Origin: Candidatus Cloacimonadota bacterium | GTDB taxonomy: Bacteria > Cloacimonadota > Cloacimonadia > Cloacimonadales > TCS61 | DNA length: 64,000 nucleotides | Assembly: GCA_021734245.1 (NCBI GenBank) | Contig: JAIPJH010000001.1 | Coordinates: 1,823 to 65,822, forward strand | Direction of reading: 5' to 3' | Shown here: piece after piece, positions 1 through 64,000 of the stretch | Layout of the letters: each line of letters begins with the position of its first letter | Numbering within the stretch: the first letter of the stretch is position 1 | Notes under the pieces: model-generated | What the model saw: the letters and a program-made list of their open reading frames with translations, nothing else | The model's database searches: none | What the model was told of the DNA's origin: nothing | Program-made: the position numbers and the translations under genes

Positions 1-555
<555 letters not shown>

Positions 556-565
556 TTATGCGGAA

Positions 566-592
566 ATCTTAAAAACAAAGCTTATATGTCAA
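566..592 (-). promoter_or_regulatory. candidate promoter for gdhA (TTGACA, 15-nt spacer, TAAGAT)
   Basis: On the minus strand, TTGACA at 592..587 and TAAGAT at 571..566. The spacer is short and the -10 is imperfect. Confidence 0.2.
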
Positions 593-663
593 GGTTTTAT
601 AAAAAAATTTTCGGGAAGTTTTATGTAATCTCACACTGCATTTATTTGCTTGTTACACATACA

Positions 664-3630
664 TTACTTTGTGATTATAGCATTTCCTGTTCTGCCGTCT
701 ATCTGAACTGAAATCGGTTGTTTCAATTTTACGCGTGAAACATAATTTCTTTTATTTTGAGCAGATTGGGAAAGAAGCCAGTTCCAGTCAATTTTATCGT
801 TTTCAGAAGTGTGGGAAACCGTGAAATAAGCTACATTCATAGCCACCAGATTGTGGAAAAAATGACTTCCCTGAGAAGCTTCTACAGTGAAATTTTTCAA
901 GCTTGTTTCCACGATAACTCTGGCTTTGTTTATTTGCTCCCAGCGTACTGGAATTCCCAGGAAACGATCGCTTGTTCCCCATCTTCCTGGTCCAATTAAA
1001 ATATATTCCCGGTTTTCCTTCTGCATAAGCTTGTTCAATTCAAAAATTTCATCTGCAATTTTGAGTGTTTGTGTGTTATCAAATTTGAGTGGATTTACAA
1101 AAATTATGTCTTCGATGTTTTCGATGATACCATTCCCCATTCCTTTGGATGTGAATAATAGCAGATCATCACGATTGATATCTTCGATCTCCACGTGAAC
1201 ATTTTCTTTATTTACTGTTAGTGGACGTATCTGCAAAAGACTGAAAAGAGTGTTGTTATCTTCATCACGATCGACAGCAAATTCAATCTCGACTGGAATT
1301 CCAAACGAAATTTCACCGATCTGCAGAAGATCCTGCAGAATTTCCGGAATCGGCATCTTACCGTAATGGATCTGATTTCTAAAAGTAATCATGCGAGCTC
1401 CCTGCATGAATTCACCATCTACAAAACGCAGATGCTGATGATCCCACAATGAAGTAAGTTCTTTGAAATCTTTTTCTTTCATTTCGCTGGTAATATCGAT
1501 CTTTTTGATGAATGAATCTTCATCTTGTGTTGCTCCCTGTTCAAATACATTCAAATTTACTGCATAGAAATATTGTTGATTGTTGGCAACGATCTCTTCC
1601 GCCTTCATCAGATCGATGCGAGGATAAGTAGGACAAAAACGCATAACTCTCTCACCATCGACTACAGAGCGACCCAATCCAATCGCCAGGGCGGCAATTC
1701 CATCCTGATGTTTTGTATCGAAAGATGGATAAAAGTTGTAAGATTGTGCAGCACCACTGAAAAGTGGAAAAAAAAGTTCATCTTTGGTTTTGTGTCCGAC
1801 TATTTCCTGAATGATAACAGCCATTTTTTCTTCTTCTACTTTGTAATGAATGCTTTCAATGTAGTTCCTGGCTTTGGAAATGAAGACAGAAGAAAAAACA
1901 AGCTTAATCGCATCCGAGAGATGCTTTATCCTCATATCAATTTCAGGATGATTATTGGGCAGCATAAAAGTGTCATAAACGCCTGCAAATGGTTGAGACT
2001 GGGAGTCTTCCAGCAATCCTGATGAGCGAACGGTGATGGGATAATTCACTTTCTGCAGAAAACGGCGCAATATGTAGGTAAGGTTGTCAGAAAGCTCCGA
2101 TTCGATGAATCTATCTTTGATCTCATCATCGGTTTTATCATTTACCCATTCACTCAGATCGTTGGATTCGATGAAATCATCAAATTCCCGGGTTCCTATT
2201 ATGAAAGTTTTGGGAACTCTTACTTTTACATTTTCATATTTTGTATCGTATTCAACAGAAGTGATCAAATAATTCAAAAAAGAAAGCCCTCTACCCTTTC
2301 CTCCAAAAGAACCTTCTGCCAGAGAAACAACACTTCCCTCAATATCCAGATACTGCGGATCGAAGTTGATGATCTTTCCTTTGTTGCGGATTTTTCGAGC
2401 TTGGATAAAAGTATTCAGAAGCAAACTGCGTATTTCATCAGCACTATTAAAATCATCTACTTTTATCGCTTTTAATTTGCGAGCATAATGGAACTCGCTG
2501 TGAGCAGCCAGCCAGGAAGAAAAGTGATTTCGTTTGCCATGATACAACAAAGATTCGTCGGGAATTTCAGCCAGTTTTTCTTCAAAATCTTCCAAAGAAG
2601 TAGCTCGATTAATCTCATTTCCCTGCTTGTCTCTAAAGATGAAATCGCCAAATCCCAGATTTTCCACAATAAATCTGCTGAGATTATTAAGTAATTTTTT
2701 TGAATTCTTATGTAGAAAATATACATCGAACTTTTTTGCGACTTCTGCATTTTTAATATCAGAAGATTGCAGAATTATGGGACAATCTCTACCGCTTTTT
2801 TTTACGTATTCGATCAATTTTATTCCAGCTTTGGGATCGAGTACATTATTACAAGAATATTTCGTATCGGAAATGATGGCACTTACGAAATCACGATATC
2901 GTTCATAAGTTTCGATAGCTTCTTCAAAAGAATGACACAAAAGCACTTTGGGCCGGGCACGCATTCTCTGTCGTTTATTTACTTCGTTCAGCTCTTCTCC
3001 GATCAACCTTTGCGTCTGCTTTAGAATTACAGAATAAAGCACTGGATGGAATTTGGAATAATATTGAATTGAATCCTCTACCAGAAGCACCACACGAACA
3101 TGACCTATTTCGGTATCGTTGGCTACATTCCATTTATCTTCCAGATATTTTACCATGGAAAGAAATATTTTACTGTCTCCATGCCAGATGAAAACATTTT
3201 CAATATTCTGCATTTTTTCACTGTTCTTATCGATCAAACCAAGATCGCTGGCTACGTTCAAAAGTAGAAGTACGGGCAGATCAGGATAGAGCTTTTTGAT
3301 CTCATCACTAAGTTCAAAAGGAGAAACCTCTCCAATTCGCATCATTGTGATGACCAGATCATACTTTTTTTTCTTCAGCATTTCGATGGCTTTCTGGCCG
3401 GTTGGAACGCTGGTAACTCTTGGTGCGGTACTCAAATTCAGCTGCATATATTCGCCATGCAGTTGCTCCGATAATCTGCCATCCTGCTCAAAAATATAAG
3501 CATCGTAAAAAGTGGAAACAAGCAGGATATTTTTTATCTTTTTCTGCATCAATTCATGAAAAGCATCATCACCGTATTTGAACTGGTTAAATTTCACATT
3601 CAATTCATCTAAATTCATCACATTCCTCAT
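664..3630 (-). CDS. PEP/pyruvate-binding (PPDK_N, ATP-grasp) domain protein with two degenerate N-terminal receiver-like domains
   Basis: 988-aa ORF. Two CheY-like segments (ILLVSTFYDAY...YDLVITMMRIG and VVLLVEDSIQYY...) lack parts of the acidic pocket. The central SFGGKGRGLSFLN motif and downstream segments are typical of pyruvate phosphate dikinase/PEP synthase nucleotide-binding domains. Confidence 0.7.
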   Translation of the reverse strand: MRNVMNLDELNVKFNQFKYGDDAFHELMQKKIKNILLVSTFYDAYIFEQDGRLSEQLHGEYMQLNLSTAPRVTSVPTGQKAIEMLKKKKYDLVITMMRIGEVSPFELSDEIKKLYPDLPVLLLLNVASDLGLIDKNSEKMQNIENVFIWHGDSKIFLSMVKYLEDKWNVANDTEIGHVRVVLLVEDSIQYYSKFHPVLYSVILKQTQRLIGEELNEVNKRQRMRARPKVLLCHSFEEAIETYERYRDFVSAIISDTKYSCNNVLDPKAGIKLIEYVKKSGRDCPIILQSSDIKNAEVAKKFDVYFLHKNSKKLLNNLSRFIVENLGFGDFIFRDKQGNEINRATSLEDFEEKLAEIPDESLLYHGKRNHFSSWLAAHSEFHYARKLKAIKVDDFNSADEIRSLLLNTFIQARKIRNKGKIINFDPQYLDIEGSVVSLAEGSFGGKGRGLSFLNYLITSVEYDTKYENVKVRVPKTFIIGTREFDDFIESNDLSEWVNDKTDDEIKDRFIESELSDNLTYILRRFLQKVNYPITVRSSGLLEDSQSQPFAGVYDTFMLPNNHPEIDMRIKHLSDAIKLVFSSVFISKARNYIESIHYKVEEEKMAVIIQEIVGHKTKDELFFPLFSGAAQSYNFYPSFDTKHQDGIAALAIGLGRSVVDGERVMRFCPTYPRIDLMKAEEIVANNQQYFYAVNLNVFEQGATQDEDSFIKKIDITSEMKEKDFKELTSLWDHQHLRFVDGEFMQGARMITFRNQIHYGKMPIPEILQDLLQIGEISFGIPVEIEFAVDRDEDNNTLFSLLQIRPLTVNKENVHVEIEDINRDDLLLFTSKGMGNGIIENIEDIIFVNPLKFDNTQTLKIADEIFELNKLMQKENREYILIGPGRWGTSDRFLGIPVRWEQINKARVIVETSLKNFTVEASQGSHFFHNLVAMNVAYFTVSHTSENDKIDWNWLLSQSAQNKRNYVSRVKLKQPISVQIDGRTGNAIITK

Positions 3631-3813
3631 CTAAATAATTATAGTTTTTAAATATTCTAGATTTATCACACTGTCAAGTATTGAAAAATGATTCGATCAC
3701 ATAAACTTCGCAATTGTTTTCTGATCATGTAGTTAGCTCGTATCCTCTCGCTTTTAGCTTGACACAAAGTTCAAACTGAGGATTCTTTTCCAAAATTTAA
3801 ATTAGGATTTTTT

Positions 3814-5346
3814 ATGAATAGATATTTTGTTCTTTCGTTTTTATTGGTTATATTTGTGTCATTATCCTTAAATTCCCAAGGCATTAGTTACAAACCCACT
3901 AATGAATCTTACGATCTAAACTGGGAAAAACCAGATCTTAGAAGTCAAACTCATCAATCAATATTATATGAGCATTCTGAGGAATTCAATTATTTCGAAG
4001 CTGTAAATGATAGTTCTTATTTTGCTTTAACGAACTCTTCAACTTTTAAAAACGCAGTAGTAAAACTTTTTACAGAGAAAAGAAATAACTCCAGATTCTA
4101 TTTTAGAAAAAAGCAATTCCCAAATTATTTTGATGAAAAACCACTGACAACAAAATTGGAAGTGAAACTTTACTGCGGAAATGATTTCGCCGGAAATGAT
4201 GAAGACAGATATTTTTTCCCTTATTACGGTTTTAATTTAAATGGTTATCTCACCAGGAGATTCCTGTTTTATGCAGATTTCTGGTCTGGGCATTATTTTG
4301 GTGATAGAGATTTTGCAGAGCAGGCAGAACTTATAAATAGTTGGACACAGAATTCCGATGACGGAAAGCAAATATTTTTGGATAATGCCCGCGGAAAAAT
4401 GCTATATTATCCAATGGATTTCTGGTCAGTAGCAATCGGTAGAGGAAAATATGAGATCGGGAATAATATTGGCGGTAGTATTATTCTAAGTGATAATTGT
4501 GTTGATTATGGTTATTTTTCCACCAAATTTGATTTTGAAAAATTCTATGTACATTTTCTGCATGGATCCTTGATTGCAGACAGCACTCTTACCGGCGAGA
4601 AAGACTATCCAGACAAGTATCTTGCTACTCATAAATTTGGCTGGAAGCCTTCCCAAAAATTAGAATTATTCTGGGGAGAGCATGTTGTTTATGGTGCTCA
4701 AGCCATAAACCCTAGTTATTTGATCCCTTTCACATATTGGCGTGGAACAGAACACAATCTTTCCGATCGAGATAATGTATTAATCTATTTTGGAACAAAT
4801 TATACTAGTAATAAATCACTGTTCTATTTTAATTACATTTTTGATGAATTATCGTTTTCCAAACTTACTGAAAGTTCATGGATGAATAAATATGCTATTC
4901 AAACCGGAATTTCAACATACCTGTCAGATACTATCAGGCTGACTGGTGAATTCACTGCTGTTCGACCCTGGATTTATACACATGAATCTTTACATGGCAA
5001 ATTCTCAAATTATGGAAGAAGTCTTGGCTTTCCGGATGGAACAAATCTTATTCAGTATGCTATGGAATGCAGCTGGAATATCAAGGATAATTTGAATATA
5101 GTAACTCATGCTTCTTATACAAGACAGGGCAGTGTGGGAAACAACTTTGCAATAAATTATAATGACAGACCCAGCGATACTGTACATTGGCTGGAAGGAA
5201 GTATAACCGATACAGCAAAAACTATTTTGATTGTTGACTGGCAGCCATTATCGCATCATCGTTTTAGAACCAGTTTGATCTCCACCAGAATCGCTGAAAA
5301 TGATATTGAGCATGAATTGATGCTGAGTTATCAAGTGCAATATTAA
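3814..5346 (+). CDS. secreted, probable outer-membrane beta-barrel protein of unknown function (possibly Wzi-like)
   Basis: 510-aa ORF with signal peptide MNRYFVLSFLLVIFVSLSLNSQG. Aromatic-rich alternating segments and a C-terminal ...LSYQVQY aromatic terminus are typical of OMP barrels. The family assignment is tentative. Confidence 0.45.
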   Translation: MNRYFVLSFLLVIFVSLSLNSQGISYKPTNESYDLNWEKPDLRSQTHQSILYEHSEEFNYFEAVNDSSYFALTNSSTFKNAVVKLFTEKRNNSRFYFRKKQFPNYFDEKPLTTKLEVKLYCGNDFAGNDEDRYFFPYYGFNLNGYLTRRFLFYADFWSGHYFGDRDFAEQAELINSWTQNSDDGKQIFLDNARGKMLYYPMDFWSVAIGRGKYEIGNNIGGSIILSDNCVDYGYFSTKFDFEKFYVHFLHGSLIADSTLTGEKDYPDKYLATHKFGWKPSQKLELFWGEHVVYGAQAINPSYLIPFTYWRGTEHNLSDRDNVLIYFGTNYTSNKSLFYFNYIFDELSFSKLTESSWMNKYAIQTGISTYLSDTIRLTGEFTAVRPWIYTHESLHGKFSNYGRSLGFPDGTNLIQYAMECSWNIKDNLNIVTHASYTRQGSVGNNFAINYNDRPSDTVHWLEGSITDTAKTILIVDWQPLSHHRFRTSLISTRIAENDIEHELMLSYQVQY

Positions 5347-5355
5347 GAAAATATT

Positions 5356-6222
5356 ATGCAGAGACTCTTGAAAAATCGTCTTTTCTTTTACTTCAAGATA
5401 GTTGTAACGATTATTATCCTGTATTTCGTGTTTCGAAAGATCGATTTAGTTGTTCTAATTAATTCCTTTAAGCAGATTTCACTTCCTGTTATATTGGCAA
5501 TGTTCATCACCACAGTTATCAAGATCTATATAGAATACAAGAACTGGGGACATTATCTTTCCATAAATCCTGACTATAAATTACGTCCTCGAGATATATT
5601 TAAATCTCACATGATCGGTCATTCTCTTAGTTTGATTATTCCCGGTGGTTTGGGAGTAGCCGGAAAAGTTTTCTTCTTGGATAATTCCAAAGGTCACACT
5701 TTTATGTCTTTGGGAGTAGAAAAATTTTTCCAAATTTGGATAAATCTGCTTTTTGCCAGTTTTGCTGCTATTTTCTATTTCAGGAAAATGAATATTCTTA
5801 TTCCGATCGTAGTATTTGTTTTTGTGATATTTCTTCCTCTTTTTATCTATTGGATCAAGCATTTGAATCGCCGAAAAAGCATAGAAAAATATTTCCGAGA
5901 ATACATCAAAATATTACCACGTGTCAGCTTTATGCAGATTACATATATGTTTATAACGATTTTTCAATACTTTGTACTTGTAAATGTATTTCTGAAGTAT
6001 CACATTTTTTCGGCAATTATCTCGGTTCCATTGATTTTGTCTTCAAATCTAATTCCGATAACTTATGCCGGTTTGGGGCTCAGGGAAAAATTTGCGATTG
6101 AAATATTCTCAAAATATGCAATTTCTTCCGAAATAGCTGTAGCTGTAACTTTAACGATTTTCTTGTTTAATTCAGTTCTTCCAGCTTTGGTAGGAATTGT
6201 TTTATTTATGAGAAAAAAATAA
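5356..6222 (+). CDS. polytopic membrane protein, flippase-like / lysylphosphatidylglycerol-synthase-TM (UPF0104) type
   Basis: 288 aa with multiple hydrophobic helices. The N-terminus (KNRLFFYFKIVVTIIILYFVFRKIDL) is typical of this family. Starts 10 nt after the preceding gene. Confidence 0.5.
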   Translation: MQRLLKNRLFFYFKIVVTIIILYFVFRKIDLVVLINSFKQISLPVILAMFITTVIKIYIEYKNWGHYLSINPDYKLRPRDIFKSHMIGHSLSLIIPGGLGVAGKVFFLDNSKGHTFMSLGVEKFFQIWINLLFASFAAIFYFRKMNILIPIVVFVFVIFLPLFIYWIKHLNRRKSIEKYFREYIKILPRVSFMQITYMFITIFQYFVLVNVFLKYHIFSAIISVPLILSSNLIPITYAGLGLREKFAIEIFSKYAISSEIAVAVTLTIFLFNSVLPALVGIVLFMRKK

Positions 6223-7257
6223 TCAGACTTTCGTTTCTTCCAGTTTTATACTAACACCTTCCAGACAGTTTCTACATACAGGAATTTGCTTTCTATCTTT
6301 TAGAATTTGATTGCGGATTTTCATGATACTTTTGCTTTTCCAGAGTTTTTCAAGTTTTTCATCTTTTACATTTCCGATCTTGAATTCACCTTCTTTATCA
6401 AAACAGCAGATCGCTACATCACCATTCCAATTAACAACGGCATTTGTCCAGATTCTGCGGCACTGGTTTTTAATCCCGTATTTCAATTCAAAATCTTCAC
6501 CTTTCACTTTATAACGTCGATATTTGGGATTTTTGGGCAGAAAATTATGAACATCCTCTTTGGAATAAATTTGGATGCTTTTAAGTTCCAGATTATCAAC
6601 TTCCAGCGCTGCAGCCATTCTTTTTATTTCATCCAATTCATGTTCGTTGTGTTTCATCACCAGAAATTGCCAGCGTAAAATGGGGTTATTTCTTCTTAGT
6701 TTCTTTCTGGCAGTTACTATTTTTTTTACATTGTTCAAAACATTTTCAAGTTTTCCATTTACGCGATATTTGTTGTAAGTCTTCTGGTTTGTTCCATCCA
6801 GTGATATTATCATCGAATCCAAACCTGAATTTACAATATCCTCTCCATCGATATCGAGATTTCCATTTGTGGAAACTAAGGTGAATAAATCGTGATCAGA
6901 TGCATATTTTACCATTTTATTGAATTCTATATTCAAATAAGGTTCTCCCTGATTCCATAAAACCACCATCAATGACTTTTTATGCACTTCATCAATGATC
7001 TTTTTAAAAACATCAAAGCTCATGAATCCTTTCTGCCTTTTCAATGTGTCATTTCCTGTTGGACAAAGTGGACATTTCAAGTTGCAGACATTCGTAGGTT
7101 CTATCATGATAATTGGTGGAAAACCCCAATAAAAAGCTCTTCTGAAAATTAGTGAAAGCAGATAAGAAAAATAAACTTTTATGACGTTTATAAATCTACG
7201 AAAAGTAAAACTCTTTCTAACAAATCTAATATTTTCTTTTAACATGAGGAACTTCAA
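6223..7257 (-). CDS. radical SAM/SPASM-domain protein with N-terminal membrane anchor
   Basis: CNLKCPLC (CxxxCxxC) cluster motif after a hydrophobic N-terminal helix. A C-terminal Cys-rich SPASM-like region reads CRRIW...GDVAICCFDKEG...CRNC. Confidence 0.8.
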   Translation of the reverse strand: MKFLMLKENIRFVRKSFTFRRFINVIKVYFSYLLSLIFRRAFYWGFPPIIMIEPTNVCNLKCPLCPTGNDTLKRQKGFMSFDVFKKIIDEVHKKSLMVVLWNQGEPYLNIEFNKMVKYASDHDLFTLVSTNGNLDIDGEDIVNSGLDSMIISLDGTNQKTYNKYRVNGKLENVLNNVKKIVTARKKLRRNNPILRWQFLVMKHNEHELDEIKRMAAALEVDNLELKSIQIYSKEDVHNFLPKNPKYRRYKVKGEDFELKYGIKNQCRRIWTNAVVNWNGDVAICCFDKEGEFKIGNVKDEKLEKLWKSKSIMKIRNQILKDRKQIPVCRNCLEGVSIKLEETKV

Positions 7258-7297
7258 AAATTATTCAATTTTGGTGTCAATATATAATAAAAAACTT

Positions 7298-7523
7298 GTA
7301 TCCCCGAAAAATTTGGAAGGTATAAACCTGATTTATTTTAATAAATGAAATTGTTGCTATTCTACCCGTCTAAAATCTTATCCAGCAAAGCCCACGAATT
7401 TTTTAACCTGTGAAATCAATTCAATTTCACCGGGTCATTCATGGGAATCTTGATACGAGAAATATTTCTGACAACGGTTTCAACCGTTTACACTGAAAAA
7501 TAAATATTTTTCGGGTGATGCGC
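7298..7523. repeat. TIR-bounded hairpin-rich element, copy A (about 226 bp)
   Basis: Left end GTATCCCCGAAAAATTT and right end AAATATTTTTCGGGTGATGCGC are inverted repeats. The core is near-identical to 18214..18550. Internal hairpins: CCCACGAAT...ATTCATGGG and AACGG-TTTCAA-CCGTT. Confidence 0.75.
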
Positions 7524-7528
7524 AATAA

Positions 7529-7560
7529 TAAAAAAGCCCCGCTGAAAAGCAGCAGGGCTT
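7529..7560 (-). terminator. rho-independent terminator downstream of the FadL-like OMP gene
   Basis: Minus strand AAGCCCTGCTG-CTTTT-CAGCGGGGCTT forms an 11-bp stem with one G-U pair, followed by a T-run. Confidence 0.8.
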
Positions 7561-7577
7561 AATTTTAAATATTAATT

Positions 7578-8927
7578 TTAGAATTTGTAACCTGCACCGA
7601 ATGAGAAAGCAAAAATATCGATATTGTGTTTACCAGGCATATTATGAGGAGAAGCTTCTACATCTCTTTCTCCACCAATAAGATATTCAGCACCAAAATC
7701 TACAACAAAATTGTTTTTATGGAATCCAAATCCACCCGTAACAACAGTGTAAGTACCTGATGGGAATAAAATTGTAAGTGTTTCATCAGGTGAAGGAGCA
7801 GGATCATAATACAAACCGCCACGTAAATCTAAACAAGGTCTAAGTGCATATTGCGCTCCAAAACGAATCTGAGTTTGATCTTCCCATTCTAAAACCATTT
7901 CTTCTTCAGTTTCACCACCAAGTGCATCGGGGAATTGCAAAATAACATCGATTTTATCCAAAGAGCTCCACTGAGAATATTGTGCATCGAGTGTTATTGT
8001 TAGTTTTTCTGTGGCTTCATAAGCAAGACCACCAGCAATCCATGTAGGCCATTCGATATCTAATTCAGTATCGATTTCTGCCATTTCTTCTGTAAGGCCA
8101 GGAATTGGGATAGCAGCGAAAGCAGCATTTTCAAAAGCTGCGTCACCTTCAAATTCAACATTAACCGGAGATCGGTAACTGAGACCAATACTTAAGTTAT
8201 CCATAGGTTTGTACATCAAGCCTAAAGCAGCTCCAAATCCTAATCCTGTCACATCAATTGCCTGCTGAGTATCCAGCATTCCATCTTCAGCACCCATTGC
8301 AAAAGTACCAAAACCGGCACTTGTAGGATCAAGATCGTAGCCAAAGAAATCTGCACCTCGTTTTAATTCCAGCATTCCATAATAAATATTAGCTGCTAAA
8401 CCAACAGAAAATTTTTCGTTTACTGCGTAAGATATAGCAGGGCTGAAATCAATAACCGCAATTTCACTCATCCAGTCGAATTCAATACCGTAAAAGGCAT
8501 TTGGGAAGTTTCCACCTGGATCAAAAGCAGCAGGTCCGTTGAAAGCTAAAAGGTCTTCTCCATCCCATTCAGCACCCAAACCAGCAGGAACATAAATTCC
8601 AAATCCTAAACCGATATTTCCCATTTTATAATTTGCAAAAATATTGGGGCTCACATAATGATTTTTCTTAGCTTCAGCTTCAATAGCATAAGTTTCATAT
8701 TCATATTTCGCCATAGGAATAATATCTGCTACTGAGGCATGGATCGCCTTTGCCTGCCATGATAATCCTGCAGGATTCCAATAGATAGCGGAACCGTCAT
8801 CGGCCAGACCAACAAATGCGCCACCCATTCCTAAAGCTTTTGGCCCTATACTATTTAAGCTGAGACCGTTTGCAAACAAACCTGTGGTTAATAATAGTAC
8901 TACAAAAAGACTGAATAATTTTTTCAT
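7578..8927 (-). CDS. outer membrane transport protein, OmpP1/FadL/TodX family (PorV-like possible)
   Basis: 449 aa with a signal peptide. The N-terminal motif LNSIGPKALGMGGAFVGLADDGSAIYWNPAGL is typical of FadL-family barrels. The C-terminus is ...GAGYKF. Confidence 0.75.
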   Translation of the reverse strand: MKKLFSLFVVLLLTTGLFANGLSLNSIGPKALGMGGAFVGLADDGSAIYWNPAGLSWQAKAIHASVADIIPMAKYEYETYAIEAEAKKNHYVSPNIFANYKMGNIGLGFGIYVPAGLGAEWDGEDLLAFNGPAAFDPGGNFPNAFYGIEFDWMSEIAVIDFSPAISYAVNEKFSVGLAANIYYGMLELKRGADFFGYDLDPTSAGFGTFAMGAEDGMLDTQQAIDVTGLGFGAALGLMYKPMDNLSIGLSYRSPVNVEFEGDAAFENAAFAAIPIPGLTEEMAEIDTELDIEWPTWIAGGLAYEATEKLTITLDAQYSQWSSLDKIDVILQFPDALGGETEEEMVLEWEDQTQIRFGAQYALRPCLDLRGGLYYDPAPSPDETLTILFPSGTYTVVTGGFGFHKNNFVVDFGAEYLIGGERDVEASPHNMPGKHNIDIFAFSFGAGYKF

Positions 8928-9110
8928 TTCTTCTCCTCTGATTTTTTTTTATTATTTCTACTTTTTCATTTTCTGAATTGAACCGAACAATTCTCCTGAT
9001 TTCGAAATTAACACACGCTATTATACTTTAACATTCAATAAAACGATAACCAAGAGGTTGAATGTGATTCATCATGTCAAGAATTTTGCTAAATAGAAAG
9101 TTAAACGTCG

Positions 9111-10397
9111 TTAACGAAAAATCACTATGAAATCAATTTCATAGGGTTTGGAAATCTCGTTTTCATTAAAGTCATTTGCCAAAATGGAAAGTTTATAGGA
9201 AGAATAGTTATCCAGATCATGCAAAGGTACAAATTTACACAATTTGGAATCAGCCTGTACGATCTTTATAGGAACGGTCTTTTTCTGTTCCATATCTTGC
9301 AAAGAGATATTCAGATCTGTATTTCGGATAATCTCATCAAACACAATTGAAAAAGTTTGATAAGATTCTTTAATCGTATCTCCATTTTTTGGATAAGAAT
9401 CCAGGATTACCGGTGGAATAGAATCGTTTATAACCGCACCATCAAACACGATAGAAACACTGTCATTTATATTATTTTTTGTGTCGAGTAAATCATAGAA
9501 ATATGCAATATATTGCAAGGTATCCATCTTGGAAGTGATGAGTGTAAGAACGTCAATCTCCAAATATTCAGACAGAATATCATGTTTTTTGGGAAAGGAA
9601 TCTTTGGTTGTAATTTCGACTTTTGAAAAATCCAGAACAGGTTCATCAAAAGTGATTTGGACTTGATTATCCCAAACAGCATTTGCTGATCTGATCGCAG
9701 GCTTCAAAGTATCTTCATAAGCCATTTCCACATTAATTGAAGTAAATTCTGCAGAATCAAGATAAGCATAAAAATATGGTTCGTCTCCATAATCATATTT
9801 TTTGTTCCTGTTCTTGTCTGCATAAGCTTCCAGAATATGATCGGTATTATTCAAATTGGTAAATTCAAAGGCAGACGTGTTGATTATTTGACTCGTAATA
9901 AATGTGGAATCTGGAGCCATTAAAGTAAAATTTACCTTAAGATTTTTATCTTCATTTTTTTCCCAGTTCAGCTTTCCGCTTATTCTGTTATCATTTAGTT
10001 TTCCACTGGAAAAAATGTAGGTATATTGCTTATCAAGTTCGTTATTGTGTTCACCTTTTATCGAAGTTTGAAAAGTGAAAAAATAATTCGTGTTCTCTTC
10101 CAGTTTTTCCAGGATTTTAATGGTTAATACGTTTTTATCCCATTTGAATTTCTTCTGCAATATCGGAGGATAAATATACAATCCGCTGATTATTGTATTT
10201 CTTTCGATTGGTTTGGAAAACACAACTTCTATATCGGAATCTGAAATATCAGATAACTCCAGGGGCGAAATGGACAATATTTCCGGTTTTACAGTATCTT
10301 TTTTTCCGCCGGTAGGACTTTTTCGATGACCACAACCCAAAATCAGCAGCATTGCAGCAACAGTCAAAAAAATAATTTGAATTGTTCTCTTTGTCAT
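9111..10397 (-). CDS. lipoprotein with Ig-like domain, function unknown
   Basis: Lipobox LILGC. SbsA-Ig-like segment DTVKPEILSISPLE...IEVVFSKPIE. The ATG at 10397 overlaps the recR stop (TGATG); the ORF track uses the TTG at 10400. Confidence 0.6.
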   Translation of the reverse strand: MTKRTIQIIFLTVAAMLLILGCGHRKSPTGGKKDTVKPEILSISPLELSDISDSDIEVVFSKPIERNTIISGLYIYPPILQKKFKWDKNVLTIKILEKLEENTNYFFTFQTSIKGEHNNELDKQYTYIFSSGKLNDNRISGKLNWEKNEDKNLKVNFTLMAPDSTFITSQIINTSAFEFTNLNNTDHILEAYADKNRNKKYDYGDEPYFYAYLDSAEFTSINVEMAYEDTLKPAIRSANAVWDNQVQITFDEPVLDFSKVEITTKDSFPKKHDILSEYLEIDVLTLITSKMDTLQYIAYFYDLLDTKNNINDSVSIVFDGAVINDSIPPVILDSYPKNGDTIKESYQTFSIVFDEIIRNTDLNISLQDMEQKKTVPIKIVQADSKLCKFVPLHDLDNYSSYKLSILANDFNENEISKPYEIDFIVIFR

Positions 10398-10996
10398 CAA
10401 TCTTTTACTGAATAACGCCTTTTGAGAGCATTTCCCAACGTAATCGGGCTTGTATATTCCAGGTCTCCACCAAATGGTAAACCAGTTGATAATCGAGTTA
10501 TATTCACATTCTTATCTTCAAGATGTGATGCAATGAAACTAATCGTACTTTCACCTTCTGCAGAAGGATTCAAAGCCAATATCAATTCCTCAGTATTTTC
10601 AGATTCCATCAATTGCATAAGTTGAGGAAAGTTGATTTCATTGGGACCGATCCCATCCAAGGGTGAAAGTAATTTTCCTAAAACGAAATAACGACCATGA
10701 AACTCATGCGTATTTTCGATCAGATGAATATCCTGTGTATTTTCTACCACGCAAAGATGATCACTCTGACGAGAAGTATCACTACAAAACCTGCATGGAT
10801 CGGTTTCTGTAAGCATATTGCAAACCGAGCAATGCGTGAAATTCTCTACAGCTTTTTGTATGGAATCTGCCAGATCCAATGCTTGAATTTTATCACCGGC
10901 AACAATATGCATCGCCAGTCTTTGAGCGGATTTATTGCCAATACCTGGCAATCTTTTTAAATTTTGGACAAGTTCGCCCAGCAAGCCTTCGAACAT
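10397..10996 (-). CDS. recR: recombination protein RecR
   Basis: 199 aa with LKRLPGIGNKSAQRLAMHI helix-hairpin-helix, a C4 zinc finger (CSVCNMLTETDPCRFC) and a Toprim region. Confidence 0.95.
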   Translation of the reverse strand: MFEGLLGELVQNLKRLPGIGNKSAQRLAMHIVAGDKIQALDLADSIQKAVENFTHCSVCNMLTETDPCRFCSDTSRQSDHLCVVENTQDIHLIENTHEFHGRYFVLGKLLSPLDGIGPNEINFPQLMQLMESENTEELILALNPSAEGESTISFIASHLEDKNVNITRLSTGLPFGGDLEYTSPITLGNALKRRYSVKD

Positions 10997-10999
10997 GAA

Positions 11000-11326
11000 T
11001 TAAAACATTCCAGGAATTTTCATGCCACCTGTCAATTTGCCAAGTTCGTTTTCACTGCTCTGAGCCACTTTTTCCTGTGCTTCGTTCAAAGCTGCAATAA
11101 TAAGATCTTCCAGCATTTCAATATCGTCGGGGTCAACGACCTCCGGATCGATCTTGATAGAAAGAACCTGGTGCTTTCCATTCATTTCTACTTTCACCAT
11201 ACCGCCACCGGAAGTTCCTTCCACAACTTTATTAGCCAGTTCTTCTTGAGCTTTTGCCAAATCCTGCTGCATTTTTTGTGCCTGTTTCATCAGGTCTTTC
11301 ATGCCTTTCTTTCCACCTGGGAACAT
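11000..11326 (-). CDS. ybaB: nucleoid-associated protein YbaB/EbfC
   Basis: 108 aa, reading MKDLMKQAQKMQQDLAKAQEEL...GGGMVKVEMNG. Sits immediately upstream of recR, the conserved ybaB-recR pairing. Confidence 0.9.
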   Translation of the reverse strand: MFPGGKKGMKDLMKQAQKMQQDLAKAQEELANKVVEGTSGGGMVKVEMNGKHQVLSIKIDPEVVDPDDIEMLEDLIIAALNEAQEKVAQSSENELGKLTGGMKIPGMF

Positions 11327-11410
11327 ATTTTCAACTCCTATAAATTTAATATTTAACTTATCAATTTTCTACGGTAAAATATTTCTTTGCTATTTCTCAC
11401 GTCAATCAAA

Positions 11411-12232
11411 TTAAAGCTTTAAAGACAAAGCGTAAATTCTATTTCTGGGTTCTTTTGCTTCTGATGAGATTTTTTTCACTGCTTCTTTTTTGGAAATTCC
11501 TTTATCAATTTCTGTTTTCAACATTTCTAAAAGCACATCATCAGATAGTTCTACAGCTCGAGCTCCTTCGACCAGTAAAATAAATTCACCTTTCATAGTT
11601 ATTTTATCTGGATTAGATAAAAATTCACTGAATTTGCAACGATAATAAGTTTCATGGATCTTGGTCAACTCTCTGGCAATTACAGAATTCCTGTCTCCCA
11701 AATTTTCATGTAAATATTTAATTGTTTTAATAATTCGATGAGGAGCTTCATAAAAAATCAATGTAGATTTCAGTTTAGAAATCGATTCCAGAAGTTCCGT
11801 TTTTTCCGTTTCCTTTTCAGGTAGAAATCCCGCAAAGAAAAACTGTTTACAATCCAAACCGGAAGCTACCAGAGCCGGAACGAAAGCAGCTGCACCCGGT
11901 AAAGCTTCTACATCAAATTTATTATTCAATACTTCCTTGATTATTATTTCAGCCGGATCGGAAATGCCTGGAGTTCCGGCATCGGAAATGATAGCTACAT
12001 CTTCCCCATTATTTAAATGATTCAATATCTTTTCTACTCGCGATCTTTCGTTGAATTTGTGATAACTGAAAAGCTGAGTTTCGATCTTGAAATGTTTCAT
12101 CAATTTGGCAGAAGTTCGTGTATCTTCAGCTCCGATTATAGCAACCTTCTGTAAAATTTCTATACTTCGCAGCGTTATATCACCCAAATTTCCGATCGGG
12201 GTGGGAATGATATATAATTTTCCTTTTTTCAT
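11411..12232 (-). CDS. rsmI: 16S rRNA (cytidine1402-2'-O)-methyltransferase RsmI
   Basis: 273 aa. The N-terminus GKLYIIPTPIGNLGDITLRSIEIL...AEDTR is typical of the tetrapyrrole-methylase-fold RsmI. Confidence 0.9.
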   Translation of the reverse strand: MKKGKLYIIPTPIGNLGDITLRSIEILQKVAIIGAEDTRTSAKLMKHFKIETQLFSYHKFNERSRVEKILNHLNNGEDVAIISDAGTPGISDPAEIIIKEVLNNKFDVEALPGAAAFVPALVASGLDCKQFFFAGFLPEKETEKTELLESISKLKSTLIFYEAPHRIIKTIKYLHENLGDRNSVIARELTKIHETYYRCKFSEFLSNPDKITMKGEFILLVEGARAVELSDDVLLEMLKTEIDKGISKKEAVKKISSEAKEPRNRIYALSLKL

Positions 12233-12359
12233 AAATTCAAATTTTATGATCTAATGATTTGAGCAAGTATTTTATTTATCAGTATCTTTTATTGTTTAAT
12301 TATTTGACATAGTAACACAAATTATAATTAATGAAAAAAATATTCATTTTTTATATGAG

Positions 12360-14033
12360 GTGAAGATGGTAAGAAAATTACCCAGCCACAAAAAGAAATT
12401 GATCATTTCTTTAAGTGTTTTATTGATAATAGGTTTTTTAACAACTAGTTTAGTAAGTTATTTTGTAGCACTTTCTTCCTTACGTTCTCAAATTTCCAGC
12501 ACCGAATTACCGCTAACCAGCGACAATGTTTACAGCGAAATTCAAAGAGATCTCTTCCGCCCTATCATCATTTCCTCAATGATGGCGAATGATACTTTTC
12601 TGCAAAATTGGATAGCTGGTGGTGAAAAGAATATCACTGAGATCACAAACTACTTGTCTGCTATCGTGCAAAAATACAACTTTTTTACCAGTTTTTTTGT
12701 TTCAGAAACAACCAGGATTTATTACCAATCTAAGGGTATTTTAAAAATAGTGCAGGAAGATGAAGAACGTGACAAATGGTATTTCCGAGTAAAAATAATG
12801 AAGGAAGAATACGAGATTAATATTGATCCTGATATGGCAAATAACGATGTAATGACTGTTTTTATTAACTACAAAGTATTCGATAATCGTGGAAATTTCC
12901 TGGGAGCTGCAGGGGTTGGGCTGGAGATTAAAACCTTAGTTGAATTTCTGGATAAATACAGCGAAAAATATAATAGAAATATTTATCTTGTCGACAATGA
13001 TGGAAATATAGTTCTGCATAATAATTCTCTTCCAGATACTTATCAAAAGATCCATCAAATGAATGGCATCAATGCCCTGGTGGATAGTTTATTATCTTCC
13101 ACCAGAAAAATGCTGAAATTTAATAGAGATAAAAGCACTGTTCATTTGAATACAAGATTTATACCAGAACTTAACATGCATTTATTTGTAGAGAAGATTG
13201 AAAATAAAACTATGAAGAATATTAATAATGCACTGATCATTAACTTAGTTTTATTTATTGTTATAACTACAATCATTATTCTATTAACAACTATTACAAT
13301 AAATATTTATCAGAAATTTGCCAATAAACAGCAAATCGAGATCTATGAAAAAAATACTGAGTTACAGAATAAAAATGAGGATCTTGAACAATTGATACAA
13401 GAAAAAAGTGCAGCCTTAGAGCAAAACAATCTTTTGATGCGGGAAATGAATCATCGAGTAAAGAACAATTTAGCAACAATACAGAGTTTGCTCCGAATAC
13501 AATCATCAGAAGTAAAAGATGATACATCACGCATGGCATTAAAAGAAAGTGAAAGCCGCTTGAAATCCATCACTCATCTGCATCAGATGCTTTCCCGGAA
13601 AATAGATCTTTCAAAAATCAGCGTTACGAAATATGTGCAAAATCTTGTAAACGATGTATTGAAGTCGTTCGATGTAAATACAGATAAGATCAGGGTCGAA
13701 ATGGAAGTTGAAGATATTGAACTCGATATGAATGTTTTAATTCCATTTGCTCTTATTCTGAACGAACTTCTTACAAATTCTTTAAAATATGCCTTCCCGG
13801 ATAATGAAGGTAAAATCAATATTTTTATAAATAGTGTAGACGATATGAATTGCCAGTTAACGTTTATTGATAATGGTATCGGCTTACCTGAAAACTTTAA
13901 CATCAAGGAAACTGATTCATTGGGAACTCAGATAGTTTCCATGCTGGTTTCGCAGATCCATGGAGATTTAAGTTTTAATTCGAAGAAAAATAAAGGAACT
14001 GAATTTTTTATAAAGTTCCCGACCAAAAAATAG
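12360..14033 (+). CDS. sensor histidine kinase (Cache-like periplasmic domain, HisKA_2, HATPase_c)
   Basis: 557 aa with two TM segments flanking an extracytoplasmic domain. H-box NHRVKNNLATIQSLLRIQ, plus N/G boxes (LNELLTNSLKYAF, DNGIGLP). The ATG at 12366, preceded by GAGGTG, may be the true start. Confidence 0.85.
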   Translation: MKMVRKLPSHKKKLIISLSVLLIIGFLTTSLVSYFVALSSLRSQISSTELPLTSDNVYSEIQRDLFRPIIISSMMANDTFLQNWIAGGEKNITEITNYLSAIVQKYNFFTSFFVSETTRIYYQSKGILKIVQEDEERDKWYFRVKIMKEEYEINIDPDMANNDVMTVFINYKVFDNRGNFLGAAGVGLEIKTLVEFLDKYSEKYNRNIYLVDNDGNIVLHNNSLPDTYQKIHQMNGINALVDSLLSSTRKMLKFNRDKSTVHLNTRFIPELNMHLFVEKIENKTMKNINNALIINLVLFIVITTIIILLTTITINIYQKFANKQQIEIYEKNTELQNKNEDLEQLIQEKSAALEQNNLLMREMNHRVKNNLATIQSLLRIQSSEVKDDTSRMALKESESRLKSITHLHQMLSRKIDLSKISVTKYVQNLVNDVLKSFDVNTDKIRVEMEVEDIELDMNVLIPFALILNELLTNSLKYAFPDNEGKINIFINSVDDMNCQLTFIDNGIGLPENFNIKETDSLGTQIVSMLVSQIHGDLSFNSKKNKGTEFFIKFPTKK

Positions 14034-14044
14034 AGGTAACATAA

Positions 14045-14680
14045 TTGAAATACAGATTGATCATTTTTGATTTTGATGGAACTCTGGCTGATACGTTCGA
14101 CTGGTTTGTAAAGAATATTAGATTGATGGCTGATAAATATAAATTCAAAAACGTAACAGATGATGAAATTTCAAAGTTGAGAGATAATGATGTAAAATTT
14201 ATGATGAAATATGTAGGCTTTCCAAGTCTGAAACTTCCGATTATAGCAACTCAAATGAGAAATCAGATGACCAGAGAAATAGATAATATAAAATTGTTTC
14301 CCGGCATTCCAGAAATACTTCGTAAATTAACTGAAGCAAATTTCAAAATATCCGTCGTCAGTTCCAATTCCACGAGAAATGTAAAACATGTTCTGGGGCA
14401 AGAACTTTGTGATCTAATCGATCATTTTGAATGTGGTGTATCGATGTTCGGCAAGGAAAGTAAATTGACCAAAGCTGTAAAGAAAAGCAACTCAAAGTTT
14501 GAAGAATCAATTTACATTGCAGATGAGCTCAGGGATATCGAAGCTGCTCATAAATTGGCAATGGCTTTTGGCGCAGTAAGCTGGGGTTACACAAATTCAG
14601 AAGCTCTAAAAGAGAAAAATCCTGAAGTAATTTTTGAAAATGTTTCAGATATTTACGATAAATTGATCGATGAAAATTGA
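14045..14680 (+). CDS. HAD-superfamily hydrolase (phosphoglycolate phosphatase-like)
   Basis: 211 aa with the LIIFDFDGTLADT motif I. TTG start as given in the track. Confidence 0.8.
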   Translation: MKYRLIIFDFDGTLADTFDWFVKNIRLMADKYKFKNVTDDEISKLRDNDVKFMMKYVGFPSLKLPIIATQMRNQMTREIDNIKLFPGIPEILRKLTEANFKISVVSSNSTRNVKHVLGQELCDLIDHFECGVSMFGKESKLTKAVKKSNSKFEESIYIADELRDIEAAHKLAMAFGAVSWGYTNSEALKEKNPEVIFENVSDIYDKLIDEN

Positions 14681-15110
14681 CATAAATCCTGCCTCCAGGA
14701 AAAGATATGATGCCTTATTTGAACTGATGTTCAGTGAAACTGGTACTTATTTGGAACGATCTCTTGATCTACTTAAAATGAATAAAGCACAATTCAAAGA
14801 AGTTTTCGATAACACAGGAAAAAAATATGAGATCTTTTTTGATGATAAATTCGCAGGATTTTTCTGGATCGAAAACAGAAACGATACAACCCATATTCAT
14901 GCTTTGATAATTTTCAAGAAATTTCGTAGAAAAGGTATCGGTAATTATGTTTAGAAGCACATTGAGGAAACGGTTTCCTCATCAAGAATAGAATTGGGAG
15001 TTCACGAATCAAATACATCTGCAAAAAAATTGTACATCAATTCTGGATATGAAATCAAAACAAACTTAGAAGATCATGAATTTATAATTTTACAGAAAGA
15101 GGTAAAATGA
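14670..15110 (+). pseudogene. GNAT-family N-acetyltransferase interrupted by one in-frame TAG (14952..14954)
   Basis: The same frame continues after the TAG: ...FKKFRRKGIGNYV*KHIEETVSSSRIELGVHESNTSAKKLYINSGYEIKTNLEDHEFIILQKEVK. That completes GNAT motifs A and B (RRKGIG...; N..A..LY...G). The end overlaps the next gene start (ATGA). Confidence 0.8.
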
Positions 15111-15457
15111 AAACCCCACATAGAATTGAATGGATCGTACTTCCTGCAAGGAATCTGCAGAAAGCTAAAGAATTTTACTCCAAAATATTTGGATGGAAGA
15201 TTACAAATTACACTAAAGATTTCTGGTTATTTGATGCAGATACAATTCATGGTGGATTCGATCCAAATTTAAATTCTTACAATGATGGTATTAGATTTTC
15301 TATAACTGTAGACGATATAATTGAAACTCTTGAAGAAATTGAAAATTCTGGAGGAAAAACCATAAAAGAAAAATTTGAGATTGCTCCTGGATTTGGTTAT
15401 TGTGCTCAGTTCAAAGATCCAAATGGTAATGTTTTAGAATTGTGGAGTGAAAAATAA
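15107..15457 (+). CDS. VOC-family (glyoxalase/bleomycin-resistance fold) protein
   Basis: 116 aa, reading IEWIVLPARNLQKAKEFYSKIFGW...FKDPNGNVLELW. Confidence 0.8.
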   Translation: MKTPHRIEWIVLPARNLQKAKEFYSKIFGWKITNYTKDFWLFDADTIHGGFDPNLNSYNDGIRFSITVDDIIETLEEIENSGGKTIKEKFEIAPGFGYCAQFKDPNGNVLELWSEK

Positions 15458-15488
15458 AAAACAGGGAATGAAAAATCACTCCCTGTTC
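15452..15488 (-). terminator. rho-independent terminator after kbl (hairpin shared with the convergent plus-strand operon)
   Basis: AACAGGGA...TCCCTGTT stem. The T-run is on the minus strand only (the A-run 15452..15460 on plus). Confidence 0.6.
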
Positions 15489-15507
15489 ATATTAACTTCT
15501 TTTTTTA

Positions 15508-16731
15508 TTACTTCTTATAATTTGCTAAAATCTCCAGAACTTTATCAATGTCTGCTTCTGTGTGATCTGCATTTACCTGGAATCTGATCTCTTCATCACC
15601 TTTTGGCACTACTGGGAAGTTCAAGCCAGTTCCCAGAACACCATTTTTCGTGAGGTATTTTACTAGTTTAGTTGTTTCAGCTGTATCTCGAACCATGAGA
15701 GGAACAACAGGATGCGGTCCTTCTATAGTTTCAAAGCCAAGAGCTTTAAGGCCATCTTCGAATTTCTTGGTCATTGCAGAAAGATGTTCCAGTCTTTTCA
15801 CACCCCAATCGCTATCGATCATCTCCAGAACCTTAAGTGTTGCCGCAGCTTCCGAGCAGGTGATCGGATTGGAATAAATATACATAGGAGCTTGTTCGCG
15901 AAGGTATTCAATTACTGTATCTGAAGCAACAACATAGCCACCGTTCACGCCAAAAGCTTTGCCCAGAGTACCGATCAGAATATCAACTTTTGCACCGGTA
16001 TATTCTTCGGTTCCACGTCCTGTTTTACCAAAAGCACCAACACCATGAGAATCATCGGCTATCGTGATAACACCCTCATCGAATTTGTCATCAAACTCAG
16101 CACAGATTTTTGTCAGTTCGTCGAATGGTGCAAAATCTCCACGCATCGAAAAGATTCCATCCGTTACAACAATACAACGTTTACCTTTGCCTACAGCTTC
16201 TTTCATCTTTGCTTCCAGATCTGCCATATCGTTGTGTTTGTAGATAAGCTTGGCAGCAGGACGGGAAAGACGCATTGCCTGGATTATGCAGTTATGATTT
16301 AATTCATCGGAAACCACAACTGTTTCTTTGGTTGTTAGCGGAAAGATCACACCCAAGCTTGTCACATAAGCCGAGCTGAAAATCATTCCGGCTTCACGAC
16401 CGTGGAATTTTGCCAGCTTCTTTTCCAGAGCGATGTGTGGAGTATGAGTTCCACTGATGAAACGAACAGCACCCGGACCTACACCAAATTCCTGTGCAGC
16501 AGCTTCTTCCGCTTCAATCACATCAGGATTCATAGACATTCCCAGATAGGAATTCGCATTCATTTTGATGAATTCTTTTTCGTCGTATCCTTCCAAAAGA
16601 TAACGCGGACCAAATTCACCTTCTGCTTTTTTGATCTTCTTGATTACAAGCTCTTCACCTTTGTCGCGTCCGGAAGCTCGCAAATCTTCCAGATTCTTAT
16701 AAAGAGCTTCATTTAATTTTTTTAAAGCCAT
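15508..16731 (-). CDS. kbl: glycine C-acetyltransferase (2-amino-3-ketobutyrate CoA ligase)
   Basis: 407-aa alpha-oxoamine synthase family protein (...NSYLGM..., ...SDELNHNCII..., ...DDSHGVGAFGKTGRG...). Genomic linkage to tdh supports the call. Confidence 0.85.
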   Translation of the reverse strand: MALKKLNEALYKNLEDLRASGRDKGEELVIKKIKKAEGEFGPRYLLEGYDEKEFIKMNANSYLGMSMNPDVIEAEEAAAQEFGVGPGAVRFISGTHTPHIALEKKLAKFHGREAGMIFSSAYVTSLGVIFPLTTKETVVVSDELNHNCIIQAMRLSRPAAKLIYKHNDMADLEAKMKEAVGKGKRCIVVTDGIFSMRGDFAPFDELTKICAEFDDKFDEGVITIADDSHGVGAFGKTGRGTEEYTGAKVDILIGTLGKAFGVNGGYVVASDTVIEYLREQAPMYIYSNPITCSEAAATLKVLEMIDSDWGVKRLEHLSAMTKKFEDGLKALGFETIEGPHPVVPLMVRDTAETTKLVKYLTKNGVLGTGLNFPVVPKGDEEIRFQVNADHTEADIDKVLEILANYKK

Positions 16732-16747
16732 AAATCTCTCCTATATT

Positions 16748-17125
16748 TTATTTTTTTTCGATTACAACTACAGCTGTGGCATAATCTTTGAGATGAGCAA
16801 TAGAAACATGGGCAATTTCGTATTTTCCTGCTTCGAAAATTTCTTTTGTTTTGCCATGTAAAAAGATCTCCGGTTTGCCCAGTTTATCGTTAATTGTTTC
16901 AATCTCAGAAAACTTAAGACCATTAGCCCAACCTGTTCCCATAGCTTTCAGGAAGGCTTCTTTTACAGCAAACCTGCCGGCAAAATTCTGAGATCCATTT
17001 TTAAATTTTCGGCAATATTCAATTTCTGTTTTAGTAAACACTTTTGCCAAAAATTTCTCATCTCTATCACAAAGTTTTTCCACTCTCTTCACTTCTATTA
17101 TATCAATGCCGATACCAGCGATCAA
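16748..17125 (-). CDS. acpS: holo-[acyl-carrier-protein] synthase
   Basis: 125 aa, reading MIAGIGIDIIEVKRV...FAGRFAVKEAFLKAMGTG. Confidence 0.9.
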   Translation of the reverse strand: MIAGIGIDIIEVKRVEKLCDRDEKFLAKVFTKTEIEYCRKFKNGSQNFAGRFAVKEAFLKAMGTGWANGLKFSEIETINDKLGKPEIFLHGKTKEIFEAGKYEIAHVSIAHLKDYATAVVVIEKK

Positions 17126-17146
17126 AATTTCATCCTTTTCAGAAAA

Positions 17147-18097
17147 CTATTTCAGTTTTTCTCCCAGAACCCTCAGCATATCTTCTGTCATTTTATCAAG
17201 ATCGTATTCGTAGTTCCAACCCCATTCTTCGGTTGCTGCACTGTCGTCCATGTTGTTTGGCCAGCTTTCTGCAATAGCCTGTCTTACCGGATCAATGTCG
17301 TAATCGATTGTAAATTCTGGAATATGCTTTTTAATTGATGCAGCCAGCATTTCCGGATCAAAACTCATAGTAGAAATATTAAAGGCATTTCTATGAATAA
17401 GTTTAGATGGATCTGCTTCCATAAGGTTTACAGCAGCGGTTAAAGCATCAGGCATGTACATCATATCAAGGAAAGTTCCAGCTTTCAGGAAACAGGTATA
17501 TTTTTTCTGCTTAATTGCTTCATAATAAATATCAACAGCGTAATCAGTAGTTCCGCCTCCAGGAAGAGTTTCATTGGAGATAATTCCAGGATAACGAACA
17601 CCACGAGTATCAACTCCGAATCTTTTGAAATAATAGTCACAAAGCAGCTCGCCAGCAACTTTGGTTACACCATACATAGTGTTTGGTCTTTGAATTGTAT
17701 CCTGCGGTGTATCATCAGCAGGTGTTGAAGGTCCGAAAGCACCTATTGAGCTTGGTGTAAAAACGGCACAGTTTTCTTCGCGAGCGACTTCAAGCACATT
17801 GTACAAACCGTTGATATTAACATTCCAGGCAAGGTTTGGCTTTGCTTCTGCCACACCAGAAAGAATTGCTGCTAAATGATAGATCGTATCAATATCATAT
17901 TTTTTTACAACTTCCGCGACTCGATTTGCATCCGTACAATCAACGATCTCAAAAGGACCAGATTCCAATAATTTTCCACTGGGTTTTGTACGATTTCCAC
18001 CAGCGATTACATTATCATTTCCATACAATTTTCTTAACAACATCGTAAGTTCTGAGCCGATCTGTCCGACAGAACCGGTAACAAGTATTTTTTTCAT
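17147..18097 (-). CDS. tdh: L-threonine 3-dehydrogenase, extended-SDR (UDP-glucose-4-epimerase-like) type
   Basis: MKKILVTGSVGQIGSEL Rossmann motif and YGVTK catalytic motif, next to kbl. The start is set at the ATG preceded by GGAG; the track begins 5 codons upstream at 18112. Confidence 0.8.
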   Translation of the reverse strand: MKKILVTGSVGQIGSELTMLLRKLYGNDNVIAGGNRTKPSGKLLESGPFEIVDCTDANRVAEVVKKYDIDTIYHLAAILSGVAEAKPNLAWNVNINGLYNVLEVAREENCAVFTPSSIGAFGPSTPADDTPQDTIQRPNTMYGVTKVAGELLCDYYFKRFGVDTRGVRYPGIISNETLPGGGTTDYAVDIYYEAIKQKKYTCFLKAGTFLDMMYMPDALTAAVNLMEADPSKLIHRNAFNISTMSFDPEMLAASIKKHIPEFTIDYDIDPVRQAIAESWPNNMDDSAATEEWGWNYEYDLDKMTEDMLRVLGEKLK

Positions 18098-18213
18098 AAC
18101 AACTCCATGCATTTTTTTTGGAAAAATGTTTAGAAGTGTTTTTTTGTCAATGAGAAATTACATTCCGTTAAATAGTAATTATTTAGCATTATTTGGGACA
18201 GAATATCTGAAAC

Positions 18214-18550
18214 CACGCATCCCCCCGAAAAAATTGAAAGGTATAATCCTAATTTATTGTAATAGCTGAAATTGTTATTATTTTTCCCGTCCAAAACCTT
18301 ATCCAGCAAAGCCCACGAATTTTTAACCTGTGAAATCAATTCAATTTCAGCGGGTCATTCGTGGGAAACCAGATACCGAATATAAAATTTATAACGGTTT
18401 CAACCGTTTTGCAAATTATAAACCATTGAAATGGTTATTTCAAAAAGATTTGAAAATTTACCCATGAATAAATTCATGGGCTTGAAATATTGAAATTCAT
18501 GCTTCTTCTTATTGATTTCTGAAAAAGAATTTTTTTTCGGGGGATGCGTG
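18214..18550. repeat. TIR-bounded hairpin-rich element, copy B (about 337 bp)
   Basis: About 22-bp terminal inverted repeats: CACGCATCCCCCCGAAAAAATT and AATTTTTTTTCGGGGGATGCGTG. The core is shared with 7298..7523. There is an extra module of about 110 bp with hairpins AACCAT-TGAA-ATGGTT and CCCATGAAT-AA-ATTCATGGG. Confidence 0.8.
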
Positions 18551-18627
18551 ATATCTAAAACAGGTTGACAGCAAAACTGATAATAAAAGCTTAGCAGAAG
18601 TGATAAGAAATCAAGAAGGAGGAAAAC

Positions 18628-18723
18628 ATGGGAAAAGGCGATCGCAGAAGTAAAAAAGGCAAGATCTGGCGCGGAAGTTATGGCAAGACCAGACCGCAAA
18701 AAGTTAAAACAAAAAAGAAATAA
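18628..18723 (+). CDS. 30S ribosomal protein bTHX
   Basis: 31-codon [34 protein letters not shown], which closely resembles Thermus Thx ([20 protein letters not shown]...). Strong SD AAGGAGG 6 nt upstream and a terminator directly downstream. Too short for the ORF track. Confidence 0.85.
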
Positions 18724-18742
18724 TTGTTTAGTAAAAATATAT

Positions 18743-18781
18743 AGCCTTGTGCGGAAAATTAATTCTGCACAAGGCTTTTTA
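18743..18781 (+). terminator. rho-independent terminator after the bTHX gene
   Basis: Perfect 10-bp stem AGCCTTGTGC...GCACAAGGCT followed by TTTTT. Confidence 0.85.
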
Positions 18782-18785
18782 AAAT

Positions 18786-19400
18786 TTATCTATCTATCTC
18801 AAATTCGATATAATAATCTTCATAATAGCTATCAATTTCAAAATCATACCATTCACCATTTGGATAAAGATCTTTGATAGCCATTTGATAGTTTCCCAGA
18901 ATAATATCATGCGCAAAATAGCCATTTGCTGTTGTTGTTATACTATCCACGATCACACTATCTTGAAGCATATAAATTTCTTCTCCTGAAAGCGGACCGT
19001 AAAAAATATCCAGGATAGAGCCGCAAACCAAACCGGGATCTACTGTAGCAAATCCACTGCTGGCATTAACAGTGATGGTATCCTGTCGTCCGCAGGCATG
19101 ATAGGTAGAATAGAAGCCATCTTTCTTAGCAATCACACGATAATCGATCACAACATCGTCAATTTCTCGTTCCAATTCCGTTTCGAAAAAATATTTCTCT
19201 AAAGTTAGCTGTTCATTATTTGGCAGAAGCAAATATGCTGTTGAAGCAAGATCACCTGCATCTAAAGTTTCTTCATAAAAAACCGTATCGTTAAACGTTA
19301 CTTGCAGTCGTGACCAGATATCAGTATCCGGATTTGTTGTCCGATCGTCACAACCAAAAGCTGCAAAAAAAATTGCAAAAACTATAATGTATTTCCACAT
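18786..19400 (-). CDS. lipoprotein, function unknown
   Basis: 204 aa. Signal peptide with lipobox (FFAAFGC). Confidence 0.5.
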   Translation of the reverse strand: MWKYIIVFAIFFAAFGCDDRTTNPDTDIWSRLQVTFNDTVFYEETLDAGDLASTAYLLLPNNEQLTLEKYFFETELEREIDDVVIDYRVIAKKDGFYSTYHACGRQDTITVNASSGFATVDPGLVCGSILDIFYGPLSGEEIYMLQDSVIVDSITTTANGYFAHDIILGNYQMAIKDLYPNGEWYDFEIDSYYEDYYIEFEIDR

Positions 19401-19468
19401 AATCTTCCTCCCATCATTTGATCTTTTACCGAATTTTGATGCATAAAATATTCCTAAATAGAGATTTA

Positions 19469-20152
19469 TTATTCTTGATCCGGTTCTCCCATTTCCACAA
19501 ATTCCAGCACAAAATCTACAAAAGAAATATTATTTGCAATGATTCGTGTTCTATCAGATTTTTCCAGCTCAGCATCGACTTCTTTGGCTTTTTCCAGGTA
19601 GCCTTTGGCTTTGGAAAGTAGTCGACTTTCTTCTCTGAAATTTTTCTGAATTTCTAATCTGTAATCTTCAATTTTCTGCTTCAATTTAAGAGAATTCAGG
19701 GAATCCATTTTTGTCTGGTAATCAGTTTTTACTTTGAATTCTTTTATCAGGTAATAAGCTGCGTTGTTGTATTGCCACGCTTCTATATCATTTCGCTCCA
19801 ACGCATTAGCATAGATGGCTGCTTCGTGATAGAATTTGCTCATAGCTTCAAAGTTGTTGTTTTTTTCGGCTTCTTTCACTTTGGCTTTTGCTGCATTATA
19901 CAAATCCCAAAGTTTCTGCTGTGACAGCCATTCATCTTCTTCAACTTCTTCTTTTTGGTCAGTTTCTTCTATTTCTTCTTTTTGAACTTTTTCAGTTTCT
20001 TCGGGTTTGGCTTGGTCTTTCAAACTATCCTGAACAGTTTCTTTTTTGATATCTTGTTTTGTATCTTCCAGGTCGGTTTTAACTTCATCTTTTTTGGTTT
20101 GACATCCAAAAACAACAACCGCCAGCAACATTATAGCAATAAAATATTTCAT
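19469..20152 (-). CDS. lipoprotein with acidic E/K-rich linker, function unknown
   Basis: 227 aa. Lipobox VVFGC, a low-complexity EEK-rich region, then a helical C-terminal domain. Confidence 0.5.
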   Translation of the reverse strand: MKYFIAIMLLAVVVFGCQTKKDEVKTDLEDTKQDIKKETVQDSLKDQAKPEETEKVQKEEIEETDQKEEVEEDEWLSQQKLWDLYNAAKAKVKEAEKNNNFEAMSKFYHEAAIYANALERNDIEAWQYNNAAYYLIKEFKVKTDYQTKMDSLNSLKLKQKIEDYRLEIQKNFREESRLLSKAKGYLEKAKEVDAELEKSDRTRIIANNISFVDFVLEFVEMGEPDQE

Positions 20153-20206
20153 GACTACTTCTCCCTTTAATTCGAAATGATAAGTGAGTTTTATTATCTG
20201 GGATTG

Positions 20207-21262
20207 CTATGTCAAATGTTTTATCAGATCGGAATTTGATTTATGTTGATCTGTTAATTGAAGAAGATTAGAAACAGCTTTCTGTTTGTCGATCTGCAAA
20301 AGTCTTCTTCGTAAACTGTTTATCTTTTCCAATTCCAAGTTGGAACGTAATAACTCCTCTTTCCTGGTGCCGCTTTCTGTAATATTGATTGCCGGAAATA
20401 TCCTCATATCAGCCAGATCGCGATCCAGAATAATTTCACAATTTCCGGTTCCTTTAAATTCCTGAAAGATAACTTCGTCCATTCTCGATCCTGTATCAGT
20501 TAAAATTGTAGCCAGGATCGTGCAGGAACCACCATTTTGAATATTACGAGCCACCCCAAAGAGCTTGCGGGGTAATTCCAACGCACCTGATGAAAGTCCG
20601 CCGGACATGATGCGATTATTATGTCGATTATCATTTATATTGTAAGCTCTTCCCATCCTGGTAAGACTATCAATTAAAATTACAGTATCATTCCCGCACT
20701 CAAGTTCGGCACGAATATGATTCAGCATGAAGTTCCCTAAAACCTGATGTGACCAGCTGCCTTTATCCATAGAACTATGAAAAACCTGGGCTTTCGTATT
20801 CATTTTGAAGGAAGTAACTTCTTCCGGACGTTCATCTATAAGTAAAACAATCACTTGCAGTTTTGGATCGAGTTTATAAAATTCATTTGCCAGGTTTTCC
20901 AATAACATGGTTTTTCCAGCTCTTGGTGGCGAAACAATTAACCCGCGCGTTCCTTTTCCAATTGGTGTCATCAAATCCAAAATTCGGAGAGAAGAAATTT
21001 CTGAATTGCCAAAATCATATCTTTCTGTAGGATTTTGAGCAATCAGGTTATTGAAGTTTTTTCTTTTGTTATACTCCTCAGGTTTCACATCACATATTTT
21101 GTAGATATCGATAACTCTATTACTCTTGATTTCAGATTCCAGCCGAACTCCGCTTTTCAGATTGTATTTCTTTATCAATTTATCAGGAAAATTAAACGAT
21201 TCCGAACTTTTATCAAAAGGAATTTTCCATAAAGTTGCCTGCTGATTTTTCGTTATATTCAA
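20207..21262 (-). CDS. rho: transcription termination factor Rho (short N-terminus)
   Basis: Walker A SPPRAGKT, LLIDERPEEVT and DSLTRMGRAYN motifs. Only 351 aa, beginning near the RNA-binding OB region. TTG start without an obvious SD. Confidence 0.85.
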   Translation of the reverse strand: MNITKNQQATLWKIPFDKSSESFNFPDKLIKKYNLKSGVRLESEIKSNRVIDIYKICDVKPEEYNKRKNFNNLIAQNPTERYDFGNSEISSLRILDLMTPIGKGTRGLIVSPPRAGKTMLLENLANEFYKLDPKLQVIVLLIDERPEEVTSFKMNTKAQVFHSSMDKGSWSHQVLGNFMLNHIRAELECGNDTVILIDSLTRMGRAYNINDNRHNNRIMSGGLSSGALELPRKLFGVARNIQNGGSCTILATILTDTGSRMDEVIFQEFKGTGNCEIILDRDLADMRIFPAINITESGTRKEELLRSNLELEKINSLRRRLLQIDKQKAVSNLLQLTDQHKSNSDLIKHLT

Positions 21263-21295
21263 ATAGCCGTTAAATTTGATATTATCTCCTTTTGA

Positions 21296-23218
21296 TCATT
21301 TTAAAAGTAGCATTTTTTTTTGCAGATTGATTTTTTCAGTTTTGAACCGAGCAAAATAGATACCGCTGGAAACTGGTTTGTTGTTTTGGTCGGTTCCGTT
21401 CCAGATTATTTGATGATCTGGAGATTGGGTGATTTGGAGATTTGAGAATGTTTTAACTTTCTGACCTTTTAGATTGTAAATTTCGATGATCGCAAATGAG
21501 GACGTTTGCGGTACATTGAAGCTGATTTTTGTAGTGGGATTGAAGGGATTGGGAAAGATATTTAAATCGAGATCAGAATCAGGAACAATGTTAGAATCTA
21601 TTGATGTGATTGCATTCAAGTCAAAATCGATCGGGCCAGTTGGAGCTCCGCTTTCTACCAGAACATCATCGATAGTTTGTGGTTCATAATTATCCAAAGA
21701 TGCAGTTATAGAATACGTTCCTGGTGAAAGTTCTAAAGAGTAAAATCCAAATTCATCGGGATTCGTAATCATGTTGGCAGTTGTTATTTCCACATCTATC
21801 ACATTTCCATTTCCACCGATCAGTGTGACGTTGCCGAAAACCATTCCGGGTGCAACTAAACCCCTTCCTTCATAAACTTTCATCTCATAGCTATCTGCAC
21901 AAATAACAAGATGTCCATCCATTCCAAGCGCGGGTCCGTCCGGTCTGTCAAATGTATCTTCCCAGATGAGGTTGAGCGATTCATCAAAACAGAAAAGTTT
22001 GTCCTGATGATTTGTGATGTAAAGATATCCTTCAGCATCAACGGCAGCATGAGGAGAAACAATACCTGCGCCTGGATCACCAATGACAATAGAAGTATCT
22101 AATATCGCTGGTTCACGATTATTGGAAAAATAATGCTGTCTTACTTTTTCTTCTCCTTTTGCAGGATAAATGGAACCAGCAAATAAAGTAGTTCTGTAAT
22201 TTGGAATATCATTGCTGATCCTGGTAGATGAATTTAAGATATCACCGCTATGAGAATCGATATGGATAACCTGATAATCGTAGTTGTAGGAATAAACATT
22301 TCCGTTCAGATCAACGCCAAAAGTGGCAAAAGGAATATAGCACAAACCAATCTGCCACATTCTCTCCAATTCACTTCCTGTATCGGTAAAAGCAACCAGC
22401 GAATCGGTTACTACATTGTTTTGGGTTCTGGGTGCATAAACTATTCCATCTGGACCCACGAAACAGCCAAGCTGTTGAACCAAACCGCCACCAACTCCAC
22501 CACTTTCATACAGGAACGCTCCTGTTTCAATATCGTGAACAACTATGGAAGGTCCGCTGGTACTGGCAGCCCAGCCATAAACATGATTTTCATAAACTGA
22601 AACTTCACTGCCGCTGGAAGTTGGGCTGTATCTGGTTTCCTGCCAGATCAATGAACCATCTGAAGCATTCAATCGCATGATATTCTGGAAATTACCAATG
22701 ATCAGATCGCCATTTTCAGCAAAAGTTACACATTCTCCTGAAGACATGTCTGTTAATTCTGTTGAAGTCCAGATTATCGATCCATCAGTTACATCCAGGG
22801 CATGCAGATAAGAAGCGTTCGTATTGCCGCTGCGGGTGGCATAAACCACGCCATCATTGGTACCGCAAACTCTACTTCGCCAGTCGGTGTCGGGAAAATA
22901 AACCGGCAGATCAACCGTCCACAATGTATCTCCGGAAGTGATATCATAAGCCACGATCCAGGTTCCATGCAGCACATCGTTCATATTGAAGGTCCGATCT
23001 GCAACGATCACATTTCCTTCTGTAAATGGCTGATGCGGCCAGTAGGAGAAAACATTACTTCCTTCCCACAAAACTTCATCTTCCGACAAGGAAGAAAGCA
23101 CACCATCCGCTTGTCCGTTTCGAGCAGGATTACCGCCATTTCCCACATGCCAGCTCCAGTTTTGAGCCGCAAGAATTACAGGTAAAATAATAAGGATTAT
23201 CAGTATTGATTTTCTCAT
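21296..23218 (-). CDS. secreted PQQ/BamB-like beta-propeller protein with T9SS C-terminal sorting domain
   Basis: Signal peptide. Repeated ..D..(T/S)G..(I/L)W.. blades. A carboxypeptidase-regulatory-like domain. C-terminus FPNPFNPTTKISFNV...IEIYNLKGQKVKTF...KKMLLLK. Confidence 0.75.
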   Translation of the reverse strand: MRKSILIILIILPVILAAQNWSWHVGNGGNPARNGQADGVLSSLSEDEVLWEGSNVFSYWPHQPFTEGNVIVADRTFNMNDVLHGTWIVAYDITSGDTLWTVDLPVYFPDTDWRSRVCGTNDGVVYATRSGNTNASYLHALDVTDGSIIWTSTELTDMSSGECVTFAENGDLIIGNFQNIMRLNASDGSLIWQETRYSPTSSGSEVSVYENHVYGWAASTSGPSIVVHDIETGAFLYESGGVGGGLVQQLGCFVGPDGIVYAPRTQNNVVTDSLVAFTDTGSELERMWQIGLCYIPFATFGVDLNGNVYSYNYDYQVIHIDSHSGDILNSSTRISNDIPNYRTTLFAGSIYPAKGEEKVRQHYFSNNREPAILDTSIVIGDPGAGIVSPHAAVDAEGYLYITNHQDKLFCFDESLNLIWEDTFDRPDGPALGMDGHLVICADSYEMKVYEGRGLVAPGMVFGNVTLIGGNGNVIDVEITTANMITNPDEFGFYSLELSPGTYSITASLDNYEPQTIDDVLVESGAPTGPIDFDLNAITSIDSNIVPDSDLDLNIFPNPFNPTTKISFNVPQTSSFAIIEIYNLKGQKVKTFSNLQITQSPDHQIIWNGTDQNNKPVSSGIYFARFKTEKINLQKKMLLLK

Positions 23219-23227
23219 GATTTCCTC

Positions 23228-26200
23228 CTATTTCAGCAACAACATTTTTTTTGTTAATTGCTGTTTTCCTTGCTTTAGTTTGTAAAAATATACTCCGGAT
23301 GATACAGGTTTATTATTTTCATCGGTTCCGTTCCAGACAATTACACCTTTGCTCGTTCCTAAACCTGCTTGCCAGTTCGTAGCTTCCTGCGAAGACTGGT
23401 TTGGGAAAGTAAACATTTTAACTTTCTGACCTTTAAGGTTGTAAATCTCAATTGTCGCAAAGTCGGAGCTTTGCGTTACGCTGAAGCTGATTGTTGTGCT
23501 TGGATTGAAAGGATTCGGGAAATTTTGGTTAAGAATTATTGTCTCAGCTTGTAAAATATCATCTGAATGTGGTGATATTTGTTCTGAAACTAAAATCATC
23601 TGATTTGTTTCGATATCATTAAGCTGTGAGATTTCTCCGGAAGGCCACATTACCAGAATTGAACCCACAGTTTCGGCGTCACCAAATCCTATCCTGGTAA
23701 TTATAGAATTATCTGCATTTACCAAAGTATTCTGGCTTACAACCGATCCACCAATCTCTGCTACCGATAAAATCTCGCAACCAATTCCATAATAGTTTGA
23801 ATTATAGCCTTCCAGTTCCACATAAAGCCAGTTATTGCCATTTCCATTATTCTGGAATAATTTATTATTCCCACCAAAATAGTTGTTCACAGCGAAAAAA
23901 ACATCCAAGTCTCCATCATCATCATAATCTGTCCAGCTTGCTTGCTTATTATAGTTACCATCATTTGCCAGAACTCCTTCCGAAGTCTGAGAAAAATTGC
24001 CCAGACCATCATTTTCCAGGATCAGGTTGAATCCGTCATAAGCCTGATGAAAAATATCGAGATCACCATCAAAATCGATATCAACAAAATCACAACCTCC
24101 ACCAGCATTTATATTGTCATGTGGAATATTCTGAACTCTGGTGAAAGATGCGTTCCCATCATTTTGATAGAGATAAACATCATACGAGCCGGCCGGCAAC
24201 ATTCCCGGAGCCACATAAATATCATAATCGCCGTCATTATCATAATCACCAGTCGCAGAGATATCAAAATTCTCCATTTCAGAAACGATAGGATCGTTCT
24301 GCAATGCAGTAAAACTGCCATCTCCGTTGTTCAGGAAAAGTGAATTCGTATCCGGTCCCGAATTTGCAATGAATACATCGGGATAGCTATTATCATCAAA
24401 ATCTGCCCAGACGCAGCTGCCGGAATTCTTGTTTTCCGAAACTAAAGGATCACCAGTAATTCGAGTAAAAGTTCCATCCGCATTATTTTGATAAAGAAAA
24501 TTTGCCTGAGTTCGATTGCAGACAAAAAGATCAAGCCAACCATCCTTATTATAATCTACCCATTCACAATCGGTAGAAGAACCGCTGTTATTTACAATAT
24601 CTCCGGTAGTAATTCTTGTAAACGTGCCGTCTCCCAGATTTTCGTAAAGCGCGTTATTTTCGTTGTAGTTGGAAACGAACAGATCAATATCACCATCATT
24701 ATCAAAATCTCCAGGAGCACAGCCGTAAGAACTGTCTCCGTCGGTTACGATGTCACCATCTGTAACCTTGGTAAAGGTTCCATCCTGATTATTCAAGTAA
24801 TAAAAATTGTGTTTACCATTATCACCATCATTATTACAAACAAAAAGATCATCCCAGCCGTCAGCATCAAAATCTGCCCAGCAGCAGTCGTAATTCCAGC
24901 CGCCGTCATTTACAATATTTCCGGTTGTGATCTGAGTAAAAGAGAATGTTTCTTCTACAAAATACTCGTAAGGTCCCATATCTACTTCATCACCATAAAT
25001 CCGATCTTCTCCAGCCAGATCAAAGGTGGTAAGTTCGTATGGAACTGGCAATATGGAAGTTCCGCTGTCAATACAGGGTGAATTTTCGGTTAACAGATAC
25101 TGATCGTCGATCAGAGGATCTGTATCGATGTTGCCATCCAGCCAGTTTACAATCGTATTAACTGTGGAAATACCGGTTTCTCCACCTTCGATACAGGAAT
25201 ATTCCGAAGTTACGGTATTTTGTCCACCATCAACTCTGCAATGTATCTGCTGTGGAAGATTTCCCCAGAGAACAGAGTTAACGAAATAAGGTGAAGAACC
25301 GCTCCAACCATAGAAAGCTCCGCCATCAGCATTGGAAGAATTATTGTAGAAAGCAGAATTAATATAATAAGAACTGCATTGGCTAGAAAAAATAGCACCA
25401 CCATCACTGGTTGAAATATTATCATAAACAAGCACATTCTGCAGAACAATTGTTTGCAGCCAGATGAACATTGCTCCACCCAGATTGGCAGAATTTCCTT
25501 CCATAATGCTGTTTTTCACAGTTAAATTTGTGTTGAATGTTCCGATCGCACCAGCTCTTTCTATTGCCTGATTGTGCAAAAACACACAATTATCTATTAC
25601 AGGATCAACAAGTGGTGCTTCTCGATAAAAAACTGCTGCCCCTCGCCGGGCTGAATTATCATGGAAAAATGAATTTGTGATATTCCCACCTCCTCCGACG
25701 TTATAATAAACAGCTCCTCCTTTATCACTGTTACAACCGTAAACCTCAATTTTATCTATGATTGGAAGAGAGTTGTCGTAGGCACAAATTCCACCTCCGT
25801 ATTCAGCATTACAGTTAGAAATTATTAAGTTTTCCAATTTGGGACTGGAAGCTAAATTGCAGAAAACTGCCCCTCCAAAAACATGTAGAGAACCAGACGG
25901 AGTTGTGTAGGATGTTCCACTGCCATTTTGCAATTTAAACCCTGTTAAAACAGCTGTGGAATCTTCTCCACTTTCAAAAAGTACCACGCCACCCATTTGA
26001 TTTCCATCGATTATTGTTTGGGAAATGTAACTTGTATCCTGCGTAGTATGATAGAGTGATGCAACTGTGATCAGTTTTCCGTTGAAATTCAGATTTTCCA
26101 GATAAGTTCCAGGTTGAACGAGAACTATGTCTCCATTTGCAGATGCGTCTATTCCTTCCTGAATCGTTGCATAATCATCTGGAATGTTTATAGTTATGGA

Positions 26201-26251
26201 AAACAGTGAAATCGAAAATATGATAAAAAATAAAACAAAATTTGTCTTCAT
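23228..26251 (-). CDS. secreted right-handed beta-helix plus FG-GAP/VCBS-repeat protein with T9SS C-terminal sorting domain
   Basis: Signal peptide MKTNFVLFFIIF (ATG at 26251 after GGAGG). N-terminal INIPDDYATIQEGIDAS beta-helix module. Many D.D.DG..D repeats. C-terminus FPNPFNPSTTISFSV...IEIYNLKGQKVK...KKMLLLK. Confidence 0.75.
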   Translation of the reverse strand: MKTNFVLFFIIFSISLFSITINIPDDYATIQEGIDASANGDIVLVQPGTYLENLNFNGKLITVASLYHTTQDTSYISQTIIDGNQMGGVVLFESGEDSTAVLTGFKLQNGSGTSYTTPSGSLHVFGGAVFCNLASSPKLENLIISNCNAEYGGGICAYDNSLPIIDKIEVYGCNSDKGGAVYYNVGGGGNITNSFFHDNSARRGAAVFYREAPLVDPVIDNCVFLHNQAIERAGAIGTFNTNLTVKNSIMEGNSANLGGAMFIWLQTIVLQNVLVYDNISTSDGGAIFSSQCSSYYINSAFYNNSSNADGGAFYGWSGSSPYFVNSVLWGNLPQQIHCRVDGGQNTVTSEYSCIEGGETGISTVNTIVNWLDGNIDTDPLIDDQYLLTENSPCIDSGTSILPVPYELTTFDLAGEDRIYGDEVDMGPYEYFVEETFSFTQITTGNIVNDGGWNYDCCWADFDADGWDDLFVCNNDGDNGKHNFYYLNNQDGTFTKVTDGDIVTDGDSSYGCAPGDFDNDGDIDLFVSNYNENNALYENLGDGTFTRITTGDIVNNSGSSTDCEWVDYNKDGWLDLFVCNRTQANFLYQNNADGTFTRITGDPLVSENKNSGSCVWADFDDNSYPDVFIANSGPDTNSLFLNNGDGSFTALQNDPIVSEMENFDISATGDYDNDGDYDIYVAPGMLPAGSYDVYLYQNDGNASFTRVQNIPHDNINAGGGCDFVDIDFDGDLDIFHQAYDGFNLILENDGLGNFSQTSEGVLANDGNYNKQASWTDYDDDGDLDVFFAVNNYFGGNNKLFQNNGNGNNWLYVELEGYNSNYYGIGCEILSVAEIGGSVVSQNTLVNADNSIITRIGFGDAETVGSILVMWPSGEISQLNDIETNQMILVSEQISPHSDDILQAETIILNQNFPNPFNPSTTISFSVTQSSDFATIEIYNLKGQKVKMFTFPNQSSQEATNWQAGLGTSKGVIVWNGTDENNKPVSSGVYFYKLKQGKQQLTKKMLLLK

Positions 26252-26304
26252 ACAAACCTCCAATTAATAAGAACAATAATTTTATATTTTTTTATTTTAT
26301 CAAG

Positions 26305-26366
26305 AAATAAAGAAAATTCTTAAATTTGCCTATCCCAGATTCAGAGCAGCGAGGAATTCTTTCGAC
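26305..26366. promoter_or_regulatory. conserved upstream block shared with 48009..48196 (5' region of a T9SS cargo gene)
   Basis: AAATAAAGAAAATTCTTAAATTTGCCTATC and CAGAGCAGCGAGGAATTCTTTCGA recur almost identically upstream of the 45751..47991 gene. Confidence 0.55.
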
Positions 26367-26498
26367 TTATATAACATTTTCCTTGTCCAATAAACCTAAA
26401 GAAAATTTATGGTTCAAAAAAATTATTGAACCAAATCAATGGGCTTATAATTTATTATTTTTCTGTTGGTTACAAAGAATTTAATAAGAAAGGAAAAA

Positions 26499-28559
26499 AT
26501 GGATATATTAAAATTGAGAAACGTCGGGATCAGTGCTCATATCGATTCCGGAAAAACAACACTTACAGAAAGGATTCTGTATTATTGCAATAAAATTTAC
26601 CGAATCGGTGAAGTTCGTGGTAAAGATGGAGTAGGTGCTACAATGGATTCCATGGAGTTGGAAAAAGAACGTGGAATCACTATAGCTTCTGCTGCTACAA
26701 ATGTAAATTGGAAAGGATATAATCTAAACATCATCGATACGCCGGGGCATGTCGATTTTACGATCGAAGTGGAAAATGCTCTGCGCGTTCTGGATGGGGC
26801 TGTTCTGGTATTGTGTGGTGTTAGTGGAGTTCAGTCTCAATCCATCACAGTAGACAGGCAGCTGAAACGGTATAAAGTTCCTCATATTGCTTTTATCAAC
26901 AAGTTAGATAGAGTTGGTGCAGATCCCGAAAAAGTAAAAGATCAGCTTTGTGAAAAACTGGATCACAATGCTGTGTTGATGCAGATTCCAATTGGTTTGG
27001 AAGATAAATTTGAAGGAATCATCGATTTAACTTCCCGCAAGGCAAGATATTTTACCGGACCAAAAGGCGAACAGGTTCTGGAAAAGGAAGTACCTGCTGA
27101 ATATAAAGCTAAAACTGAAGAAATGCGAGAGAAAATGATCGATGCAGTTTCCATGTTCAGCGATGAATTGGCTGAAGCATTCCTGGAAGGAACTGAAACT
27201 GAAGAGATGATTATCTCAGCTGTACGTAAAGCTACTATTGCCATGGAAATGACACCGGTATTTCTCGGTTCAGCCTTCAAAAACAAGGGAGTTCAGCTTT
27301 TGCTGGATGCTGTTGTTCGTTATCTTCCCGATCCTACAACAGGAATCAATATTGCTCATGATAAAGATGATGAAATGAGAAATATTCGGCTTACTTCCGA
27401 TCCGAATAAACCTACTGTAGCCTTGGCATTCAAATTGGAAAATCAGCAGTATGGACAATTGACCTATATTCGAATTTACCAGGGAACTATTTCCAAAGGT
27501 AGCGATTTGATCAATGCTAGAACAGGTAATAAGATGAAGGTAGGACGGCTTGTGAAAATGCATGCAGATAACATGGAAGATATTTCTATTGCAAAAGCTG
27601 GCGATATTGTTGCTTTATTTGGAATTGATTGCGCTCTGGGAGATACTTTCAATTCTCCTGAGACAAATTACACAATGCGGGAATCTTTCGTTCCCAAACC
27701 AATTATTTCCCTGGCTTTGAAAACGAAAGACAACGAAGATCTGGAAAAACTAAGTAAAGCACTTACCAGGTTTACCAAAGAAGATCCCACCTTCAAGGCA
27801 AACGTTGATGATGAAACCAACGAAACCATTGTACATGGAATGGGAGAATTGCACCTGAATGTCTATATCGAAAGAATTCGACGTGAATATGGCGTAAAAC
27901 TGGAAGTATTACCTCCGCAAGTTTCTTATCGAGAAACACTGACGAAGGCTGTTGATTTTGATTACATTCATAAAAAACAAACCGGTGGACGCGGTCAGTT
28001 TGCCAGAATAAAAGGAGTTTTAACTCATTCTGGAAAAGATGAAAATATTTTTAAGGATAAAGTTACCGGTGGCAATATTCCCAAAGAATATATTCCTGGT
28101 TGCGAAAAAGGATTCAATGCTTCTCTGGAAGAAGGAGAGTTGATGGGATTTCCAGTTGTTGGTGTAAAAATGGCTATCGATGATGGAGATTTTCATCCCG
28201 TAGATTCTTCTCAACTGGCATTTGAAACTGCTACCAAAGCTGCATTCAGAGAAAATTATTTCAAAGCAAAGCCGATCATTCTGGAACCGGTGATGAAAGT
28301 TTCAGTAGAAACTCCTTCCGAATTTCGGGGAAATATCATGGCGATCATCAATCAGAATCGCGGTTTGGTTTTAGATACTGTGATCGATCATCATTTTACC
28401 AGAGTAGATTCCGAAATGCCATTATCAGAGACCTTCGGACTTGCCACCAAGTTCCGTTCAGCAACGCAGGGCAAAGCAAATTTCACGATGGAATTCAGTG
28501 AATATAAAGCTGTTCCCAAGAACATTGAAGAAGAGCTATTGAAGAAAGAGGGAAAATGA
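26499..28559 (+). CDS. fusA: translation elongation factor G (stand-alone copy)
   Basis: [23 protein letters not shown]1 motif, DTPGHVDF, and the full five-domain length. The start is set at the ATG after AAAGGA; the track starts at an upstream TTG (26466). Confidence 0.9.
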
Positions 28560-28591
28560 GAAGTGAGAAGTGAGAGGTGAGATGTGTGATT
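28557..28591 (+). repeat. five tandem imperfect heptamers TGAGAAG/TGAGAAG/TGAGAGG/TGAGATG/TGTGATT
   Basis: Read directly from the sequence. The first unit contains the EF-G stop codon. Confidence 0.7.
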
Positions 28592-28652
28592 TGGAGACGA
28601 TGAGAAGATGAGAAATTTAGTAAATACTGAATATTATCTCTCCTTTTTCAAA

Positions 28653-28961
28653 TTATGCTGAATAAATTTTTATTCCGGTACTTTTAATCTTTGAAAGAAA
28701 CCCGGAAAGATCATTTCCATCTTCCAGGAGTATTGGTTCAATTCTCAAATCAACATTTCTTCTAAGTTTAAATAGTGCAGTATTTTGATCGAGATAATTA
28801 CCGGTAATTTTATCTAAAACTATTGCAATATCAATGTCTCTTTCTTCTGAAGCTTCACCATTTGCGTAAGAACCAAATAGATAAGCATTTTTCATCGGAA
28901 AATCTTTCTTCACTAATTCCACGAAACGCTTTGCTATTGCGATAATTTCTGTTTGATCCAT
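28653..28961 (-). CDS. minimal nucleotidyltransferase (MNT-type antitoxin-like)
   Basis: 102 aa with the GSYANGEASEERDIDIAIVL (GS...D.D) NTase motif, adjacent to a HEPN remnant. Confidence 0.8.
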   Translation of the reverse strand: MDQTEIIAIAKRFVELVKKDFPMKNAYLFGSYANGEASEERDIDIAIVLDKITGNYLDQNTALFKLRRNVDLRIEPILLEDGNDLSGFLSKIKSTGIKIYSA

Positions 28962-28962
28962 A

Positions 28963-29331
28963 CTAAAAATTCTCTGCTTTTTTAATTATACTTTTACATT
29001 TATCTTTACTTAATTCTTTGAAAATCATATCTTTGTAAGTTGGATATCTCGATTCAATATTTAAAGGTTCCAATTCATCAAGAAAATTTTTCTACTCTTC
29101 TGATAAAAAATTTTCAAGTTTGGTTGATTCTGTTAGATAAGTTAATCTATGAGCATAAGAAGGTTGCTTATCATAAGAATATACATAATAAGCTTTTAAT
29201 ATCTTTTCCACTGCTTGATGACACATAAATCCAACATATAAAAATCACTTTGTTCTGAGCATTGCTTTTGCTGTTTCAAAATCATAATTTGCTAAATCAA
29301 CCCAATATTTTACTTTTCTACTCCCACTCAA
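28963..29331 (-). pseudogene. HEPN-domain protein (toxin partner of MNT) with two in-frame stops (TGA 29247..29245, TAG 29094..29092)
   Basis: My translation: (TTG)SGSRKVKYWVDLANYDFETAKAMLRTK*FLYVGFMCHQAVEKILKAYYVYSYDKQPSYAHRLTYLTESTKLENFLSEE*KNFLDELEPLNIESRYPTYKD...AENF*. It shows the HEPN signatures (helix pair, ..SRYP..). The stop sits 1 nt before the MNT ATG. The start is uncertain. Confidence 0.7.
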
Positions 29332-31180
29332 TCGTTCCCGGCGGCTTGGTCGTCACATCATAGAGCAGATTGCCAACTCCATTTATTTTTTGAATAAGTC
29401 TTGTAAGCCGTTCAAATTCAGCAAAATCCATTTCATAAACGCTGGCAGTCATGGCATCGGTAGAACAAACCGGACGTATAACGAAAGCCTGTTTTTTATT
29501 TTGATAAAGTGGAAGCGCTACTACCGGCATTTGCCAGATCTCCGGAATGTGATCAGTTTCCTGTCGCAAAACTGCATCTACTTTCCGCAATTTATCCATG
29601 ACCGGTTTTTCCAGGAAAAGTTTCTGTAGCTTTAAATCGACCGGCTGCCAACTGAACACGATCCTGTTGACTGATATTAGTTTATTGATAGCTCTTGATG
29701 CTCCAATTCTCAGATTTTCCCATTCCGGTTTAAAATCTGACTTGAACCAAACTACCGCAGGATGATGATAGGTGCGGAAATCTCCCTGCACACCTACGCT
29801 CTTGATCGGCAGGATTTTTCCTTCTAAACCAAATTCTATTAATATCTCGTTTAGCATTTTTTCTTCTTTTTCAAAATCATCCCGAGTTGTATAAGTGTCA
29901 TCCTGAGCGGAGTCGAAGGATACACTCTTCTTTGTCGCACTTCGACTACGCTCAGTGTGACAGTCATTTATCTCTGTATCCGAGCAGATAACACGGATCG
30001 CTAAACCTGGACCGGGAAAAGGATGACGATGGACCAGTTTTTTGGGTAATCCAAGTTCTTCTCCCAGTTTGCGAACTTCATCTTTGTAGAGTTCTTTAAT
30101 CGGCTCAATCACACGTCCTTCTGCGATGAGTTTTGCAATTTCATCCACTCGATTGTGATGTGTTTTTATCTTAGCTGCTTTATCTGTAGAACCACTTTCG
30201 ATTGTATCGGGATAGATCGTTCCCTGCACCAGCATCAATTCTGCTTCTTTTTCCAATGCTGCCAGTTCCTGATTGGCAATATCAACGAAAAGTTTACCGA
30301 TTATCAAGCGTTTTGCTTCCGGTTCTACAACGCCCTTAAGTTCGTTCAGATAAAGTTCTTCCGCAGCGATGATCTTGATATTTTCGAAACCGAGTTTTTC
30401 AAAATGTTCCATGATCTCTTTGGATTCGTTCTTGCGCATGAATCCTGTGTCTACATGGATGGAAAAAATATTTTCATTCCCAACTGCCTGAATGCAAAGT
30501 TCCAGAGCAACGAGGGAATCAACTCCACCTGAAAGCAGTAGAACTAATTTTCTGCCTTTTGCTTCTTTTCGAATTTGCTGAATCAGTGTTTCTTTGAAAT
30601 TTTCTGCTTTCCAGTCGCGTTTTTCAGTACAAACTGAAATGAACTTATCCAGTATATTCAAGCCGTTTGTAGTATGTGTCACTTCCGGATGGAACTGCAC
30701 TCCAAAAAATTTCTGATCTTTTGATTCATAAGAAGCAACTTTTATCGAATCGGAATAAGCTGTGATGCGGCATGAATCAGGTAATTCTGAGACATGATCA
30801 CCATGACTCATCCAAACTGTTTGCTGAGAATCCAAACCAGAAAACAAAGCAGAATTGTTTTCGCAGTTGATCGAAGTGAATCCGTATTCTTTGTTTTCTC
30901 CGCTTTCGATCGTTCCACCCAGCATGGCAGCCAGGATTTGATGTCCGTAGCAGATTCCCAGAATTGGACTCTGAATTTCTTCGATTTCAATGTTTATACG
31001 ATACGCATCTTCAGCATTTACCGATTGCGGTCCGCCGGAAAAGATGATGCCCCCAATTTCGTCTGTAACTTCAAATTCTTCGGGGTGATAGATCTCGCTG
31101 TAAACTCCCAGGTTTCTAACTCGACGAGCAATTAGATGTGTGTATTGTCCGCCAAAATCTATAATTGCAATTTTATTCAT
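29318..31180 (-). CDS. guaA: GMP synthase (glutamine-hydrolysing), long form
   Basis: N-terminal class I GATase (GICYGHQ), ATP-PPase P-loop (SGGVDS), and C-terminus KPPGTIEWE. At 620 aa it has an extended two-part C-terminal region and an in-frame repeat-derived insert. Confidence 0.9.
   Translation of the reverse strand: MNKIAIIDFGGQYTHLIARRVRNLGVYSEIYHPEEFEVTDEIGGIIFSGGPQSVNAEDAYRINIEIEEIQSPILGICYGHQILAAMLGGTIESGENKEYGFTSINCENNSALFSGLDSQQTVWMSHGDHVSELPDSCRITAYSDSIKVASYESKDQKFFGVQFHPEVTHTTNGLNILDKFISVCTEKRDWKAENFKETLIQQIRKEAKGRKLVLLLSGGVDSLVALELCIQAVGNENIFSIHVDTGFMRKNESKEIMEHFEKLGFENIKIIAAEELYLNELKGVVEPEAKRLIIGKLFVDIANQELAALEKEAELMLVQGTIYPDTIESGSTDKAAKIKTHHNRVDEIAKLIAEGRVIEPIKELYKDEVRKLGEELGLPKKLVHRHPFPGPGLAIRVICSDTEINDCHTERSRSATKKSVSFDSAQDDTYTTRDDFEKEEKMLNEILIEFGLEGKILPIKSVGVQGDFRTYHHPAVVWFKSDFKPEWENLRIGASRAINKLISVNRIVFSWQPVDLKLQKLFLEKPVMDKLRKVDAVLRQETDHIPEIWQMPVVALPLYQNKKQAFVIRPVCSTDAMTASVYEMDFAEFERLTRLIQKINGVGNLLYDVTTKPPGTIEWE
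29895..29963. repeat. 69-bp imperfect palindromic element embedded in frame in guaA
   Basis: Arms GTGTCATCCTGAGCGGAGTCGAAGGA and CACTTCGACTACGCTCAGTGTGACAG. Related copies at 34414..34442 and 61711..61740. Confidence 0.8.
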
Positions 31181-31207
31181 TAATCCTCTTTCATATCTAA
31201 TACTAAG

Positions 31208-31338
31208 CTCCCCTTTGTAAGGGGAGGGCGAGGGGTTTTGGCGGATAAATAACCAATCTTGATTTTATAAAACCCCCTCCCAGTGGAATATCCACAGGAT
31301 TCCACGGGATAAATTTTGTCCCCCTTCTAAAGGGGGAC
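31208..31338. repeat. composite GC-rich four-hairpin repeat (family R2), copy a
   Basis: CTCCCCTT-TGTA-AGGGGAG; GAGGGGTTTTG...AAAACCCCCTC; GTGGAAT...ATTCCAC; GTCCCCCTT-CTA-AAGGGGGAC. Near-identical to 38109..38239. Confidence 0.85.
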
Positions 31339-31926
31339 TTTTTGCGTCTTTGTGATCTTTGCGGTTAAGATTTCTCTTAAGCACTTACTATAAAATTCAT
31401 GTTCCACTTTCAAGCCCCTCTTTTCCACTTCTTCCAGAGAATTACAACCGTTCAAATCCACAGCTCTCTGCCTGATGATCTCGCCGGTATCAAGTCCTTC
31501 ATCAACAAAATGAACAGTGATTTTAGTCTCCTTTATATTATTTTCCCAAGCCCATTCATAGCCGTGTAAACCTTGATGTTCGGTAGTATCAGCAGGATGG
31601 ATATTAATAATTTTTCTGGGAAATTCCTGGATGATCTCGACAGGTAAAACCTTCATATAACCTGCTAATACAATAAAATCTGGTTTCTCCGATTTCAACC
31701 ATTTCAATAAAAGCGAATTATATGTTTTCTTCTTCTTTCCTTTGGATGGAATGCAATGAGTTCTGATACCCATTTCATTAGCTTTTTGCAGTCCAGGTGC
31801 TTCAGATTTATTGGAAAAGACAGTTTGGATTTCGCAAACATCTTTCAGAATTCCAGACTGAATATTTTTGGCAATGGCAAACATATTGCTGCCACGACCA
31901 CTGATCATGATAATGATTTTATTCAT
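31327..31926 (-). CDS. purN: phosphoribosylglycinamide formyltransferase
   Basis: 199 aa, reading IIIMISGRGSNMFAI...INIHPA. The last three codons and the stop lie inside a repeat hairpin. Confidence 0.9.
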   Translation of the reverse strand: MNKIIIMISGRGSNMFAIAKNIQSGILKDVCEIQTVFSNKSEAPGLQKANEMGIRTHCIPSKGKKKKTYNSLLLKWLKSEKPDFIVLAGYMKVLPVEIIQEFPRKIINIHPADTTEHQGLHGYEWAWENNIKETKITVHFVDEGLDTGEIIRQRAVDLNGCNSLEEVEKRGLKVEHEFYSKCLREILTAKITKTQKVPL

Positions 31927-31971
31927 TTAACCTCTAATTTTTTGCACCGAACTATACTAACTAAAAGAATT

Positions 31972-32358
31972 TTAATCTATTATATTAGGAATCCTCTCGA
32001 AATCAAATCCTTTTCTATTATTGGGGAAATTGATAATTACACCTAATTTATAACCAGTTGCTTTTAGATAATTAAATAGCTGTGCTTTGTGAAATTTATT
32101 AATTTGATTTTCACATTTTAGTTCGATTATAATTTTCTCATCAATGATTAAGTCCGCTTTATAATCCGCAATAACTTCACCTCGATAAACAATTTGAATA
32201 AGTTTCTGAGATTCAACAAAAAAATCAAGTAATTGGAGTTCAATTACTAAAGCTCTTTCATAAACTTTCTCTAAAAAGCCATTCCCAAGTCTTTTCCGAA
32301 CTTCAATACAAGCTTTTTTAATCTTGTAACACTCATCCATATAAATTAAGCTTTTCAT
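31972..32358 (-). CDS. GxxExxY-family protein (PD-(D/E)XK-like)
   Basis: 128 aa with GNGFLEKVYERALVIEL, the GxxExxY motif. Confidence 0.75.
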   Translation of the reverse strand: MKSLIYMDECYKIKKACIEVRKRLGNGFLEKVYERALVIELQLLDFFVESQKLIQIVYRGEVIADYKADLIIDEKIIIELKCENQINKFHKAQLFNYLKATGYKLGVIINFPNNRKGFDFERIPNIID

Positions 32359-32406
32359 TTTTAACCTAACAAATTCGTGTTGTTGGTTTTGTTAGTTGCT
32401 TTAGAT

Positions 32407-33513
32407 TCATTTCGCTGCAAATTCATCCAACCAACCAGCAGTTTTACTGATCTTTCTGGTAAATATCCTGCCATTATTTCGAGCATCTTTAGCCTGATGA
32501 TATTTGAAGATCATCTCATCGTTTTTGGGTCCAATAATTTCAACTTTTCCAGTTTTATGCGACATCACATATCGAAATCTTTTGCTGTGGCCATTCAGCA
32601 TAGTTTTAGCTTTTTCCACAATTCGATAACCCTCCAGAATTGGAAGTTGAAAATGATTTTTTACTCGTTTCACGGGTCTGCATTGGAAAACATAATAAGG
32701 ATTTATTCCGCTAGAAACCAACTTATTCTGCAGCTCTGCTAAGATGTTAGGATCGTCGTTCACACCTCTCATCAAAACAGTTTGATTATTCACGATCACT
32801 CTACTTTTTAGTAATTTCGAAATTGCTCTGCGTAATTCCGGTGTGATTTCTCTGGGATGATCTACATGAGTTACAAAATATATCTGTTTGATCTTTGAAT
32901 GTTTTTTTAGAGCTGCTAATAATTCATAACTATCATAGATTCTGCTTGGCAAGTAAACAGGAACTTTCGTCCCAAATCTTATGAAATCAATATGCGGAAT
33001 GGTTGTAAGTTTTTCCAGGAATCGGATAATAATTTTAGTAGAAAGTACCAAGGGATCTCCCCCAGTTATCAAAATGTTATTTACTTCCGGATGTTTATTG
33101 ATATACGTAACTGCTTTATTTATGTTATTTAAGACTTCATCTTTAGTAACACCGACCAGTCTTTTCCTGAAGCAGAAGCGACAATAGCTTGCACAACGAT
33201 GAGTTGACAAGATTAATACTGTTTGTGGATATTTATGTTGAAATCCTAAAAACTTTGTATTGCTCAATTCACCGCTTGTATCATAAGAGCCAGTAACATC
33301 CATTTCCTGTTTGGCAGGTATCACCATTTTCTTTATTGGATCATCCGAATCTTTGAAATCAATAAGAGACAAATAGTGACGTGAGACGCTCATTGGATGT
33401 ATATCAATAACCTTTTTCAGCCATTTTTCATCATCTTTGGAAATTGGTAAAAACTTCTTCAATTGATCAATCGTGATAATGTTCTTTTTCAATTCATTTT
33501 TCCAGTACATCAA
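32407..33513 (-). CDS. KamA-family radical SAM protein (lysine 2,3-aminomutase-like)
   Basis: 368 aa with the CASYCRFCFRK cluster motif and ...ILITGGDPL... typical of the KamA/EpmB family. Confidence 0.8.
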   Translation of the reverse strand: MMYWKNELKKNIITIDQLKKFLPISKDDEKWLKKVIDIHPMSVSRHYLSLIDFKDSDDPIKKMVIPAKQEMDVTGSYDTSGELSNTKFLGFQHKYPQTVLILSTHRCASYCRFCFRKRLVGVTKDEVLNNINKAVTYINKHPEVNNILITGGDPLVLSTKIIIRFLEKLTTIPHIDFIRFGTKVPVYLPSRIYDSYELLAALKKHSKIKQIYFVTHVDHPREITPELRRAISKLLKSRVIVNNQTVLMRGVNDDPNILAELQNKLVSSGINPYYVFQCRPVKRVKNHFQLPILEGYRIVEKAKTMLNGHSKRFRYVMSHKTGKVEIIGPKNDEMIFKYHQAKDARNNGRIFTRKISKTAGWLDEFAAK

Positions 33514-33547
33514 AACCTCCCAATTTAATCATTTTCCAATATAAAGT

Positions 33548-34840
33548 TTAAAATAATTTTTTTCTTTTACCAATATCTTTTCGATAAAACATATCATCAA
33601 AAAAGTAATTATTCACCTTCTCATAAGCTTTTTGGATAGCATTATCCAGAGTTTCACCATGAGAAACAATATTTAAAACGCGACCACCTGAAGTTACAAT
33701 TTCACCATCCATTTTTTTTGTTCCGGCATGAAAGATCAATTCATCAGCTTTTTCCAAACCACAAATTGGATAACCTTTTTTGTAAGCTTTGGGATAACCG
33801 CCGGAAACCAGTACCACATCCACAAAAAAACCAGCGTTGAACTCCATCTGATAATCTTTTAATGAACCATCAAAGCAGCTTAAAACCAGTCTCAGCAAAT
33901 CACTTTTCATCGCTGGCAGCACAACTTCAGTTTCCGGATCACCCAAGCGGACATTGTATTCCAAAACCTCGGGTCCTTTTTCTGTGATCATCAAGCCAAA
34001 ATAAACTATCCCTTTGAAATTGAAACCTTCTGCTTTTATACCTTTCATGGTCGGAAGAATTACATCCTTCTCGATTTGCTTCTTAAGTTCTTCATTGTAA
34101 AATGGAACCGGGCAGAAAGCTCCCATACCGCCGGTATTGGGTCCTTTATCGCCATCCAAAAGTTGTTTATGATCTTGCGAAGGCAGAAGAAGCTGATAAT
34201 TTTCTCCATCTGTAAAAGCCAGAATAGATAACTCATCACCGATCAGTTTTTCTTCGATCAGATAAGATGCATCTTCCCCGTATTTGGAATGAATTTCCTG
34301 CAGAGCAGATTTTGCTTCTTCCAGTTTTGAGCAGACAAAAACTCCCTTTCCTGCTGCTAAACCATCATATTTTATTACACAATTACCATTGAGCTTTTTA
34401 ATTACTGACAAGCTGTCTCCTTCGACTCCGCTCAGGATGACATTTTTTTTATTTTTTTGTGCTTTTTTATGGCAATTTCCAAATTCCCAGAAATCTGCAG
34501 TAGCAACTCCATATTTCTGCATGAATTTTTTAGCAAAGATCTTGGATCCTTCCAGTTGAGCTCCGGCTTTATCCGGCCCAAAAACCTTAACCGGTGTTTC
34601 GGCAAAATAGTCTACAATTCCGTTTGCCAGAGGATCTTCCGGCCCCACAAAGATCAGTTCGATCAATTCTTGAGCACAAAATTCCTTGATATCTGCAAAA
34701 TCATTTACATCAATTTTTACATTATTTTTCGTTCCACCATTTCCTGGTAGAACATACACTTTATCAGCTAAATCGCTTTGTTCCAATTTCCAGGCGATGG
34801 CATGTTCCCTGCCACCAGAACCGATAACTGCAATATTCAT
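33548..34840 (-). CDS. purD: phosphoribosylamine-glycine ligase
   Basis: MNIAVIGSGGREHAIAWKL start (ATG after AGAGG; the track starts 6 codons upstream). ATP-grasp DGLAAGKGV motif. Carries a repeat-derived in-frame insert. Confidence 0.9.
   Translation of the reverse strand: MNIAVIGSGGREHAIAWKLEQSDLADKVYVLPGNGGTKNNVKIDVNDFADIKEFCAQELIELIFVGPEDPLANGIVDYFAETPVKVFGPDKAGAQLEGSKIFAKKFMQKYGVATADFWEFGNCHKKAQKNKKNVILSGVEGDSLSVIKKLNGNCVIKYDGLAAGKGVFVCSKLEEAKSALQEIHSKYGEDASYLIEEKLIGDELSILAFTDGENYQLLLPSQDHKQLLDGDKGPNTGGMGAFCPVPFYNEELKKQIEKDVILPTMKGIKAEGFNFKGIVYFGLMITEKGPEVLEYNVRLGDPETEVVLPAMKSDLLRLVLSCFDGSLKDYQMEFNAGFFVDVVLVSGGYPKAYKKGYPICGLEKADELIFHAGTKKMDGEIVTSGGRVLNIVSHGETLDNAIQKAYEKVNNYFFDDMFYRKDIGKRKKLF
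34414..34442. repeat. single arm of the GTCATCCTGAGCGGAGTCGAAGGA palindromic family, in frame in purD
   Basis: The reverse complement of 34414..34442 contains GTCATCCTGAGCGGAGTCGAAGGA, identical over 24 nt to the guaA copy. It is translated as VILSGVEGDS. Confidence 0.8.
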
Positions 34841-34915
34841 AAAAACCTCTTGTAGCAACTAACAAAACTAACTAAACGAACTTTTTTAGTTCGAATTTGT
34901 TCGATTTGTTCGCTG

Positions 34916-36301
34916 CTAATTTTTCTTTATCTCCTCATCGGCTTCGACTAAACCTAGTTTCACCTCAGCAATTTCTTCTCTAAAAACTTCCTTCAATCTT
35001 TGCAGATTCAAGCTTCGGAGTGCTGCCAGTGCGGCAGAGCTCACATCGATCACAGTTGATGCAGGCGTTTTGGAAGGCATCACGAGTGATGAATTGATAT
35101 TAACCATCATATCAATTTTATCTTTGAATGGCGGACAATTAATAAGCGGAATTGCCAGATTGGCTGCCAAAGCTCCACCGAGACCGTTTGATCTACCGGC
35201 AACAGCAATTACACAACCGGGTTCAACAGAATTGTTATACATCTCAGTAATTTCTGGTAATCTTTCGCCATTTTTATGAGCAGATGTGACTCTCATATCT
35301 ACATAAATATCATATTTTTCCAGATGAGATTTGATTTTCTTACAATGTTCCAAATCTGCTGGTGAACCCATGATAATAATTACATAACCATCTTTAATAA
35401 GACCTGCACCCAGAAGCCGATTGTAAATTCTTGTATTGAGTGGAAGTTTGCAGGGAATAAATTTCTCTCCCAGAATTCTCTCGTAAATATCGATGTATTT
35501 TTGGGAGGAAGTTTCGATCACATCTTCGGGCAGCATATCGGGAACTTTGCCGTCAATTTTATTGTTCAAAAGCCACTGGCGAATGTATTCTTTGTCCATA
35601 GAATCAACTTTTGCAGGATCTTTTTCATAAGCAGCTTTATCCCAGAAACGGGAAGAATCGGGAGTATGGATTTCATCGATCAGAATTATTTCACCATCCA
35701 CAATTCCAAATTCGTATTTTGTATCTACCAGAATTATGCCCTTTTCAGCTAATTCTTTAGTACCGAGTTCAAACAGTTTCATTGAAAGTTCTGCCATCTT
35801 GTCGTAGATCTCTTTTGTGGTCCAACCTTCTTTCACGATGTCTTCCGGTGTAATTTCACGATCATGTTCCTCTTTGGTAGTTGGGGTTAATAACGGGGTC
35901 GGAAATTTCTGATTTTGGGAAAGACCGTCAACTGCTTGTACTCCAGAGAATTCTCTTTTCCCTTTTTTGTAACCACGCCACATTGAGCCGGTCAAATAGC
36001 CGCGCACGATCATTTCCACTTTGATCGGCTGAGCTTCTTTCACCAGGCTGATGTTGGGATCAACCGCTTTGATAAGATGGTTATCGACAATGTTCCTGGT
36101 TTTATTGAACCAGTAATTCGTGATCGCATTCAGAACCGCACCTTTATTGGGAATCAGGTTGTTCAACACGCTATCAAAACTACTCACGCGATCGGAAACT
36201 ACGATCAGGCGTGTTTTCTCATCGAGTCTAAAACTCTCACGTACTTTTCCGCTGTGGATCTTCTTGATCTGCGGAGTGTAGAGTTTGTCCAGACATTTCA
36301 T
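34916..36301 (-). CDS. purCE: bifunctional SAICAR synthase / class II PurE (AIR carboxylase), PAICS-like fusion
   Basis: The N-terminal half has SAICAR synthase motifs (SGKVRESF..., VDTKYEFG). The C-terminal half reads IIMGSPADLEHCKKIKSHL...RVTSAHKNGERL...AVAGRSNGLGGALA...INCPP, which closely parallels the AIRc domain of animal PAICS. Confidence 0.85.
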   Translation of the reverse strand: MKCLDKLYTPQIKKIHSGKVRESFRLDEKTRLIVVSDRVSSFDSVLNNLIPNKGAVLNAITNYWFNKTRNIVDNHLIKAVDPNISLVKEAQPIKVEMIVRGYLTGSMWRGYKKGKREFSGVQAVDGLSQNQKFPTPLLTPTTKEEHDREITPEDIVKEGWTTKEIYDKMAELSMKLFELGTKELAEKGIILVDTKYEFGIVDGEIILIDEIHTPDSSRFWDKAAYEKDPAKVDSMDKEYIRQWLLNNKIDGKVPDMLPEDVIETSSQKYIDIYERILGEKFIPCKLPLNTRIYNRLLGAGLIKDGYVIIIMGSPADLEHCKKIKSHLEKYDIYVDMRVTSAHKNGERLPEITEMYNNSVEPGCVIAVAGRSNGLGGALAANLAIPLINCPPFKDKIDMMVNINSSLVMPSKTPASTVIDVSSAALAALRSLNLQRLKEVFREEIAEVKLGLVEADEEIKKN

Positions 36302-36407
36302 TTTTTCTCTCCTTAATCTACCGCTAAGGTCGCAAAAACGCTAAGCGATATCTTCTTTTATTTATTTTATAAATTATTCTTCAAGCTACGCTTTCCAGAT
36401 TTTTTTA

Positions 36408-36460
36408 CCATTGAAAAGACTTAACTGCAAGCATTTCTCTGATTGAAGTCTTTTCAAGGT
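36408..36460. repeat. CCTTGAAAAG-type hairpin repeat (family R3), copy a
   Basis: ACCATTGAAAAGACTT - loop containing AACTGCAAG - GAAGTCTTTTCAAGGT. Confidence 0.7.
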
Positions 36461-36465
36461 TTGCA

Positions 36466-38070
36466 TCAATGTTTAAAATGTCGTATTCCCGTAAAGATCA
36501 TAGCAATATCCAGATCATCACAGGCTTTGATTACTTTTTTATCTCTGATTGATCCACCGGGCTGAACGATAGTTTTGATGCCGGCTTGAGATGCTGTGAC
36601 TACATTATCTGGAAAGGGAAAGAACGCATCAGAAACCAGGATTGCATTTCCAAACTGTTCATCATAATATGAGATCATTTCTTTTCCATTATATTCAAAG
36701 CTTAAATTTTCGGTAGCTTTTTCGATGGCAAGTTTGGTAGAGATCAAACGATTCGGCTGACCAGCTCCCATACCCAGAAGTTGGAAAGCTCCATCTTTCT
36801 CTCTCACGATCACAATTGAATTCGACTTAACCTGTCGCATTGCTGTGATGCCGAACTCGATAAGTTTTTTCTGTTTTTCAAGATTTACTTTCCGCTGTGT
36901 TACCACCTGCATCTTATCGTGCAATTTTGTATCAGTATCTTGAACCAGCAGAGAATTAAACAGATATTTCATATCGATATTACTACATGATTGATTTGGA
37001 TCAAATTGAACGATCCTGAGATTTTTATGGAACTCCAGGTATTCCAGAGCTTCTGCGCTGAAATCAGGAGCAACGACCACTTCCACGAATTTACGCTTGG
37101 ATTTATCTTCGTTGTTCAATTCGAAAAACTCAACTGTTTTCAAATCTACTGGTTTGTTGAAGGCAATGATGCTGCCAAAAGCTGAAACCGGATCGCCCTG
37201 CCAGGCAAGCTGCATTGCAGTTAATTGATCATCAGCTTCCGCCAGTCCGCAGGGATTGCTGTGTTTGATAACTGCAACGGCAAATCTGCTCAAATCTTTC
37301 ACCGCATCTATCGCACCTTGAATGTCGTTGAGATTGTTGTAGGAAATTTCCCTTCCATGCAGAACATTCATGTCATAGAGTGAGTTTTGCTTTCCTGCTT
37401 CCCGATAGAAAAATCCTTCCTGATGCGAATTTTCGCCGTAACGGAGTTTCTTTCCACCAGTAAAATGAAGACGAATGCTTTTCTCATCTGCCTGTTCATC
37501 CATAGTCGTGGAGATCAAAGCGTCATAATCTGCTGTATGATTGAACGCTTTTCGCATCAGCTTGAAACGTGAATCATAACCGAGAGTTCCTTCGTTATCT
37601 TTCAATTCGTTCATGATAAGTTGATAATCATTCACATCGGTAACAACTGCCACATGTATAAAATTTTTGGCAGCAGCACGAACCATGGTTGGTCCGCCAA
37701 TGTCGATGTTTTCGATCAGGGCATCAAAATCAGCTCCCGATTCCTTCACTCTGGAGAATGGATAAAGATTGCACACCACCAGATCGATGGGTTGGATTCC
37801 CAGTTTTGCAGCTTCGGCAGCATCTTTGTCCCGATCAAATAAAATCGCTGATTCGATGTTGAACGAGATCGTTTTCATTCTGCCACCGAAAGCTTCCGGG
37901 TTTCCGGTTACAGACTGGATTTCCGTAACTTTGATTCCAGCATCTTCCAGCACTTTTCTGGTGCCGCCGGTTGATATTATTTCACAATCAAATTCTTTTA
38001 AGATTTTTGCCAAATCAACGATCCCGGTTTTATCGGAAACGCTTAATAGAGCACGTTTTATCTTTATCAT
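36466..38070 (-). CDS. purH: bifunctional AICAR transformylase / IMP cyclohydrolase
   Basis: 534 aa. N-terminal MGS-like RALLSVSDKTGIVDLAK...STGGT, and a C-terminal AICARFT domain. Confidence 0.92.
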   Translation of the reverse strand: MIKIKRALLSVSDKTGIVDLAKILKEFDCEIISTGGTRKVLEDAGIKVTEIQSVTGNPEAFGGRMKTISFNIESAILFDRDKDAAEAAKLGIQPIDLVVCNLYPFSRVKESGADFDALIENIDIGGPTMVRAAAKNFIHVAVVTDVNDYQLIMNELKDNEGTLGYDSRFKLMRKAFNHTADYDALISTTMDEQADEKSIRLHFTGGKKLRYGENSHQEGFFYREAGKQNSLYDMNVLHGREISYNNLNDIQGAIDAVKDLSRFAVAVIKHSNPCGLAEADDQLTAMQLAWQGDPVSAFGSIIAFNKPVDLKTVEFFELNNEDKSKRKFVEVVVAPDFSAEALEYLEFHKNLRIVQFDPNQSCSNIDMKYLFNSLLVQDTDTKLHDKMQVVTQRKVNLEKQKKLIEFGITAMRQVKSNSIVIVREKDGAFQLLGMGAGQPNRLISTKLAIEKATENLSFEYNGKEMISYYDEQFGNAILVSDAFFPFPDNVVTASQAGIKTIVQPGGSIRDKKVIKACDDLDIAMIFTGIRHFKH

Positions 38071-38108
38071 AATTTCCTCAAGTTATCTTTTGTAGAATCT
38101 CCACTAAG

Positions 38109-38239
38109 CTCCCCTTCGTAAGGGGAGTTTGAGGGGTTTTGTTTGAAAGTAATATAAATTCCACTATCAGAAAACCCCCTCCCAGTGGAATATCCATAGG
38201 ATTCCACGGGATAAATTTTATTCCCCCTTCTAAGGGGGA
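38109..38239. repeat. composite GC-rich four-hairpin repeat (family R2), copy b
   Basis: Same order of hairpins as 31208..31338. This is the source of spurious ORFs 38078..38269 and the start of 38139..38663. Confidence 0.85.
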
Positions 38240-38246
38240 TAGATAT

Positions 38247-40007
38247 TTACACATATTGTTTTCCTTCATATTTTTTATAATTTATAATATTTTTTACATG
38301 GAAGAAAATAAGTTCTTCCAACTCAGGTTCAAATTTTACTTTTTCAAATTCATCAGGAAGAATTTCTGCCATTTCGATTGCTTTCCTGATATTTTTTTTA
38401 TATATTTTTTCAATATCATTAGGTTCTTTTTGTTTGAACTTTTTTGCTTCAAAAACTTTCTCAATATCGAGTTCTATCGGTTTTTCATCATCGCCTGCAG
38501 CCATGTGTTTCCAATCACCGGCTTTCATATCAAAAACATATTGCGGAATGAAGCGATGGGCATATTTAACGGCAAATTTTATAGCTTCGATTATGTATTC
38601 AAATTCATCTTCAGACAAGGCATAATGCAAGTTCAAACGAACCCAACCGGGTTTGATTCCTGAATATCCGACATTTGTTATCATGCAGCGATAATAATTT
38701 GACGTCTGCATTTCGATGTGCATAAGTTTATGTCCGTATGGTCCGGCGCAGGAACAGCCGGCTCGAGTCTGAATTCCAAACAGATCATTCAGAAGTCGTG
38801 TTACAAATTTGGAATGCAGGATTCTGTCGCCATGCACGATGTTGAAGGGAATTATAGGCACCTTCTTTTCCACCTCCTGAGGTCCGTAAAAAAGAATCTT
38901 ATCTTCACATTCAAAAGCTTTTTTGAAATTGGAATAATAATAGTTTTCAATTTTCTCTATCGCTTCCAGCCCAACTTTTTCTTTAACCTGGAATGCGAGT
39001 GAAGTCTTGATAGCCTGCAAAATTCCCGGTGTTCCTGGTTTTTCTCGGGTTTCGATGTCGTGAATATACTCTTCGCCTTCTGGAGAAACGTAATCTACCG
39101 TTCCACCAGCAGCGACGGTGGGAGGAAGTTGTTTCGGATAAATATTTTCATTGAAGATCAGAATTCCCGAACTTCCCGGTCCGCCCAGAAACTTGTGCGG
39201 AGAAAGGTAGATTGCATCAAAATAACTTTCTGCGTCTCGATTCATATCAATCTCTATATAAGGTGCACAAGCAGCAAAATCAAAACAGGCGATTGCTCCG
39301 TTTCTATGCAATATCTTAGCAACTTCGTAAACAGGAGTTTTTAATCCTGAAACATTGGAAGCGGCAGAGAAAGAACCGATCTTGGGGCGATGATCATATT
39401 GGGGATCTGAAACCATCTTTTCCAAAGCATCCAGATCGATCTCTTCGTTCTCATTCATAGGCACTTCCACTACATCACAGAGAGTTTGTCGCCACATAAT
39501 CTCATTGGAATGATGTTCGTATGGCCCCACAAAAACTATCGGTTTATGATTCTTAATGAAATCTTTCAATTCCTTGTTGCATCCAGTTCTGGAAGAATCA
39601 CGTTCCAAGCAGCTATTCAGAAATAGATTTATTTTTTCGCGAGTTGCCGGAGGCCAGTAAACACCTAAAATCTGCTGCAATCTTGTAATACCGCCGGTTG
39701 TGCCCGATTCTGTAAAAATGATTTTTCCGTGTTTTCCTGCATTCACCAATTTCTTGATGTTTTTCTCGGCATCGTGCAAAAGTTCAGTCATGGTTTTGCC
39801 GGTGAAATCATCTTCGGTATGTGTGTTGGCATAATACTGCATAATGTGCATCATATAGTTTTCGATGGAATACAAACAGCGTCCGCTGGCAGTGTAATCG
39901 GCATAAACTAACGGCTTTTCACCAAAAGGAGTTTCAAACATTTTGTTACGACCGATAATATCCTTTCTCAGCCATTCCAGATTTTTGATCAGTTCTTTTG
40001 CTTTCAT
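38247..40007 (-). CDS. aminotransferase class V-fold (fold-type I) PLP-dependent enzyme, cysteine-desulfurase-like, specificity unknown
   Basis: 586 aa with YADYTASG near the N-terminus and SPHKFLGGPGSSGIL (the PLP lysine region). The start overlaps the upstream ATPase stop (ATGA). Confidence 0.65.
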   Translation of the reverse strand: MKAKELIKNLEWLRKDIIGRNKMFETPFGEKPLVYADYTASGRCLYSIENYMMHIMQYYANTHTEDDFTGKTMTELLHDAEKNIKKLVNAGKHGKIIFTESGTTGGITRLQQILGVYWPPATREKINLFLNSCLERDSSRTGCNKELKDFIKNHKPIVFVGPYEHHSNEIMWRQTLCDVVEVPMNENEEIDLDALEKMVSDPQYDHRPKIGSFSAASNVSGLKTPVYEVAKILHRNGAIACFDFAACAPYIEIDMNRDAESYFDAIYLSPHKFLGGPGSSGILIFNENIYPKQLPPTVAAGGTVDYVSPEGEEYIHDIETREKPGTPGILQAIKTSLAFQVKEKVGLEAIEKIENYYYSNFKKAFECEDKILFYGPQEVEKKVPIIPFNIVHGDRILHSKFVTRLLNDLFGIQTRAGCSCAGPYGHKLMHIEMQTSNYYRCMITNVGYSGIKPGWVRLNLHYALSEDEFEYIIEAIKFAVKYAHRFIPQYVFDMKAGDWKHMAAGDDEKPIELDIEKVFEAKKFKQKEPNDIEKIYKKNIRKAIEMAEILPDEFEKVKFEPELEELIFFHVKNIINYKKYEGKQYV

Positions 40008-41155
40008 TTTTGACCTTTATTTAATTTTATTGATTTTAACCATTCCTCAAATACAGGATTCTGAATCTGATAAGTACCATTAGTTTTAATAACAAGGTTT
40101 TTATTAATTAAACTGTTTAATGTAGTTGTTAAAGATGATGTTTGCGGTAAATCATGTTCTTCTCGAAATCTACTTGAAAACAGCTTATTATCTCTTAACC
40201 CAGAAAGAGCATGTAAGGTTCTTCTTTGATTTGAACTTAATTGATCGTAAATATTCTGAAATATCATGGATTGGCTAGCGATAATTCGATTCATCCAAAG
40301 ATCTTCAAAATCGGGGTTATCTTCACTAATTCCCTCATATATCAATTCCCAAACAACAGCTGCAAAATATTGAGTAAAATGTGGATGGTTTCTCGATTTA
40401 GTCAATATTGAGTTTATCGTTATATCTCTGATTTTCAAATTTGTATCGGAAAATCTTTTTGTAATAAATACTCTTAGATCCTCTTTTTTGATAGGATGGA
40501 TAGGTAGTTTGAAACCATATTCATAAAAAGGTGAATTGTAATCGGTAAAAACAAATTCCATCAATGATTTATTGCTTTCCAAAAAAATATATGACACTTT
40601 AGATTGATGTTGGAATTCTGTTCTCATCCAATTTATTAAAAATGGTTTTATTCTTTGGACTTCCTGAAACTCGTCAAAAGCAATACAAATTTTCTTTTGG
40701 GATTTTTCTGCTATCTGCTGAGGTATCTTCAATATCGTTTCAATATCATTAGAATTTTCTAACTGTTTAATTTCAAATGATACAGAAGGTTGACCGAAAT
40801 TGTCGAAAGATATTTTTGGATATAAATTCTTGAAATATTCCCCAATTTTTTGAGATAGTTTTTTAATTTCAGTTCTCCAGTCGAATAAACATTTTGCTAG
40901 TAAAGATGCGTATTTTCGAGCAAATTCATCTAAGGATTCGATTCCGTAAAAATCAAAATAAAGAGTAATGATATCGGGTTCATTAAGCTCTTTAAAAGCT
41001 TTCAGGATCAGTGATGATTTACCATACCGTCTTGGTGAATTGATCCAAAATGATTTAGAGTTGATGATTGCCCTTTTAATCTGCTTCAATTCCTCTGCCC
41101 GGTTACAAAAGTTGTCACCTTCTACAATCTCTCCATATTTAAACGGATTTTCCAT
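40004..41155 (-). CDS. P-loop ATPase (archaeal-ATPase/AAA-like family) with C-terminal winged-helix-like region
   Basis: Walker A SPRRYGKSSL and Walker B-like ICIAFDEFQ. The start is set at the ATG after AGGAGGGGG; the track begins 8 codons upstream at a TTG. Confidence 0.6.
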   Translation of the reverse strand: MENPFKYGEIVEGDNFCNRAEELKQIKRAIINSKSFWINSPRRYGKSSLILKAFKELNEPDIITLYFDFYGIESLDEFARKYASLLAKCLFDWRTEIKKLSQKIGEYFKNLYPKISFDNFGQPSVSFEIKQLENSNDIETILKIPQQIAEKSQKKICIAFDEFQEVQRIKPFLINWMRTEFQHQSKVSYIFLESNKSLMEFVFTDYNSPFYEYGFKLPIHPIKKEDLRVFITKRFSDTNLKIRDITINSILTKSRNHPHFTQYFAAVVWELIYEGISEDNPDFEDLWMNRIIASQSMIFQNIYDQLSSNQRRTLHALSGLRDNKLFSSRFREEHDLPQTSSLTTTLNSLINKNLVIKTNGTYQIQNPVFEEWLKSIKLNKGQK

Positions 41156-41172
41156 ACCCCCTCCTAATTCAG

Positions 41173-41243
41173 GTCGCAATATTGCGACTCGTTATTTAGC
41201 GACCTATGTATTACGCCAAACTGCGTTGCGCATTTTTGCGCAA
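41173..41243. promoter_or_regulatory. cluster of operator-like palindromes upstream of the ATPase/PLP operon
   Basis: Perfect 16-bp palindrome GTCGCAATATTGCGAC (41173..41188), nested AGGTCGC...GCGACCT, and TTGCGCA-TTTT-TGCGCAA (41226..41243). Confidence 0.4.
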
Positions 41244-41285
41244 TATGAAAATCCGTCAATTCTATTCTAAAGAAATTTTCTTTTT

Positions 41286-41663
41286 TCATTTCACTGCTAT
41301 CGCTTCAATTTCAACTTTAGCACCTAAGGGAAGTTTAACGACTTCAAAAGCAGCACGAGCAGGAAAATCTTTTGTAAAGTAGGATGCATAAACTTCGTTC
41401 ATGGCGGCAAAATCATTCATATCTGCCAGATAAACAGTCGCTTTTACAATGTTTTCGTAACTTAACCCAGCTTTTTTCAAGATTGCTCCGATATTTTTGA
41501 AAACCTGTTTGGTTTGTTCCTTCACATCATCAGATACAAATTTACCAGTTTCAGGATTGATAGGAATCTGCCCGGAAATGAAGAGCAGATCACCAGCCCA
41601 CACAGCCTGAGAATAAGGTCCCACAGCCTGCGGAGCGTTTTGGGTTGAGATTGTTTTTTTCAT
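41286..41663 (-). CDS. ridA: RidA-family reactive enamine/imine deaminase
   Basis: 125 aa, reading [12 protein letters not shown]...LFISGQIP...[21 protein letters not shown]. Confidence 0.88.
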
Positions 41664-41743
41664 TTTATCCTCTTATTTTTCTATCCTTGAAAAGGCTTCT
41701 TTCACATTCTCTTCTCACATTACATTTTCAAGGCTGTTTTCAA

Positions 41744-41797
41744 CTCTGAAAGTCTCAACTGCAAGAATCAGTGAAAGAGAGCTTTTCAGAGTTTTTT
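41744..41797. repeat. hairpin repeat related to family R3 (loop AACTGCAAG), with a T-run on the plus strand
   Basis: CTCTGAAAGTCTC - AACTGCAAGAATCAGTGAAA - GAGAGCTTTTCAGAG, then TTTTTT. Confidence 0.6.
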
Positions 41798-41867
41798 CCC
41801 AACAGTTTCCTCCAGCCGTCTCTGAGCTATGGCCTGGCAGGCAGAAAGACGATTAAAGTTTTTCATT

Positions 41868-42692
41868 TTAAAAGTTGCTCTCAATATATTCCACAATATT
41901 CCTGAATATCTTCAACCCTTCCCCATCTTCACTGATATCGGGATTATTTCTCTTTATTTGTCCCCAGTTGGGATGATTATATAAACTCAAAAAAGCTTCG
42001 GGATGCGGCATCAGACCAAAAACCTGTCCAGTGTCGTTGGTCAATCCGGCACAATTCAAAGCGGAACCATTGGGATTAAGCGGATATTCATCAGTTACGT
42101 TTCCATCCGCATCGCAATAATTCAAGCAGTTCAAATCTTTCTCCATGATTGCTTTTTCGATTTTTCCATCTTTAATGATCAGTTTTCCTTCACCATGCCG
42201 CACCGGAACGGGTAGAATATCAATTCCATGCAAAAACGGAGTTTTGTTTTCAGGATTAACTTTGCAGTAAACCCAGCGATCTTCAAACTTAGCAGAATTA
42301 TTCCTTGTAAGAGTTACCTCCTGCTGCCAGCTTCCTGATACATCGGGCAGAAGTCCCATCTTTACCAGAAATTGGAATCCGTTACAAACACCCAGAATGA
42401 ATTTCCCATCATCCAGGAACTTTTTGATCTCAGCCATGAATTGATGTCCATCTGCCATTTTCTTGAATTTCATTTTATTGGAGAGAACTTTTCCCGAACC
42501 CAGATCATCACCGAAAGCAAATCCACCCGGAAAATTCAAAACATCAAAATCCTGAATGCTGATCTTTCCTGCAAAGACATCGTTCAAATGGCAAATTATG
42601 GTATCCGCTCCAGCCAGTTTATAGGCTGCTGCCATCTCCTCTTCGCAATTTATTCCAAAACCTGTTATTATTAACGCTTTAACTTTTTTCAT
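41868..42692 (-). CDS. purQ: phosphoribosylformylglycinamidine synthase, glutaminase subunit
   Basis: 274 aa with GVCNGFQFL (nucleophile elbow) and MPHPE (His/Glu). Confidence 0.88.
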   Translation of the reverse strand: MKKVKALIITGFGINCEEEMAAAYKLAGADTIICHLNDVFAGKISIQDFDVLNFPGGFAFGDDLGSGKVLSNKMKFKKMADGHQFMAEIKKFLDDGKFILGVCNGFQFLVKMGLLPDVSGSWQQEVTLTRNNSAKFEDRWVYCKVNPENKTPFLHGIDILPVPVRHGEGKLIIKDGKIEKAIMEKDLNCLNYCDADGNVTDEYPLNPNGSALNCAGLTNDTGQVFGLMPHPEAFLSLYNHPNWGQIKRNNPDISEDGEGLKIFRNIVEYIESNF

Positions 42693-42749
42693 AATTTCCT
42701 TTTGTAACTCAAAGCTCCGACTTTGAGTTACGCAAACAGGATGTTTGAG

Positions 42750-45737
42750 TTACATAAGTCCTCTTTCCCAAGCTGTTCTTAGTTTATTCATTTCTATATA
42801 AATAACTTCTTTGTTTCTGTATTTCATTATCATTTTTTCTTCGCTTGTTACTTTTCCCAAAAGAGTCGCTTCATTTTCGAAAAGTTCTTCAAATTTGTTT
42901 TTATTTTCAGGTTTTATACTGCAGATAAATCGGGAATGCGACTCAGAGAAAAGTATAGCGTTTAAATCCAGTTCAGAAAATATATCCAAATTGATTTCTG
43001 CTCCGAAACCACCTCCAAAGGCAGATTCTGTAAGAGCTACAGCCAATCCGCCATCCGAGATGTCATGGTTAGATTCGATCAGATTCTGCTCATTTGCTTG
43101 CATCACTTTTTCATAAATTCGTTTAGCATCATCCTTTCTAACTATCGGAACGTTTTCACCCAGTTCATCGAACAGGCGATAAAACTCGGAAGCACCAATT
43201 TCGTTATAAGTTGTTCCGATCTGATAGATCAAATCTCCTTCCGCTTTGAAATCGCTGGTCACGGTTTGGCGAACATCATCCACTTTTGCCACCATTGAAT
43301 AGAGAATTGTGGGCGGTACGGAAATCTTAATGTCACCGGCTTTGAAATCATTCTTCATGCTATCCTTGCCGGAAGTCATGGGAATATTATAGAAGGTGGA
43401 CATATCGAAAAGTGCCTGGTTCATCTGTACCAGTTTTGCCAGCTTCAATTTGCCATCGGGATTTGTAACAGGATCGTAAGCAGAATCGGGAACGCAGAAG
43501 TTATCGTTAACCGTCCAGAAACGATTAGTTTTATCTTCCGGATCGGGCAGTTTTCCACCCACTGCAATTATCTGCCGGATCGCTTCATCAAAAGCTCCGG
43601 CACTCATCTGATAAGCATCTATATCGCTGTAGCGGGGTAGAATGCCATTGGAAACAGCAATTCCTGTAAAGTTATCAAAATTTATTCTCATCACAGCTGC
43701 GTCCTGCGGAGCTTTTCCTGCCGGTCCCATCAAAGGTTTGATCGTTGTTTTGCCCTTCACTTCATGATCGTATTGCCGGATCACATTTTCCCGGGAACAG
43801 ATATTCAAGCTGCCCATCAATCTTTCCAGGATTTCGTTGTAATCCAGATTTTTTGGAAGTTGTGGCTCATGCAAATCAGGTTTTTCCCAGACGGCTTCCA
43901 TATATTTTCTGGGAACTCCATCATGCAGGAAATCCATATCCAGATAAGCAACTGATTTCCCATCAAAACGTACATCGATAAAGCCATCATCTGTGAAATT
44001 ACCAATTTCGGAAAGTTCCACTTCACGCTCTTTTGCCAATGCAAAGAGTTCTTCTTTATTATCATCAGTAACCACAAAAGTCATCCGTTCCTGAGATTCG
44101 GAAATAAAGATCTCCCAGGGTTTTAGATTCGCATATTTCAGGGGAACTTTTTCCAGATTTACAACTGCACCACCGGAAATTGTAGCAAGTTCTCCTACAG
44201 ATGAAGAAAGTCCCCCGGCACCATTATCTGTAGAACATTTTATCAAACCCTGCTGCACGGCTTCCTGCATGAAATCACTTACCAGCTTCTGAGTAATGGG
44301 ACTGCCGATCTGAACGGCTGATTGCGGTGAATGCTCATCGATCTCGGCTGAAGAAAAGGTAGCACCATGAATTCCGTCTTTGCCCACGCGGCCACCAGCC
44401 ATGATGATCAAATCTCCGGCAGCGATCGGTTTAAGCCAGGAATTCATGCCATTTAATTTGTAGGGCATCACTCCGCCAGTACCGCAATAAACCAGCGGCT
44501 TGCCGCTGTAGCGATCATCAAAAATGATCGAGCCGTTCACAGTGGGAATGCCAGATTTATTGCCGCCATCTTCTATGCCGTGCCGCACGCCTTCCATAAT
44601 TCTGCGAGGATGCAATTGACCGGGAAGCAATTCTTTATCGTAATATGGAGAACCAAAACAAAGTACATTTGTATTAAAAAGCAACTTTCCACCGCCGATG
44701 CCTGTTCCCAGCGGATCACGGTTATTGCCCAGAATGCCGGTGATCGCTCCGCCGTAGGGATCGATGGCAGAAGGCGAATTGTGGGTTTCCACTTTCCAAA
44801 CGAAAACGTTTTCATCATCAATTTTCACAACGCCGGCATTATCGGTAAATATCTTGAGTAGCCAGTTATTTCCTGATTTTTCTAATCTTTCCCTCACTAT
44901 TTCGGTTGATCTGCGAATATAAGTTTTAAACAGGGAATCGATCTTTAATTTTTCTCCAGTTACTTTGTTTTCATAATCTATGGTAGCGGCAAATTCTTTG
45001 TGTTTGCAATGTTCACTCCAGGTTTGTGCCAGCACTTCCAGTTCGCAATCGGTGGGGTTTTCAGGCAGTTCTTTTTCCTTTCGATATGTTTTCACTTTCC
45101 CATCTGTAAAATGAGCCTGGATCGCTTTCATCTCTTCCAAATTTAATGAAAGTAACATATCTTTGGAAAGTTTCATCAGTTCTTCATCAGAAACGTTAAG
45201 ATCAATGATCTTTACCTGCTCATCGGAAGCAATCTTCACTTCCGGAACATAATCTATCCTACCCGTAAATTTACCAAATTCAAAATGATGAATGAGTTTA
45301 TTGCCAAGTTGCTTTTCGGCAAGTTCCTTTAATTCTGTGTTATTTAAATCGTTTTCAAATAAATAGATATCTTCTGTGTAAATATGCTGAGTATTTACAT
45401 CCAGATTAATATCGAGGATATCGTTCAAAGTTTTCTGAGCTGACACTCCTTCATCATCGGTTACGCCGGGCATCTTTGCAGCCAGAACAAACGTTTTGAA
45501 ACGATCATTCTGATAAAACGAATTGATGTAAACATCGTGAATGATCTCATCTTTCAGACCAAGATTAGCGAACTTTTCAATATCTTGCTTGGGAAGATCG
45601 TGCATCACGTTGAAGATCTTGCCGGTTTTCACTTTTCCAGTATCGATGTTCAGGAAAGCTTTTGCAGCATTTTGCACCTGCTCTCCCTGTACATCTCTTA
45701 TTCTTTCTTTTAAAACTAATTGAATCTGATTTTTCAA
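42750..45737 (-). CDS. purL: phosphoribosylformylglycinamidine synthase, synthetase component with N-terminal PurS-like domain (PurSL)
   Basis: 995 aa with duplicated AIRS/AIRS_C domains (ETHNSPSAIDPYGGA...). Together with PurQ it matches the length of single-chain large PurL. Confidence 0.9.
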   Translation of the reverse strand: MKNQIQLVLKERIRDVQGEQVQNAAKAFLNIDTGKVKTGKIFNVMHDLPKQDIEKFANLGLKDEIIHDVYINSFYQNDRFKTFVLAAKMPGVTDDEGVSAQKTLNDILDINLDVNTQHIYTEDIYLFENDLNNTELKELAEKQLGNKLIHHFEFGKFTGRIDYVPEVKIASDEQVKIIDLNVSDEELMKLSKDMLLSLNLEEMKAIQAHFTDGKVKTYRKEKELPENPTDCELEVLAQTWSEHCKHKEFAATIDYENKVTGEKLKIDSLFKTYIRRSTEIVRERLEKSGNNWLLKIFTDNAGVVKIDDENVFVWKVETHNSPSAIDPYGGAITGILGNNRDPLGTGIGGGKLLFNTNVLCFGSPYYDKELLPGQLHPRRIMEGVRHGIEDGGNKSGIPTVNGSIIFDDRYSGKPLVYCGTGGVMPYKLNGMNSWLKPIAAGDLIIMAGGRVGKDGIHGATFSSAEIDEHSPQSAVQIGSPITQKLVSDFMQEAVQQGLIKCSTDNGAGGLSSSVGELATISGGAVVNLEKVPLKYANLKPWEIFISESQERMTFVVTDDNKEELFALAKEREVELSEIGNFTDDGFIDVRFDGKSVAYLDMDFLHDGVPRKYMEAVWEKPDLHEPQLPKNLDYNEILERLMGSLNICSRENVIRQYDHEVKGKTTIKPLMGPAGKAPQDAAVMRINFDNFTGIAVSNGILPRYSDIDAYQMSAGAFDEAIRQIIAVGGKLPDPEDKTNRFWTVNDNFCVPDSAYDPVTNPDGKLKLAKLVQMNQALFDMSTFYNIPMTSGKDSMKNDFKAGDIKISVPPTILYSMVAKVDDVRQTVTSDFKAEGDLIYQIGTTYNEIGASEFYRLFDELGENVPIVRKDDAKRIYEKVMQANEQNLIESNHDISDGGLAVALTESAFGGGFGAEINLDIFSELDLNAILFSESHSRFICSIKPENKNKFEELFENEATLLGKVTSEEKMIMKYRNKEVIYIEMNKLRTAWERGLM

Positions 45738-45750
45738 ATTCTCTCCATCT

Positions 45751-47991
45751 TTATTTCATTAAAATCATTTTTTTTGTAATTGTATCATTTCCTGTTTTCA
45801 AGCTTACAAAATAGATTCCGCTGGAAACAGGTTGGTCGTTATCATCAGTTCCGTTCCAAACGATTTGCTGATCTGACGATTGATTGATTTGAAGATTTGA
45901 AAAGGTTCTGATTTTTTGTCCTTTCAGGTTATAGATTGCGATGGTGGCAAACGAGGAAGTTTGCGTTACATTAAAGCTGATTGTCGTAGTAGGATTGAAT
46001 GGATTGGGAAAGTTGGAAAGTGATATTTTTTGATTATCAGGAAGATCATTCCCGGCTGAAGAATTATCGTATTCATAAAGCTTAACTGAACCGGAAAGCC
46101 AGACTGGATTATTCAGATTATTAAAATTATCCCAGAATCCATACCAGCTTTCATTTGTTGGAACATCAAAAGAAGCTGAACCAGACTGCATCTCTAAAAT
46201 TTCATTGAACGTTTCGAAATTTCCACCCATTGTATAAATTTGATAATAAAGATCATCGGTCATAAAGAAGTTGACAACACCACCATCTTTTGCTGCATAA
46301 AACTCTGTATCATCTATATCATCAAAAATGAAATCTCCATGAATTATCTGTTTTAATACATCGTATTCAAATACCATTTGATAATCTTGTTCAGGATCAG
46401 CAGGAGTCGGAATTTGTGTATATTCGATATTCGGCATTTCACCATCTGCGATAAACACATATTCATATTCTTCACCGTTTATCGTATTATCGATCAATAA
46501 ACTGTATTCATCTGGATTTACAGGATCATCTCCAATGGAAGATTCCATTCTGGCATAAAATGATCTTCCTTCTCCGACGATGAAAACATATTTTCCATCT
46601 TCATCGGTATAACCAAAGTTATCATAAACTAAGCCGGGATCAGTTATTTTCAATATTATCTTTGCACCATCAATAGGATTGCCGTTAATATCTTCGGCAT
46701 AAACAGTTATCGTAGCATGTTCTTCTGAATATCTGTCTGTAACCGGCAAAAGCAGACCATCACTGCGAATTTCGAATACCGAACCGAAAACCTTGCCCCA
46801 GCCGTTTTCATAAACCAGTGGAATATTGATATAGCCATTTACAGGTTCCCACATGATCCAGCCTTCGTTCCAAAATTCGTTCCAGGTATGATCTCCAGAA
46901 TAGCTGAGAACACTTGAGCAGGGAATTAATGCAGAGCGCGCAGCAGCTGAAGTGAGATCGGCATATTCACCACATCTTCCAAAATGCTTACGATAAATCC
47001 TGACGGGTTGATGCGGACGTTCATAATTGGAAGTGAAACTCATGGATGCATTTATCCAATTTGTTACTTTATTTATAGCAGTATCAGTTGTTCCGCCGGA
47101 TTCATCCCATAAAACAGAAATTCCGGAAAGTTCATCTCGCAGAACTGGATAATTCATATCAGCCTGATTAAACAAAAAATCTCGCCAGAATCTGCCAACT
47201 GGAGGTGCTACAATATTATTTTGATGCGTGTTATTATCTTCCACTATTTCAGGATCGACATATGATGATATCGCATCCGTTATTTTGGGATGAACGATAT
47301 ACATGTAGTAAATTTCTTTGGGAATTTCAAATTCGACCGTATCACCATTTTCATCGATTTTCCAATATTTAGCCGTTGAATAATAGTTTTCATCTGTTGT
47401 CGATGTTCCATAATCAACAATTTGTACAAAATCCAGATTCAGATCGGCCACAAAAAGCAGCATTGCATTATAATCGAATAATTCAGGATAACAAAAATCG
47501 GAACTGAGAAACTGAACTGATGAATGAGCGATTGCAAATGCTATCTCATCAATATGGGGATCATAAGAATTGTTGATTACTGCTGCAAGTTCATTCTGTG
47601 TATCTGTATCTAATTGAGTAAATTTATTCTGTAAAGCCGGCCTCAGCCATTTGGGACTCTTTTCCAAAGCTGCCAGAGCATCCGAGGTTAAAAGATCCAG
47701 AAAGTTCGAAACAACATTGATCTGACTTGAAATGTGATCAAATCTGGCACCCAGAAGATCACCATTATTCAAAATCGCTTCCAGATCAAGAGAATCAACT
47801 AATACCCAGCCTTCACGATTTGTTTCGTTATGATCCTTTTCAAAATTCCGATCATAATCTTCCTTGGAAATTGTTTTGGCAGGTTTTCCCTTAATATCAT
47901 TCCCTGCGGGAAGATAATTTGTAAGCCCATTTTCTGCGATTAATGCTACTGTAAAAATCAATAAAAAAACCAAAATAATACAACGTTTCAT
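45751..47991 (-). CDS. secreted transglutaminase-like protein with T9SS C-terminal sorting domain
   Basis: Signal peptide. Transglutaminase core GRCGEYADL...GDHTWNEFW. C-terminus FPNPFNPTTTISFNV...IAIYNLKGQKIRTF...KKMILMK. Confidence 0.7.
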   Translation of the reverse strand: MKRCIILVFLLIFTVALIAENGLTNYLPAGNDIKGKPAKTISKEDYDRNFEKDHNETNREGWVLVDSLDLEAILNNGDLLGARFDHISSQINVVSNFLDLLTSDALAALEKSPKWLRPALQNKFTQLDTDTQNELAAVINNSYDPHIDEIAFAIAHSSVQFLSSDFCYPELFDYNAMLLFVADLNLDFVQIVDYGTSTTDENYYSTAKYWKIDENGDTVEFEIPKEIYYMYIVHPKITDAISSYVDPEIVEDNNTHQNNIVAPPVGRFWRDFLFNQADMNYPVLRDELSGISVLWDESGGTTDTAINKVTNWINASMSFTSNYERPHQPVRIYRKHFGRCGEYADLTSAAARSALIPCSSVLSYSGDHTWNEFWNEGWIMWEPVNGYINIPLVYENGWGKVFGSVFEIRSDGLLLPVTDRYSEEHATITVYAEDINGNPIDGAKIILKITDPGLVYDNFGYTDEDGKYVFIVGEGRSFYARMESSIGDDPVNPDEYSLLIDNTINGEEYEYVFIADGEMPNIEYTQIPTPADPEQDYQMVFEYDVLKQIIHGDFIFDDIDDTEFYAAKDGGVVNFFMTDDLYYQIYTMGGNFETFNEILEMQSGSASFDVPTNESWYGFWDNFNNLNNPVWLSGSVKLYEYDNSSAGNDLPDNQKISLSNFPNPFNPTTTISFNVTQTSSFATIAIYNLKGQKIRTFSNLQINQSSDQQIVWNGTDDNDQPVSSGIYFVSLKTGNDTITKKMILMK

Positions 47992-48008
47992 CTTCCCTCC
48001 AAAAAAAT

Positions 48009-48196
48009 AAATAAAGAAAATTCTTAAATTTGACTATCACCGTGGCAGAGCCAAGGTGTATTTCGCTAAATTTATTTCAGCAAGCTGAAAATCGAATTTT
48101 CATTATTTACCCCTCTCCGGCAACTGCCGTATCTCCCCTCAAACAGGGGAGAAAATTTGGAAAACCCCGATGCAGAGCAGCGAGGAATTCTTTCGA
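48009..48196. promoter_or_regulatory. second copy of the T9SS-cargo upstream block, split by a repeat-containing insertion of about 130 bp
   Basis: 48009..48038 matches 26305..26335 and 48169..48196 matches 26336..26366. The insert includes the hairpin TCTCCCCT-CAAAC-AGGGGAGA (48133..48152). Confidence 0.55.
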
Positions 48197-49264
48197 TTAA
48201 ATATCAAATTTTAAATCCTGCGAGTATGCTCCACAGGATTCGATTATTATCTGCTTCTCTTCTATTATCTCGCCTACCACTTGAGATTTTATCTGCAAAT
48301 GTTCAAGAACTTTTTTTGTGTCTTGGGGAGAAACAACAATCATCATGCCATTTCCCATATTCCAGGTTCTGTAGGCTTCATCTTCTGCAACTTCTCCCAT
48401 TTTCTGGATGGCTTTCACCATTTCGGAAGGTTCGATCAAATTATCGAAATATGCTCCCAGGCCTGTTGCTTTTAAAATTCTATTGAAATTCCCGGGAATG
48501 CCACCGCCGGTAATATGAGCAATTCCTTTGATCTTGATTTTTCGTTCTTCTCCAAAGCGACCGAGAATTTCCAGAAGTTGGCCGGAATAAATGGTGGAAG
48601 GTTCAAGTAATGCTTCTCCCCAACTTATTCCAAAAGGAGATTTTTGCAGATAAGCATCTTTACCAAGTTTGTTTTCAATAATATATCTTACCAGGGAAAA
48701 ACCGTTGGAACGAAAACCTTTTTCCTGGAGAGCTATGATCTTATCTCCAACCTTAATGTCTTTACCGGTAATAACTTTATCTTTTTCCAGAATTCCAACT
48801 GCTGTTGCATTCCACACGTTGCCATTTACCGATTTTCCCACTTCGGCAATCTCACCACCCGGAATAATTATCTTCTGTTGCTGGCAAGCCTTTGCCAATC
48901 CACTCATCAATTCTTCCACAATTTTCGCATCGACTTTATTTGTATCCAGCGTGTTTGTGATGGAAATCGTTTCAGCGCCCAGGCAAACTGCGTCGTCGGC
49001 AACCATAGCCAGCAGATCAAAACCCATCGTATCATACTTACCTATTTTCTCAGCGATCTCCATCTTGGTTCCAACTCCGTCATCGCCCTGAACCAGATAA
49101 AAATCTCCCATATCGATGAGTCCGGCAAAAGAGCCATCTTCCACTAACGGTTCACCGATCATTCCTTTGCGGGAAGCAAATGTAGATTTGGCAAAAGCAT
49201 AAGCAATTTTGGAAGCAGCGTCACCAGCTTTTATGTCAACTCCGGCTTTTTTATAGTTAATCAT
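48197..49264 (-). CDS. purM: phosphoribosylformylglycinamidine cyclo-ligase (AIR synthase)
   Basis: 355 aa, reading YKKAGVDIKAGD...DGVGTK...HITGGG. Confidence 0.92.
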   Translation of the reverse strand: MINYKKAGVDIKAGDAASKIAYAFAKSTFASRKGMIGEPLVEDGSFAGLIDMGDFYLVQGDDGVGTKMEIAEKIGKYDTMGFDLLAMVADDAVCLGAETISITNTLDTNKVDAKIVEELMSGLAKACQQQKIIIPGGEIAEVGKSVNGNVWNATAVGILEKDKVITGKDIKVGDKIIALQEKGFRSNGFSLVRYIIENKLGKDAYLQKSPFGISWGEALLEPSTIYSGQLLEILGRFGEERKIKIKGIAHITGGGIPGNFNRILKATGLGAYFDNLIEPSEMVKAIQKMGEVAEDEAYRTWNMGNGMMIVVSPQDTKKVLEHLQIKSQVVGEIIEEKQIIIESCGAYSQDLKFDI

Positions 49265-49313
49265 TAAAACTCCAATCTTAAATCAAACCTCTCTGCGAAA
49301 CTTCGTTTCTCTT

Positions 49314-49336
49314 CTCCCCTTACAAAGGGAGCTTTT
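49314..49336. repeat. isolated CTCCCCTT-ACAA-AGGGAG hairpin followed by a plus-strand T-run
   Basis: Same hairpin type as the first module of family R2. Lies between guaB and purM. Confidence 0.55.
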
Positions 49337-50836
49337 TCAATTTTCAATCTTAACGTCTTCGCTGCTTTCATTTGATTCGGCACTTAAATAGATATCGTGG
49401 GCTTTGCCTTCTCGAATAGAAAGTGCAGAAACCAGTTCCAGAACTGCTTTCTCATGGAATTCTTGTAGATTTGCAGCTCCACAGGTTCCCATTGATGATT
49501 TTATTTTGGAAAGAGTTTCATCCAGATTATCTCGCAGGTGTCCGGCATATTCCACCAAACCTTCCACGCCTTCCACAAATTTGGATTGGTTATAGCGTTT
49601 ATCCTTCCAATCTCTGGCCCGGGCAGAGCCTTCGCCCCAATACGGTTTCATCACGCGATTATTCACAACAATTTTCTCGGTGGGCGATTCTTCCATCCTG
49701 GCAAAATACCTTCCCATCATCACATAATCTGCTCCCAAAGCCAGAGCGATTGTGATGTCTTTTGTACTCGTAACGCCACCATCTGCGATCACAGGAATGT
49801 ATTTTCCGGTTTCTTTAAAAAAGTCATCTCGAGCTTTCACAACATCCACAATAGTAGTTGCCAACCCGCGTCCTGTTCCTTTCTGTTCCTGAGTTATGCA
49901 GATCGAACCGCCACCCATTCCAACTTTGATCGCTGCCGCTCCAGCATCCACTAAATAACCAAATCCAGCTTGTGTGATCACATTGCCGGCAATTATCGGA
50001 ATTTGTGGATATCTGTTCTTAATCCAATCTATAGTTTCTTTTTGATAAACTGTGAATCCATCAGAAGAATCGATCGCAATCACATCGACTTCAGCTTCCA
50101 CCAATTCAGGAACTCGCTCTTCATAATCGTGAGTATTGATGGAGGCAACTGACAGCAGGCGTTTCTTTTCATCATGAACTTCCAGAGGATTGTTAAGATG
50201 ATCATTAATGTCTTTTCGGAAAACAAGATAAAGCAGTCTTCCATCTTCATCCAGAATGGGAAGAACAGATTTATGACTTTCCAATAAAATATTATTCGCT
50301 TCTTTCAGATCGGAAATATTGATACCAACTTCAATGTTTTCTTTTGTAATCATCCTGTCAGCAATTTTGTAATTGGAATGAAGAGAAATATCATAATCCC
50401 ATTTGGAAATAAGACCCAGGAATTTATCGTCTCCATCTACCACAGGAAAAGTAGAATGCCCGGTAGATTTGCGAATGTGATACATTTCCTCAATAGTCAT
50501 ATCAGGCTTCACAGCTTTTGGTTTTACAAACCCTGCTTTATGATTTTTGATTTTCCTGATCATGTCTGCTTGAGATTGAACGGTTTGAGAACTGTAGATA
50601 AAAGCAGCTCCACCCAATTTTGCCAGCTCAATTCCCATTTTTGCCCCGGATACAGATTGCATGGCTGCTGAAACCAGGGGAATATTTAAATAGAATTTCT
50701 TTTCATTATTTTTGGAATATACCAGCGGAGTTCGCAATGAAATGTTATCTGGTGCAGTTTGCGCGGTACTGAGCCCCGGAAGCAAGCGATATTCCATCAA
50801 AGTTCGGGATGGCTCATTTATGATCTTCTTTGCCAT
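49337..50836 (-). CDS. guaB: IMP dehydrogenase (with CBS pair)
   Basis: 499 aa with the catalytic loop GMGGGSICITQEQKGTGRG and N-terminus ...MEYRLLPG.... By memory it resembles the Borrelia/Tritrichomonas-type IMPDH subgroup. Confidence 0.88.
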   Translation of the reverse strand: MAKKIINEPSRTLMEYRLLPGLSTAQTAPDNISLRTPLVYSKNNEKKFYLNIPLVSAAMQSVSGAKMGIELAKLGGAAFIYSSQTVQSQADMIRKIKNHKAGFVKPKAVKPDMTIEEMYHIRKSTGHSTFPVVDGDDKFLGLISKWDYDISLHSNYKIADRMITKENIEVGINISDLKEANNILLESHKSVLPILDEDGRLLYLVFRKDINDHLNNPLEVHDEKKRLLSVASINTHDYEERVPELVEAEVDVIAIDSSDGFTVYQKETIDWIKNRYPQIPIIAGNVITQAGFGYLVDAGAAAIKVGMGGGSICITQEQKGTGRGLATTIVDVVKARDDFFKETGKYIPVIADGGVTSTKDITIALALGADYVMMGRYFARMEESPTEKIVVNNRVMKPYWGEGSARARDWKDKRYNQSKFVEGVEGLVEYAGHLRDNLDETLSKIKSSMGTCGAANLQEFHEKAVLELVSALSIREGKAHDIYLSAESNESSEDVKIEN

Positions 50837-50850
50837 TCACTCTCCTAATT

Positions 50851-51309
50851 TTACTTTTTGATCTTCACTTCGTCGATCAAATATTTCTTCTCACAATATA
50901 AACATCTAACCTGAGAAGTCTGGTCATCTGTCAATTTGAATTTGGAAATAATTGGTTCTGAATTTGTTATACATTTTGGATTCGGACAATTAATAATATC
51001 TTCGATGTGTTCGGGCAATTGTAAATGTGCTTTCTTGGCGACTTCAAAATCTTTGATTATAATAAGAGTAGCTTCAGGTGCAATAAGAGCAATACTGTTA
51101 ACTTCAAATTCGGAAAGTTCTTTGTTTTCAATCTTTACAATATCCTTTCTACCGATCTTATTGCTGAAAAGATTCATGCCAACCATCACGACTTCGTTGC
51201 CTTCCAGATGAAGAATATCCAACACTTTTCTGATCTTACCGGCTGTGATGTGGTCAATAACTGTTCCATTTTTAATTGCGTTAACTTTGATCTGTTTAAC
51301 CTGACTCAT
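50851..51309 (-). CDS. pyrI: aspartate carbamoyltransferase regulatory subunit
   Basis: 152 aa with IKNGTVIDHI and a C-terminal zinc motif (CPNPKCITN...CLYCEK). Confidence 0.9.
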   Translation of the reverse strand: MSQVKQIKVNAIKNGTVIDHITAGKIRKVLDILHLEGNEVVMVGMNLFSNKIGRKDIVKIENKELSEFEVNSIALIAPEATLIIIKDFEVAKKAHLQLPEHIEDIINCPNPKCITNSEPIISKFKLTDDQTSQVRCLYCEKKYLIDEVKIKK

Positions 51310-51310
51310 T

Positions 51311-52213
51311 TTATACCTCCCCGAGAAGCATAGATATTATCGCCTGACGCGTAAATACTCCATTTTTTGCTTGCGGGAAATAATAGGCAAACTTGGTGTT
51401 ATCAACATCTTTATTAATTTCATCGACCCTTGGCAGAGGATGCATAACTTTGAAATTCTCTTTTACGTCGGATAGCATAGATTTTTCTAAAATGTAAGAG
51501 CCTTTTACTTTTTCATAATCTTCGGGATCGGCAAATCTTTCTTTCTGGATGCGTGTAACATAAAGAATATCAAGATCGCTGATATTTCCATCCATATCTT
51601 TATATTCTTTGAATTTTATACCTGAATTTTTCAAATCGTCTTTAATATATTGCGGCATTTGCAAAAATGATGGTGAAAAAAACTTGAAATTTGCACCAAA
51701 CATAGCCATCGCCTGAGCCAGAGAGTGAACGGTTCTACCGAAGCGAAGATCTCCAGCTAAACCTATTGATAAATTTTCTAATGAACCTTGTGTTTTGATG
51801 ATGGAATAAAGATCTAATAAAGCTTGCGTGGGATGCTGATTCGCACCGTCACCAGCATTCACAACTGGAATATCTACAACTTCTGAAGCATAACGCGCTG
51901 AGCCTTCGATCGGGCTACGCATAATGATAATATCGGAATATTGGGCAATAGTTTGAAGTGTATCAGCAAAACTTTCACCCTTTTTGGCTGAAGTATTTTT
52001 GGTACCGCTCATAATGATAGTGTCGCCGTTCATTCTTTTCATAGCTGTATCGAACGAGAACATCGTTCTGGTCGATGGTTCAAAGAATAATAGCGCAGCC
52101 AGTTTTCTCTGCATATCGGGAACGATATCGCCATTCTCGATCTTGGCAGCCACTTCCATTAGATGCATTATCTCTTTAGTTGTCAAATCTCGCATTGAGA
52201 TCAAATTTTTCAT
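51311..52213 (-). CDS. pyrB: aspartate carbamoyltransferase catalytic subunit
   Basis: Motifs STRTMFSF, HPTQ and HPLPRV. The start is set at the ATG (52213) after AAGGAG. The 37 extra N-terminal codons in the track are translated repeat sequence. Confidence 0.9.
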   Translation of the reverse strand: MKNLISMRDLTTKEIMHLMEVAAKIENGDIVPDMQRKLAALLFFEPSTRTMFSFDTAMKRMNGDTIIMSGTKNTSAKKGESFADTLQTIAQYSDIIIMRSPIEGSARYASEVVDIPVVNAGDGANQHPTQALLDLYSIIKTQGSLENLSIGLAGDLRFGRTVHSLAQAMAMFGANFKFFSPSFLQMPQYIKDDLKNSGIKFKEYKDMDGNISDLDILYVTRIQKERFADPEDYEKVKGSYILEKSMLSDVKENFKVMHPLPRVDEINKDVDNTKFAYYFPQAKNGVFTRQAIISMLLGEV

Positions 52214-52246
52214 AGCTTCTCCTTTTTTATTTTTTTGAACCTTGAA

Positions 52247-52369
52247 AAGGTTTATAAGACTATTCTTTCGACTAAACCTTTTCAATGGTTCTAACTCATT
52301 TTCAACCTTGAAAAGAACTGACACAAAAGAATTCCTCCAATTGAAGTCTTTTCAAGGTTTCATTCTTTC
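52247..52369. repeat. two tandem CCTTGAAAAG-type hairpins (family R3), copy b
   Basis: GAACCTTGAAAAGGTTT...AAACCTTTTCAATGGTTC and AACCTTGAAAAGAACT...GAAGTCTTTTCAAGGTT. The pyrEF stop codon lies in the last arm. Confidence 0.75.
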
Positions 52370-53725
52370 TTCATACGCTTTCCAGGCTCTTTCGCGATAA
52401 AGTTTTGCTTCAGCTTGCGGATCATCGGCTTTTAAGATTCCGCGACCAACAATGATGCAGTCTGCTCCACCTTCCACTGCCTGCTCGATGGTAATGTATT
52501 GCTGTCCCATGGCATCGGAACCGGCTTCTTTTTTTACTCCCGGCATCATCAGAACTTCACTTCCAGGAAACTTTGCTTTGAAACGTTTAATATCTTCTAC
52601 CGAATTTCCATGCCCGATGAAACCTGCCACCCATTGCGGGTTCTTCTTGGCAGCTTCAAAACATTTGCGAGTGTAAGTTTCGTTCAAAAGATTTCCTTTG
52701 CTGCTCATTCGTGCCAGAACAAATCCGGCATGTCCTTCGATTCCTTCAAATAACCCTTTCAGGATCATTTCACCCGCAACCATGTGAACTGTTACATATT
52801 CCGTCCAATCTGCTATTTTGTAAACTCCATTGCGGAACTGATGACGAACTGTGTTGCCAATATCAGCAAATTTGCGATCTTCAAAGATCAAAAAGTTCTG
52901 ACATTTGGAGTATTCCTGCAGTTTGGGAACGAAATTCTCATCATAATCATCGATGATATCCACATGCGTTTTCAGCATCACTATTTCTTCACCAACTTTA
53001 TCCAGCATTTCGAAAAATTCTGCTTGAGTAGTTACATCCAATGAAAGAACGAGATTAGATTTCTTTTCCTGCATTTTGTTCAGAAGCTTTTGTGTGAGCG
53101 GATTGATGTATTTTTCTTTTTTAGAAGGTTTGTTTAATGATGCCGTGAATTCTTCCACTTCCTTCACTTTTTCATCTGTTATCAAACCTTTGCTTTGCAG
53201 CAGTTCCACAATTTCAGCCAGAGAAATCAGGCTGTGGAGATTGTAACCTTGCTTTGCCAGTTCTGCTATGCCGTTAGCACTGCGGTCGATAACAACCACA
53301 AAATCTTTTACTATGACGCCTTCTTTTTCATAACCTTCCGCTGTTTCGATCTTGCTGGCTCCGGTCGTGATCAGATCATCTATTACTAGACATTTTGCAC
53401 CTTTTTCAAATTTTCCGATCACATTGTTGCCGGTTCCATAGGCTTTTTCTTCTTTGCGCATGTAGATCAGCGGCTTATTCAGCTTGGAAGCAACAAGTGA
53501 TGCAATCGGTAAAGCTGTGTAGGGAATTCCTGTGATTACATCAAAATCCATATCTTTGATCTTTTCCACCAGCAGATCAGCCACGCCATCCAGAATTGCG
53601 GGAAAGCTGATCATATCACGCAAATCGAAATAAAACGGTGAGACAAGCCCGCTCTTCAAAGTGAAGCTGCCGAACTTGATCGCTCCGATCTTTTCCAGTT
53701 CCAGAACAAATTGTTCTTTGGTCAT
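52352..53725 (-). CDS. pyrEF: bifunctional orotate phosphoribosyltransferase / OMP decarboxylase (UMP-synthase-like fusion)
   Basis: The N-terminal half is OPRTase (FGSFTLKSGLVSPFYFDLR, VIDDLITTGAS). The C-terminal half is ODCase, with KTHVDIIDDY...FLIFEDRKFADIGNTV closely paralleling animal UMPS. Confidence 0.88.
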   Translation of the reverse strand: MTKEQFVLELEKIGAIKFGSFTLKSGLVSPFYFDLRDMISFPAILDGVADLLVEKIKDMDFDVITGIPYTALPIASLVASKLNKPLIYMRKEEKAYGTGNNVIGKFEKGAKCLVIDDLITTGASKIETAEGYEKEGVIVKDFVVVIDRSANGIAELAKQGYNLHSLISLAEIVELLQSKGLITDEKVKEVEEFTASLNKPSKKEKYINPLTQKLLNKMQEKKSNLVLSLDVTTQAEFFEMLDKVGEEIVMLKTHVDIIDDYDENFVPKLQEYSKCQNFLIFEDRKFADIGNTVRHQFRNGVYKIADWTEYVTVHMVAGEMILKGLFEGIEGHAGFVLARMSSKGNLLNETYTRKCFEAAKKNPQWVAGFIGHGNSVEDIKRFKAKFPGSEVLMMPGVKKEAGSDAMGQQYITIEQAVEGGADCIIVGRGILKADDPQAEAKLYRERAWKAYEERMKP

Positions 53726-53840
53726 TATAAATTACTCCTCTGTCCCGGCGTAGTTTAATGAAGCCGGATAATTTTTTTAGCAACGAACAAAACAAACAAA
53801 GACGAAATCATTTTCGATTTTATATTCCGATATGATTTCA

Positions 53841-53910
53841 GTCCCCCTTCATAAGGGGGAACAAAATTTATCCCGTGGAATCCTGTGGATATTCCACAGG
53901 GAGGGGGTTT
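53841..53910. repeat. partial family R2 repeat, copy c, inverted relative to copies a and b
   Basis: GTCCCCCTT-CATA-AGGGGGA, then CCGTGGAATCCTGTGGATATTCCACAGGGAGGGGGTTT. Confidence 0.8.
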
Positions 53911-53936
53911 CTCATTTAATTTAATTTTCATAAATC

Positions 53937-55256
53937 TCATCGAACCCCTCTGTTCTGAACAAATTCATAATTTGTGCAGAACATCTCCCCTTCAAAGGGG
54001 AGCTTAACTTTCCCACCAACAAAACAAATCTTGATTTCACAACCTGCTTTCATTCCTTCAAACGGTGAATACTTTGCTTTTGTCTGGAATTTTTCAGCTT
54101 CTATCTTCCAATTTTTATCAGGATCGATCACGATCAGATCGGCAATATTTCCAACTTGAATCTCTCCTCGTTTTTCGATGTTAAAAATTTCTGCAGCATT
54201 TCCACTGATCAACTGCGAATATCTTTTTAATGAAATGTGACCTTTATTTACTAACCAGAAAGTCATCGGAATTGCAGTTTCCAAACCGGGAAAACCGGAT
54301 GGAGCATTGGAATATTCTTGCTTCTTTTCTTCCAGTGAATGTGGTGCGTGATCTGTTCCCAGACAATCAACGGTTCCATCTTTGATAGCAACTAACAATG
54401 CTAGGTTATCTTCTTTTGTCCGTAATGGCGGATTTATCTTACCAAAATTATCCACCTGCTTTAAAATTGTTTCATTCAATATCAAATGATGCGGAGTTAC
54501 TTCGCAGAAAATGTTATCGTTTAATTGCTTTGCTTTGCGGATCAACTCGATTTCTTCTTTTGTAGAAACATGGCAGATATATAGTTTATTACCAATTTCT
54601 TCTGCCAGCTTCAGCACCAGTTTAGTTCCTGCGATTGAGGCTTCTCGATTACGAAGTTCATTGTGATTCAGGATTGTTTTATCAGAAATCTTTTTTTGCC
54701 ATTTATCTAAAAAGGACTGCATTTCGGAATGAACCAACACAACTTTTTCAAATTCTTTTGCAAGCTGGAAAATTTCCTCTAATTTGGCAGGATCTTCTAC
54801 AACTACATTGGAACTGGAACCAGCCAGAAAAACTTTTATCCCAGCCACGTCATCAAAATTGGATTTCAATATTTCTTTCATTTCTTCTAAATTATGTGAT
54901 GCAGCACCCAAATGGAATTTGTAGTTAATATGAGATTTTTTTGCTGCTTTTCTTTTTGCCGCCAATCCTTTCAAATCAATTGTTGCCGGTTTAGTATTCG
55001 GCATATCCATTATTGTTGTAATTCCACCGGCAATTGCCGCTTTCGATGCAGTTTCCCAGGTTTCCTTGTAAGCCATTTCCATGTCGCGAACATGAACATG
55101 CGGATCGATCATACCAGGGAGAACAAACAAATTAGAACAATCGATCATTTTATCGTGTTCAGGATTTTCTGCTCCGAAGTATGATATCAATTCATCTTCG
55201 ATCAGGATGTTCCTGATTCCTGCTGGTGTTCGGCAATTAGTTAGGAGTGTTTTCAT
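53937..55256 (-). CDS. pyrC: dihydroorotase
   Basis: 439 aa with the DPHVHVRD metal-binding motif and amidohydrolase fold. Confidence 0.9.
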   Translation of the reverse strand: MKTLLTNCRTPAGIRNILIEDELISYFGAENPEHDKMIDCSNLFVLPGMIDPHVHVRDMEMAYKETWETASKAAIAGGITTIMDMPNTKPATIDLKGLAAKRKAAKKSHINYKFHLGAASHNLEEMKEILKSNFDDVAGIKVFLAGSSSNVVVEDPAKLEEIFQLAKEFEKVVLVHSEMQSFLDKWQKKISDKTILNHNELRNREASIAGTKLVLKLAEEIGNKLYICHVSTKEEIELIRKAKQLNDNIFCEVTPHHLILNETILKQVDNFGKINPPLRTKEDNLALLVAIKDGTVDCLGTDHAPHSLEEKKQEYSNAPSGFPGLETAIPMTFWLVNKGHISLKRYSQLISGNAAEIFNIEKRGEIQVGNIADLIVIDPDKNWKIEAEKFQTKAKYSPFEGMKAGCEIKICFVGGKVKLPFEGEMFCTNYEFVQNRGVR

Positions 55257-55297
55257 AATTTATATTTGATCCCTGAAAAGAATATCAAGAATGTAAG

Positions 55298-55551
55298 TCT
55301 CCCTTCGTAAGGGAGAATAAAAGAGGGTTTGCACAAAGAAAAAAAAATACTTAATAATCTTTCAAAACCCCTCTGCCTTCGGCATCTCCCCTTCCAAAAG
55401 GGAGCTTTTTGTTTGTTTATTCTTGTTCCTAAACTCCATATGGTAATACCATTTCCAACCATTGCGAAGGTCGAAAAAAGCAAGAAGTTCGAAAACCATG
55501 CGCAAGGTTTCACACACCCCACGGCTAAAGCCGCACCCCTCTCAAGAGGGG
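55298..55551. repeat. hairpin-saturated spacer (degenerate R2 modules and related CCCCT/AGGGG hairpins)
   Basis: TCTCCCTT-CGTA-AGGGAGA; AGAGGGTTTG...CAAAACCCCTCT; CTCCCCTT-CCAA-AAGGGAG plus a T-run; CCCCTCT-CA-AGAGGGG (55536..55551). This is the source of spurious ORF 55253..55567. Confidence 0.7.
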
Positions 55552-55563
55552 AATTTTCACGTC

Positions 55564-56346
55564 TCAAAATTCTATCCTTTTACCGGTTGCATCTCGGTGA
55601 TATTTGCCAAATTCCGTGAGTTGTTCTACAAGTTTCTTGGGTAAAACCGGCCCTTCCACACAAAGTCGTATTCCGATTGGATCGATCGTACAATTCCCGC
55701 AAATTCCAATGGCGCATTTCATATATCTTTCGAATAAAAATTCATACTCCAGATCTTTCAAAAGTGGCTGCAGAGCTTTCATCATCATTTCCGGACCAGC
55801 AGCATAAACATGATCGAATTTCTGCTTTTCCATCGCTTTTTCCGCCAGATCGACCGAAGTTCCTTCCCTACCTAAACATCCAAGTTGGGTAATATTTTGA
55901 TATTCCACACCTAATTCTCTGAATTTATTACAAAAAACCAGATCTTCTTTAGATTTTGCACCATTTACAACAGTTACTTTTGCGCCATTTTGCAGAAGCT
56001 CTTTTGCCAGAAAATACAGTGGTGGTGTGCCATAACCACCTCCAACAAGTAAAACATTTCCATCTGATACAAAAAAAGAGGACCCAAAAGGCCCTCTTAC
56101 AGAAACGTAGTCGCCTACTTGCTTCTGGAAGAGTCGAGTCGTAAATTCTCCAATCCGTTTAACTGTTATCATAAACTCGTTTGAAGTACAATCTGCAATG
56201 GAAAATGGTTTTTCTCCACCTTCAAAATCGGTGAGCATAATAAACTGTCCCGGTTTGGCTGTCAGATCATGTGCAAAAACAAATGATTTTATATCTTCTG
56301 CTTCGTCAATTATCCTCGCAATTTTGATCGTTGATCTTTTATTCAT
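55564..56346 (-). CDS. pyrK: dihydroorotate dehydrogenase (class 1B) electron-transfer subunit
   Basis: 260 aa. FAD/NAD-binding ferredoxin-reductase fold and a C-terminal 2Fe-2S Cys cluster (CAIGICGNC...C). Confidence 0.85.
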   Translation of the reverse strand: MNKRSTIKIARIIDEAEDIKSFVFAHDLTAKPGQFIMLTDFEGGEKPFSIADCTSNEFMITVKRIGEFTTRLFQKQVGDYVSVRGPFGSSFFVSDGNVLLVGGGYGTPPLYFLAKELLQNGAKVTVVNGAKSKEDLVFCNKFRELGVEYQNITQLGCLGREGTSVDLAEKAMEKQKFDHVYAAGPEMMMKALQPLLKDLEYEFLFERYMKCAIGICGNCTIDPIGIRLCVEGPVLPKKLVEQLTEFGKYHRDATGKRIEF

Positions 56347-56408
56347 TTATCCCTCGATTTCTCAGGAATGGTAAATTCAAAATTATATATGTTAAATTAT
56401 TTTTCATT

Positions 56409-57335
56409 TTACAATTTTAATTTTTCCAACTTCAGAATATCTTCCACAGTTTCATAACCGTTTTCATCCAGAAATTCAATAATCTCATTATTAATTTTTT
56501 CGAACACTTCGATGCCTCGATAATAAACAGCCGTTCCCACGCCGATCGTTGTGGCTCCCGCCATCAGCATTTCCACAGCATCGATGCCATAAGTTACACC
56601 GCCCATTCCCAAAATTGGAATATCTACAGCAGAATGGGTTTGATAGATCAACTTGAGTGCAATCGGTTTGATACAAGGACCGGAAAGTCCACCGAATTTA
56701 TTGAATAGAACCGGTTTCACCATTTTAGCATCGATCGCCATACCGGGACCAACTGTATTGATCAGGCAAAGCGCATCGGCTCCGGCTTTCTGGGCGGCAA
56801 GAGCAATTTCTACGATATTGTAAACATTGGGAGAAAGTTTAGCGATCACAGGTAGTCTGGAGCTTTCTTTTACAGCTTTCACGATCTTGAAAACTTCATC
56901 TTTGGAAGCAGCCAGAGGAATACCAAATTCATCAAACACGTTGGGGCAGGAAAGATTGAGTTCCAGGAAATCACCTCTGGAATTATTAACTTCTTTGGCA
57001 AGCATCAGAAAATCTTCTGTATTTGTAGCAAAAACGCTCACGATAACAGGAGTACGTGAGCGTTTTTTAAACTCGTTAACCTCGAGCAGGCCATTCGAAA
57101 TTCCGGGATTACACAATCCCATACAATTTAATATTCCGCCTTCAAATTCGGCAATAACTGGACCTTTGTGACCTGTTCTTGGTTGAAGTGTTAAAGATTT
57201 GCTGGTTATAATTCCGGCTCCATTGATTCGCGCAATGTCCATTCCTGAAAAAGACATTCCCATCACCCCAGCCGGCAAGACCAGCGGTGATTCCAATTCC
57301 ACACCTAAAAACTTTGTTTTCAATCTTTTATGCAT
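56409..57335 (-). CDS. pyrD: dihydroorotate dehydrogenase (class 1B) catalytic subunit
   Basis: 308-aa TIM-barrel flavoenzyme (...NLSCPN..., ...GGLSG..., ...GVGTAV...), paired with pyrK. Confidence 0.9.
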   Translation of the reverse strand: MHKRLKTKFLGVELESPLVLPAGVMGMSFSGMDIARINGAGIITSKSLTLQPRTGHKGPVIAEFEGGILNCMGLCNPGISNGLLEVNEFKKRSRTPVIVSVFATNTEDFLMLAKEVNNSRGDFLELNLSCPNVFDEFGIPLAASKDEVFKIVKAVKESSRLPVIAKLSPNVYNIVEIALAAQKAGADALCLINTVGPGMAIDAKMVKPVLFNKFGGLSGPCIKPIALKLIYQTHSAVDIPILGMGGVTYGIDAVEMLMAGATTIGVGTAVYYRGIEVFEKINNEIIEFLDENGYETVEDILKLEKLKL

Positions 57336-57513
57336 TCGCCCATTCCTGGTTTAGATTTTTTTGATTTTCCACTTATTTCTTATTTTTAGGTCGAGATAAT
57401 TTCTCTTTTAAAATTTCGGAATCACTTACCTCTGACTTGCTTTACCAAAAAAATTTATCAGGTTTATCGGTCAATCAAATTAGATATTTATTTTATATTG
57501 AAAGTAAAAGATT

Positions 57514-58764
57514 TTATTCGGAATCGATCAAAACCAGCATCAGATCGTTGACGTTAGTTCCTGTGGGGCCCGTTTTTTTTAATGCATCAATTTTTGACAG
57601 AACGAAATAAGAATTGCAAGCTTCAATTTCCTTATCAAAATCTATTTGCATTTCCTTTATTTTTGGGAACGTATTCTCATCTACAAATCCACCAGCTGCA
57701 TCGGTTGGTCCGTCGGTTCCATCGGACGCTATCGACAAAAAAGAAACACCTTTCATGCCAGCAATTTTCTTTGCCATCAATAATGCTAAATGCTGATTAC
57801 GTCCGCCTTTTCCATTTCCAGAGATTTTTATAATCGGTTCTCCGCCAAAAATTAAAATTACAGGTTTGGAATGCTCTAAAGAATCTATCTTTGCAGTTTT
57901 GGTTTCATTGAATATTTCTTCAGCTACAATTTCCAAATTTTCTCGAAAACTGGTTTTCCCTACTTTTACTTCGAAGCCTTTTCCTTGTGAGATTTCAGCA
58001 GCTTTCCGGCATAGCAATTCGACGTTTCCAATAACTTTATTTTCAGCATTTGTAATAGATTTCGGTGTTTCAATTTGGATTGCTTTTCTAACATTTTCTG
58101 AAACTCTAATATTATATTTTGCAAGTAATTCCAGGGCTTGTTCTGAAGTTGATTGATCAGCAGAAACAGGACCGGAAGCGATCATACTGATATCGTCTCC
58201 GATTACATCGGAAAGAATAAAACTGTGGATTTTGCGAGGTGATAAAAGCTGGGCAAATCTTCCGCCTTTAACAGCAGAAACGTGCTTTCGGACTGTGTTA
58301 ATTTCGTTGATCGTTGCACCTGAATTGATCAATTTCTGATTTAAATCTATCAATTCTGCCAAAGATATTCCTGAAATTGTTTTTTCAAACAGTGAGGAAC
58401 CACCTCCGGAAATCAGGAAAAGTATTTCATAATCTTCGGAAATATTTTCTATTTCTTTCAAGATTGTATCTGTAGCTTTCAGAGAATTTTTATCTGGAAA
58501 AGGATGACCTGCTTCGTATATTTTGCAGTTTTTTATTTCACCTTTTAAATGATGATATTTAGTAATTACGAAACCTTGTTCAATTCTATTTCCAAGTAAA
58601 TCGATAGCTGTTTCTGCCATTTGCCAGGCTGCTTTGCCGATGGAAATTAACAAGAGCTTTTTATCTGTTTGAAAATTTGCTAATTCCTTTTGCAGCAACT
58701 TCCCGGCATTCAGCTCGGAGATTGATTCTTTTGCAATATTAAGTAGAGTTTTCTTATTATTCAT
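57514..58764 (-). CDS. glycerate 2-kinase / hydroxypyruvate-reductase-like protein (DUF4147 plus MOFRL family)
   Basis: 416 aa, reading GKAAWQMA...ISGGGSSL...GGEPIIKISGNGKGGRNQHLAL...ASDGTDGPTDAAG. Confidence 0.8.
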   Translation of the reverse strand: MNNKKTLLNIAKESISELNAGKLLQKELANFQTDKKLLLISIGKAAWQMAETAIDLLGNRIEQGFVITKYHHLKGEIKNCKIYEAGHPFPDKNSLKATDTILKEIENISEDYEILFLISGGGSSLFEKTISGISLAELIDLNQKLINSGATINEINTVRKHVSAVKGGRFAQLLSPRKIHSFILSDVIGDDISMIASGPVSADQSTSEQALELLAKYNIRVSENVRKAIQIETPKSITNAENKVIGNVELLCRKAAEISQGKGFEVKVGKTSFRENLEIVAEEIFNETKTAKIDSLEHSKPVILIFGGEPIIKISGNGKGGRNQHLALLMAKKIAGMKGVSFLSIASDGTDGPTDAAGGFVDENTFPKIKEMQIDFDKEIEACNSYFVLSKIDALKKTGPTGTNVNDLMLVLIDSE

Positions 58765-58767
58765 CTA

Positions 58768-61455
58768 TTATTTCAGAAGCAACATCTTCCTGGTTTGCAA
58801 AACTTTACCACTTTTAAATTTACAAAAATAAATTCCTGAAGCAACAGATTTATTCTTATCATCATTTCCGTTCCAAACAACACTTCCTACACTCGTTCCA
58901 AAACTCCCGTTTGGGAATGCAAAAGTTTTGACTTTTTGTCCTTTCAAGTTGTAGATTTCAATGGCAGCAAACGAGGACGTTTGCGGTACATTAAAACTAA
59001 TTGTTGTGGCAGGATTGAACGGATTAGGATAGATTGTCGTGATTCCTGTCATTAAGTCAAGTTCTTGTAAAACACCTGTACCTTCATAAATAAATCCGAT
59101 ATTTATTATTACTGATTCACCACCGTCATCATATACAGCACTCACACCTGCTAAATATGTTTGCCCATTAACCAGATTTTCAAATTGCCACTCAGTTTCT
59201 TCAGTAAAATCTACAAAGGTGGAATCCAAATATACATTGAAACCAGACAATGTATTTAAAGGTGGTGCCAGCCAGGATAATATTCCCGTATTTTCATCAA
59301 TCTGTACATTTCCGGGAGGTTCATAATTGCCCCCGAACCACTCCAAAGTAAGATCAATATTATCTGTAACTTGCCCTGGTATAACAATAACGTCCTCAAT
59401 AATATCAGTTTCATAATTGATCAAAGTAGCCATTACATCATAGGTTCCCGGCTCAATTGTGATTGAATAATCTCCATTTGCATCGGGATGCACAGTTTGA
59501 TCTCCTGCAATAACTTCCACATCTTCCACATTTCCGTTTCCACCATCCAACGTAACCATTCCTTCTATAGTTCCAGCGTATCCGGGATTTAACATTACAT
59601 CATCTACATACCAATAATTAATATCAAATGAATTACCTTCGAAAACCCAGGCTATTTGAAATGTTTCTGAGCCAACATCTGGTGATATGAAGTTAAGACT
59701 GATAATCTGAGGATCAATATTAGCAATCGGTTCAATTTCCCATACTGTATTCCAGTTAGTTCCATCGCTGGTTGTCTGTACTCTCAAAGTATAAGGGTCT
59801 CCATCATAGTCGTTCACAGAATGCCAAAATTCAAGCATTAAGGCTGAACAATCTTCTGTATTCAGAATTGGGCTTATAAGTCGTTGAGTTGCAGTTGTAC
59901 TTGGTGACCACGAAAATTGTGCTTCCGGTGCATTTCCACCTGCATTGTTGCCCATTCCGTGAACCCAGTTAACCTGCCCTGAAGTTGATTCTGTTGTCCA
60001 ACCATCAGGCAGCCAGGTGGTAAAATCTTCCAATATCAGATAAAGAGGTGGCCACCAGGGAATATTTGATTCTGCTATTCCACCATCACCTATAGCATTG
60101 TAAGGCTGGACGGAATAATAATAAATTCCTGCAGCAGGGATAGTATCGTCGATAAACTCAGTTGCAATACCTGCCAGTTCGAAAACACAATTATCCGGAT
60201 ATCGAACGATATGATATCCAAGAATAGACATATTGAATGCACCGCCATGTAAACCGGTTGTTGGATTATCCCAAGTTAGTGTTGCTGATAATATTCCTGG
60301 AGCAGTTTGCTCACATAGCAGGTTCTCAACTGCTGCCGGGACATCTTCCCCAACCCACACAGATTCCACATAGGGAATTCCCTCTCCATAGCTGTTGTAA
60401 CCTACTATTCTGTATTCATACATGCCATTGTCTGGAACAGTATTATCAAGATAACTTCCCGGTCCGCCAATGACAGGATCTTCGTCTGTATAGATCAAAA
60501 CATCATCACGATAAACACGCATTCCCAGTAATTCTGTTAAAGGTGTCCCATAAAACGTATTTTCAGGGCAAGTCCAACTTAAGCTTACTTCCAGGATACC
60601 AGAAGGATCAGGGATAATGTCCACATCCTGCGGACTTCCAGGAAAATCGCCTCAGGGTGAATAACCCACCTCTAAAAGCACAATATAATCCGGTGTTCCT
60701 TGCAGCAATACTCCTAATGATCTGTAACTGAGTTGCCAATCGGTCATAACGCAAGCACCGCCGGCAATAGCTCCGGCAGCCCCATAAATTGTAGCATTAA
60801 ATACATCTAATTGTGCCAGACTGTTGTAAGGATCGAGCCGATAGATATTACAACCGGGATCCTGGCTGTGAGCATAAAGATAAGGGCCAATTGGATCACA
60901 ATCATAAGCCAGACCATACAGAGAACCCCACCAGGGATAGCTGTTCAAAATAGTACCATCTCTATCCCAGTTTACGATGTTGTCTCCCCAGTTGCCACTC
61001 CAGAAAGTATCGCTAACCTCATCATATGCAAGCGCCCGAACTGATTGTCCAGCAACGTTGATAAAATTAGCTGTAACTGCATTTCCGGTTTCAGATTCCC
61101 AGCAGAAAACTTCCTGTGAAGCAGCTGAACCGTACATATAATTGCCATCGAAAGCCATGTCTCGACAACCTGTAAGAGGAGCTGTGATCGGTTCAATATA
61201 ATTTCCATCAACATCAAATTTGAAAAGCTGATCACTGCCGTTCCATTTGGATGCATAAAAATAAGTTCCATCCCATTCCACTCCGGCAAGTCCGGTCTGT
61301 CCTGTTGGTGTATCTACATCAAACTGCAGAAGCACATCCCACATATCTTCTGTTTCAGGAATATCGACTTTTGTCTGGATCGGAGATTTATCCTGAATTG
61401 AGTATGAATTAATAAAATATAAAATCACAAAAAATAAAATCGCAAATCGTTTCAT
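58768..61455 (-). pseudogene. T9SS-sorted surface protein split by a single in-frame TGA (60654..60652)
   Basis: The two track ORFs are in the same frame: ...LLEVGYSP*GDFPGSPQDVDIIPDPS.... The upstream part has the signal peptide (MKRFAILFFVILYF) but no sorting domain. The downstream part has the sorting domain (YPNPFNPATTISFNV...KMLLLK) but no signal peptide. Confidence 0.7.
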
Positions 61456-61710
61456 AATTCCTCCGCTTTCATGGTGAAAATTTTAATCTTTTACTATTCT
61501 AAAATCAATTATTTAAATATTTGTGTCAAATGAAATATGAAGGCAGGTAGGAATAAGAGAAGTAAAGCTGCAAGGTTTTCACGATATTCATCGTGTGTAA
61601 AGCCAAAAGTGAACCTCAGAAAGACGATTTTTGGAGTTAATCGATTCTTCGATTTTAAGCGACAAAGTTGCTTGCAATTTTAATTTATTAATCCAGCCAT
61701 ATCATTCGAT

Positions 61711-61796
61711 ACGATGCTTCGCGTCACTCAGGATGACACGGTTTTTCTCGTCATTGCGAGTGCTTCTGGCAATATATACTACTTCGAAGCAATCTC
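61711..61796. repeat. intergenic copies of GTCATCCTGAG... and GTCATTGCGAG...CGAAGCAATC palindromic-repeat arms
   Basis: The reverse complement of 61711..61740 reads CGTGTCATCCTGAGTGACGCGAAGCATCG. 61750..61796 contains GTCATTGCGAGTG...CGAAGCAATCTC. This is the source of spurious ORF 61631..61840. Confidence 0.65.
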
Positions 61797-61937
61797 AGAG
61801 AATGAGAAGTATATCTAAAAGTTCAAAAAAGCAGAATTAAAACTGTCCCATGATTAACTCAAGAGTTAATTATTTAATTGCATTTTGTAGCTTTTCAATC
61901 ATATCGGTTTTTTCCCAGGTAAATTCTATATCGTATT

Positions 61938-64000
61938 TCACTTAAGATATATCACTTTAATAGTTTCATTACAAGTATCTGATTTTAGCTTTACGAAATA
62001 TATTCCAGAACCTTGCTTTTCTGCATTCCAAATGAACACATGGTGACCTGGATTAAAATGAGAAGATAAAATTAACTGGCCTTTAGCGTTAAAAATATCA
62101 AGTAAAGCATTTTCGTCGTTTTTCACATCAAATGATATATGACTTATAGGATTAAAAGGGTTAGGATAACAGCTATTTAGTCTAGTTTTATTCGGTATGT
62201 TTAAATTACAAACATTTGTAGCAGTAACATTAATGTAATCGTTTTTAAGTTCAAAATCGTTTTCAACTCCATCAGACACATAAAGATATACAGAAAATAA
62301 TCCCGATTCTTCATAGCAACAAATCGGATTGGGATCATTACTATCAATAAACCCATCATTATTAAAGTCCCACAATCTTTGTGAAATGATACCAGATGAT
62401 AAATCAGTAAAATGTACATATAGAGGAGCTTGTCCTGATATCGGAGTTCCTGAAAAATCACAATCTACATGTTCGTATGTTGTAATAAAATCACTTATCA
62501 GGTGACTATTGGAATAATTGCCACAATAAACTGTAAGTTTCACAGAAAACACACCCACTGAATTGTAAGTAAATATAGGATCTTGCAAATATGAATCAAT
62601 AATTCCATCATTGTTGAAATCCCATTCCCAGCTAGTTATATTACCCAACGATAAGTCGGAAAATTCAACTTCTAGTGGTGAATAACCATTTGTTGGAGTA
62701 GCATCAAACATAGCTTCAACGTTATTAACAGTTATGTAGTTTTCTTTAATCACAGTATCTTGATCTTGACCATCATATACAGTCAGCGATATAGTATAGT
62801 TTCCTGGAGTAGTGTACAAAAAAGATGGATTTTGAGTATAAGAATCAATAATACCGTCATTATTGAAATCCCATTCCCAATTAACAATATTTCCTGAAGA
62901 CGTATCAGTAAATTGTACATCTAATGATACGTAACCAATCAAAGGAAAAGCTTCAAAATCAGCCTCTAAATTTTGGTAAAAATAATATCTACCAATATCA
63001 GATATAGTCCCATCAGGATCGAGAGGAGAATCCGGATCACCTGCATCAATACAAGGGGATTGTTCGGTTAAATGAAAACTCAGATTTTGAGGATCAATAA
63101 ATAATGGATCTTCGTTAATATTTCCATTTCCAGTATAACCTCCTTCTATGTTAGAATAAGTAATATTAACTGATCCTCCATTAATATCAATTTCATTTGA
63201 ATTATTCCACAAAATTGTATTAGTAATATCAACAAAACAATTTGAACCAATAAATATTCCTCCACCAGAAGGTGCATTATTTCCAAAAATTGTAAGATTG
63301 GTTAAAACAGGATTGCAATTTACATGACATATTATTCCACCTCCTTCATTGGAAGCTACATTATTAATAATCTTAACTCTAGATAACTCAGGATTACTAT
63401 CTCCATAGATATACAATCCTCCACCCCACATCGATGTATTATTAGTTATAGAAACATTATCTAACACAATATGTGAAGTATTATTTATTTGAATACCACC
63501 ACCTGTTTGATTTGCATAATTATCCTCAATTATTACATTGCGAAATTCAGCACAAGAATAAGAACAAAAAATACCTCCTCCTTTTCCGTATCCTAATGCA
63601 TTATTTTCTTTAACTAAGCAATTTAATATTACTGGATCGGAGTAAGTACATCTAATTCCAGCACCATAATTATAATTCCAAAAAAGTTCTGCAAGACCAT
63701 GTGTTATTGTAAATCCGATTAAACGAGCAAAGGGTGATTCTCCATTTTGAAATATCACTACATTACCGTTATTTGAACCATCAATTATTGTAGTTTCTAT
63801 ATAAGTAGAATCACCTGTTGTCAAAAATAGTGAAGCTACTGAAACATTATGTCCATTAAAATTGATATTCTCGAAATAAGTACCCGGTTGAACTAAAATT
63901 GTATCACCCATTATTGATGCATCAATTCCCTGTTGTATTGTTGGGTAATCTTCTGGAATATTAATTAAGCTTTGTAACATTATAATAGTTAAAAAAAATA
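61938..64000 (-). CDS. secreted beta-helix plus triple PKD-domain protein with T9SS C-terminal sorting domain (5' end beyond window)
   Basis: The reading frame stays open upstream of the track ATG (..FFLTIIMLQSLINIPEDYPTIQQGIDAS). That parallels the signal-peptide/INIPDDYATIQEGIDAS junction of the 23228 gene, so the true start is past 64000. Three repeats of WEWDFNNDGIIDS-type PKD modules. C-terminus YPNPFNPISHISFDV...IKVIYLK. Confidence 0.75.
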   Translation of the reverse strand, partial: FFLTIIMLQSLINIPEDYPTIQQGIDASIMGDTILVQPGTYFENINFNGHNVSVASLFLTTGDSTYIETTIIDGSNNGNVVIFQNGESPFARLIGFTITHGLAELFWNYNYGAGIRCTYSDPVILNCLVKENNALGYGKGGGIFCSYSCAEFRNVIIEDNYANQTGGGIQINNTSHIVLDNVSITNNTSMWGGGLYIYGDSNPELSRVKIINNVASNEGGGIICHVNCNPVLTNLTIFGNNAPSGGGIFIGSNCFVDITNTILWNNSNEIDINGGSVNITYSNIEGGYTGNGNINEDPLFIDPQNLSFHLTEQSPCIDAGDPDSPLDPDGTISDIGRYYFYQNLEADFEAFPLIGYVSLDVQFTDTSSGNIVNWEWDFNNDGIIDSYTQNPSFLYTTPGNYTISLTVYDGQDQDTVIKENYITVNNVEAMFDATPTNGYSPLEVEFSDLSLGNITSWEWDFNNDGIIDSYLQDPIFTYNSVGVFSVKLTVYCGNYSNSHLISDFITTYEHVDCDFSGTPISGQAPLYVHFTDLSSGIISQRLWDFNNDGFIDSNDPNPICCYEESGLFSVYLYVSDGVENDFELKNDYINVTATNVCNLNIPNKTRLNSCYPNPFNPISHISFDVKNDENALLDIFNAKGQLILSSHFNPGHHVFIWNAEKQGSGIYFVKLKSDTCNETIKVIYLK

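Follow-up and report, generated by a model that had tools for sequence, protein, structure and literature searches.

A probable MITE in two copies, each flanked by 11-bp direct repeats, in a Candidatus Cloacimonadota bacterium

Two intergenic copies of a non-coding repeat

The window, meaning the whole 64,000-nucleotide stretch of Candidatus Cloacimonadota DNA analysed here, contains two copies of an intergenic repeat. Copy A lies between a FadL gene and a radical-SAM/SPASM gene, and copy B lies upstream of the tdh-acpS-kbl operon. When each copy was searched against the window by blastn, only the other copy was retrieved; the two share 188 nt at 84.6% identity (E = 3e-55) and a further 45-nt match of 80% at their right ends. 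A repeat scan of the window also returned the pair (as D4 and D5). The copies are 11 kb apart in the same orientation. No third copy was found in the 64-kb window or in the adjoining 1.8 kb on its left and 7.5 kb on its right, a search that covers about 73 kb of the source contig. Both copies have a GC content of 33-34% and occupy AT-rich spacers.

The boundaries were set by aligning the ends of copy A to the better-preserved ends and terminal inverted repeats (TIRs) of copy B. Copy B (18214..18550, 337 bp) keeps the limits given in the first-pass annotation, while those of copy A were corrected from 7298..7523 to 7295..7524 (230 bp). The element and its parts, including the flanking direct repeats, are given without strand. 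As the first-pass annotation had noticed, TIRs bound both copies; they are near-perfect in copy B and degenerate in copy A. In copy B, the left TIR is CACGCATCCCCCCGAAAAAATTG (18214..18236) and the reverse complement of the right TIR is CACGCATCCCCCGAAAAAAAATTC (18528..18550). The inverted termini, CACGCATCCCCCCGAAAAAATT and the reverse complement of its partner, CACGCATCCCCCGAAAAAAAATT, are near-perfect over about 21-22 bp, and both ends start with CAC. In copy A, the left TIR is CTTGTATCCCCGAAAAATT (7295..7313), with three substitutions in its first five bases, and the reverse complement of the right TIR is TGCGCATCACCCGAAAAATA (7505..7524), where the TIR 17-mer matches residues 7506-7522 with two mismatches. 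The ends of copy A read CTTGTATCCCCG and TGCGCATCACCCG, the terminal bases having mutated to CTT and TGC, and copy A is probably a fossil copy. With up to three mismatches allowed, the TIR 17-mer was found at three of the four element ends and nowhere else in the 64 kb, where 0.24 matches are expected by chance.

In both copies, the TIR ends were found to be bordered immediately by direct repeats of 11 bp. The first-pass annotation had proposed to look for target-site duplications (TSDs) and had missed these repeats. Copy A is flanked by ATAATAAAAAA on the left (7284..7294) and by the same sequence on the right (7525..7535), identical at 11 of 11 positions; the right repeat forms the minus-strand U-tract of the FadL terminator. 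Copy B is flanked by ATATCTGAAAC on the left (18203..18213) and ATATCTAAAAC on the right (18551..18561), identical at 10 of 11 positions. The background was estimated from 3.2 million combinations of position and spacing across the window: abutting 11-mers with at least 10 of 11 identical residues occur at 2.5e-5 per position, and those with 11 of 11 at 6e-7. No position in the window other than the true site reaches 10 of 11 identities at the spacing of copy B. Since the repeats are equal in length and in register with the TIRs while differing between the two sites, they bear the signature of transposase-made TSDs. The difference between the sites also marks them as duplicated target sequence, as opposed to a constant att core, and integration at an att site was rejected because the flanking repeats of sites A and B are unlike each other. 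The earlier statement that the flanks outside the element are unrelated holds beyond the TSDs.

The near-identical core noticed at first was located at 7377..7446 in copy A (70 bp) and at 18298..18366 in copy B. It reads CTTATCCAGC...TGGGA and is identical at 67 of 70 positions (96%). The core forms a long imperfect hairpin, CCCACGAA...TTCATGGG in copy A, in the folds of both strands; in copy B its outer stem of 8 bp, CCCACGAA/TTCGTGGG, is perfect. A second hairpin, AACGGTTTCAACCGTT, is identical in copy A (7473..7488) and copy B (18393..18408), and a minus-strand scan marked it as terminator-like in copy B only. The extra module of about 110 bp described for copy B was recovered as an alignment gap (18410..18518) and folds into three hairpins (18421-18436, 18438-18455, and 18461-18480). 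No TIR and no TSD of its own were found at the borders of this module. On the evidence of these indel borders, a nested MITE was rejected as its origin, and the module is a case of internal length variation.

Copy A has no coding capacity, as stop codons break all six frames. The ORFs overlapping copy B, including 18130..18339, have no Pfam match. The latter ORF, which also runs into stops in copy A, had been judged unlikely to be coding, and that judgement stands.

Several other repeats were seen in the window. An unrelated family of about 135 nt has three copies with 90-96% identity (31202-31337, 38103-38239, and, inverted, 53844-53910), two of them between purine-biosynthesis genes. It contains G/C-rich hairpins (CTCCCCTTTGTAAGGGGAG, TCCCCCTTCTAAAGGGGGA, and GAGGGGTTTT...AAAACCCCCTC) and may represent either a further MITE or a composite of REP-like type. 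An intergenic cluster of short G/C hairpins at 55290-55560 (CTCCCTTCGTAAGGGAG, CTCCCCTTCCAAAAGGGAG, and CCCCTCTCAAGAGGGG) resembles those of the 135-nt family, and a contig of the Logan assemblies (L101) ends in this cluster, as contigs do at the copies of the MITE. A 32-nt inverted pair (AAGTGTCATCCTGAGCGGAGTCGAAGGATACA; 29893-29924 and 34414-34445) is 94% complementary, with its arms 4.5 kb apart, and flanks part of the purine gene cluster. Lastly, a direct repeat of 115-225 nt has four copies with 64-83% identity (21333-21557, 23285-23522, 45788-46012, and 58825-59032). Since all four fall within the 3′ ends of genes that match the Por_Secre_tail domain (C-terminal sorting, T9SS), they look like coding similarity and not like a mobile element.

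Insertion sites and the corresponding loci of relatives

Five relatives were compared over their syntenic loci (114 kb in total; L085, L089, L096, L097/98, and L099), with Tdh sequences 88-90% identical to that of the window. The closest named homologues of the window Tdh belong to Candidatus Cloacimonetes and Candidatus Tenebribacter MAGs (87-90% identity). The histidine kinase encoded at 12360..14033 retrieved, as a query for syntenic genomes, only distant paralogues of at most 49% identity from other phyla. Neither blastn nor nhmmer with a profile of the two copies gave a significant match to the element in the loci of the five relatives (best nhmmer E = 0.15).

One relative (L085, Tdh 90% identical) has kept the junction between the FadL and radical-SAM genes without the element and thus provides an empty orthologous site for copy A. 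There, the FadL stop codon is followed by a terminator hairpin (GCCCTGCTG...GCGGGGC), a T-run, GCAG, TTGACA, 33 nt, and the start codon (ATG) of the radical-SAM/SPASM gene. This terminator is also present in the window (7560..7534, minus strand), where it is followed by TTTTTTATTAT, the 230-bp element, TTTTTTATTAT again, ATA, TTGACA, and the ATG. The hexamer (7275..7280, minus strand) is a putative -35 sequence of the radical-SAM/SPASM gene; it belongs to the host, lies 3 nt beyond the left TSD of copy A, and is in the same place in the relative. When copy A and one repeat were removed in silico, the window became colinear with the relative across the junction, from FadL into the radical-SAM gene; an allele without the element would read ...GGGGCTTTTTTATTAT followed directly by ATATTGACA. 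Copy A has therefore landed between a terminator and a promoter, in a spacer of some 14 bp, and the accompanying duplication regenerated the T-tract of the FadL terminator.

At site B, the junction without the element would read ...ATATCT[G/A]AAAC followed by AGGTTGACA. A block upstream of tdh, (AATTTCT)NATTGACAAAA...AAACATTTTTCCAAAAAAA..GGAG..ATTATG, is kept in all five relatives and is intact in the window. None of the five has the element upstream of tdh, and their neighbouring genes differ from those of the window, so that these loci are not strict empty sites for copy B. In the window, a small Thx ribosomal-protein gene (18628..18723, plus strand; 31 aa, PF17070) lies between a gene for a 204-aa protein and tdh. 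Copy B starts some 50 nt upstream of the tdh TTGACA and ends 14 nt upstream of another TTGACA (18565..18570, plus strand), a host sequence upstream of the Thx gene and 3 nt beyond the right TSD. Copy B thus sits between the divergent promoter-like regions of Thx and tdh and not in a leader. The first-pass annotation had assigned both copies to the 5′ regions of minus-strand operons. That is right as to position only, since copy B precedes the plus-strand Thx gene just as much. Upstream of tdh, the five relatives have genes for EF-G, a dCache_2 protein, an RRM protein, and a 203-aa protein, and no Thx gene was called there; the junction is a rearrangement hotspot.

At each copy, exactly 3 nt separate one TSD from an outward-facing TTGACA, a hexamer of which the window has only 22, counting both strands. 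This distance may stem from preferential targeting or from selection that left insertions at the few harmless sites. At site A, the spacer is too short for almost any other harmless position, and at site B the chance of such a coincidence is a few percent, with two sites in total to judge from. Since both insertions have left the terminator and promoter motifs intact, no large effect on expression is expected.

Mobile element, structured RNA, or duplicated sequence

The first-pass annotation left the choice between a MITE-like element and a structured RNA. Of these, the MITE side is borne out by the TIRs, the TSDs, the non-coding sequence, the intergenic position, and the empty site, while the RNA side is not borne out by Rfam, by the relatives, or by the position of the copies. 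The RNA reading would make the copies a structured non-coding RNA or a riboswitch-like leader of the downstream minus-strand operons, with the TIRs as its closing helix. Both copies are indeed upstream of minus-strand genes, their minus-strand folds are stable (z = -3.0 for copy A and -7.1 for copy B), and the internal core is unusually conserved. However, the plus strand folds about equally well (z = -2.9 and -6.8), and equal folding of both strands is expected for palindromic DNA. The stem positions that can be read for strand are two, from two sequences, and they favour opposite strands. The single stem substitution of the core hairpin in copy A (CCCACGAA/TTCATGGG) gives a C-A mismatch on the plus strand and a G-U wobble pair on the minus strand. 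In contrast, the C-to-T changes in the terminal helix of copy A give G-U pairs on the plus strand only and A-C mismatches on the minus strand, contradicting the core hairpin. Across the window, no Rfam family matched at the gathering score, and around copy B the hits at E-values up to 10 were at chance level, in line with the earlier remark that no standard RNA family was recognised. The tdh-acpS-kbl and radical-SAM operons are functionally unrelated, and a helix would not account for the flanking 11-bp duplications. The five relatives have no such element upstream of the orthologous genes, and the copies lie upstream of conserved TTGACA hexamers and hence outside the likely transcripts. The core pattern is also absent from 596 Gb of genomes and from the JGI metagenomes. 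A structured or cis-regulatory RNA is thus not supported by the absence from orthologous positions, by the site outside the likely transcripts, or by the stem data, and I regard it as very improbable.

A plain segmental duplication, or a recombination product of intergenic sequence, formed without transposition, would agree with there being just two known copies, 11 kb apart in the same orientation. Against this, the copies have diverged by 15%, yet each keeps its own 11-bp TSD of a different sequence. Moreover, the TIRs set identical boundaries in both copies, the sequence outside the TSDs is unrelated between them, and the empty site fits a precise insertion. Such an origin is likewise very improbable.

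It is therefore very likely that both repeats are copies of a small non-coding MITE mobilised in trans. What was found agrees with the usual description of such elements: a length below about 500 bp, no transposase gene, TIRs, TSDs that differ in sequence between the sites, and an empty orthologous site for copy A. The published profile of prokaryotic MITEs (PMC10969869) fits the copies in size, in the AT-rich intergenic site, and in the folds on both strands. The internal hairpins are typical MITE content. The family has been undescribed so far, while the kind of element is ordinary.

The uneven conservation of the copies deserves a comment. Outside the core, the shared part is about 75-82% identical, with the arms at about 80%, and a stretch as conserved as the core has a permutation p of about 0.003. 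That the interior and not the ends is best kept is unexpected for a MITE maintained by transposition alone. The conservation of the core could result from gene conversion between the copies, from a binding site for a host factor or the transposase, or from a functional RNA. A functional internal module (a small RNA, a protein-binding site, or an insulator under selection) or promoter-proximal targeting is nonetheless improbable in my estimate.

As for the mechanism of the MITE, a transposase encoded elsewhere would bind the TIRs of about 21 bp (CACGCATCCCCC(C)GAAAAAA..), excise or copy the element, and join both 3′ ends to the target at an 11-bp stagger. Gap repair would then leave direct repeats of 11 bp, as found beside each copy. 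Copy B, whose ends are intact, could still be mobilised, while copy A, whose ends have decayed, is probably fixed. The 11-bp stagger and the 5′-CA termini suggest a DDE transposase of the IS4 family, of the IS4 or IS231 subgroup type, as the best fit. The transposases of this family carry a YREK motif. TSDs are 10-13 bp in the IS4 subgroup and 10-12 bp in the IS231 subgroup, and most subgroups of the family have 5′-CA ends (PMC2266710, Table 1). Correspondingly, the TSD is 11 bp at both copies, and 5′-CA is present at both ends of copy B. No transposase gene was found in the window (Pfam and gene tables) or in the gene tables of the fetched loci. A full-length IS with matching TIRs was likewise absent from the window, from 1.4 Mb of fetched loci, and from viral contigs, and none of the other fetched loci contained the terminus of the element. 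As no partner IS was found, the family is assigned by inference, and given that the element is a MITE, an IS4-family partner has about even odds or slightly better.

It is possible, at lower odds, that the element is a MITE as described, mobilised by a transposase of another family able to produce 11-bp TSDs, because the family assignment draws solely on the length of the TSD and the terminal dinucleotide. Candidates are IS481, with TSDs of 4-15 bp, IS1182, with 0-60 bp, and ISA1214-type elements, with 8-12 bp. Few IS families besides IS4 are known to reach 11-bp duplications. IS481 elements usually have TGT...ACA ends and mostly shorter duplications, which speaks against IS481 as the source. 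In addition, 11 bp at both copies combined with 5′-CA ends is a typical IS4-family signature (PMC2266710).

Related kinds of elements, distribution, and significance

Among known elements, the MITEs derived from IS4-family elements are close in kind to the MITE described here. MIC231, which derives from IS231 in the Bacillus cereus group, is also non-coding, has IS-like TIRs, and is mobilised in trans. The 5′-CA termini are shared as well, as is a TSD close to one helical turn in length (IS231 subgroup, 10-12 bp; IS4 subgroup, 10-13 bp; PMC2266710). In contrast, the ends of IS231 read CAT... and those of the present element CAC..., the host of MIC231 is a Firmicute and not a Cloacimonadota MAG, and here no partner IS was found. 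Chunjie of Geobacter uraniireducens (178-235 bp; PMC10969869) and the Correia elements of Neisseria resemble the element in being intergenic, AT-rich, and rich in hairpins, in having TIRs and direct repeats, in inserting beside promoters and terminators, and in varying in length by internal deletions. However, they are present in tens to hundreds of copies per genome, compared with the two copies seen here, their duplications are of different, shorter lengths, and their sequences are unrelated to this element.

Likenesses to two other kinds of repeats are more limited. BOX elements of Streptococcus pneumoniae (boxA-boxB(n)-boxC) also carry variable internal hairpin modules between conserved ends, but their modules are tandem copies of one unit, whereas the module of copy B consists of three different hairpins. 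Clear TSDs are also lacking in BOX elements and present here. REP/BIME and IS200/IS605-type palindromic elements are likewise intergenic, palindromic, and repeated. They are, however, short GC-rich palindromes with no long TIRs and no TSD, whereas this element has both TIRs and TSDs.

The distribution of the element was assessed in public collections. The core pattern GCCCACGAAN{4,9}AACCTGTGAAAT occurred in none of 185,579 species-representative genomes and in none of the JGI metagenome contigs, and the left-end pattern CCCGAAAAANTTGRAAGGTATAA, common to both copies, had no match in the metagenome contigs either. In viral contigs, the TIR and core patterns matched four loci, all of them chance matches without further similarity. 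A blastn search for distant similarity, with copy B as the query, gave no match among plasmids or phages. A six-frame pseudo-protein of both copies, meant to pick up spurious ORFs annotated on further copies, was compared with 5.8 billion proteins and retrieved nothing at E-values up to 10. No MITE in Cloacimonadota was described in the literature searched. As far as exact-pattern searches tell, the family appears to be confined to this lineage.

The Logan assemblies of SRR12088346 and SRR12088347 hold parts of both copies with identical sequence. Since independent assemblies agree, the repeat is not an assembly artefact, and that explanation was rejected. Three Logan contigs (L002, L004, and L095) end inside the copies, at window positions 7429, 7464, 18314, and 18509. 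One of these four breakpoints falls at a 30-mer common to copies A and B. The 30-mers at the other three each occur at a single place in the window, a hint that the sample may contain additional copies or variant sequences. Repeats of this kind break short-read assemblies of this organism exactly at the element and are thus relevant to the binning and scaffolding of these MAGs.

For annotation, both blocks should be labelled as mobile-element insertions and not as regulatory RNAs of the tdh-acpS-kbl and radical-SAM operons. The element is a small addition to biology that opens no new question alone. Its 11-bp duplication points to an IS4-like transposase that is active, or was recently active, in this lineage.

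Follow-up and report, generated by a model that had tools for sequence, protein, structure and literature searches.

The window analysed here is a 64-kb stretch of Cloacimonadota DNA with a purine gene cluster that includes guaA and purD. Both genes contain copies of a short hairpin unit, in the same orientation. The features discussed below are the following.

29318..31180, minus strand: guaA, host of the doublet; its product is a glutamine-hydrolysing GMP synthase of 620 aa that belongs to the long, eukaryote-like type
29891..29971, minus strand: net insert in guaA, 81 nt or 27 stop-free codons, residues 404-430, INDCHTERSRSATKKSVSFDSAQDDTY
29895..29924, plus strand: unit A, the antisense arm in the mRNA, GTGTCA-TCCT-GAGCGGAGTCGA-AGGA-TACA, with stem TCCT/AGGA
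29921..29937, no strand: spacer between the two 24-nt cores, 17 nt, TACACTCTTCTTTGTCG on the plus strand
29934..29963, minus strand: unit B, the 5' arm in mRNA sense, CTGTCA-CACT-GAGCGTAGTCGA-AGTG-CGAC, with stem CACT/AGTG
33548..34858, minus strand: purD, encoding phosphoribosylamine-glycine ligase; host of a single unit
34406..34441, minus strand: insert in purD, 36 nt or 12 codons (VILSGVEGDSLS), GTCATCCTGAGCGGAGTCGAAGGAGACAGCTTGTCA, consisting of the unit and a 12-nt tail
61711..61739, minus strand: possible distant relative of the unit, GTCATCCTGAGTGACGCGAAGCATC, in the intergenic region 61456-61937; not a confident member

The segment 29895-29963 inside guaA is an inverted doublet of two hairpin units of approximately 30 nt. 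The arms of the whole palindrome, 29879-29918 and 29940-29979, are 40 nt long and 75% complementary; the central arms quoted in the initial annotation have 3 differences in their central 22 nt. As RNA, a 91-nt segment folds with -35.7 kcal/mol (z = -5.6), and none of 200 shuffled sequences folded as well. As DNA, the doublet folds with -18 to -20 kcal/mol (z of -4.4 to -5.2). Covariance model R1 recognizes unit A with 36.6 bits (E = 2.4e-8) and unit B with 35.6 bits (E = 4.8e-8). The 24-mer GTCATCCTGAGCGGAGTCGAAGGA has exactly two exact copies in the window, at 29897-29920 on the plus strand and at 34418-34441 on the minus strand, and none would be expected from shuffles. The initial annotation had described a palindrome in guaA that would give the mRNA a strong local hairpin and that is read through in frame between conserved GuaA motifs, and all of this is confirmed by the arms, the RNA fold, the repeated 24-mer, and the guaA frame and its translation.

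GuaA has the Pfam domains GATase, NAD_synthase and GMP_synt_C. Its best solved relative is human GMPS (2vxo), which aligns over the full length with E = 3.8e-113, and its orthologues are annotated as Cloacimonadota GMP synthase. The reading frame runs through the element as ...INDCHTERSRSATKKSVSFDSAQDDTY... from PFPGPGLAIRV to KSVGVQGDFRTY. Four of the six reading frames of the doublet are open, and the frame used has no stop. Of 113 close Cloacimonadota orthologues, 98 lack the 27 residues and have a linker of uniformly 32 aa, and the polarity of the event is that of an insertion. The length of the same linker varies in human GMPS too. AlphaFold predicts GuaA residues 409-431 as coil with a pLDDT of 33-37, i.e. 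below 50, next to a helix with a pLDDT of 94. The disordered coil sits between two well-modelled parts, and the inserted residues are thus predicted to form an unstructured loop.

The purD gene encodes a protein with the Pfam domains GARS_N, GARS_A and GARS_C. The deposited PurD is 430 aa long, starts at the ATG of MNIAVIG and matches P0123 at 100%. The 24-nt core that the initial annotation had reported in purD is indeed identical to that in guaA, but the purD copy is a single unit (34414-34443, 35.2 bits with model R1) and not the whole palindrome. It is translated as VILSGVEG, and the insert is bounded by GTCA on both sides. PurD of E. coli and of the relatives L001, L003 and L124 is without the 12 residues, which belong to a variable linker where the ATP-grasp domain starts.

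Each unit measures 30 nt. It has a (T)GTCA head and a stem of 4-6 bp in which changes compensate each other, while its 12-nt loop, GAGCGNAGTCGA, does not vary; the core GAGCG-AG-CGA is likewise invariant. All three confident units of the window open with TGTC-A. Across 139 copies from different phyla, the pentamer that precedes TCCT is predominantly T/C-G-T-C-A, and Henriciella has a CCTC-A variant. In the TCCT-type unit the stem starts AT...AT. No CCA consensus is seen at the three positions after the stem.

Covariation was scored among 74 distinct units, on stems that the search patterns had left free. The score was 0.573 compared with 0.235 in shuffles, and 0 of 500 shuffles reached it; partners slid out of register gave at most 0.196. 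Each of the four inner stem pairs shows 8-35 double changes. The covariation is restricted to the inner 4-6 bp. An outer stem around the 20-nt core was considered and rejected, as ungapped pairing of the flanks was no better than in mismatched controls. Single units fold weakly, with -2.4 to -3.5 kcal/mol, which is no better than shuffles, and the hairpin claim therefore rests on covariation and not on energy. An Rfam scan by E-value of 29700-30150 and a scan of the whole window at gathering thresholds gave nothing meaningful. A hammerhead ribozyme was rejected in a by-eye comparison of the core with the consensus CUGANGA...GAA, since G8 and A9 are missing.

The 64-kb window has three confident units, and all of them lie inside guaA or purD. 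The window itself therefore does not show the 'intergenic-type' repeat of which the initial annotation had spoken; an intergenic copy was seen only in the relative L250 (1490-1519, one extragenic copy). The diverged copy proposed at 61711-61740 is intergenic as stated, but its score with model R1 is only 9.2 bits (E = 2.8), which is not significant, and any kinship with the unit would be distant at best. Further units are present in relatives of the window genome. Other Cloacimonadota have in-frame units as well, L103 in valS and L019 in a gene for a secreted protein.

The unit recurs in multiple copies, both in this lineage and well outside it. Exact matches to the 20-nt core TCCTGAGCGNAGTCGAAGGA were found in more than 120 genome contigs, a lower bound among the matches listed, and the contigs come from many phyla. 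In both orientations, units are found between genes as well as within unrelated genes. Of the cross-phylum units, 21 of 123 lie within long open frames, and approximately 83% are not embedded in this way. In metagenomes, inverted doublets that combine the same two types of arm make up high-copy families, each specific to a genome, with 71, 42 and 7 copies among 120 loci. A doublet with the guaA-type spacer was found in guaA only, for which one origin with subsequent spread fits better than a freely hopping doublet.

At the protein level, an exhaustive phmmer search for the doublet peptide in 1.84 billion representatives gave one chance match (P0122). A 113-aa composite query of the four open frames gave a sole and weak match, the CPR membrane protein P0121, which contains a doublet in frame. 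Units of this kind explain many odd extra peptides in annotated proteins and spurious ORFs, such as VILSGVEG, CHPERSRR, SFDSAQDD and PSTSLRMT. In the full-text literature we found no paper with the motif or its peptides, and nothing on repeats of Cloacimonas.

In Cloacimonadota the guaA linker is filled by the element in five alleles at scattered positions of the tree. By neighbour joining, these alleles stand at four separate places, each with empty sisters, and they are present in both major clades. In other lineages the same linker is filled by unrelated insertions (P0001, P0002). For PurD, 13 of 120 orthologues contain unit-derived peptides, all at residues ~125-145, and these fillings are singlets or heterodimers with different B-arm stems. 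One unit is nested in the loop of another in the guaA gene of L126, the purD gene of L252 and the PurD protein P0127; nested units sit at GAG^CG.AG^TCGA in the loop. The guaA and purD genes of Cloacimonadota thus contain two well-defined hot linkers. Filled and empty alleles of both coexist in public metagenomes, so that insertion, loss and recombination can be traced directly. As an observation in its own right, the L126 contig is a fold-back chimera of two guaA alleles; the units can cause misassemblies of this kind.

We suggest that the guaA palindrome is probably a REP-type inverted doublet, i.e. non-coding, selfish-type DNA that was inserted into a coding sequence and is tolerated as a surface loop. 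In form it is a 'dimer' like those of REPINs and BIMEs, and its two arms differ slightly from each other. The initial annotation had likewise proposed a REP/MITE-like element tolerated as an extra surface loop, which the predicted unstructured loop supports. It had also called open-frame copies in two core purine enzymes unusual. Two purine enzymes are indeed hit, but this is less unusual than it seemed, as intragenic REP dimers have been published and the linkers are hit repeatedly.

The doublet probably persists because it adds exactly 27 codons, has no stop in the frame that is read, and lies in a linker that is variable in length and predicted to be disordered. This linker follows PFPGPGLAIRV of the ATP-pyrophosphatase domain, where an insert would be tolerated, and we infer that the host protein stays active with it. 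The units could move as single-stranded DNA hairpins, and the mover might be a trans-acting enzyme of the HUH/Y1 type or, alternatively, template switching during replication. Cloacimonadota do encode Y1 transposase-like proteins of 179 aa (L001 6595-7134, L003 8417-8956).

All-against-all clustering of 4167 ORFs revealed no transposase or other protein family present in more than 9 of 120 motif-bearing loci, and no parent IS element was found in these loci. A tblastn search of the window with two Cloacimonadota RAYT-like proteins gave nothing below E = 0.02, and the RAYT-like genes of relatives carry a different repeat in their flanks. We also considered that the doublet is the footprint of small PDDEXK_3 (GxxExxY) genes moving about the pur cluster, and rejected this, as the flanks of these genes carry other repeats. 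There is no unambiguous target-site duplication at guaA or purD. Possible short direct repeats, ATGAC at guaA and GTCA at purD, overlap the head of the unit itself, and a duplication is thus indistinguishable from the head.

The guaA element has diverged far less than its gene. Where the genes share 74% identity, the element reaches 94-95%, and at third codon positions the identity is 96% within the element vs approximately 50%, i.e. saturation, for the gene. Between the window and L001 the flanks of the element are also closer (0.85/0.82) than the gene as a whole (0.74), which hints at a recombination tract. Compared with L003, the most distant allele, the arms have 0 differences in 50 nt and the spacer has 5 in 17 (Fisher p = 6e-4); the spacer is kept at 16 of 17 positions in L001 and L126 and at 12 of 17 in L003. 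The near-identity in diverged alleles implies that the nucleotides are either constrained or recently spread, and its cause is one of three: the arms are constrained, other copies homogenise the element, or recombination has spread it recently. Such conservation would not be shown by purely neutral junk.

The same figures bear on the possibility that the hairpin is not a passenger but is selected for a role at the nucleic acid level, in DNA or in mRNA. In mRNA this could be a translational pause between domains, or a processing or stability signal inside the pur operon. The silent-site identity, the contrast between arms and spacer, the strong mRNA hairpin, the loop that is invariant across phyla on covarying stems, and the occupation of two genes of one purine cluster in the same orientation are all consistent with such a role. 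Arm conservation would, however, follow equally from recognition by a copying machinery or from gene conversion. Most orthologues, including the closest ones, are without the element and their genes look normal; unrelated insertions occupy the linker elsewhere; the units also sit in unrelated genes and intergenic DNA in both orientations; and no Rfam family matched. We consider selection for such a role unlikely, and it should be noted that it can coexist with a selfish origin.

That the 27 residues are ancestral and were deleted in most Cloacimonadota is very improbable. The filled alleles in both major clades would agree with it, as would the flank motifs around the element that the window shares with L001 and L126. 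It would nevertheless need many independent deletions of exactly 81 nt to give the 32-aa linker of 98 orthologues. The segment is moreover made of a repeat unit identical to that in purD and in many phyla, its GC content is 0.46-0.57 (0.46 for the 81-nt insert) compared with 0.37 for the window and genome, and it is far less diverged than the gene around it.

An assembly or chimera artefact, or a segment removed like an intron or intein before the protein is mature, can practically be dismissed: the L126 chimera does show that palindromes can confuse assemblers, but the identical 620-aa gene was recovered on four contigs, including independent Logan assemblies of SRR12088346, from different sequencing runs, the element is also found in guaA of three to four further assemblies from NCBI, ENA and JGI, an intein would be far longer than 27 aa and would have conserved end residues that are missing here, no match to an intron or ribozyme of Rfam reached threshold, and the reading frame is intact in every filled allele, including the one with a nested extra unit, which is expected only if the segment is translated.

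Starting from the preferred reading of a REP-type doublet, a wider one can be put forward tentatively, and we hold it as possible but doubtful. The units would belong to a hairpin family spanning the bacterial domain, with a (T)GTCA head, a covarying stem and the frozen loop GAGCGNAGTCGA, propagated by common bacterial machinery instead of a transposase of their own and integrating site-specifically, including into the loops of other units. If so, new surface loops would have been seeded repeatedly in essential enzymes, with arms nearly unchanged while the silent sites of the hosts saturate. The family would then represent mobile DNA hairpins of an undescribed class that is very old, is active to this day and serves generally as a source of insertions in proteins.

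Several known systems are comparable. MITEs such as ERIC, Correia/NEMIS and the Coxiella QMITEs are derived from IS elements and have terminal inverted repeats and defined target-site duplications (PMC10969869). As with intragenic MITEs, the element is a small, non-autonomous inverted repeat in in-frame fusion with host ORFs, but neither a parent IS nor a clear duplication was found here.

REPs are defined as palindromic, short (~14-40 nt, with a consensus), present in many copies per genome and extragenic (PMC12306157). The unit forms a stem-loop, as seen from covariation, and is short with a consensus, but within the window all copies are intragenic. REPINs lie outside genes, are genus-specific and go with a RAYT gene that is present in one copy and has the same REPs in its flanks (Bertels and Rainey 2011, PMC3116915; PMC3337134). 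The doublet resembles REPINs and BIMEs in its two inverted REP units with a short spacer and in its long hairpin, singlets also occur, and its two arms are of slightly different types, as are the Y and Z REPs in the BIMEs of E. coli. In contrast to REPINs, there is no RAYT in the window, and the core of the unit is shared across phyla.

The Rickettsia palindromic element RPE-1 (Ogata et al. 2000, reviewed in PMC10969869) is approximately 100-150 bp long, encodes a conserved peptide and is limited to Rickettsia. Like RPE-1, the element described here is palindromic selfish DNA that lies in frame in housekeeping genes and adds a peptide where the fold tolerates it. It is set apart by description, as it is 69-81 bp long, is made of two 30-nt units, belongs to a cross-phylum family and occurs in a lineage of free-living anaerobes.

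The unit also resembles the CGTC-tagged REPs, a superfamily that includes RPE-4 and RPE-6 of Rickettsia and dRS3 of Neisseria (Di Nocera et al. 2013, PMC3733652). These are short hairpins with an unpaired (C/T)GTC head, including TGTC and CCTC variants, and a stem starting with A-T. They are reported from five phyla, have no dedicated transposase, and occur mostly as singlets and inverted dimers, often heterodimers. In-frame dimers that encode 20-30 aa are already documented for CGTC- and GTAG-tagged REPs and for RPE-4 and RPE-6; those of the CGTC type include copies in tRNA synthetases (PMC3733652).

The unit described here shares with them the arrangement TGTC-AT-CCT...AGG-AT, abundant inverted dimers, in-frame copies and the lack of a linked protein family. 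The translated heads are also alike in kind, with VI..., CH... and ...DD or ...MT here compared with VIPAKAGI, CHSRESGNP, DSRFRGND and IPAFAGMT there. It differs in its stem of 4-6 bp, its invariant 12-nt loop and the lack of a CCA tail, whereas in the published CGTC families the stem measures 8-9 bp, the loop 4-5 nt, and the tail is CCA (PMC3733652). No published intragenic peptide matches the unit, Cloacimonadota is outside the five reported phyla, and the range of phyla is much wider here. What mobilises CGTC-type REPs was left open (PMC3733652), and the conservation of the 12-nt loop without a linked transposase bears on this question. The event in guaA and purD is of the same kind as the Rickettsia palindromic elements and other intragenic REP repeats, and REP-type hairpins thus colonise coding sequence outside Rickettsia and Proteobacteria as well.

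The guaA gene in the window (GC 0.373) encodes a GMP synthase of the long, eukaryote-like form, with GATase, ATP-pyrophosphatase and GMP_synt_C domains. The closest solved structure is that of human GMPS (2vxo), which aligns end to end (E = 3.8e-113). Three GuaA homologues from other Cloacimonadota (P0105, P0110 and P0119; 788-806 aa) carry an additional Formyl_trans_N domain (PF00551), and look like fusions of the neighbouring genes purN and guaA. The purD gene lies 2.4 kb upstream of guaA in the same purine cluster. The genes and their insertions are located as follows:

29318-31180, minus strand: guaA, 620 aa
29891-29971: net insertion in guaA, 81 nt, residues 404-430, INDCHTERSRSATKKSVSFDSAQDDTY
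33548-34858, minus strand: purD
34406-34441: insertion in purD, one hairpin unit and a short tail, 12 residues, VILSGVEGDSLS

The linker between PGLAIRV and LPIKSVGVQGD is 32 aa in 98 of the 113 Cloacimonadota GuaA sequences possessing both landmark motifs. The extra residues are thus missing from most aligned orthologues, in agreement with the proposal of the initial annotation that a repeat was inserted in frame. In the window protein and in homologues P0009, P0026 and P0044 the linker is 59-63 aa, and the surplus residues are the same element. A fifth filled allele, with an extra nested unit and intact frame, is found in the reverse-complement half of L126, a contig from a relative. L126 (1-3229) is a fold-back chimeric metagenome contig, in which a forward guaA allele meets, near 2600, another allele (79% identical) in reverse-complement orientation; both are filled, and the chimera explains the aberrant C-terminus of P0026. 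Neither E. coli nor three relatives have the 12 purD residues. Independent assemblies from other sequencing runs contain an identical 620-aa GuaA, and the element is therefore not an assembly artefact. In GCA_021735025.1, a metagenome-assembled genome of Candidatus Cloacimonetes, contig JAIPHW010000001.1 matches the window at 100% identity.

The palindrome in guaA is genuine. Its two 40-nt arms, at 29879-29918 and 29940-29979, show 75% complementarity, with the 3 mismatches over the central 22 positions of the cores that had been described. The strong mRNA hairpin expected from it was also recovered (RNA fold -35.7 kcal/mol, z = -5.6, none of 200 shuffles as good); the DNA fold is approximately -19 kcal/mol. 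The window contains two exact copies of the 24-mer GTCATCCTGAGCGGAGTCGAAGGA, one in guaA and one in purD, where chance predicts none. A diverged copy had been placed at 61711-61740; this position is intergenic, but membership of the family was not upheld, as the unit model gives only 9.2 bits (E = 2.8). The intergenic region 61711-61790 holds two adjacent hairpins of unit-like style, GTCATCCTGAGTGACGCGAAGCATC on the minus strand and GTCATTGCGAGTGCTTCTGGCAAT on the plus strand, with the GTCAT head of the unit and another stem and loop, which suggests sister families of GTCAT-headed hairpins in this genome. A separate 71-nt repeat is present in two 94% identical copies, at 31270-31339 (minus strand, between purN and guaA) and 22 kb away at 53840-53910 (plus strand), and includes the hairpin GTCCCCCTTnAnAAGGGGGA plus a second one, GGAATCCTGTGGATATTCC.

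In a scan with one genome per species, TCCTGAGCGNAGTCGAAGGA was found in at least 120 genome contigs. The matches listed come from Patescibacteria, Bacteroidota, Acidobacteriota, Alphaproteobacteria, Planctomycetota, Chloroflexota, Verrucomicrobiota, Firmicutes, Myxococcota and Cloacimonadota, and among them the 5 bases preceding the core are mainly T/C-G-T-C-A. All GAGCG.AG.CGA cores in the retrieved DNA were gathered, and the two stem types selected by the search patterns were set aside. The 4 bases on either side still pair, via many compensatory variants (CCCT/AGGG, TGCT/AGCA, GTCT/AGAC, GGCT/AGCC, TAGT/ACTA and others). The covariation score was 0.573 for 74 distinct units, compared with 0.235 for shuffles (0 of 500 reached the observed score) and at most 0.196 for slid partners. 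The unit is therefore a small hairpin whose 12-nt loop is invariant; as a single copy it is thermodynamically weak. It corresponds to no Rfam family, and no protein family was associated with it across 120 loci. When metagenomes were scanned for doublets in which CACT/AGTG-type and TCCT/AGGA-type arms face each other, at least 120 loci were obtained. The 120 matches listed comprise at least three genome-specific doublet families (71, 42 and 7 copies), each with its own outer flanks and spacers, and the two-arm heterodimer in guaA is thus a standard form of the repeat.

Filled guaA alleles occupy four separate places in a neighbour-joining tree of GuaA minus the linker, with empty sisters at each. 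The same site carries unrelated inserts in two other lineages, of 47 aa (P0001, holding a tandem pair of a different small palindrome) and 14 aa (P0002). The unrelated 47-aa insertion at this guaA site in contig L124 consists largely of two copies of GTCCCCCTTGACAGGGGGA, near-identical to the window hairpin GTCCCCCTTnAnAAGGGGGA. Unit-derived peptides are present in 13 of 120 PurD orthologues, always at residues ~125-145. Some come from single units translated in the VILSGVEG frame; others come from heterodimers, translated as CH.ERSR...SFDSAQDD, whose first-arm stem is TGGT/ACCA in contigs L250 and L252 and TATT/AATA in L251. These forms are too different to descend from one event, and the purD linker must therefore have been hit repeatedly. 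One relative has an extragenic unit right after purD. In-frame single units also occur in other Cloacimonadota: in valS (valyl-tRNA synthetase) of contig L103 (4206-6890; KESVILSGVEGARTLK), immediately before the VATTRPET motif, and in a secreted protein of L019 (245-1933; IPLILSGVEGQSS), within its C-terminal sorting domain. Across phyla, 21 of 123 units (~17%) lie within long open frames. A Candidatus Peregrinibacteria protein (P0121, a partial CPR membrane protein of 167 aa) holds an in-frame tail-to-tail doublet, LLCRTSTTLSVTQNQPTECHPERSRRM; doublets in coding sequence thus extend beyond Cloacimonadota.

The guaA element is, unexpectedly, more conserved than its host gene:

Nucleotide identity between the window and guaA alleles of three relatives
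L001: gene 0.737, its third positions 0.529; element 0.952, its third positions 0.964
L126: gene 0.738, its third positions 0.492; element 0.940, its third positions 0.964
L003: gene 0.689, its third positions 0.472; element 0.810, its third positions 0.857

In the most distant allele, L003, 0 of 50 arm nucleotides differ from the window, versus 5 of 17 in the spacer (Fisher p = 6e-4). The flanks of the element are elevated against L001 (0.85 and 0.82) and not against L126, and the former hints at a recombination tract around the element. A doublet with the window's spacer was not found outside guaA among the metagenome doublet matches listed or in protein searches. Our reading is that the element had one or a few origins in guaA and some lateral spread through homologous recombination, and that the arms are held constant by their recogniser or by conversion from other copies. 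Repeated site-specific insertion is a less favoured alternative.

In three cases a reverse-oriented unit plus ~9 nt lies between GAG and TCGA of a host unit's loop:

L126, 2825-2908: guaA
L252, about 2246-2323: purD
P0127, residues ~134-150: PurD protein

The nested insert, TCCTTCGACTnnGCTCAGGACArGCTTrr, replaces CGNAG in the loop in three independent genes or alleles, with the frame kept each time. Unit loops may be a favoured target; alternatively, template switching may have produced a composite variant.

The guaA element has no stop in four of six frames. An AlphaFold2 model of the window GuaA (with 19 orthologues; mean pLDDT 79.5) places residues 409-431 in coil at pLDDT 33-37, directly followed by a confident helix (433-448).

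Other putatively mobile features were observed in the window and in relatives. A 179-aa Y1_Tnp (RAYT-like) gene with motifs HNHYHLIV and NYLWxNPVKH is found in L001 (6595-7134, directly downstream of guaA) and L003 (8417-8956); the window has no homologue. It is flanked on both sides (in L001 at 6340-6594 and 7135-7291) by another hairpin repeat, GGAGTGCAATAnCCGTGnTATTGC and AAAATATCGCGGATATTTTAyTCCAAAG, in a REPtron-like arrangement. A small PDDEXK_3 ('GxxExxY') gene takes different intergenic positions within the purine cluster among Cloacimonadota (window 31972-32358, minus strand; L001 795-1181; L003 2299-2694; L124 2339-2722; L252 twice, 1443-1829 and 4977-5363) and in this respect resembles a mobile cassette. 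Its flanks in L001 and L003 carry cttcgcgtcttcgcgatctttgcggt-type repeats.

REPs have been sorted into GTAG-tagged and CGTC-tagged superfamilies (Di Nocera et al., PMC3733652). The CGTC REPs have TGTC/CCTC tag variants, stems that begin A-T and inverted, often hetero-, dimers; they occur in five phyla, lack a dedicated transposase, and their intragenic dimers encode 20-30 aa, including Rickettsia RPE-4, RPE-6 and tRNA synthetase cases (PMC3733652; for a general review of RPEs see PMC10969869). The unit resembles them in head, A-T stem start and behaviour, but differs in its 4-6-bp stem, invariant 12-nt loop and absence of a CCA tail, and none of the intragenic CGTC-REP peptides published in PMC3733652 matches its peptides. 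The reading in the initial annotation was essentially right: the unit adds a new member, and perhaps a new family, to an established class of elements, and it does so in a phylum and in host genes that are new for that class. What has been published is exceeded in three respects: the loop spans a very wide range of phyla, two linkers have each been used repeatedly, and the arms are frozen while silent sites of the host gene saturate. These features bear on a testable question, namely what mobilises and maintains such hairpins. The two-arm heterodimer in guaA is comparable to BIMEs and to REPINs, described together with RAYTs in PMC3116915 and PMC3337134.

Follow-up and report, generated by a model that had tools for sequence, protein, structure and literature searches.

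Why does the same set of GC-rich hairpins recur in the spacers of a very long operon for purine and pyrimidine synthesis: do the hairpins regulate these genes, or are they copies of a repeat family that has spread through the spacers? The question is raised by a stretch of 64,000 nucleotides from a Candidatus Cloacimonadota bacterium (the window). The window is AT-rich (~37% GC). From ~29 to 58 kb, nearly all of the genes are on the - strand and form a single long purine/pyrimidine array (guaA, purN, purD, purC/E, purH, purQ, purL, purM, guaB, pyrI, pyrB, pyrF/E, pyrC, pyrK, and pyrD). Some foreign-looking genes are interleaved in this array: a GxxExxY PD-(D/E)XK gene, a radical-SAM gene, and an ATPase_2 gene. 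A search of the window turned up neither tRNA nor tmRNA genes. The exact PurN protein is encoded on contig JAIPHW010000001.1 of GCA_021735025.1, and the exact PyrC protein is recorded from a Candidatus Cloacimonetes bacterium MAG.

The repeated module, which we call R2, is probably a non-coding modular mosaic of GC-rich palindromic units, arranged in the order H1-[Hx]-H2-[H3]-H4 (optional units in brackets), and would belong to a REP/BIME- or BOX-like dispersed repeat family of one Candidatus Cloacimonadota clade. R2 is not a purine/pyrimidine-specific regulator.

An initial annotation had described two full copies of the module, a partial inverted copy, a degenerate copy, and several single hairpins. 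Its coordinates were accurate to within 1–6 nt (Table 1), and both of its full copies are real, but the window has three full-length composites (c1, c2, and c3). The third is the supposedly partial inverted copy at 53841-53910: on the - strand, from 54002 to 53841, it reads H1-Hx-H2-H3-H4. Because c3 is element-forward on the - strand, it is co-oriented with the genes. The degenerate copy at 55298-55405 (c4) does have the same architecture, with a small GCCTTCGGC hairpin where H3 would be. The hairpins at 48133-48152 and 49314-49331 turned out not to be single: each is part of a repeat of the right half of c4 (ACCCCTCT, a small hairpin, and CTCCCCT..AGGGGAG). Around the hairpin at 55536-55551, the parts are reordered (the small hairpin, then CCCCTCTCAAGAGGGG). 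In total, there are four composites and three half-modules in the 64 kb, and none in the adjoining 7.4 kb of the source genome. The half-module at 48109-48152 has a near-identical counterpart in another contig, L001, where it follows the composite.

Table 1. R2 composites and related half-modules in the window. The strand is the one on which the element reads forward.
Feature	Position	Strand	Parts	Location
c1, composite	31202-31338	+ (antisense to flanking genes)	H1 31208-31226; H2 arms 31230-31239 and 31269-31279; H3 31278-31314; H4 31318-31338	fills the purN-guaA spacer
c2, composite	38103-38239	+	H1 38109-38127; H2 arms 38131-38140 and 38171-38181; H3 38180-38216; H4 38222-38239	between a class-V aminotransferase gene and purH
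c3, full-length composite	53841-54002	-	H1 53985-54002; Hx 53951-53983; H2 arms 53940-53950 and 53901-53911; H3 53866-53902; H4 53842-53860	pyrC-pyrF spacer
c4, related unit of the same architecture	55298-55405	+	H1-like 55298-55316; long stem arms 55322-55331 and 55363-55374; small hairpin GCCTTCGGC 55375-55383; H4-like 55387-55405	between the conserved pyrC leader and the pyrC start codon
Half-module, c4 type	48109-48152	+	ACCCCTCT; small hairpin 48118-48129; hairpin TCTCCCCTCAAACAGGGGAGA 48132-48152	purM-downstream spacer
Degenerate half-module, c4 type	49290-49335	+	hairpin CTCCCCTTACAAAGGGAG 49314-49331	guaB-purM spacer
Small hairpin CGGCTAAAGCCG with hairpin CCCCTCTCAAGAGGGG	55520-55551	+	hairpin CCCCTCTCAAGAGGGG 55536-55551	just downstream of pyrK

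A repeat search matched 31202-31240 to 38103-38141 and 31269-31337 to 38171-38239, both at 90%; between these two blocks, the ~30-nt interior of the long-range H2 stem is unrelated in c1 and c2. The inverted copy c3 matches at 96% over 55 nt and at 91% over 67 nt. The predicted folds of c1 and c2 have four hairpins each, with energies of -56.5 and -57.2 kcal/mol (z about -4). The predicted fold of c3, which has an extra AT-rich hairpin (Hx) between H1 and H2, reaches -69.8 kcal/mol (z = -7.7), and the z-score for c4 is -3.2.

Structures of this kind stand out from the rest of the window. If we define a perfect GC-rich hairpin as having a stem of at least 7 bp with at least 5 G:C pairs, the window contains eight of them. 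All eight are inside R2-family elements, and all eight are in spacers or in the final codons of genes. Ten block-shuffles of the sequence yielded 0–2 such hairpins each, or about one on average. Spacers that contain the elements have a GC content of 0.36–0.43, versus 0.17–0.39 for the other spacers (0.35 or less for all but two of these).

Next to its copies in the window, we considered how R2 varies among genomes. The contigs of relatives with the same operon were obtained via homologues of purH and pyrC. Across 5 genomes, 9 copies share the order H1-[Hx]-H2-[H3]-H4. The unit is not fixed, as the initial annotation had it, but modular, with Hx and H3 optional. The contig L002 has three near-identical copies, one of which carries an additional 36-nt block, CCAGTGGAATATCCATAGGATTCCACGGGATAAATTTA, which is H3; the other two lack it. 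H3 also behaves as a clean ~36-nt indel between orthologous copies: at the c3 site (pyrC-pyrF), the orthologues in L071 (pyrC 71% identical) and L072 (76%) are H1-Hx-H2-H4, without H3. Therefore, the c3 composite is old and shared, and H3 was gained or lost as a unit. The sequence of Hx differs among the three genomes (the window, L071, and L072), yet it still pairs. More generally, the GC arms persist from copy to copy, whereas the loops and the interior of H2 show no relation. At the H4 position, L009 has a hairpin with TCTCTC/GAGAGA arms in place of TCCCCC/GGGGGA. These comparisons show that modules are gained and lost and that H3 is a discrete hairpin element of ~36 nt.

Other sites in the same operon are empty in the relatives. 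In L067 and L068, whose purH is 80% identical, the purN-guaA spacer is 56 nt and has no element. In L069 (purH 87% identical) and L070 (79%), the aminotransferase gene overlaps the start of purH; at this junction in the window, c2 and ~45 nt with a new RBS and start codon are inserted. There is no sign of c4 or of the 49.3-kb module in L071, L072, or L073. Thus, none of the related genomes that we examined has c1, c2, or c4. L073 also has no element at the pyrC-pyrF site, and its PyrC has 420 amino acids versus 437–439. L071 retains the 55520-55551 module at the orthologous site, with one compensatory pair in the small hairpin (CGGC/GCCG to CGGT/ACCG).

R2 is also found away from the pur/pyr genes. 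The exact H3 core had two matches in metagenomes, both to Cloacimonadota-like contigs that have the full composite. In L001, the genes on either side of the composite encode a radical-SAM protein and an M28 peptidase; in L002, they are DUF4175 and DUF559 genes. (One of these two contigs is from the same MAG as L072.) We found no matches to the exact 22-nt core in the GTDB representative genomes, and no matches to c1 in plasmid and phage collections by blastn. Viral contigs had only two identical matches, which are chance or coding matches.

Relative to the flanking genes, 3 of the Cloacimonadota copies are co-oriented and 8 are opposite. All of the Cloacimonadota copies for which both neighbours are known lie between co-directional genes. 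These results support the placement and the REP/BIME-like behaviour that the initial annotation had proposed, in that R2 is a dispersed, orientation-independent family of palindromic repeats.

Genes also run into the element. The stop codon of purN (TAG, 31327-31329) and its last three codons (V-P-L) are within the H4 arm of c1, as had been noticed at the outset, so that PurN ends in ...KTQKVPL* in the window instead of ...KTQKD* as in its orthologues. The same is true of pyrC: its last ~22 codons (stop at 53937-53939) read through H1, Hx, and the 5' arm of H2 of c3. As DNA, then, R2 inserts both into intergenic spacers and into the final codons of genes, and it does so in either orientation. 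Some insertions in the window are truly in-frame and resemble RPEs, namely those in guaA and purD, and these belong to a different repeat family (GTCATCCTGAGCGGAGTCGAAGGA). For genome annotation, R2 blocks rewrite the C-termini of real enzymes (purN and pyrC) and give rise to spurious ORFs, as had been suspected; for example, the ORF at 55253-55567 has no match in Pfam. R2 could also be mistaken for regulators or terminators in MAGs of this uncultured phylum, which is common in anaerobic digesters.

Within the window, the elements are concentrated in the pur/pyr region. Among spacers of at least 40 nt, 6 of 14 at 31–56 kb are occupied, as compared to 0 of 15 elsewhere (Fisher test by hand, ~0.006, with region boundaries that were chosen post hoc). 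This hints at more than random spread, and it could be due to local spread or to a benefit within the long operon.

The alternative that survives best, although we think it unlikely, is that the host benefits from R2 and so retains it as an RNA structure between the cistrons of a very long operon, where it would stabilise the mRNA, mark points of processing or the boundary of decay, or insulate translation, and that its spread is secondary. The clustering in the long pur/pyr operon, the placement between co-directional genes, and the very stable folds (z of -4 to -7.7) are all consistent with this idea. So is the compensatory pair in the small hairpin downstream of pyrK in L071. Also, the stems of the composite at pyrC-pyrF are retained in three genomes with only 71–76% identity of pyrC, while the loops and interiors have diverged; a selected host function would explain this retention no less well than a selfish repeat would. 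On the other hand, the conservation of the stems is mostly at the level of sequence, with little covariation, as expected of recent copying or gene conversion, so the conservation at the c3 site may reflect either selection or concerted evolution. The mixed orientation relative to transcription (3 versus 8) and the absence of R2 from the same junctions in relatives with otherwise the same operon also argue against a host function as the main explanation.

An improbable alternative is that the terminal hairpins are intrinsic terminators, either for antisense (+ strand) transcription, which would shield the operon from convergent transcripts, or in both directions. On the + strand, H4 of c1 is followed by TTTTTG (GTCCCCCTTCTAAAGGGGGAC TTTTTG), and CTTTTT follows both the H4-like hairpin of c4 and the hairpin at 49314-49331. 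A terminator scan lists all three of these, and H4 in L001 is followed by CTGTTTTTTG. However, neither terminal hairpin of c2 or c3 is followed by a T-run. U-tracts are lacking from every copy on the sense (-) strand, where the scan lists only H1 of c1, with a weak tail (CTTAGTATTA), so R2 is not an intrinsic terminator on the sense strand. The counts of terminator-like sequences in the region are not above those in shuffled sequence (17 versus 14.6 ± 4.6 and 21 versus 14.4 ± 4.1). Terminators would also leave H2, H3, and the modular indels unexplained.

It is also improbable that R2 is a classical MITE, that is, a deletion derivative of an insertion sequence with a DDE transposase. H1 (CTCCCCTT..AAGGGGAG) and H4 (TCCCCCTT..AAGGGGGA) resemble each other, so the ends of R2 form imperfect inverted repeats, which could be the terminal inverted repeats of such an element, and the size (135–160 nt) and the insertion polymorphism also fit. 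But no target-site duplication is visible at c1, c2, or c3, where the nearest empty sites, with 79–87% identity of the purH protein, are too diverged to define the junctions. No parent insertion sequence with such ends was found in the ~0.7 Mb that we searched. Furthermore, the internal modules come and go and the interiors are unrelated, which is unusual for copies of one master element.

Finally, it is very improbable that R2 is a cis-regulatory RNA that responds to purines or pyrimidines, whether as a riboswitch or as an attenuator that depends on a protein (such as a PyrR or PurR site): it does recur within the pur/pyr array, as the initial annotation had emphasised, but it is absent from the orthologous junctions in L067–L070 and L073 despite the same operon (including the purN-guaA and purH-upstream sites), lies between unrelated genes in L001 and L002, occurs in both orientations with a hypervariable interior, matches no Rfam family including the purine and PyrR families (nothing relevant in the window at gathering thresholds, nor in 29–58 kb at E ≤ 5), and is distinct from the truly conserved leader upstream of pyrC at 55440-55510.

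We therefore return to R2 as a dispersed mosaic of palindromes, and in particular to its central hairpin. The initial annotation had treated H3 as a part of a fixed module, but H3 is a separate element with a distribution across phyla. H3 has the form TCCC-A-GTGGAAT-loop-ATTCCAC-GGGA-TAAAT and is about 36–37 nt long, with an 11-bp stem, one bulged base, and a loop of ~9 nt. Using a looser pattern (GTGGAAT-N6-12-ATTCCACGGGAT), we found 62 loci in the GTDB species representatives. One subgroup of these is a coincidence in coding sequence. About 40 other matches are intergenic or non-coding. They have TCCCA in common at the left and AAAT at the right, both beyond the pattern that was searched for; the loop varies. 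Where the records carry titles, the hosts are Cloacimonadota, candidate division WOR-3, Desulfobacteraceae and other Deltaproteobacteria, Puniceicoccaceae, Bacteroidales, and Lentimicrobiaceae. This shows that relatives of H3 are present in at least five phyla. The flanks of H3 are lineage-specific, so this distribution does not reflect mis-binning of one organism.

A covariance-model search added variants of H3 with GTGAAAT/ATTTCAC stems. In the alignment, the pair 12-112 is GC 42 times and AU 7 times, and 98% of cells are paired, versus 29–64% with a slid partner; these counts are biased toward structure, since the model itself shaped the alignment and the search pattern behind most of the sequences already dictates the stem. 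WOR-3 MAGs have many copies of H3 each, some of them as 50-nt tandem pairs. At three WOR-3 loci (L019, L059, and L038), the apical loop of a host hairpin is split between GCT and TCGCA by a 35-nt sibling hairpin; nesting of this sort is how mobile DNA behaves. Of 18 copies in WOR-3, 17 point the same way as the gene upstream, which could indicate a role in RNA or could equally be a replication-strand bias of single-strand transposition.

The neighbours of H3 do not point to a partner: among 107 neighbouring ORFs, Pfam identified no transposase, no cas gene, and no recurrent partner, only diverse housekeeping genes. Rfam gave nothing relevant for four H3-bearing loci at E ≤ 1. Searching the literature for H3 sequence strings matched only unrelated primers, and for intergenic palindromes of Cloacimonadota we found only a Caldithrix paper, on a different REP-like palindrome. 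We considered several other identities for H3 and dropped them. A CsrA/GGA-motif reading of the loop was dropped because the loop is not conserved between lineages, and a resemblance to the tail of the CRISPR I-E repeat (GGGAUAAA) was dropped because there are no arrays and no cas genes. (The copies are single or are 50-nt tandem pairs, as in L044; none of the 107 neighbouring ORFs is a cas gene; and there is no Rfam CRISPR-DR match.) A resemblance to parS was also considered and dropped.

We tentatively propose, as a possibility and not as our expectation, that H3 (TCCC-A-GTGRAAT-loop-ATTYCAC-GGGA-TAAAT) is an undescribed and autonomous-looking mini-hairpin element that is common to Cloacimonadota, WOR-3, Desulfobacteraceae and other Deltaproteobacteria, Puniceicoccaceae (Verrucomicrobiota), and Bacteroidota. 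It might enter other repeats in one piece, and likewise the apical loops of hairpins like itself. It might be mobilised in trans by a horizontally transferred, putative HUH/Y1 enzyme, or else it might be the conserved binding hairpin of a widespread protein. The composites in Cloacimonadota would be landing pads or carriers. Since it is conserved across phyla, self-nesting, and not in Rfam, H3 is the part of this system that deserves follow-up. If a cognate enzyme were found, this would extend REP/RAYT-type biology well beyond the Proteobacteria, and it would provide a testable case of a repeat and its enzyme being horizontally transferred together.

There is a precedent in sister genomes for an enzyme of this kind. 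We searched by tblastn and with an HMM; the queries were approximate sequences of IS608 TnpA and the E. coli RAYT, followed by the RAYT from L071 and an HMM of 120 homologues. In L071, a 177-amino-acid ORF between pyrD and pyrK is a RAYT (NCBIfam NF047646, 85 bits versus a cutoff of 80), and L080 has the same gene in the same place. Both are flanked by REPIN-like repeats (in L071, GGTTCCAA-N9-TTGGAACC), and the L071 operon has three further REPIN-like copies in other spacers. RAYT systems, then, do colonise the spacers of this operon. Homologues with 55–73% identity are found in Chloroflexota, Cyanobacteria, and Deltaproteobacteria. A deltaproteobacterial homologue, L077 (59% identical), is flanked by GGTTCCGA-N9-TCGGAACC. 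The RAYTs of L077 and L071 share this type of flanking stem, so REP hairpins can stay conserved across phyla along with their RAYT.

The RAYT-flanking repeats of L071, L080, and L077 are similar to R2 in several respects. In the sister genomes, they are in the same operon and in the same kind of spacer; they are hairpins with stems of ~8–12 bp around a 9-nt loop; and their stems are conserved across phyla, as for H3, with a compensatory change from G:C to A:T. However, the sequences are unrelated (GGTTCCRA..TYGGAACC, versus GTGGAAT..ATTCCAC and versus the CCCCTT/AAGGGG arms), and only the GGTTCCRA..TYGGAACC family was seen flanking a RAYT gene. We found RAYTs only in L071 and in L077–L081, with this other hairpin family at their flanks and not R2 or H3, and there was no RAYT or Y1 gene in the window or at any H3 locus that was searched (0.72 Mb). 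H3, H1, and H4 are at most putative RAYT substrates. The spacers of these operons appear to be, in this clade, a shared habitat of unrelated small repeat families (the R2 mosaic, RAYT/REPIN, and the in-frame "GTCATCCTGAGC..." element), and they offer a compact natural system for the coming and going of elements inside an essential operon.

How might R2 spread and act? A putative enzyme of the HUH/Y1 type (RAYT-like) may recognise the hairpins in single-stranded DNA, or copies may recombine with each other; the relatives of H3 in WOR-3 insert into the apical loops of sibling hairpins. A copy of R2 in an operon spacer would be co-transcribed and would fold into very stable stem-loops (-56 to -70 kcal/mol, as predicted). 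These would let sense transcription read through. By analogy with E. coli REP/BIME, they would be at most passive barriers to 3'-exonucleases, or processing points, and it is from this analogy that we infer a possible role for R2 in mRNA stability. Selection or gene conversion among the copies may keep the stems similar.

It's useful to compare R2 to known families of small palindromic repeats. REP, BIME, and REPIN/RAYT systems have a long history (Stern 1984, Gilson/Bachellier, Nunvar 2010, Bertels & Rainey 2011, Ton-Hoang 2012). The REP background, which includes E. coli REP/BIME as exonuclease barriers or processing points, is summarised in PMC5317091. Like R2, the REP/BIME elements of E. 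coli and other enterobacteria are short imperfect palindromes in mosaics with a fixed order of modules; they lie in spacers between co-directional genes and right after stop codons; and they occur in either orientation and vary between related genomes. They form stable stem-loops in transcripts, as R2 would if it is transcribed. H1, H3, and H4 are palindromes of 19–37 nt and are essentially extragenic, as REPs are, and H3 also matches REP in size and shape. As in BIMEs, R2 has several palindromic units in a conserved order, with variants that differ by the presence or absence of units. However, the mosaic in R2 is of different palindromes (H1, H2, H3, and H4), while a BIME has one REP in alternating orientation. 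REPs are typically present in tens to hundreds of copies per genome. They are usually specific to a species or genus, whereas the sequence of H3 is conserved over several phyla.

R2 also differs from REP in having no GT[AG]G head, and no cognate RAYT was found beside its hairpins in the 0.72 Mb searched. GT[AG]G is absent next to H1, H3, and H4 in c1–c3, L001, and L002. (In WOR-3, there is a GTAG 6 nt upstream, within GCGTAGRGCG flanks, that is not adjacent to the hairpin.) Because R2 has no GT[AG]G and no RAYT was seen flanked by R2 palindromes in that search, we classify it as REP/BIME-like and not as REP.

Correia elements (from Neisseria) and Rickettsia palindromic elements (RPEs) are, like R2, small palindromic repeats that insert at or inside the ends of genes. 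They can supply a stop codon or a few C-terminal codons, and R2 does so for purN (...VPL* in H4) and for pyrC (a tail of ~22 amino acids from H1-Hx-H2). These elements are co-transcribed with the neighbouring genes, as R2 probably is. What sets Correia elements apart from R2 is that their terminal inverted repeats are well defined and that they come with a TA target duplication and with IHF and RNase III sites.

In its overall architecture, R2 resembles the BOX element of Streptococcus pneumoniae, which has the structure boxA-boxB(n)-boxC. Both are modular composites of ~100–200 nt with fixed ends and with optional or variable internal modules, and both are strongly folding, intergenic, dispersed, and without coding capacity. 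The likeness is one of architecture, and no sequence similarity would be expected between these different phyla. By analogy, we suggest that R2 may act in the manner of a BIME or of the pneumococcal BOX element. R2 differs from BOX in that one of its internal modules is itself a widely distributed mini-hairpin.

If the window has a true pyr regulatory element, the pyrC leader, a stretch preceding that gene, is a stronger candidate for it than the GC-rich hairpins are. It contains two ACCTTGCGNAYGGTT-like direct repeats and is kept in two related genomes (L072 and L073) and partly in a third (L071). In the window, c4, a unit related to the GC-rich composite, is inserted between this leader and the pyrC start codon.

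Locations of the features (L-numbers are comparison contigs)
Feature	Location	Remarks
pyrC leader, ~70 nt	window 55440-55510	minus strand; upstream of pyrC
~225-nt repeat, two spacers	window 7266-7489 and 18187-18409	78-83% identical
H3-like hairpin in ~225-nt repeat	window 7397-7438	minus strand
AT-rich block	window 26302-26365, 48006-48051, 48153-48196; L001 about 7100-7180	
AT-rich long hairpin	window 36401-36462, 52299-52360	purH-purC spacer; pyrF-pyrB spacer
RAYT gene	L071 4718-5251; L080 2501-3034; L077 1824-2357	flanks in L071: 4600-4700 and 5260-5370
In-frame repeat GTCATCCTGAGCGGAGTCGAAGGA	window about 29885-29965, 34414-34445	guaA; purD; inverted pair I6 of the window self-comparison
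Further GTCATCCTGAGCGGAGTCGAAGGA sites	L070 11665-11760, 15085-15175; L072 about 9960-9990; L002 5171-5197	
H3-type hairpin clusters, WOR-3	L044 1700-2020, 3300-3420; L019 1229-1307; L059 4335-4411; L038 3759-3863	
Interleaved genes	window 31972-32358, 32407-33513, 40004-41179	

Two AT-rich elements also recur in the window. The conserved block AATAAAGAAAATTCTTAAATTTG...CAGAGCAGCGAGGAATTCTTTCGA precedes two large proteins with T9SS tails. Its copy at 48 kb is partly duplicated, with a c4-type hairpin module and ~70 nt separating the duplicates, and L001 has the identical layout around a c4-type module. The long hairpin CCTTGAAAAGAC...GTCTTTTCAAGG is present in two copies (73% identical), and related sequence is found at the pyrF-pyrB junction of L071; against Rfam, it gave only a chance miRNA-like match.

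The pyrD/pyrK junction of two sister Cloacimonadota (L071 and L080) holds an inserted gene for a REP-associated tyrosine transposase, or RAYT (NCBIfam NF047646, 85 bits; the cutoff is 80). The gene is flanked by REPIN-like repeats, which in L071 have the form GGTTCCAA-N9-TTGGAACC, and three additional copies are in other pyr/pur spacers of that contig. In a deltaproteobacterium (L077), a homologue with 59% identity has GGTTCCGA-N9-TCGGAACC on its flanks.

Hairpins of the H3 type, one module of the composite, densely fill intergenic regions of WOR-3 on four contigs. There they form 50-nt tandem pairs with GCGTARRGCG direct repeats on their flanks, occur as the variant CCCCGTGGAGTA..TACTCCACAGGG, and are also nested, one hairpin inside another.

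Whole genes are interleaved in the operon as well. In the window, a GxxExxY PD-(D/E)XK gene and a radical-SAM gene sit between purD and purN, and an ATPase_2 gene adjoins the aminotransferase gene; the syntenic operon of L067/L068 and L070 lacks all three. In L073, a GxxExxY gene is located between pyrF and pyrB instead, and in L002, composite copies bracket a DUF559 endonuclease-like gene.

A second repeat family, GTCATCCTGAGCGGAGTCGAAGGA, lies in frame within guaA and purD of the window. The window's guaA has a 27-amino-acid insert, DCHTERSRSATKKSVSFDSAQDDTYTT, that is absent from guaA of L067 and L070. In purD, the repeat is at the identical position in all three genomes, but the window's purD reads it on the opposite strand (..VILSGVEGD.. 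in the window versus ..FDSAQDD.. in the other two). This repeat also occupies spacers of related genomes.

The ~225-nt repeat includes an H3-like hairpin, ACCCGGTGAAAT..ATTTCACAGGT (covariance-model E=0.02), and a AACGGTTTCAACCGTT palindrome. The palindrome is reminiscent of the REP-like motif described for Caldithrix abyssi (PMC5317091). In lying in frame inside genes, the GTCATCCTGAGCGGAGTCGAAGGA repeat resembles the Rickettsia palindromic elements.

Follow-up and report, generated by a model that had tools for sequence, protein, structure and literature searches.

The purD repeat unit and its guaA counterpart

The purD gene lies on the minus strand (33548..34840) of the 64,000-nt stretch of Cloacimonadota DNA analyzed here, which we refer to as the window. 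Its 430-aa ORF carries the Pfam domains GARS_N, GARS_A and GARS_C, and the product, phosphoribosylamine-glycine ligase, has 100% identity to a Cloacimonetes MAG protein. Within this gene we identified, from its sequence, its fold and the stem covariation of its family, a complete SRM-like hairpin unit, TGTCATCCTGAGCGGAGTCGAAGGAGACA (34414..34442, minus strand). The unit measures 29 nt in total and consists of TGTCATCCT-GAGCGGAGTCGA-AGGAGACA, with a 5′ leader (TGTCA), a TCCT/AGGA stem, an outer pairing between TGTC and GACA, and a conserved 12-nt loop, GAGCGGAGTCGA. The interval 34414-34442 marked in the initial annotation turns out to be exactly this full palindromic unit, from TGTCATCCT through AGGAGACA. 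Its 24-nt core, GTCATCCTGAGCGGAGTCGAAGGA (34418..34441, minus strand), is identical to a copy in guaA, as had been stated; exactly two copies occur in the window, at 29897-29920 (plus strand, guaA) and 34418-34441 (minus strand, purD), with 0 expected by chance in 100 dinucleotide-preserving shuffles, and a repeat finder lengthened the match to 32 nt, with 94% complementarity.

Reading the ORF confirmed that the unit is translated within PurD, as (N)VILSGVEGD(S) with VILSGVEG encoded by the 24-nt core, and that the adjacent A-rich run encodes KKAQKNKK. The run, AAA AAA GCA CAA AAA AAT AAA AAA AAT (KKAQKNKKN; 34442..34468, minus strand), immediately precedes the unit on its 5′ side; insert-free orthologues share part of it (GCA CAA AAA AAT), and AAAAAAAT appears, from its sequence, to be a local duplication. 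Codon-level comparison with L001, and comparison with the insert-free P0002 and P0003, delimits about 36 extra nt, or 12 codons, KKNVILSGVEGD (34415..34450, minus strand), whose exact ends are ambiguous within the A-run. The segment between KYGV and DGLAAGKG thus spans 46 aa here, 34 aa in the closest insert-free relatives and 29 aa in most relatives, so that PurD carries 12 additional residues relative to its nearest orthologues and 17 relative to solved PurDs (a 17-residue gap in 2yrw). These residues (approximately 129-140) fall inside a stretch of the AlphaFold2 (AF2) model, 123-140, with pLDDT below 50, between a strand (117-120) and a helix (143-149). The proposed in-frame insertion into a PurD loop holds, both in the alignments and on the structural model: the unit lies in frame within a permissive, disordered surface loop, to which it adds 12 residues. 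The encoded peptide is probably functionless in itself and simply tolerated as a passenger. The segment was not shared by PurDs of unrelated lineages outside Cloacimonadota.

The guaA copy comprises two inverted units, at 29896-29920 (plus strand) and 29938-29962 (minus strand), separated by a 17-nt spacer and together forming a long hairpin (29896..29962). This paired hairpin folds stably both as RNA (MFE -35.7 kcal/mol, z -6.2) and as DNA (-20 kcal/mol, z -5.1). It belongs to an in-frame insert, INDCHTERSRSATKKSVSFDSAQDDTY, of 81 nt or 27 aa (29891..29971, minus strand) that is missing from seven other Cloacimonadota GuaA proteins. In agreement with the initial annotation, the two genes hold members of one repeat family read in opposite orientations: the guaA arm matching the purD unit is translated as ...SFDSAQDD, opposite to the VILSGVEG of purD. 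The two genes are part of a single co-oriented purine operon. An in-frame unit is also found in valS of a further locus from the same phylum (L047), and the unit is read in at least three frames, giving VILSGVEG, (C)H.ERSR and SFDSAQDD.

A hairpin repeat family found in many phyla

The unit is a short DNA hairpin repeat with a 5′ YGTCA leader and a stem of 4-5 bp that encloses the conserved loop GAGCGNAGTCGA; in most cases a C comes after the stem. Nearest-neighbor folding of the single purD unit is weak as DNA (-3.6 kcal/mol, z -1.3) and not significant as RNA (z -1.9), and the case for a hairpin therefore rests on covariation. Of 250 matches to the loop core, 198 are closed by a stem of 4 bp or more, with many compensatory stem types, among them ATCCT/AGGAT, ACACT/AGTGT, AGGCT/AGCCT, ATGGT/ACCAT and ATCTC/GAGAT. 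Across 40 aligned variants, 91% of cells are paired, whereas shuffling gives 69% and sliding the partner gives 27-45%, and changes on both sides of the stem number 66 cells against 18.5 expected, a level reached in none of 500 shuffles. GTCA is invariant in these 40 variants, which were selected for a GTCA anchor, and the base preceding it is T in 83% of 132 copies. The commonest 3′ ends in the family are AGGAT and AGGAC, and C is the commonest base (53%) two positions past the core.

The initial annotation had described the purD copy as a single arm of a two-arm element. This description has to be abandoned: the 29-nt unit is a complete, self-contained, covarying hairpin and not a broken arm, and solo units are the majority state of the family among the matches listed. 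Nor is the family local to this genome. No fewer than 120 loci, spread over more than 15 phyla of bacteria, contain the exact 24-mer; outside Cloacimonadota it mostly stands alone, in varied contexts. Units of this kind flank small GIY-YIG genes (see below). The window and L002 share all 24 of 24 unit positions, while their purD genes are 74% identical overall and 53% identical at third positions. As judged from these alignments, the unit is shown to be held constant at the nucleic-acid rather than the protein level; because the 24 nt are also unchanged in non-coding copies from different phyla, the constraint acts on the DNA.

Complete genomes of cultured strains (Flavobacterium and Rubrivirga) also contain the unit. 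In plasmid and phage collections it is rare, except for many copies on Sphingomonas megaplasmids, and most plasmid and phage matches have no annotated feature underneath. Units also nest, with a 27-nt unit located within the loop of another unit in two loci (L004 and L007). Rfam scans, run both at gathering thresholds and permissively, gave no family matching the unit. A unit lies within the terminal loop of a Flavo-1 RNA gene (L116), and we rejected Flavo-1 as the identity of the unit because this RNA gene is the host, with the unit inserted in its loop. Fragments of hammerhead ribozymes, tRNA T-arms, group II intron domain 5, rRNA and RNase P were likewise rejected, as their core motifs did not fit when compared by eye. 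Literature searches with the DNA string of the unit and with its translated peptides returned nothing or unrelated primer matches only, and those on Cloacimonetes repeats and GxxExxY returned nothing relevant.

Association with GIY-YIG genes and comparison with known repeats

Among the genes neighboring the 120 loci, an all-against-all BLAST comparison found no recurrent transposase; the only recurrent small neighbor was a three-locus GIY-YIG cluster. Each of these loci (L089, L098 and L033) has an ORF of about 97 aa (Pfam PF01541) preceded by a unit in forward orientation and followed by one in reverse orientation, a cassette that emerged only once the unit descriptor was relaxed. In 70 metagenomic GIY-YIG loci, the generic 5′ half of the unit lies forward and upstream of the gene in 51 and reversed and downstream of it in 41, with both arrangements at 35; the opposite, control orientations give 19, 25 and 9 at the same loci. 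The sole PDB relative of the unit-flanked GIY-YIG proteins is the UPF0213 protein 1zg2 (E = 0.003). The PDDEXK_3 (GxxExxY) ORF beside purD was considered as a master element and rejected, given that units flank none of 11 such ORFs. Inverted arm pairs around an ORF-sized segment (0.3-1.5 kb) were not found at up to five mismatches; spacers measured 12-169 nt or about 2 kb and more. No GIY-YIG or Ssn gene is present in the window or in approximately 130 kb of related Cloacimonadota DNA, and a cognate nuclease in this organism is therefore hypothetical.

This arrangement resembles the Ssn/SRM system, in which repeats flank a small GIY-YIG nuclease gene in inverted orientation in an NTS-ssnA-NTS layout (Chenal et al., Nat Commun 2025, PMC11893778). 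SsnA binds only ssDNA, not RNA, and cuts upstream of the repeat; only for four Ssn homologues has biochemical work shown that the enzyme binds one strand of ssDNA specifically and cuts it a few nucleotides upstream (PMC11893778). Ssn nucleases correspond to CDD family cd10448. Both repeats are short (20-50 nt), oriented hairpins in which a conserved 5′ (C/T)GTCAT leader precedes a palindromic core; in the published repeats a C comes right behind the core, and in the present family one usually follows the stem. Both occur in many copies in many phyla and as inverted repeats around single-domain GIY-YIG genes of about 95 aa. Sphingomonas, one of the genera with more than 300 SRMs (PMC11893778), is also where the present unit is multi-copy, on megaplasmids. 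The purD copy opens with TGTCAT (34442-34437, minus strand), which fits the oriented SRM leader HGTCWY directly before the palindrome. The unit differs from published SRMs in having a 4-5 bp stem around a conserved 12-nt GAGCGNAGTCGA with its own inner pair. The C directly after the palindrome is the most critical base for SsnA binding (PMC11893778), and this C is displaced in the purD copy because its 3′ end is AGGAGACA and not AGGATC; it is displaced in the guaA arm too, where the 3′ end is AGGATACAC. The published search pattern, HGTCWYN(0-2)YYVSBRHN(0-5)WNVSBRGN(0-2)RNCYNB (PMC11893778), fails to recognize any of 137 units or any part of the window, and it does recognize a canonical NTS used as control. 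On sequence and layout, we assign the unit to a broad class of hairpin repeats flanking single-domain GIY-YIG genes, as a candidate subtype that the SRM pattern misses and on which nuclease action is putative.

REP/REPIN-RAYT systems offer a second comparison. They share with the present family short imperfect palindromes with a conserved 5′ leader, occurrence as single copies, inverted pairs and clusters, an unpaired base in the hairpin, and a position flanking the gene of an enzyme thought to act on ssDNA hairpins. REPs are extragenic and species-specific in sequence, have a GTAG leader and are partnered by an HUH Y1 transposase (RAYT). The present units differ in their GIY-YIG gene partner, their YGTCA leader, a sequence common to several phyla and their translated intragenic copies. 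Free-standing GIY-YIG homing of the phage T4 Seg type is similar in its GIY-YIG association and in the spread of an insert between alleles with short flanks, comparable to the co-conversion-like patch described below for L003 and L128. It differs in that the purD insert has no endonuclease gene, that any drive here is hypothetical, and that Ssn enzymes cut ssDNA near the repeat rather than an empty dsDNA target site.

RPEs, which are about 100-150 bp long, occur only in Rickettsia and relatives and encode one conserved peptide per family (Ogata et al. 2000, reviewed in PMC10969869). They are likewise palindromic repeats in frame in unrelated housekeeping genes (here purD, guaA and valS), adding tolerated surface peptide segments whose presence or absence is lineage-specific. 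In contrast, the unit here has 29 nt (66 nt when paired), is translated in several frames into unrelated peptides, and has a sequence common to many phyla. Rickettsia is also SRM-rich (PMC11893778). The purD unit is a real variant of SRM repeats and of Rickettsia-style in-frame palindromes, both of which were already known. It joins two literatures that have so far been unconnected, one on Ssn nucleases and SRM repeats and the other on in-frame ‘selfish’ palindromes in housekeeping genes, and it extends SRM-type repeats to a subtype overlooked by the published search pattern, to Cloacimonadota, and to translated positions in the core enzymes encoded by purD, guaA and valS.

Exchange at the purD site and alternative explanations

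The purD insertion had been taken as a second, independent insertion of the element. It is indeed an in-frame insert, yet its independence is in doubt, as two distant Cloacimonadota PurDs (P0008 and P0035) carry the same unit at this site and in this frame, and one clear case of patch replacement between alleles was found. Within Cloacimonadota the site is a hotspot, occupied by at least three insert types; several of the alternative inserts derive from the unit, and the distribution of the types departs from that of the rest of the gene, the polyphyly of the inserts being read from a crude NJ tree. Other PurDs have the unit in other frames or orientations (CHGERSRT..SFDSAQDD) or different palindromes there, and close relatives have no insert at all. 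The L003 and L128 purD genes are 98-99% identical but for a patch of 125 nt in one and 65 nt in the other. With the window and L002 alleles the L003 patch shares 81-83% identity (scores 48-50.5), and with its near-identical sister L128 it aligns only weakly (74%, score 16.5). Because these two genes differ only in a patch that resembles distant unit-bearing alleles, the comparison points to spread of the insert by patch recombination, although the exchange could be ordinary homologous recombination with no nuclease involved. Since near-identical genes differ only by this 125-nt patch, the purD site offers a compact natural experiment on hairpin-driven short-tract recombination. In one PurD clade, DCCQQLTIFPKD was considered as a collapsed palindrome and rejected, as the one DNA sequence examined (L129) gives no support.

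We consider it probable that the purD feature is a complete copy of an SRM-type hairpin, carried as an in-frame passenger at a site of nuclease-driven recombination. The unit landed in purD, or was imported into it, in frame. It would fold where the DNA is single-stranded, as in replication or when transforming DNA enters the cell. A cognate Ssn-type nuclease may bind the folded unit and nick a few bases upstream, so that breakage, repair and short-tract recombination would be concentrated there. The insert would in this way be passed around and reshuffled among purD alleles, and further units could nest in existing ones. More speculatively, SRM-type units in general might act as ORF-less homing or recombination hotspots in essential genes, where an Ssn-type cut leads short-tract gene conversion to copy the hairpin and a few dozen flanking bases into unit-free alleles across strains and species, producing alternative ‘cassettes’ that circulate at one PurD loop; we regard this wider scheme as rather unlikely.

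A MITE- or RPE-like transposon, cut and pasted into purD and guaA by a transposase with the purD copy left as a one-arm deletion remnant, would account for the two inverted arms around a spacer in guaA and for copies dispersed over many genomes, and in-frame palindromic inserts in housekeeping genes are known from the Rickettsia RPEs (PMC10969869). We judge it improbable: target-site duplications flank neither the purD nor the guaA insert, the 29-nt unit is a hairpin in its own right and predominates as solo copies, no transposase family recurs near the 120 loci where GIY-YIG alone recurs as a small neighbor, and no arm pair encloses a 0.3-1.5 kb segment at the five-mismatch level, while the distribution of purD inserts agrees with patch recombination. 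An mRNA hairpin serving as an RNase site, translational pause or stabilizer in the pur operon transcript is quite improbable despite the very stable guaA RNA hairpin (z -6.2) and the location of both copies in one co-oriented operon, because units run both with and against their host genes (sense in purD, both in guaA), the single purD unit has no significant RNA fold, Rfam has no matching family, the published SsnA binds ssDNA and not RNA (PMC11893778), and most copies in other phyla are solo and in varied contexts. We give very little credence to a selected protein loop, in which VILSGVEG would modify PurD regulation, interactions or stability. The same peptide and frame in three divergent PurDs (window, P0008 and P0035) and a reading frame that is always preserved would fit this explanation, but other PurDs have unrelated peptides or different palindromes at the site, close relatives lack the insert altogether, the insert is modeled at pLDDT below 50, and non-coding copies in different phyla have the same 24 nt.

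In genome annotation and MAG curation, such units are to be expected in genuine genes and should not be taken for frameshifts or chimeras. The window is part of a MAG, and its 24-mer recurs in many MAGs of unrelated phyla, as would be the case for a chimeric join, which the initial annotation had itself considered, or for a contaminant oligonucleotide common to metagenome assemblies. The probability of such an assembly or binning artefact is close to nil. The unit is in frame with normal purD sequence on both sides, it is present in the cultured Flavobacterium and Rubrivirga genomes, and the artefact reading is refuted by the compensatory stem changes among variants together with the presence of the exact PurD protein on six independently assembled contigs, an NCBI MAG and a Logan assembly being among their sources; the protein is therefore not the product of a chimeric join.

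The repeat unit and its place in PurD

The 64-kb window has just two exact copies of the 24-mer GTCATCCTGAGCGGAGTCGAAGGA, at 29897-29920 (+) and 34418-34441 (-), with none expected by chance (100 shuffles); a repeat finder lengthened the match between them to 32 nt (94% complementary). The identity with the guaA copy pointed out in the initial annotation is thus exact. The second copy lies in purD (33548-34840, -), an ORF with three PurD domains whose product is 100% identical to an annotated protein of a Candidatus Cloacimonetes MAG. Its coding strand reads CAT AAA AAA GCA CAA AAA AAT AAA AAA AAT GTC ATC CTG AGC GGA GTC GAA GGA GAC AGC, translated as HKKAQKNKKN-VILSGVEG-DS. Since the identical protein is found on six contigs from independent assemblies, the chimeric join that had been considered is excluded. 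The other copy belongs to guaA (29318-31180, -), whose own insert of 81 nt (27 aa) holds two inverted units and is missing from all seven other Cloacimonadota GuaA proteins compared.

We compared the segment from the KYGV motif to DGLAAGKG in 120 PurD relatives. It spans 46 aa in the window, 34 aa in the closest insert-free relatives (P0002, P0003 and P0007; 81-84% identical) and 29 aa in most lineages. Codon-level comparison with the P0002 gene places the additional material at about 36 nt, consisting of AAA AAA AAT, the unit and GAC. The solved PurD structure 2yrw lacks 17 residues at this position, and in an AlphaFold model (42 relatives; pTM 0.84) the only residues of the insert region with pLDDT below 50 are 123-140, between a strand (117-120) and a helix (143-149). 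The purD copy is therefore an insertion in a loop, as had been suspected.

The interval 34414-34442, initially described as a single arm, proved to be a complete hairpin unit. The unit is composed of a YGTCA leader, a 4-5 bp stem, GAGCGNAGTCGA (which includes a C-GNA-G triloop, a T bulge and G/A positions in tandem), the complementary stem and usually a C, and is preceded by T in 83% of copies; the purD copy also has an outer TGTC/GACA pair, which gives its full span. Variants in relatives keep the internal stem by compensating changes (ATCCT...AGGAT, CACT...AGTG, ATGGT...ACCAT). When the loop core GA.CG.AG..GA alone was searched across all DNA retrieved, a stem of 4 bp or more enclosed 198 of 250 matches, with many different stem sequences, and loop positions 3 and 10 covaried (G:C to C:G and the reverse). 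Covariation was counted in 40 variants, comprising 38 outside the exact scan pattern plus the purD and guaA copies of the window. Paired cells reached 91%, compared with 69% after shuffling and 27-45% with the partner column slid, and both sides had changed in 66 cells (18.5 expected); none of 500 shuffles attained the observed covariation. Because folding energies of a single unit are weak (z of -1.3 for DNA and -1.9 for RNA), the hairpin assignment rests on covariation and not on energy.

Distribution and neighboring GIY-YIG genes

Scanning species-representative genomes for GTCATCCTGAGCGNAGTCGAAGGA returned at least 120 loci, and the family is pan-bacterial: phyla among the matches listed include Bacteroidota, Acidobacteriota, Verrucomicrobiota, Eremiobacterota, Patescibacteria, Planctomycetota, Firmicutes, Proteobacteria, Chloroflexota, Spirochaetota, Gemmatimonadota, Nitrospirota, Ignavibacteriae, Fibrobacterota and Cloacimonadota. 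Among these matches, roughly half or more are solo copies; a downstream partner in inverted orientation accompanies 23%, and direct copies lie close by for 23%. Directly complementary flanks, which place the unit in a host hairpin's apical loop, were found for 12% of copies versus 3.8% of permuted controls. Rfam holds no family for the unit itself. In Pedobacter aquatilis (L116, 3551-3645), a Flavo-1 RNA gene (RF01705, 45 bits) has the 24-nt unit inserted in its terminal loop, and the loop of another, weaker Flavo-1 copy close by contains a 52-nt insert. An Acidobacteriaceae locus (L022, 86-191) has a match to the Y RNA-like YrlA (50.8 bits, Rfam threshold 69) 25 nt upstream of its unit. A Cloacimonadota valyl-tRNA synthetase gene, valS (L047, 4206-6890), carries the identical unit in frame (...KESVILSGVEGARTLKY...) just ahead of the conserved TTRPETMLGD motif.

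An all-against-all comparison of ORFs around the 120 listed loci gave no transposase and one small cluster from three loci, each with a single-domain GIY-YIG ORF of about 97 aa (Pfam PF01541) that is preceded by a forward unit and followed by one in reverse complement. We then searched the flanks of 70 metagenomic relatives of these proteins for the 5' half of the unit (GTCA-N3-5-GA.C), for which the information content of the pattern gives an estimated chance rate of about 5% per flank. It was present upstream in forward orientation in 51, downstream in reverse in 41 and on both sides in 35, as compared with 19, 25 and 9 in the opposite-orientation control. Several of the flanking units have the loop type of the window, for example CGTCATTCCGAGCGAAGTCGAGGAATCTC. 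Head-to-tail truncated 5' halves (TGTCATCYCGAACTCYCACC) adjoin full units and GIY-YIG genes at L098 (about 4770-5010 and 5330-5480), L083, L094 and L079, a pattern suggestive of abortive copying or slippage that recurred at the leader.

This repeat-gene-repeat layout was published in 2025 for ssnA, which encodes a 94-aa single-domain GIY-YIG protein and is flanked by the NTS repeats of Neisseria (CGTCATTCCCGCGMAVGCGGGAATCYRG) and by the broader class of Ssn-related motifs (SRM); its authors likened it to an insertion sequence and compared it with REP/RAYT (PMC11893778). SsnA binds the repeat only as ssDNA and on one strand only, cuts a few bases upstream, and restricts the integration of repeat-bearing transforming DNA (PMC11893778). 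SRM-rich genera include Rickettsia, Wolbachia and Sphingomonas (PMC11893778), in agreement with the multiple copies of our unit on Sphingomonas megaplasmids. Our unit shares the architecture and gene association of SRM, but the published degenerate pattern, which does match the canonical NTS, recovered 0 of 137 units and gave no hit in the window; we therefore treat it as an SRM-like subtype. The initial annotation was right that guaA and purD share one repeat family, yet incomplete, as this family belongs to a pan-bacterial, nuclease-associated class. The nearest precedents are the SRM/NTS repeats and the Rickettsia palindromic elements. In the literature searched, we found no account of translated SRM-type units in core enzymes or of the patch-exchange pattern described below.

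Alternative inserts and allele exchange at the purD site

Cloacimonadota PurD proteins carry several alternative inserts at one position. The unit in the VILSGVEG frame is found in the window, P0008 and P0035. P0005 has a unit whose loop is interrupted by a nested 27-nt unit. Full hairpins read as CHGERSRT...SFDSAQDD occur in P0004, P0006, P0009, P0014, P0021, P0027, P0040, P0041 and P0069, a different palindrome pair (SSELVP...NKFRST) in P0057, P0067, P0073 and P0079, and a DCCQQLTIFPKD form is another alternative. In the purD of one relative (L130, 8001-9272), the different pair AGTTCGGAACTTGTTCCGAAA ... ATCGAAACAAGTTTCGGACT is read as SSELVP...NKFRT; therefore, more than one hairpin family uses the loop. 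In two other relatives' purD genes (L004, 8001-9329; L007, 1869-3188), which have different insert types, the same 27-nt (T)CCTTCGAC-NNN-GCTCAGGACAGGCTT(A) is nested in the loop of the outer unit, so units are either inserted into existing ones or recombine inside them.

Insert types are scattered on a PurD tree built with the variable segment left out, and pairs of nearly identical proteins are distinguished by this site alone: P0035 and P0055 (flanks 95.5% and 96.7% identical), P0027 and P0033 (95.5% and 98.9%), and P0006 and P0017 (100% and 94.8%). The purD genes L003 and L128 share 98-99% nucleotide identity save for one unalignable patch (125 nt in L003, 65 nt in L128), which in L003 includes flanking purD codons. 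With the alleles of the window and L002, the L003 patch shares 81-83% identity, although the whole L003 gene is 72% identical to that of the window; to its near-identical sister L128 it aligns weakly (74%, score 16.5 versus 48-50.5). The patch carries the signature of short-patch import from a unit-bearing allele and not of a new insertion at a naive site. Between the window and L002, the unit is identical at 24/24 positions despite purD genes with 74% identity overall and 53% at third positions, and its reading frame differs between genes, so the constraint acts on the DNA and not on the peptide. The in-frame insertion of the guaA repeat family in opposite orientation thus stands, but the site is a recombining hotspot and not that of a private insertion.

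Proposed mechanism and other repeats of the window

By analogy with the published Ssn biochemistry, the unit would fold in ssDNA and be bound by a putative cognate nuclease, with a predicted cut just upstream, which in purD would fall in the A-run; there, AAAAAAAT seems to have undergone local duplication. Recurrent breakage with repair, or the trimming of DNA entering the cell, could concentrate short-tract recombination at the site and would likewise favor nesting of further units. Neither the 64-kb window nor about 130 kb of related DNA yielded an Ssn gene.

Spread by classical MITE transposition is unlikely, given the absence of target-site duplications, the prevalence of solo units and the lack of a recurring transposase near the listed loci. 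Even less plausible is a function as an mRNA element, since units lie in both orientations, Rfam gives no match and SsnA ignores RNA (PMC11893778). That PurD has a selected protein loop here is contradicted by the multiple frames in which the unit is read, by close relatives without the insert and by its predicted disorder in the model, while an artefact is refuted by the compensatory stem changes across variants together with the exact protein on six independently assembled contigs.

The window has further repeats. An unrelated intergenic composite hairpin repeat (GTCCCCCTTTAGAAGGGGGAC..., ...GGGAGGGGGTTTT, AAAACCCCTC...GGGGAGCTTAGT) is present in three copies (31202-31340, 38103-38240 and 53844-53910), 90-96% alike, in both orientations and at gene ends. 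Between purN and a radical-SAM gene lies a 128-aa PD-(D/E)XK ORF (31972-32358, -; Pfam PDDEXK_3, GxxExxY-type). Such ORFs appear mobile because their position and copy number (one to three) vary among relatives' pur operons; hairpin units flanked none of the 11 examined. A 38-nt inverted repeat (32363-32400 and 34854-34891; 82% complementary), located in the leader regions of this ORF and purD, brackets the radical-SAM gene and purD. Two intergenic copies of a direct repeat, each about 225 nt long (7266-7489 and 18187-18409) and 10.9 kb apart, are 78-83% identical. Finally, a conserved segment (64-83% nucleotide identity) near the 3' ends of four large minus-strand ORFs (21333-21557, 23285-23522, 45788-46012 and 58825-59032) suggests a common C-terminal domain in what may be a family of large, possibly secreted, proteins.
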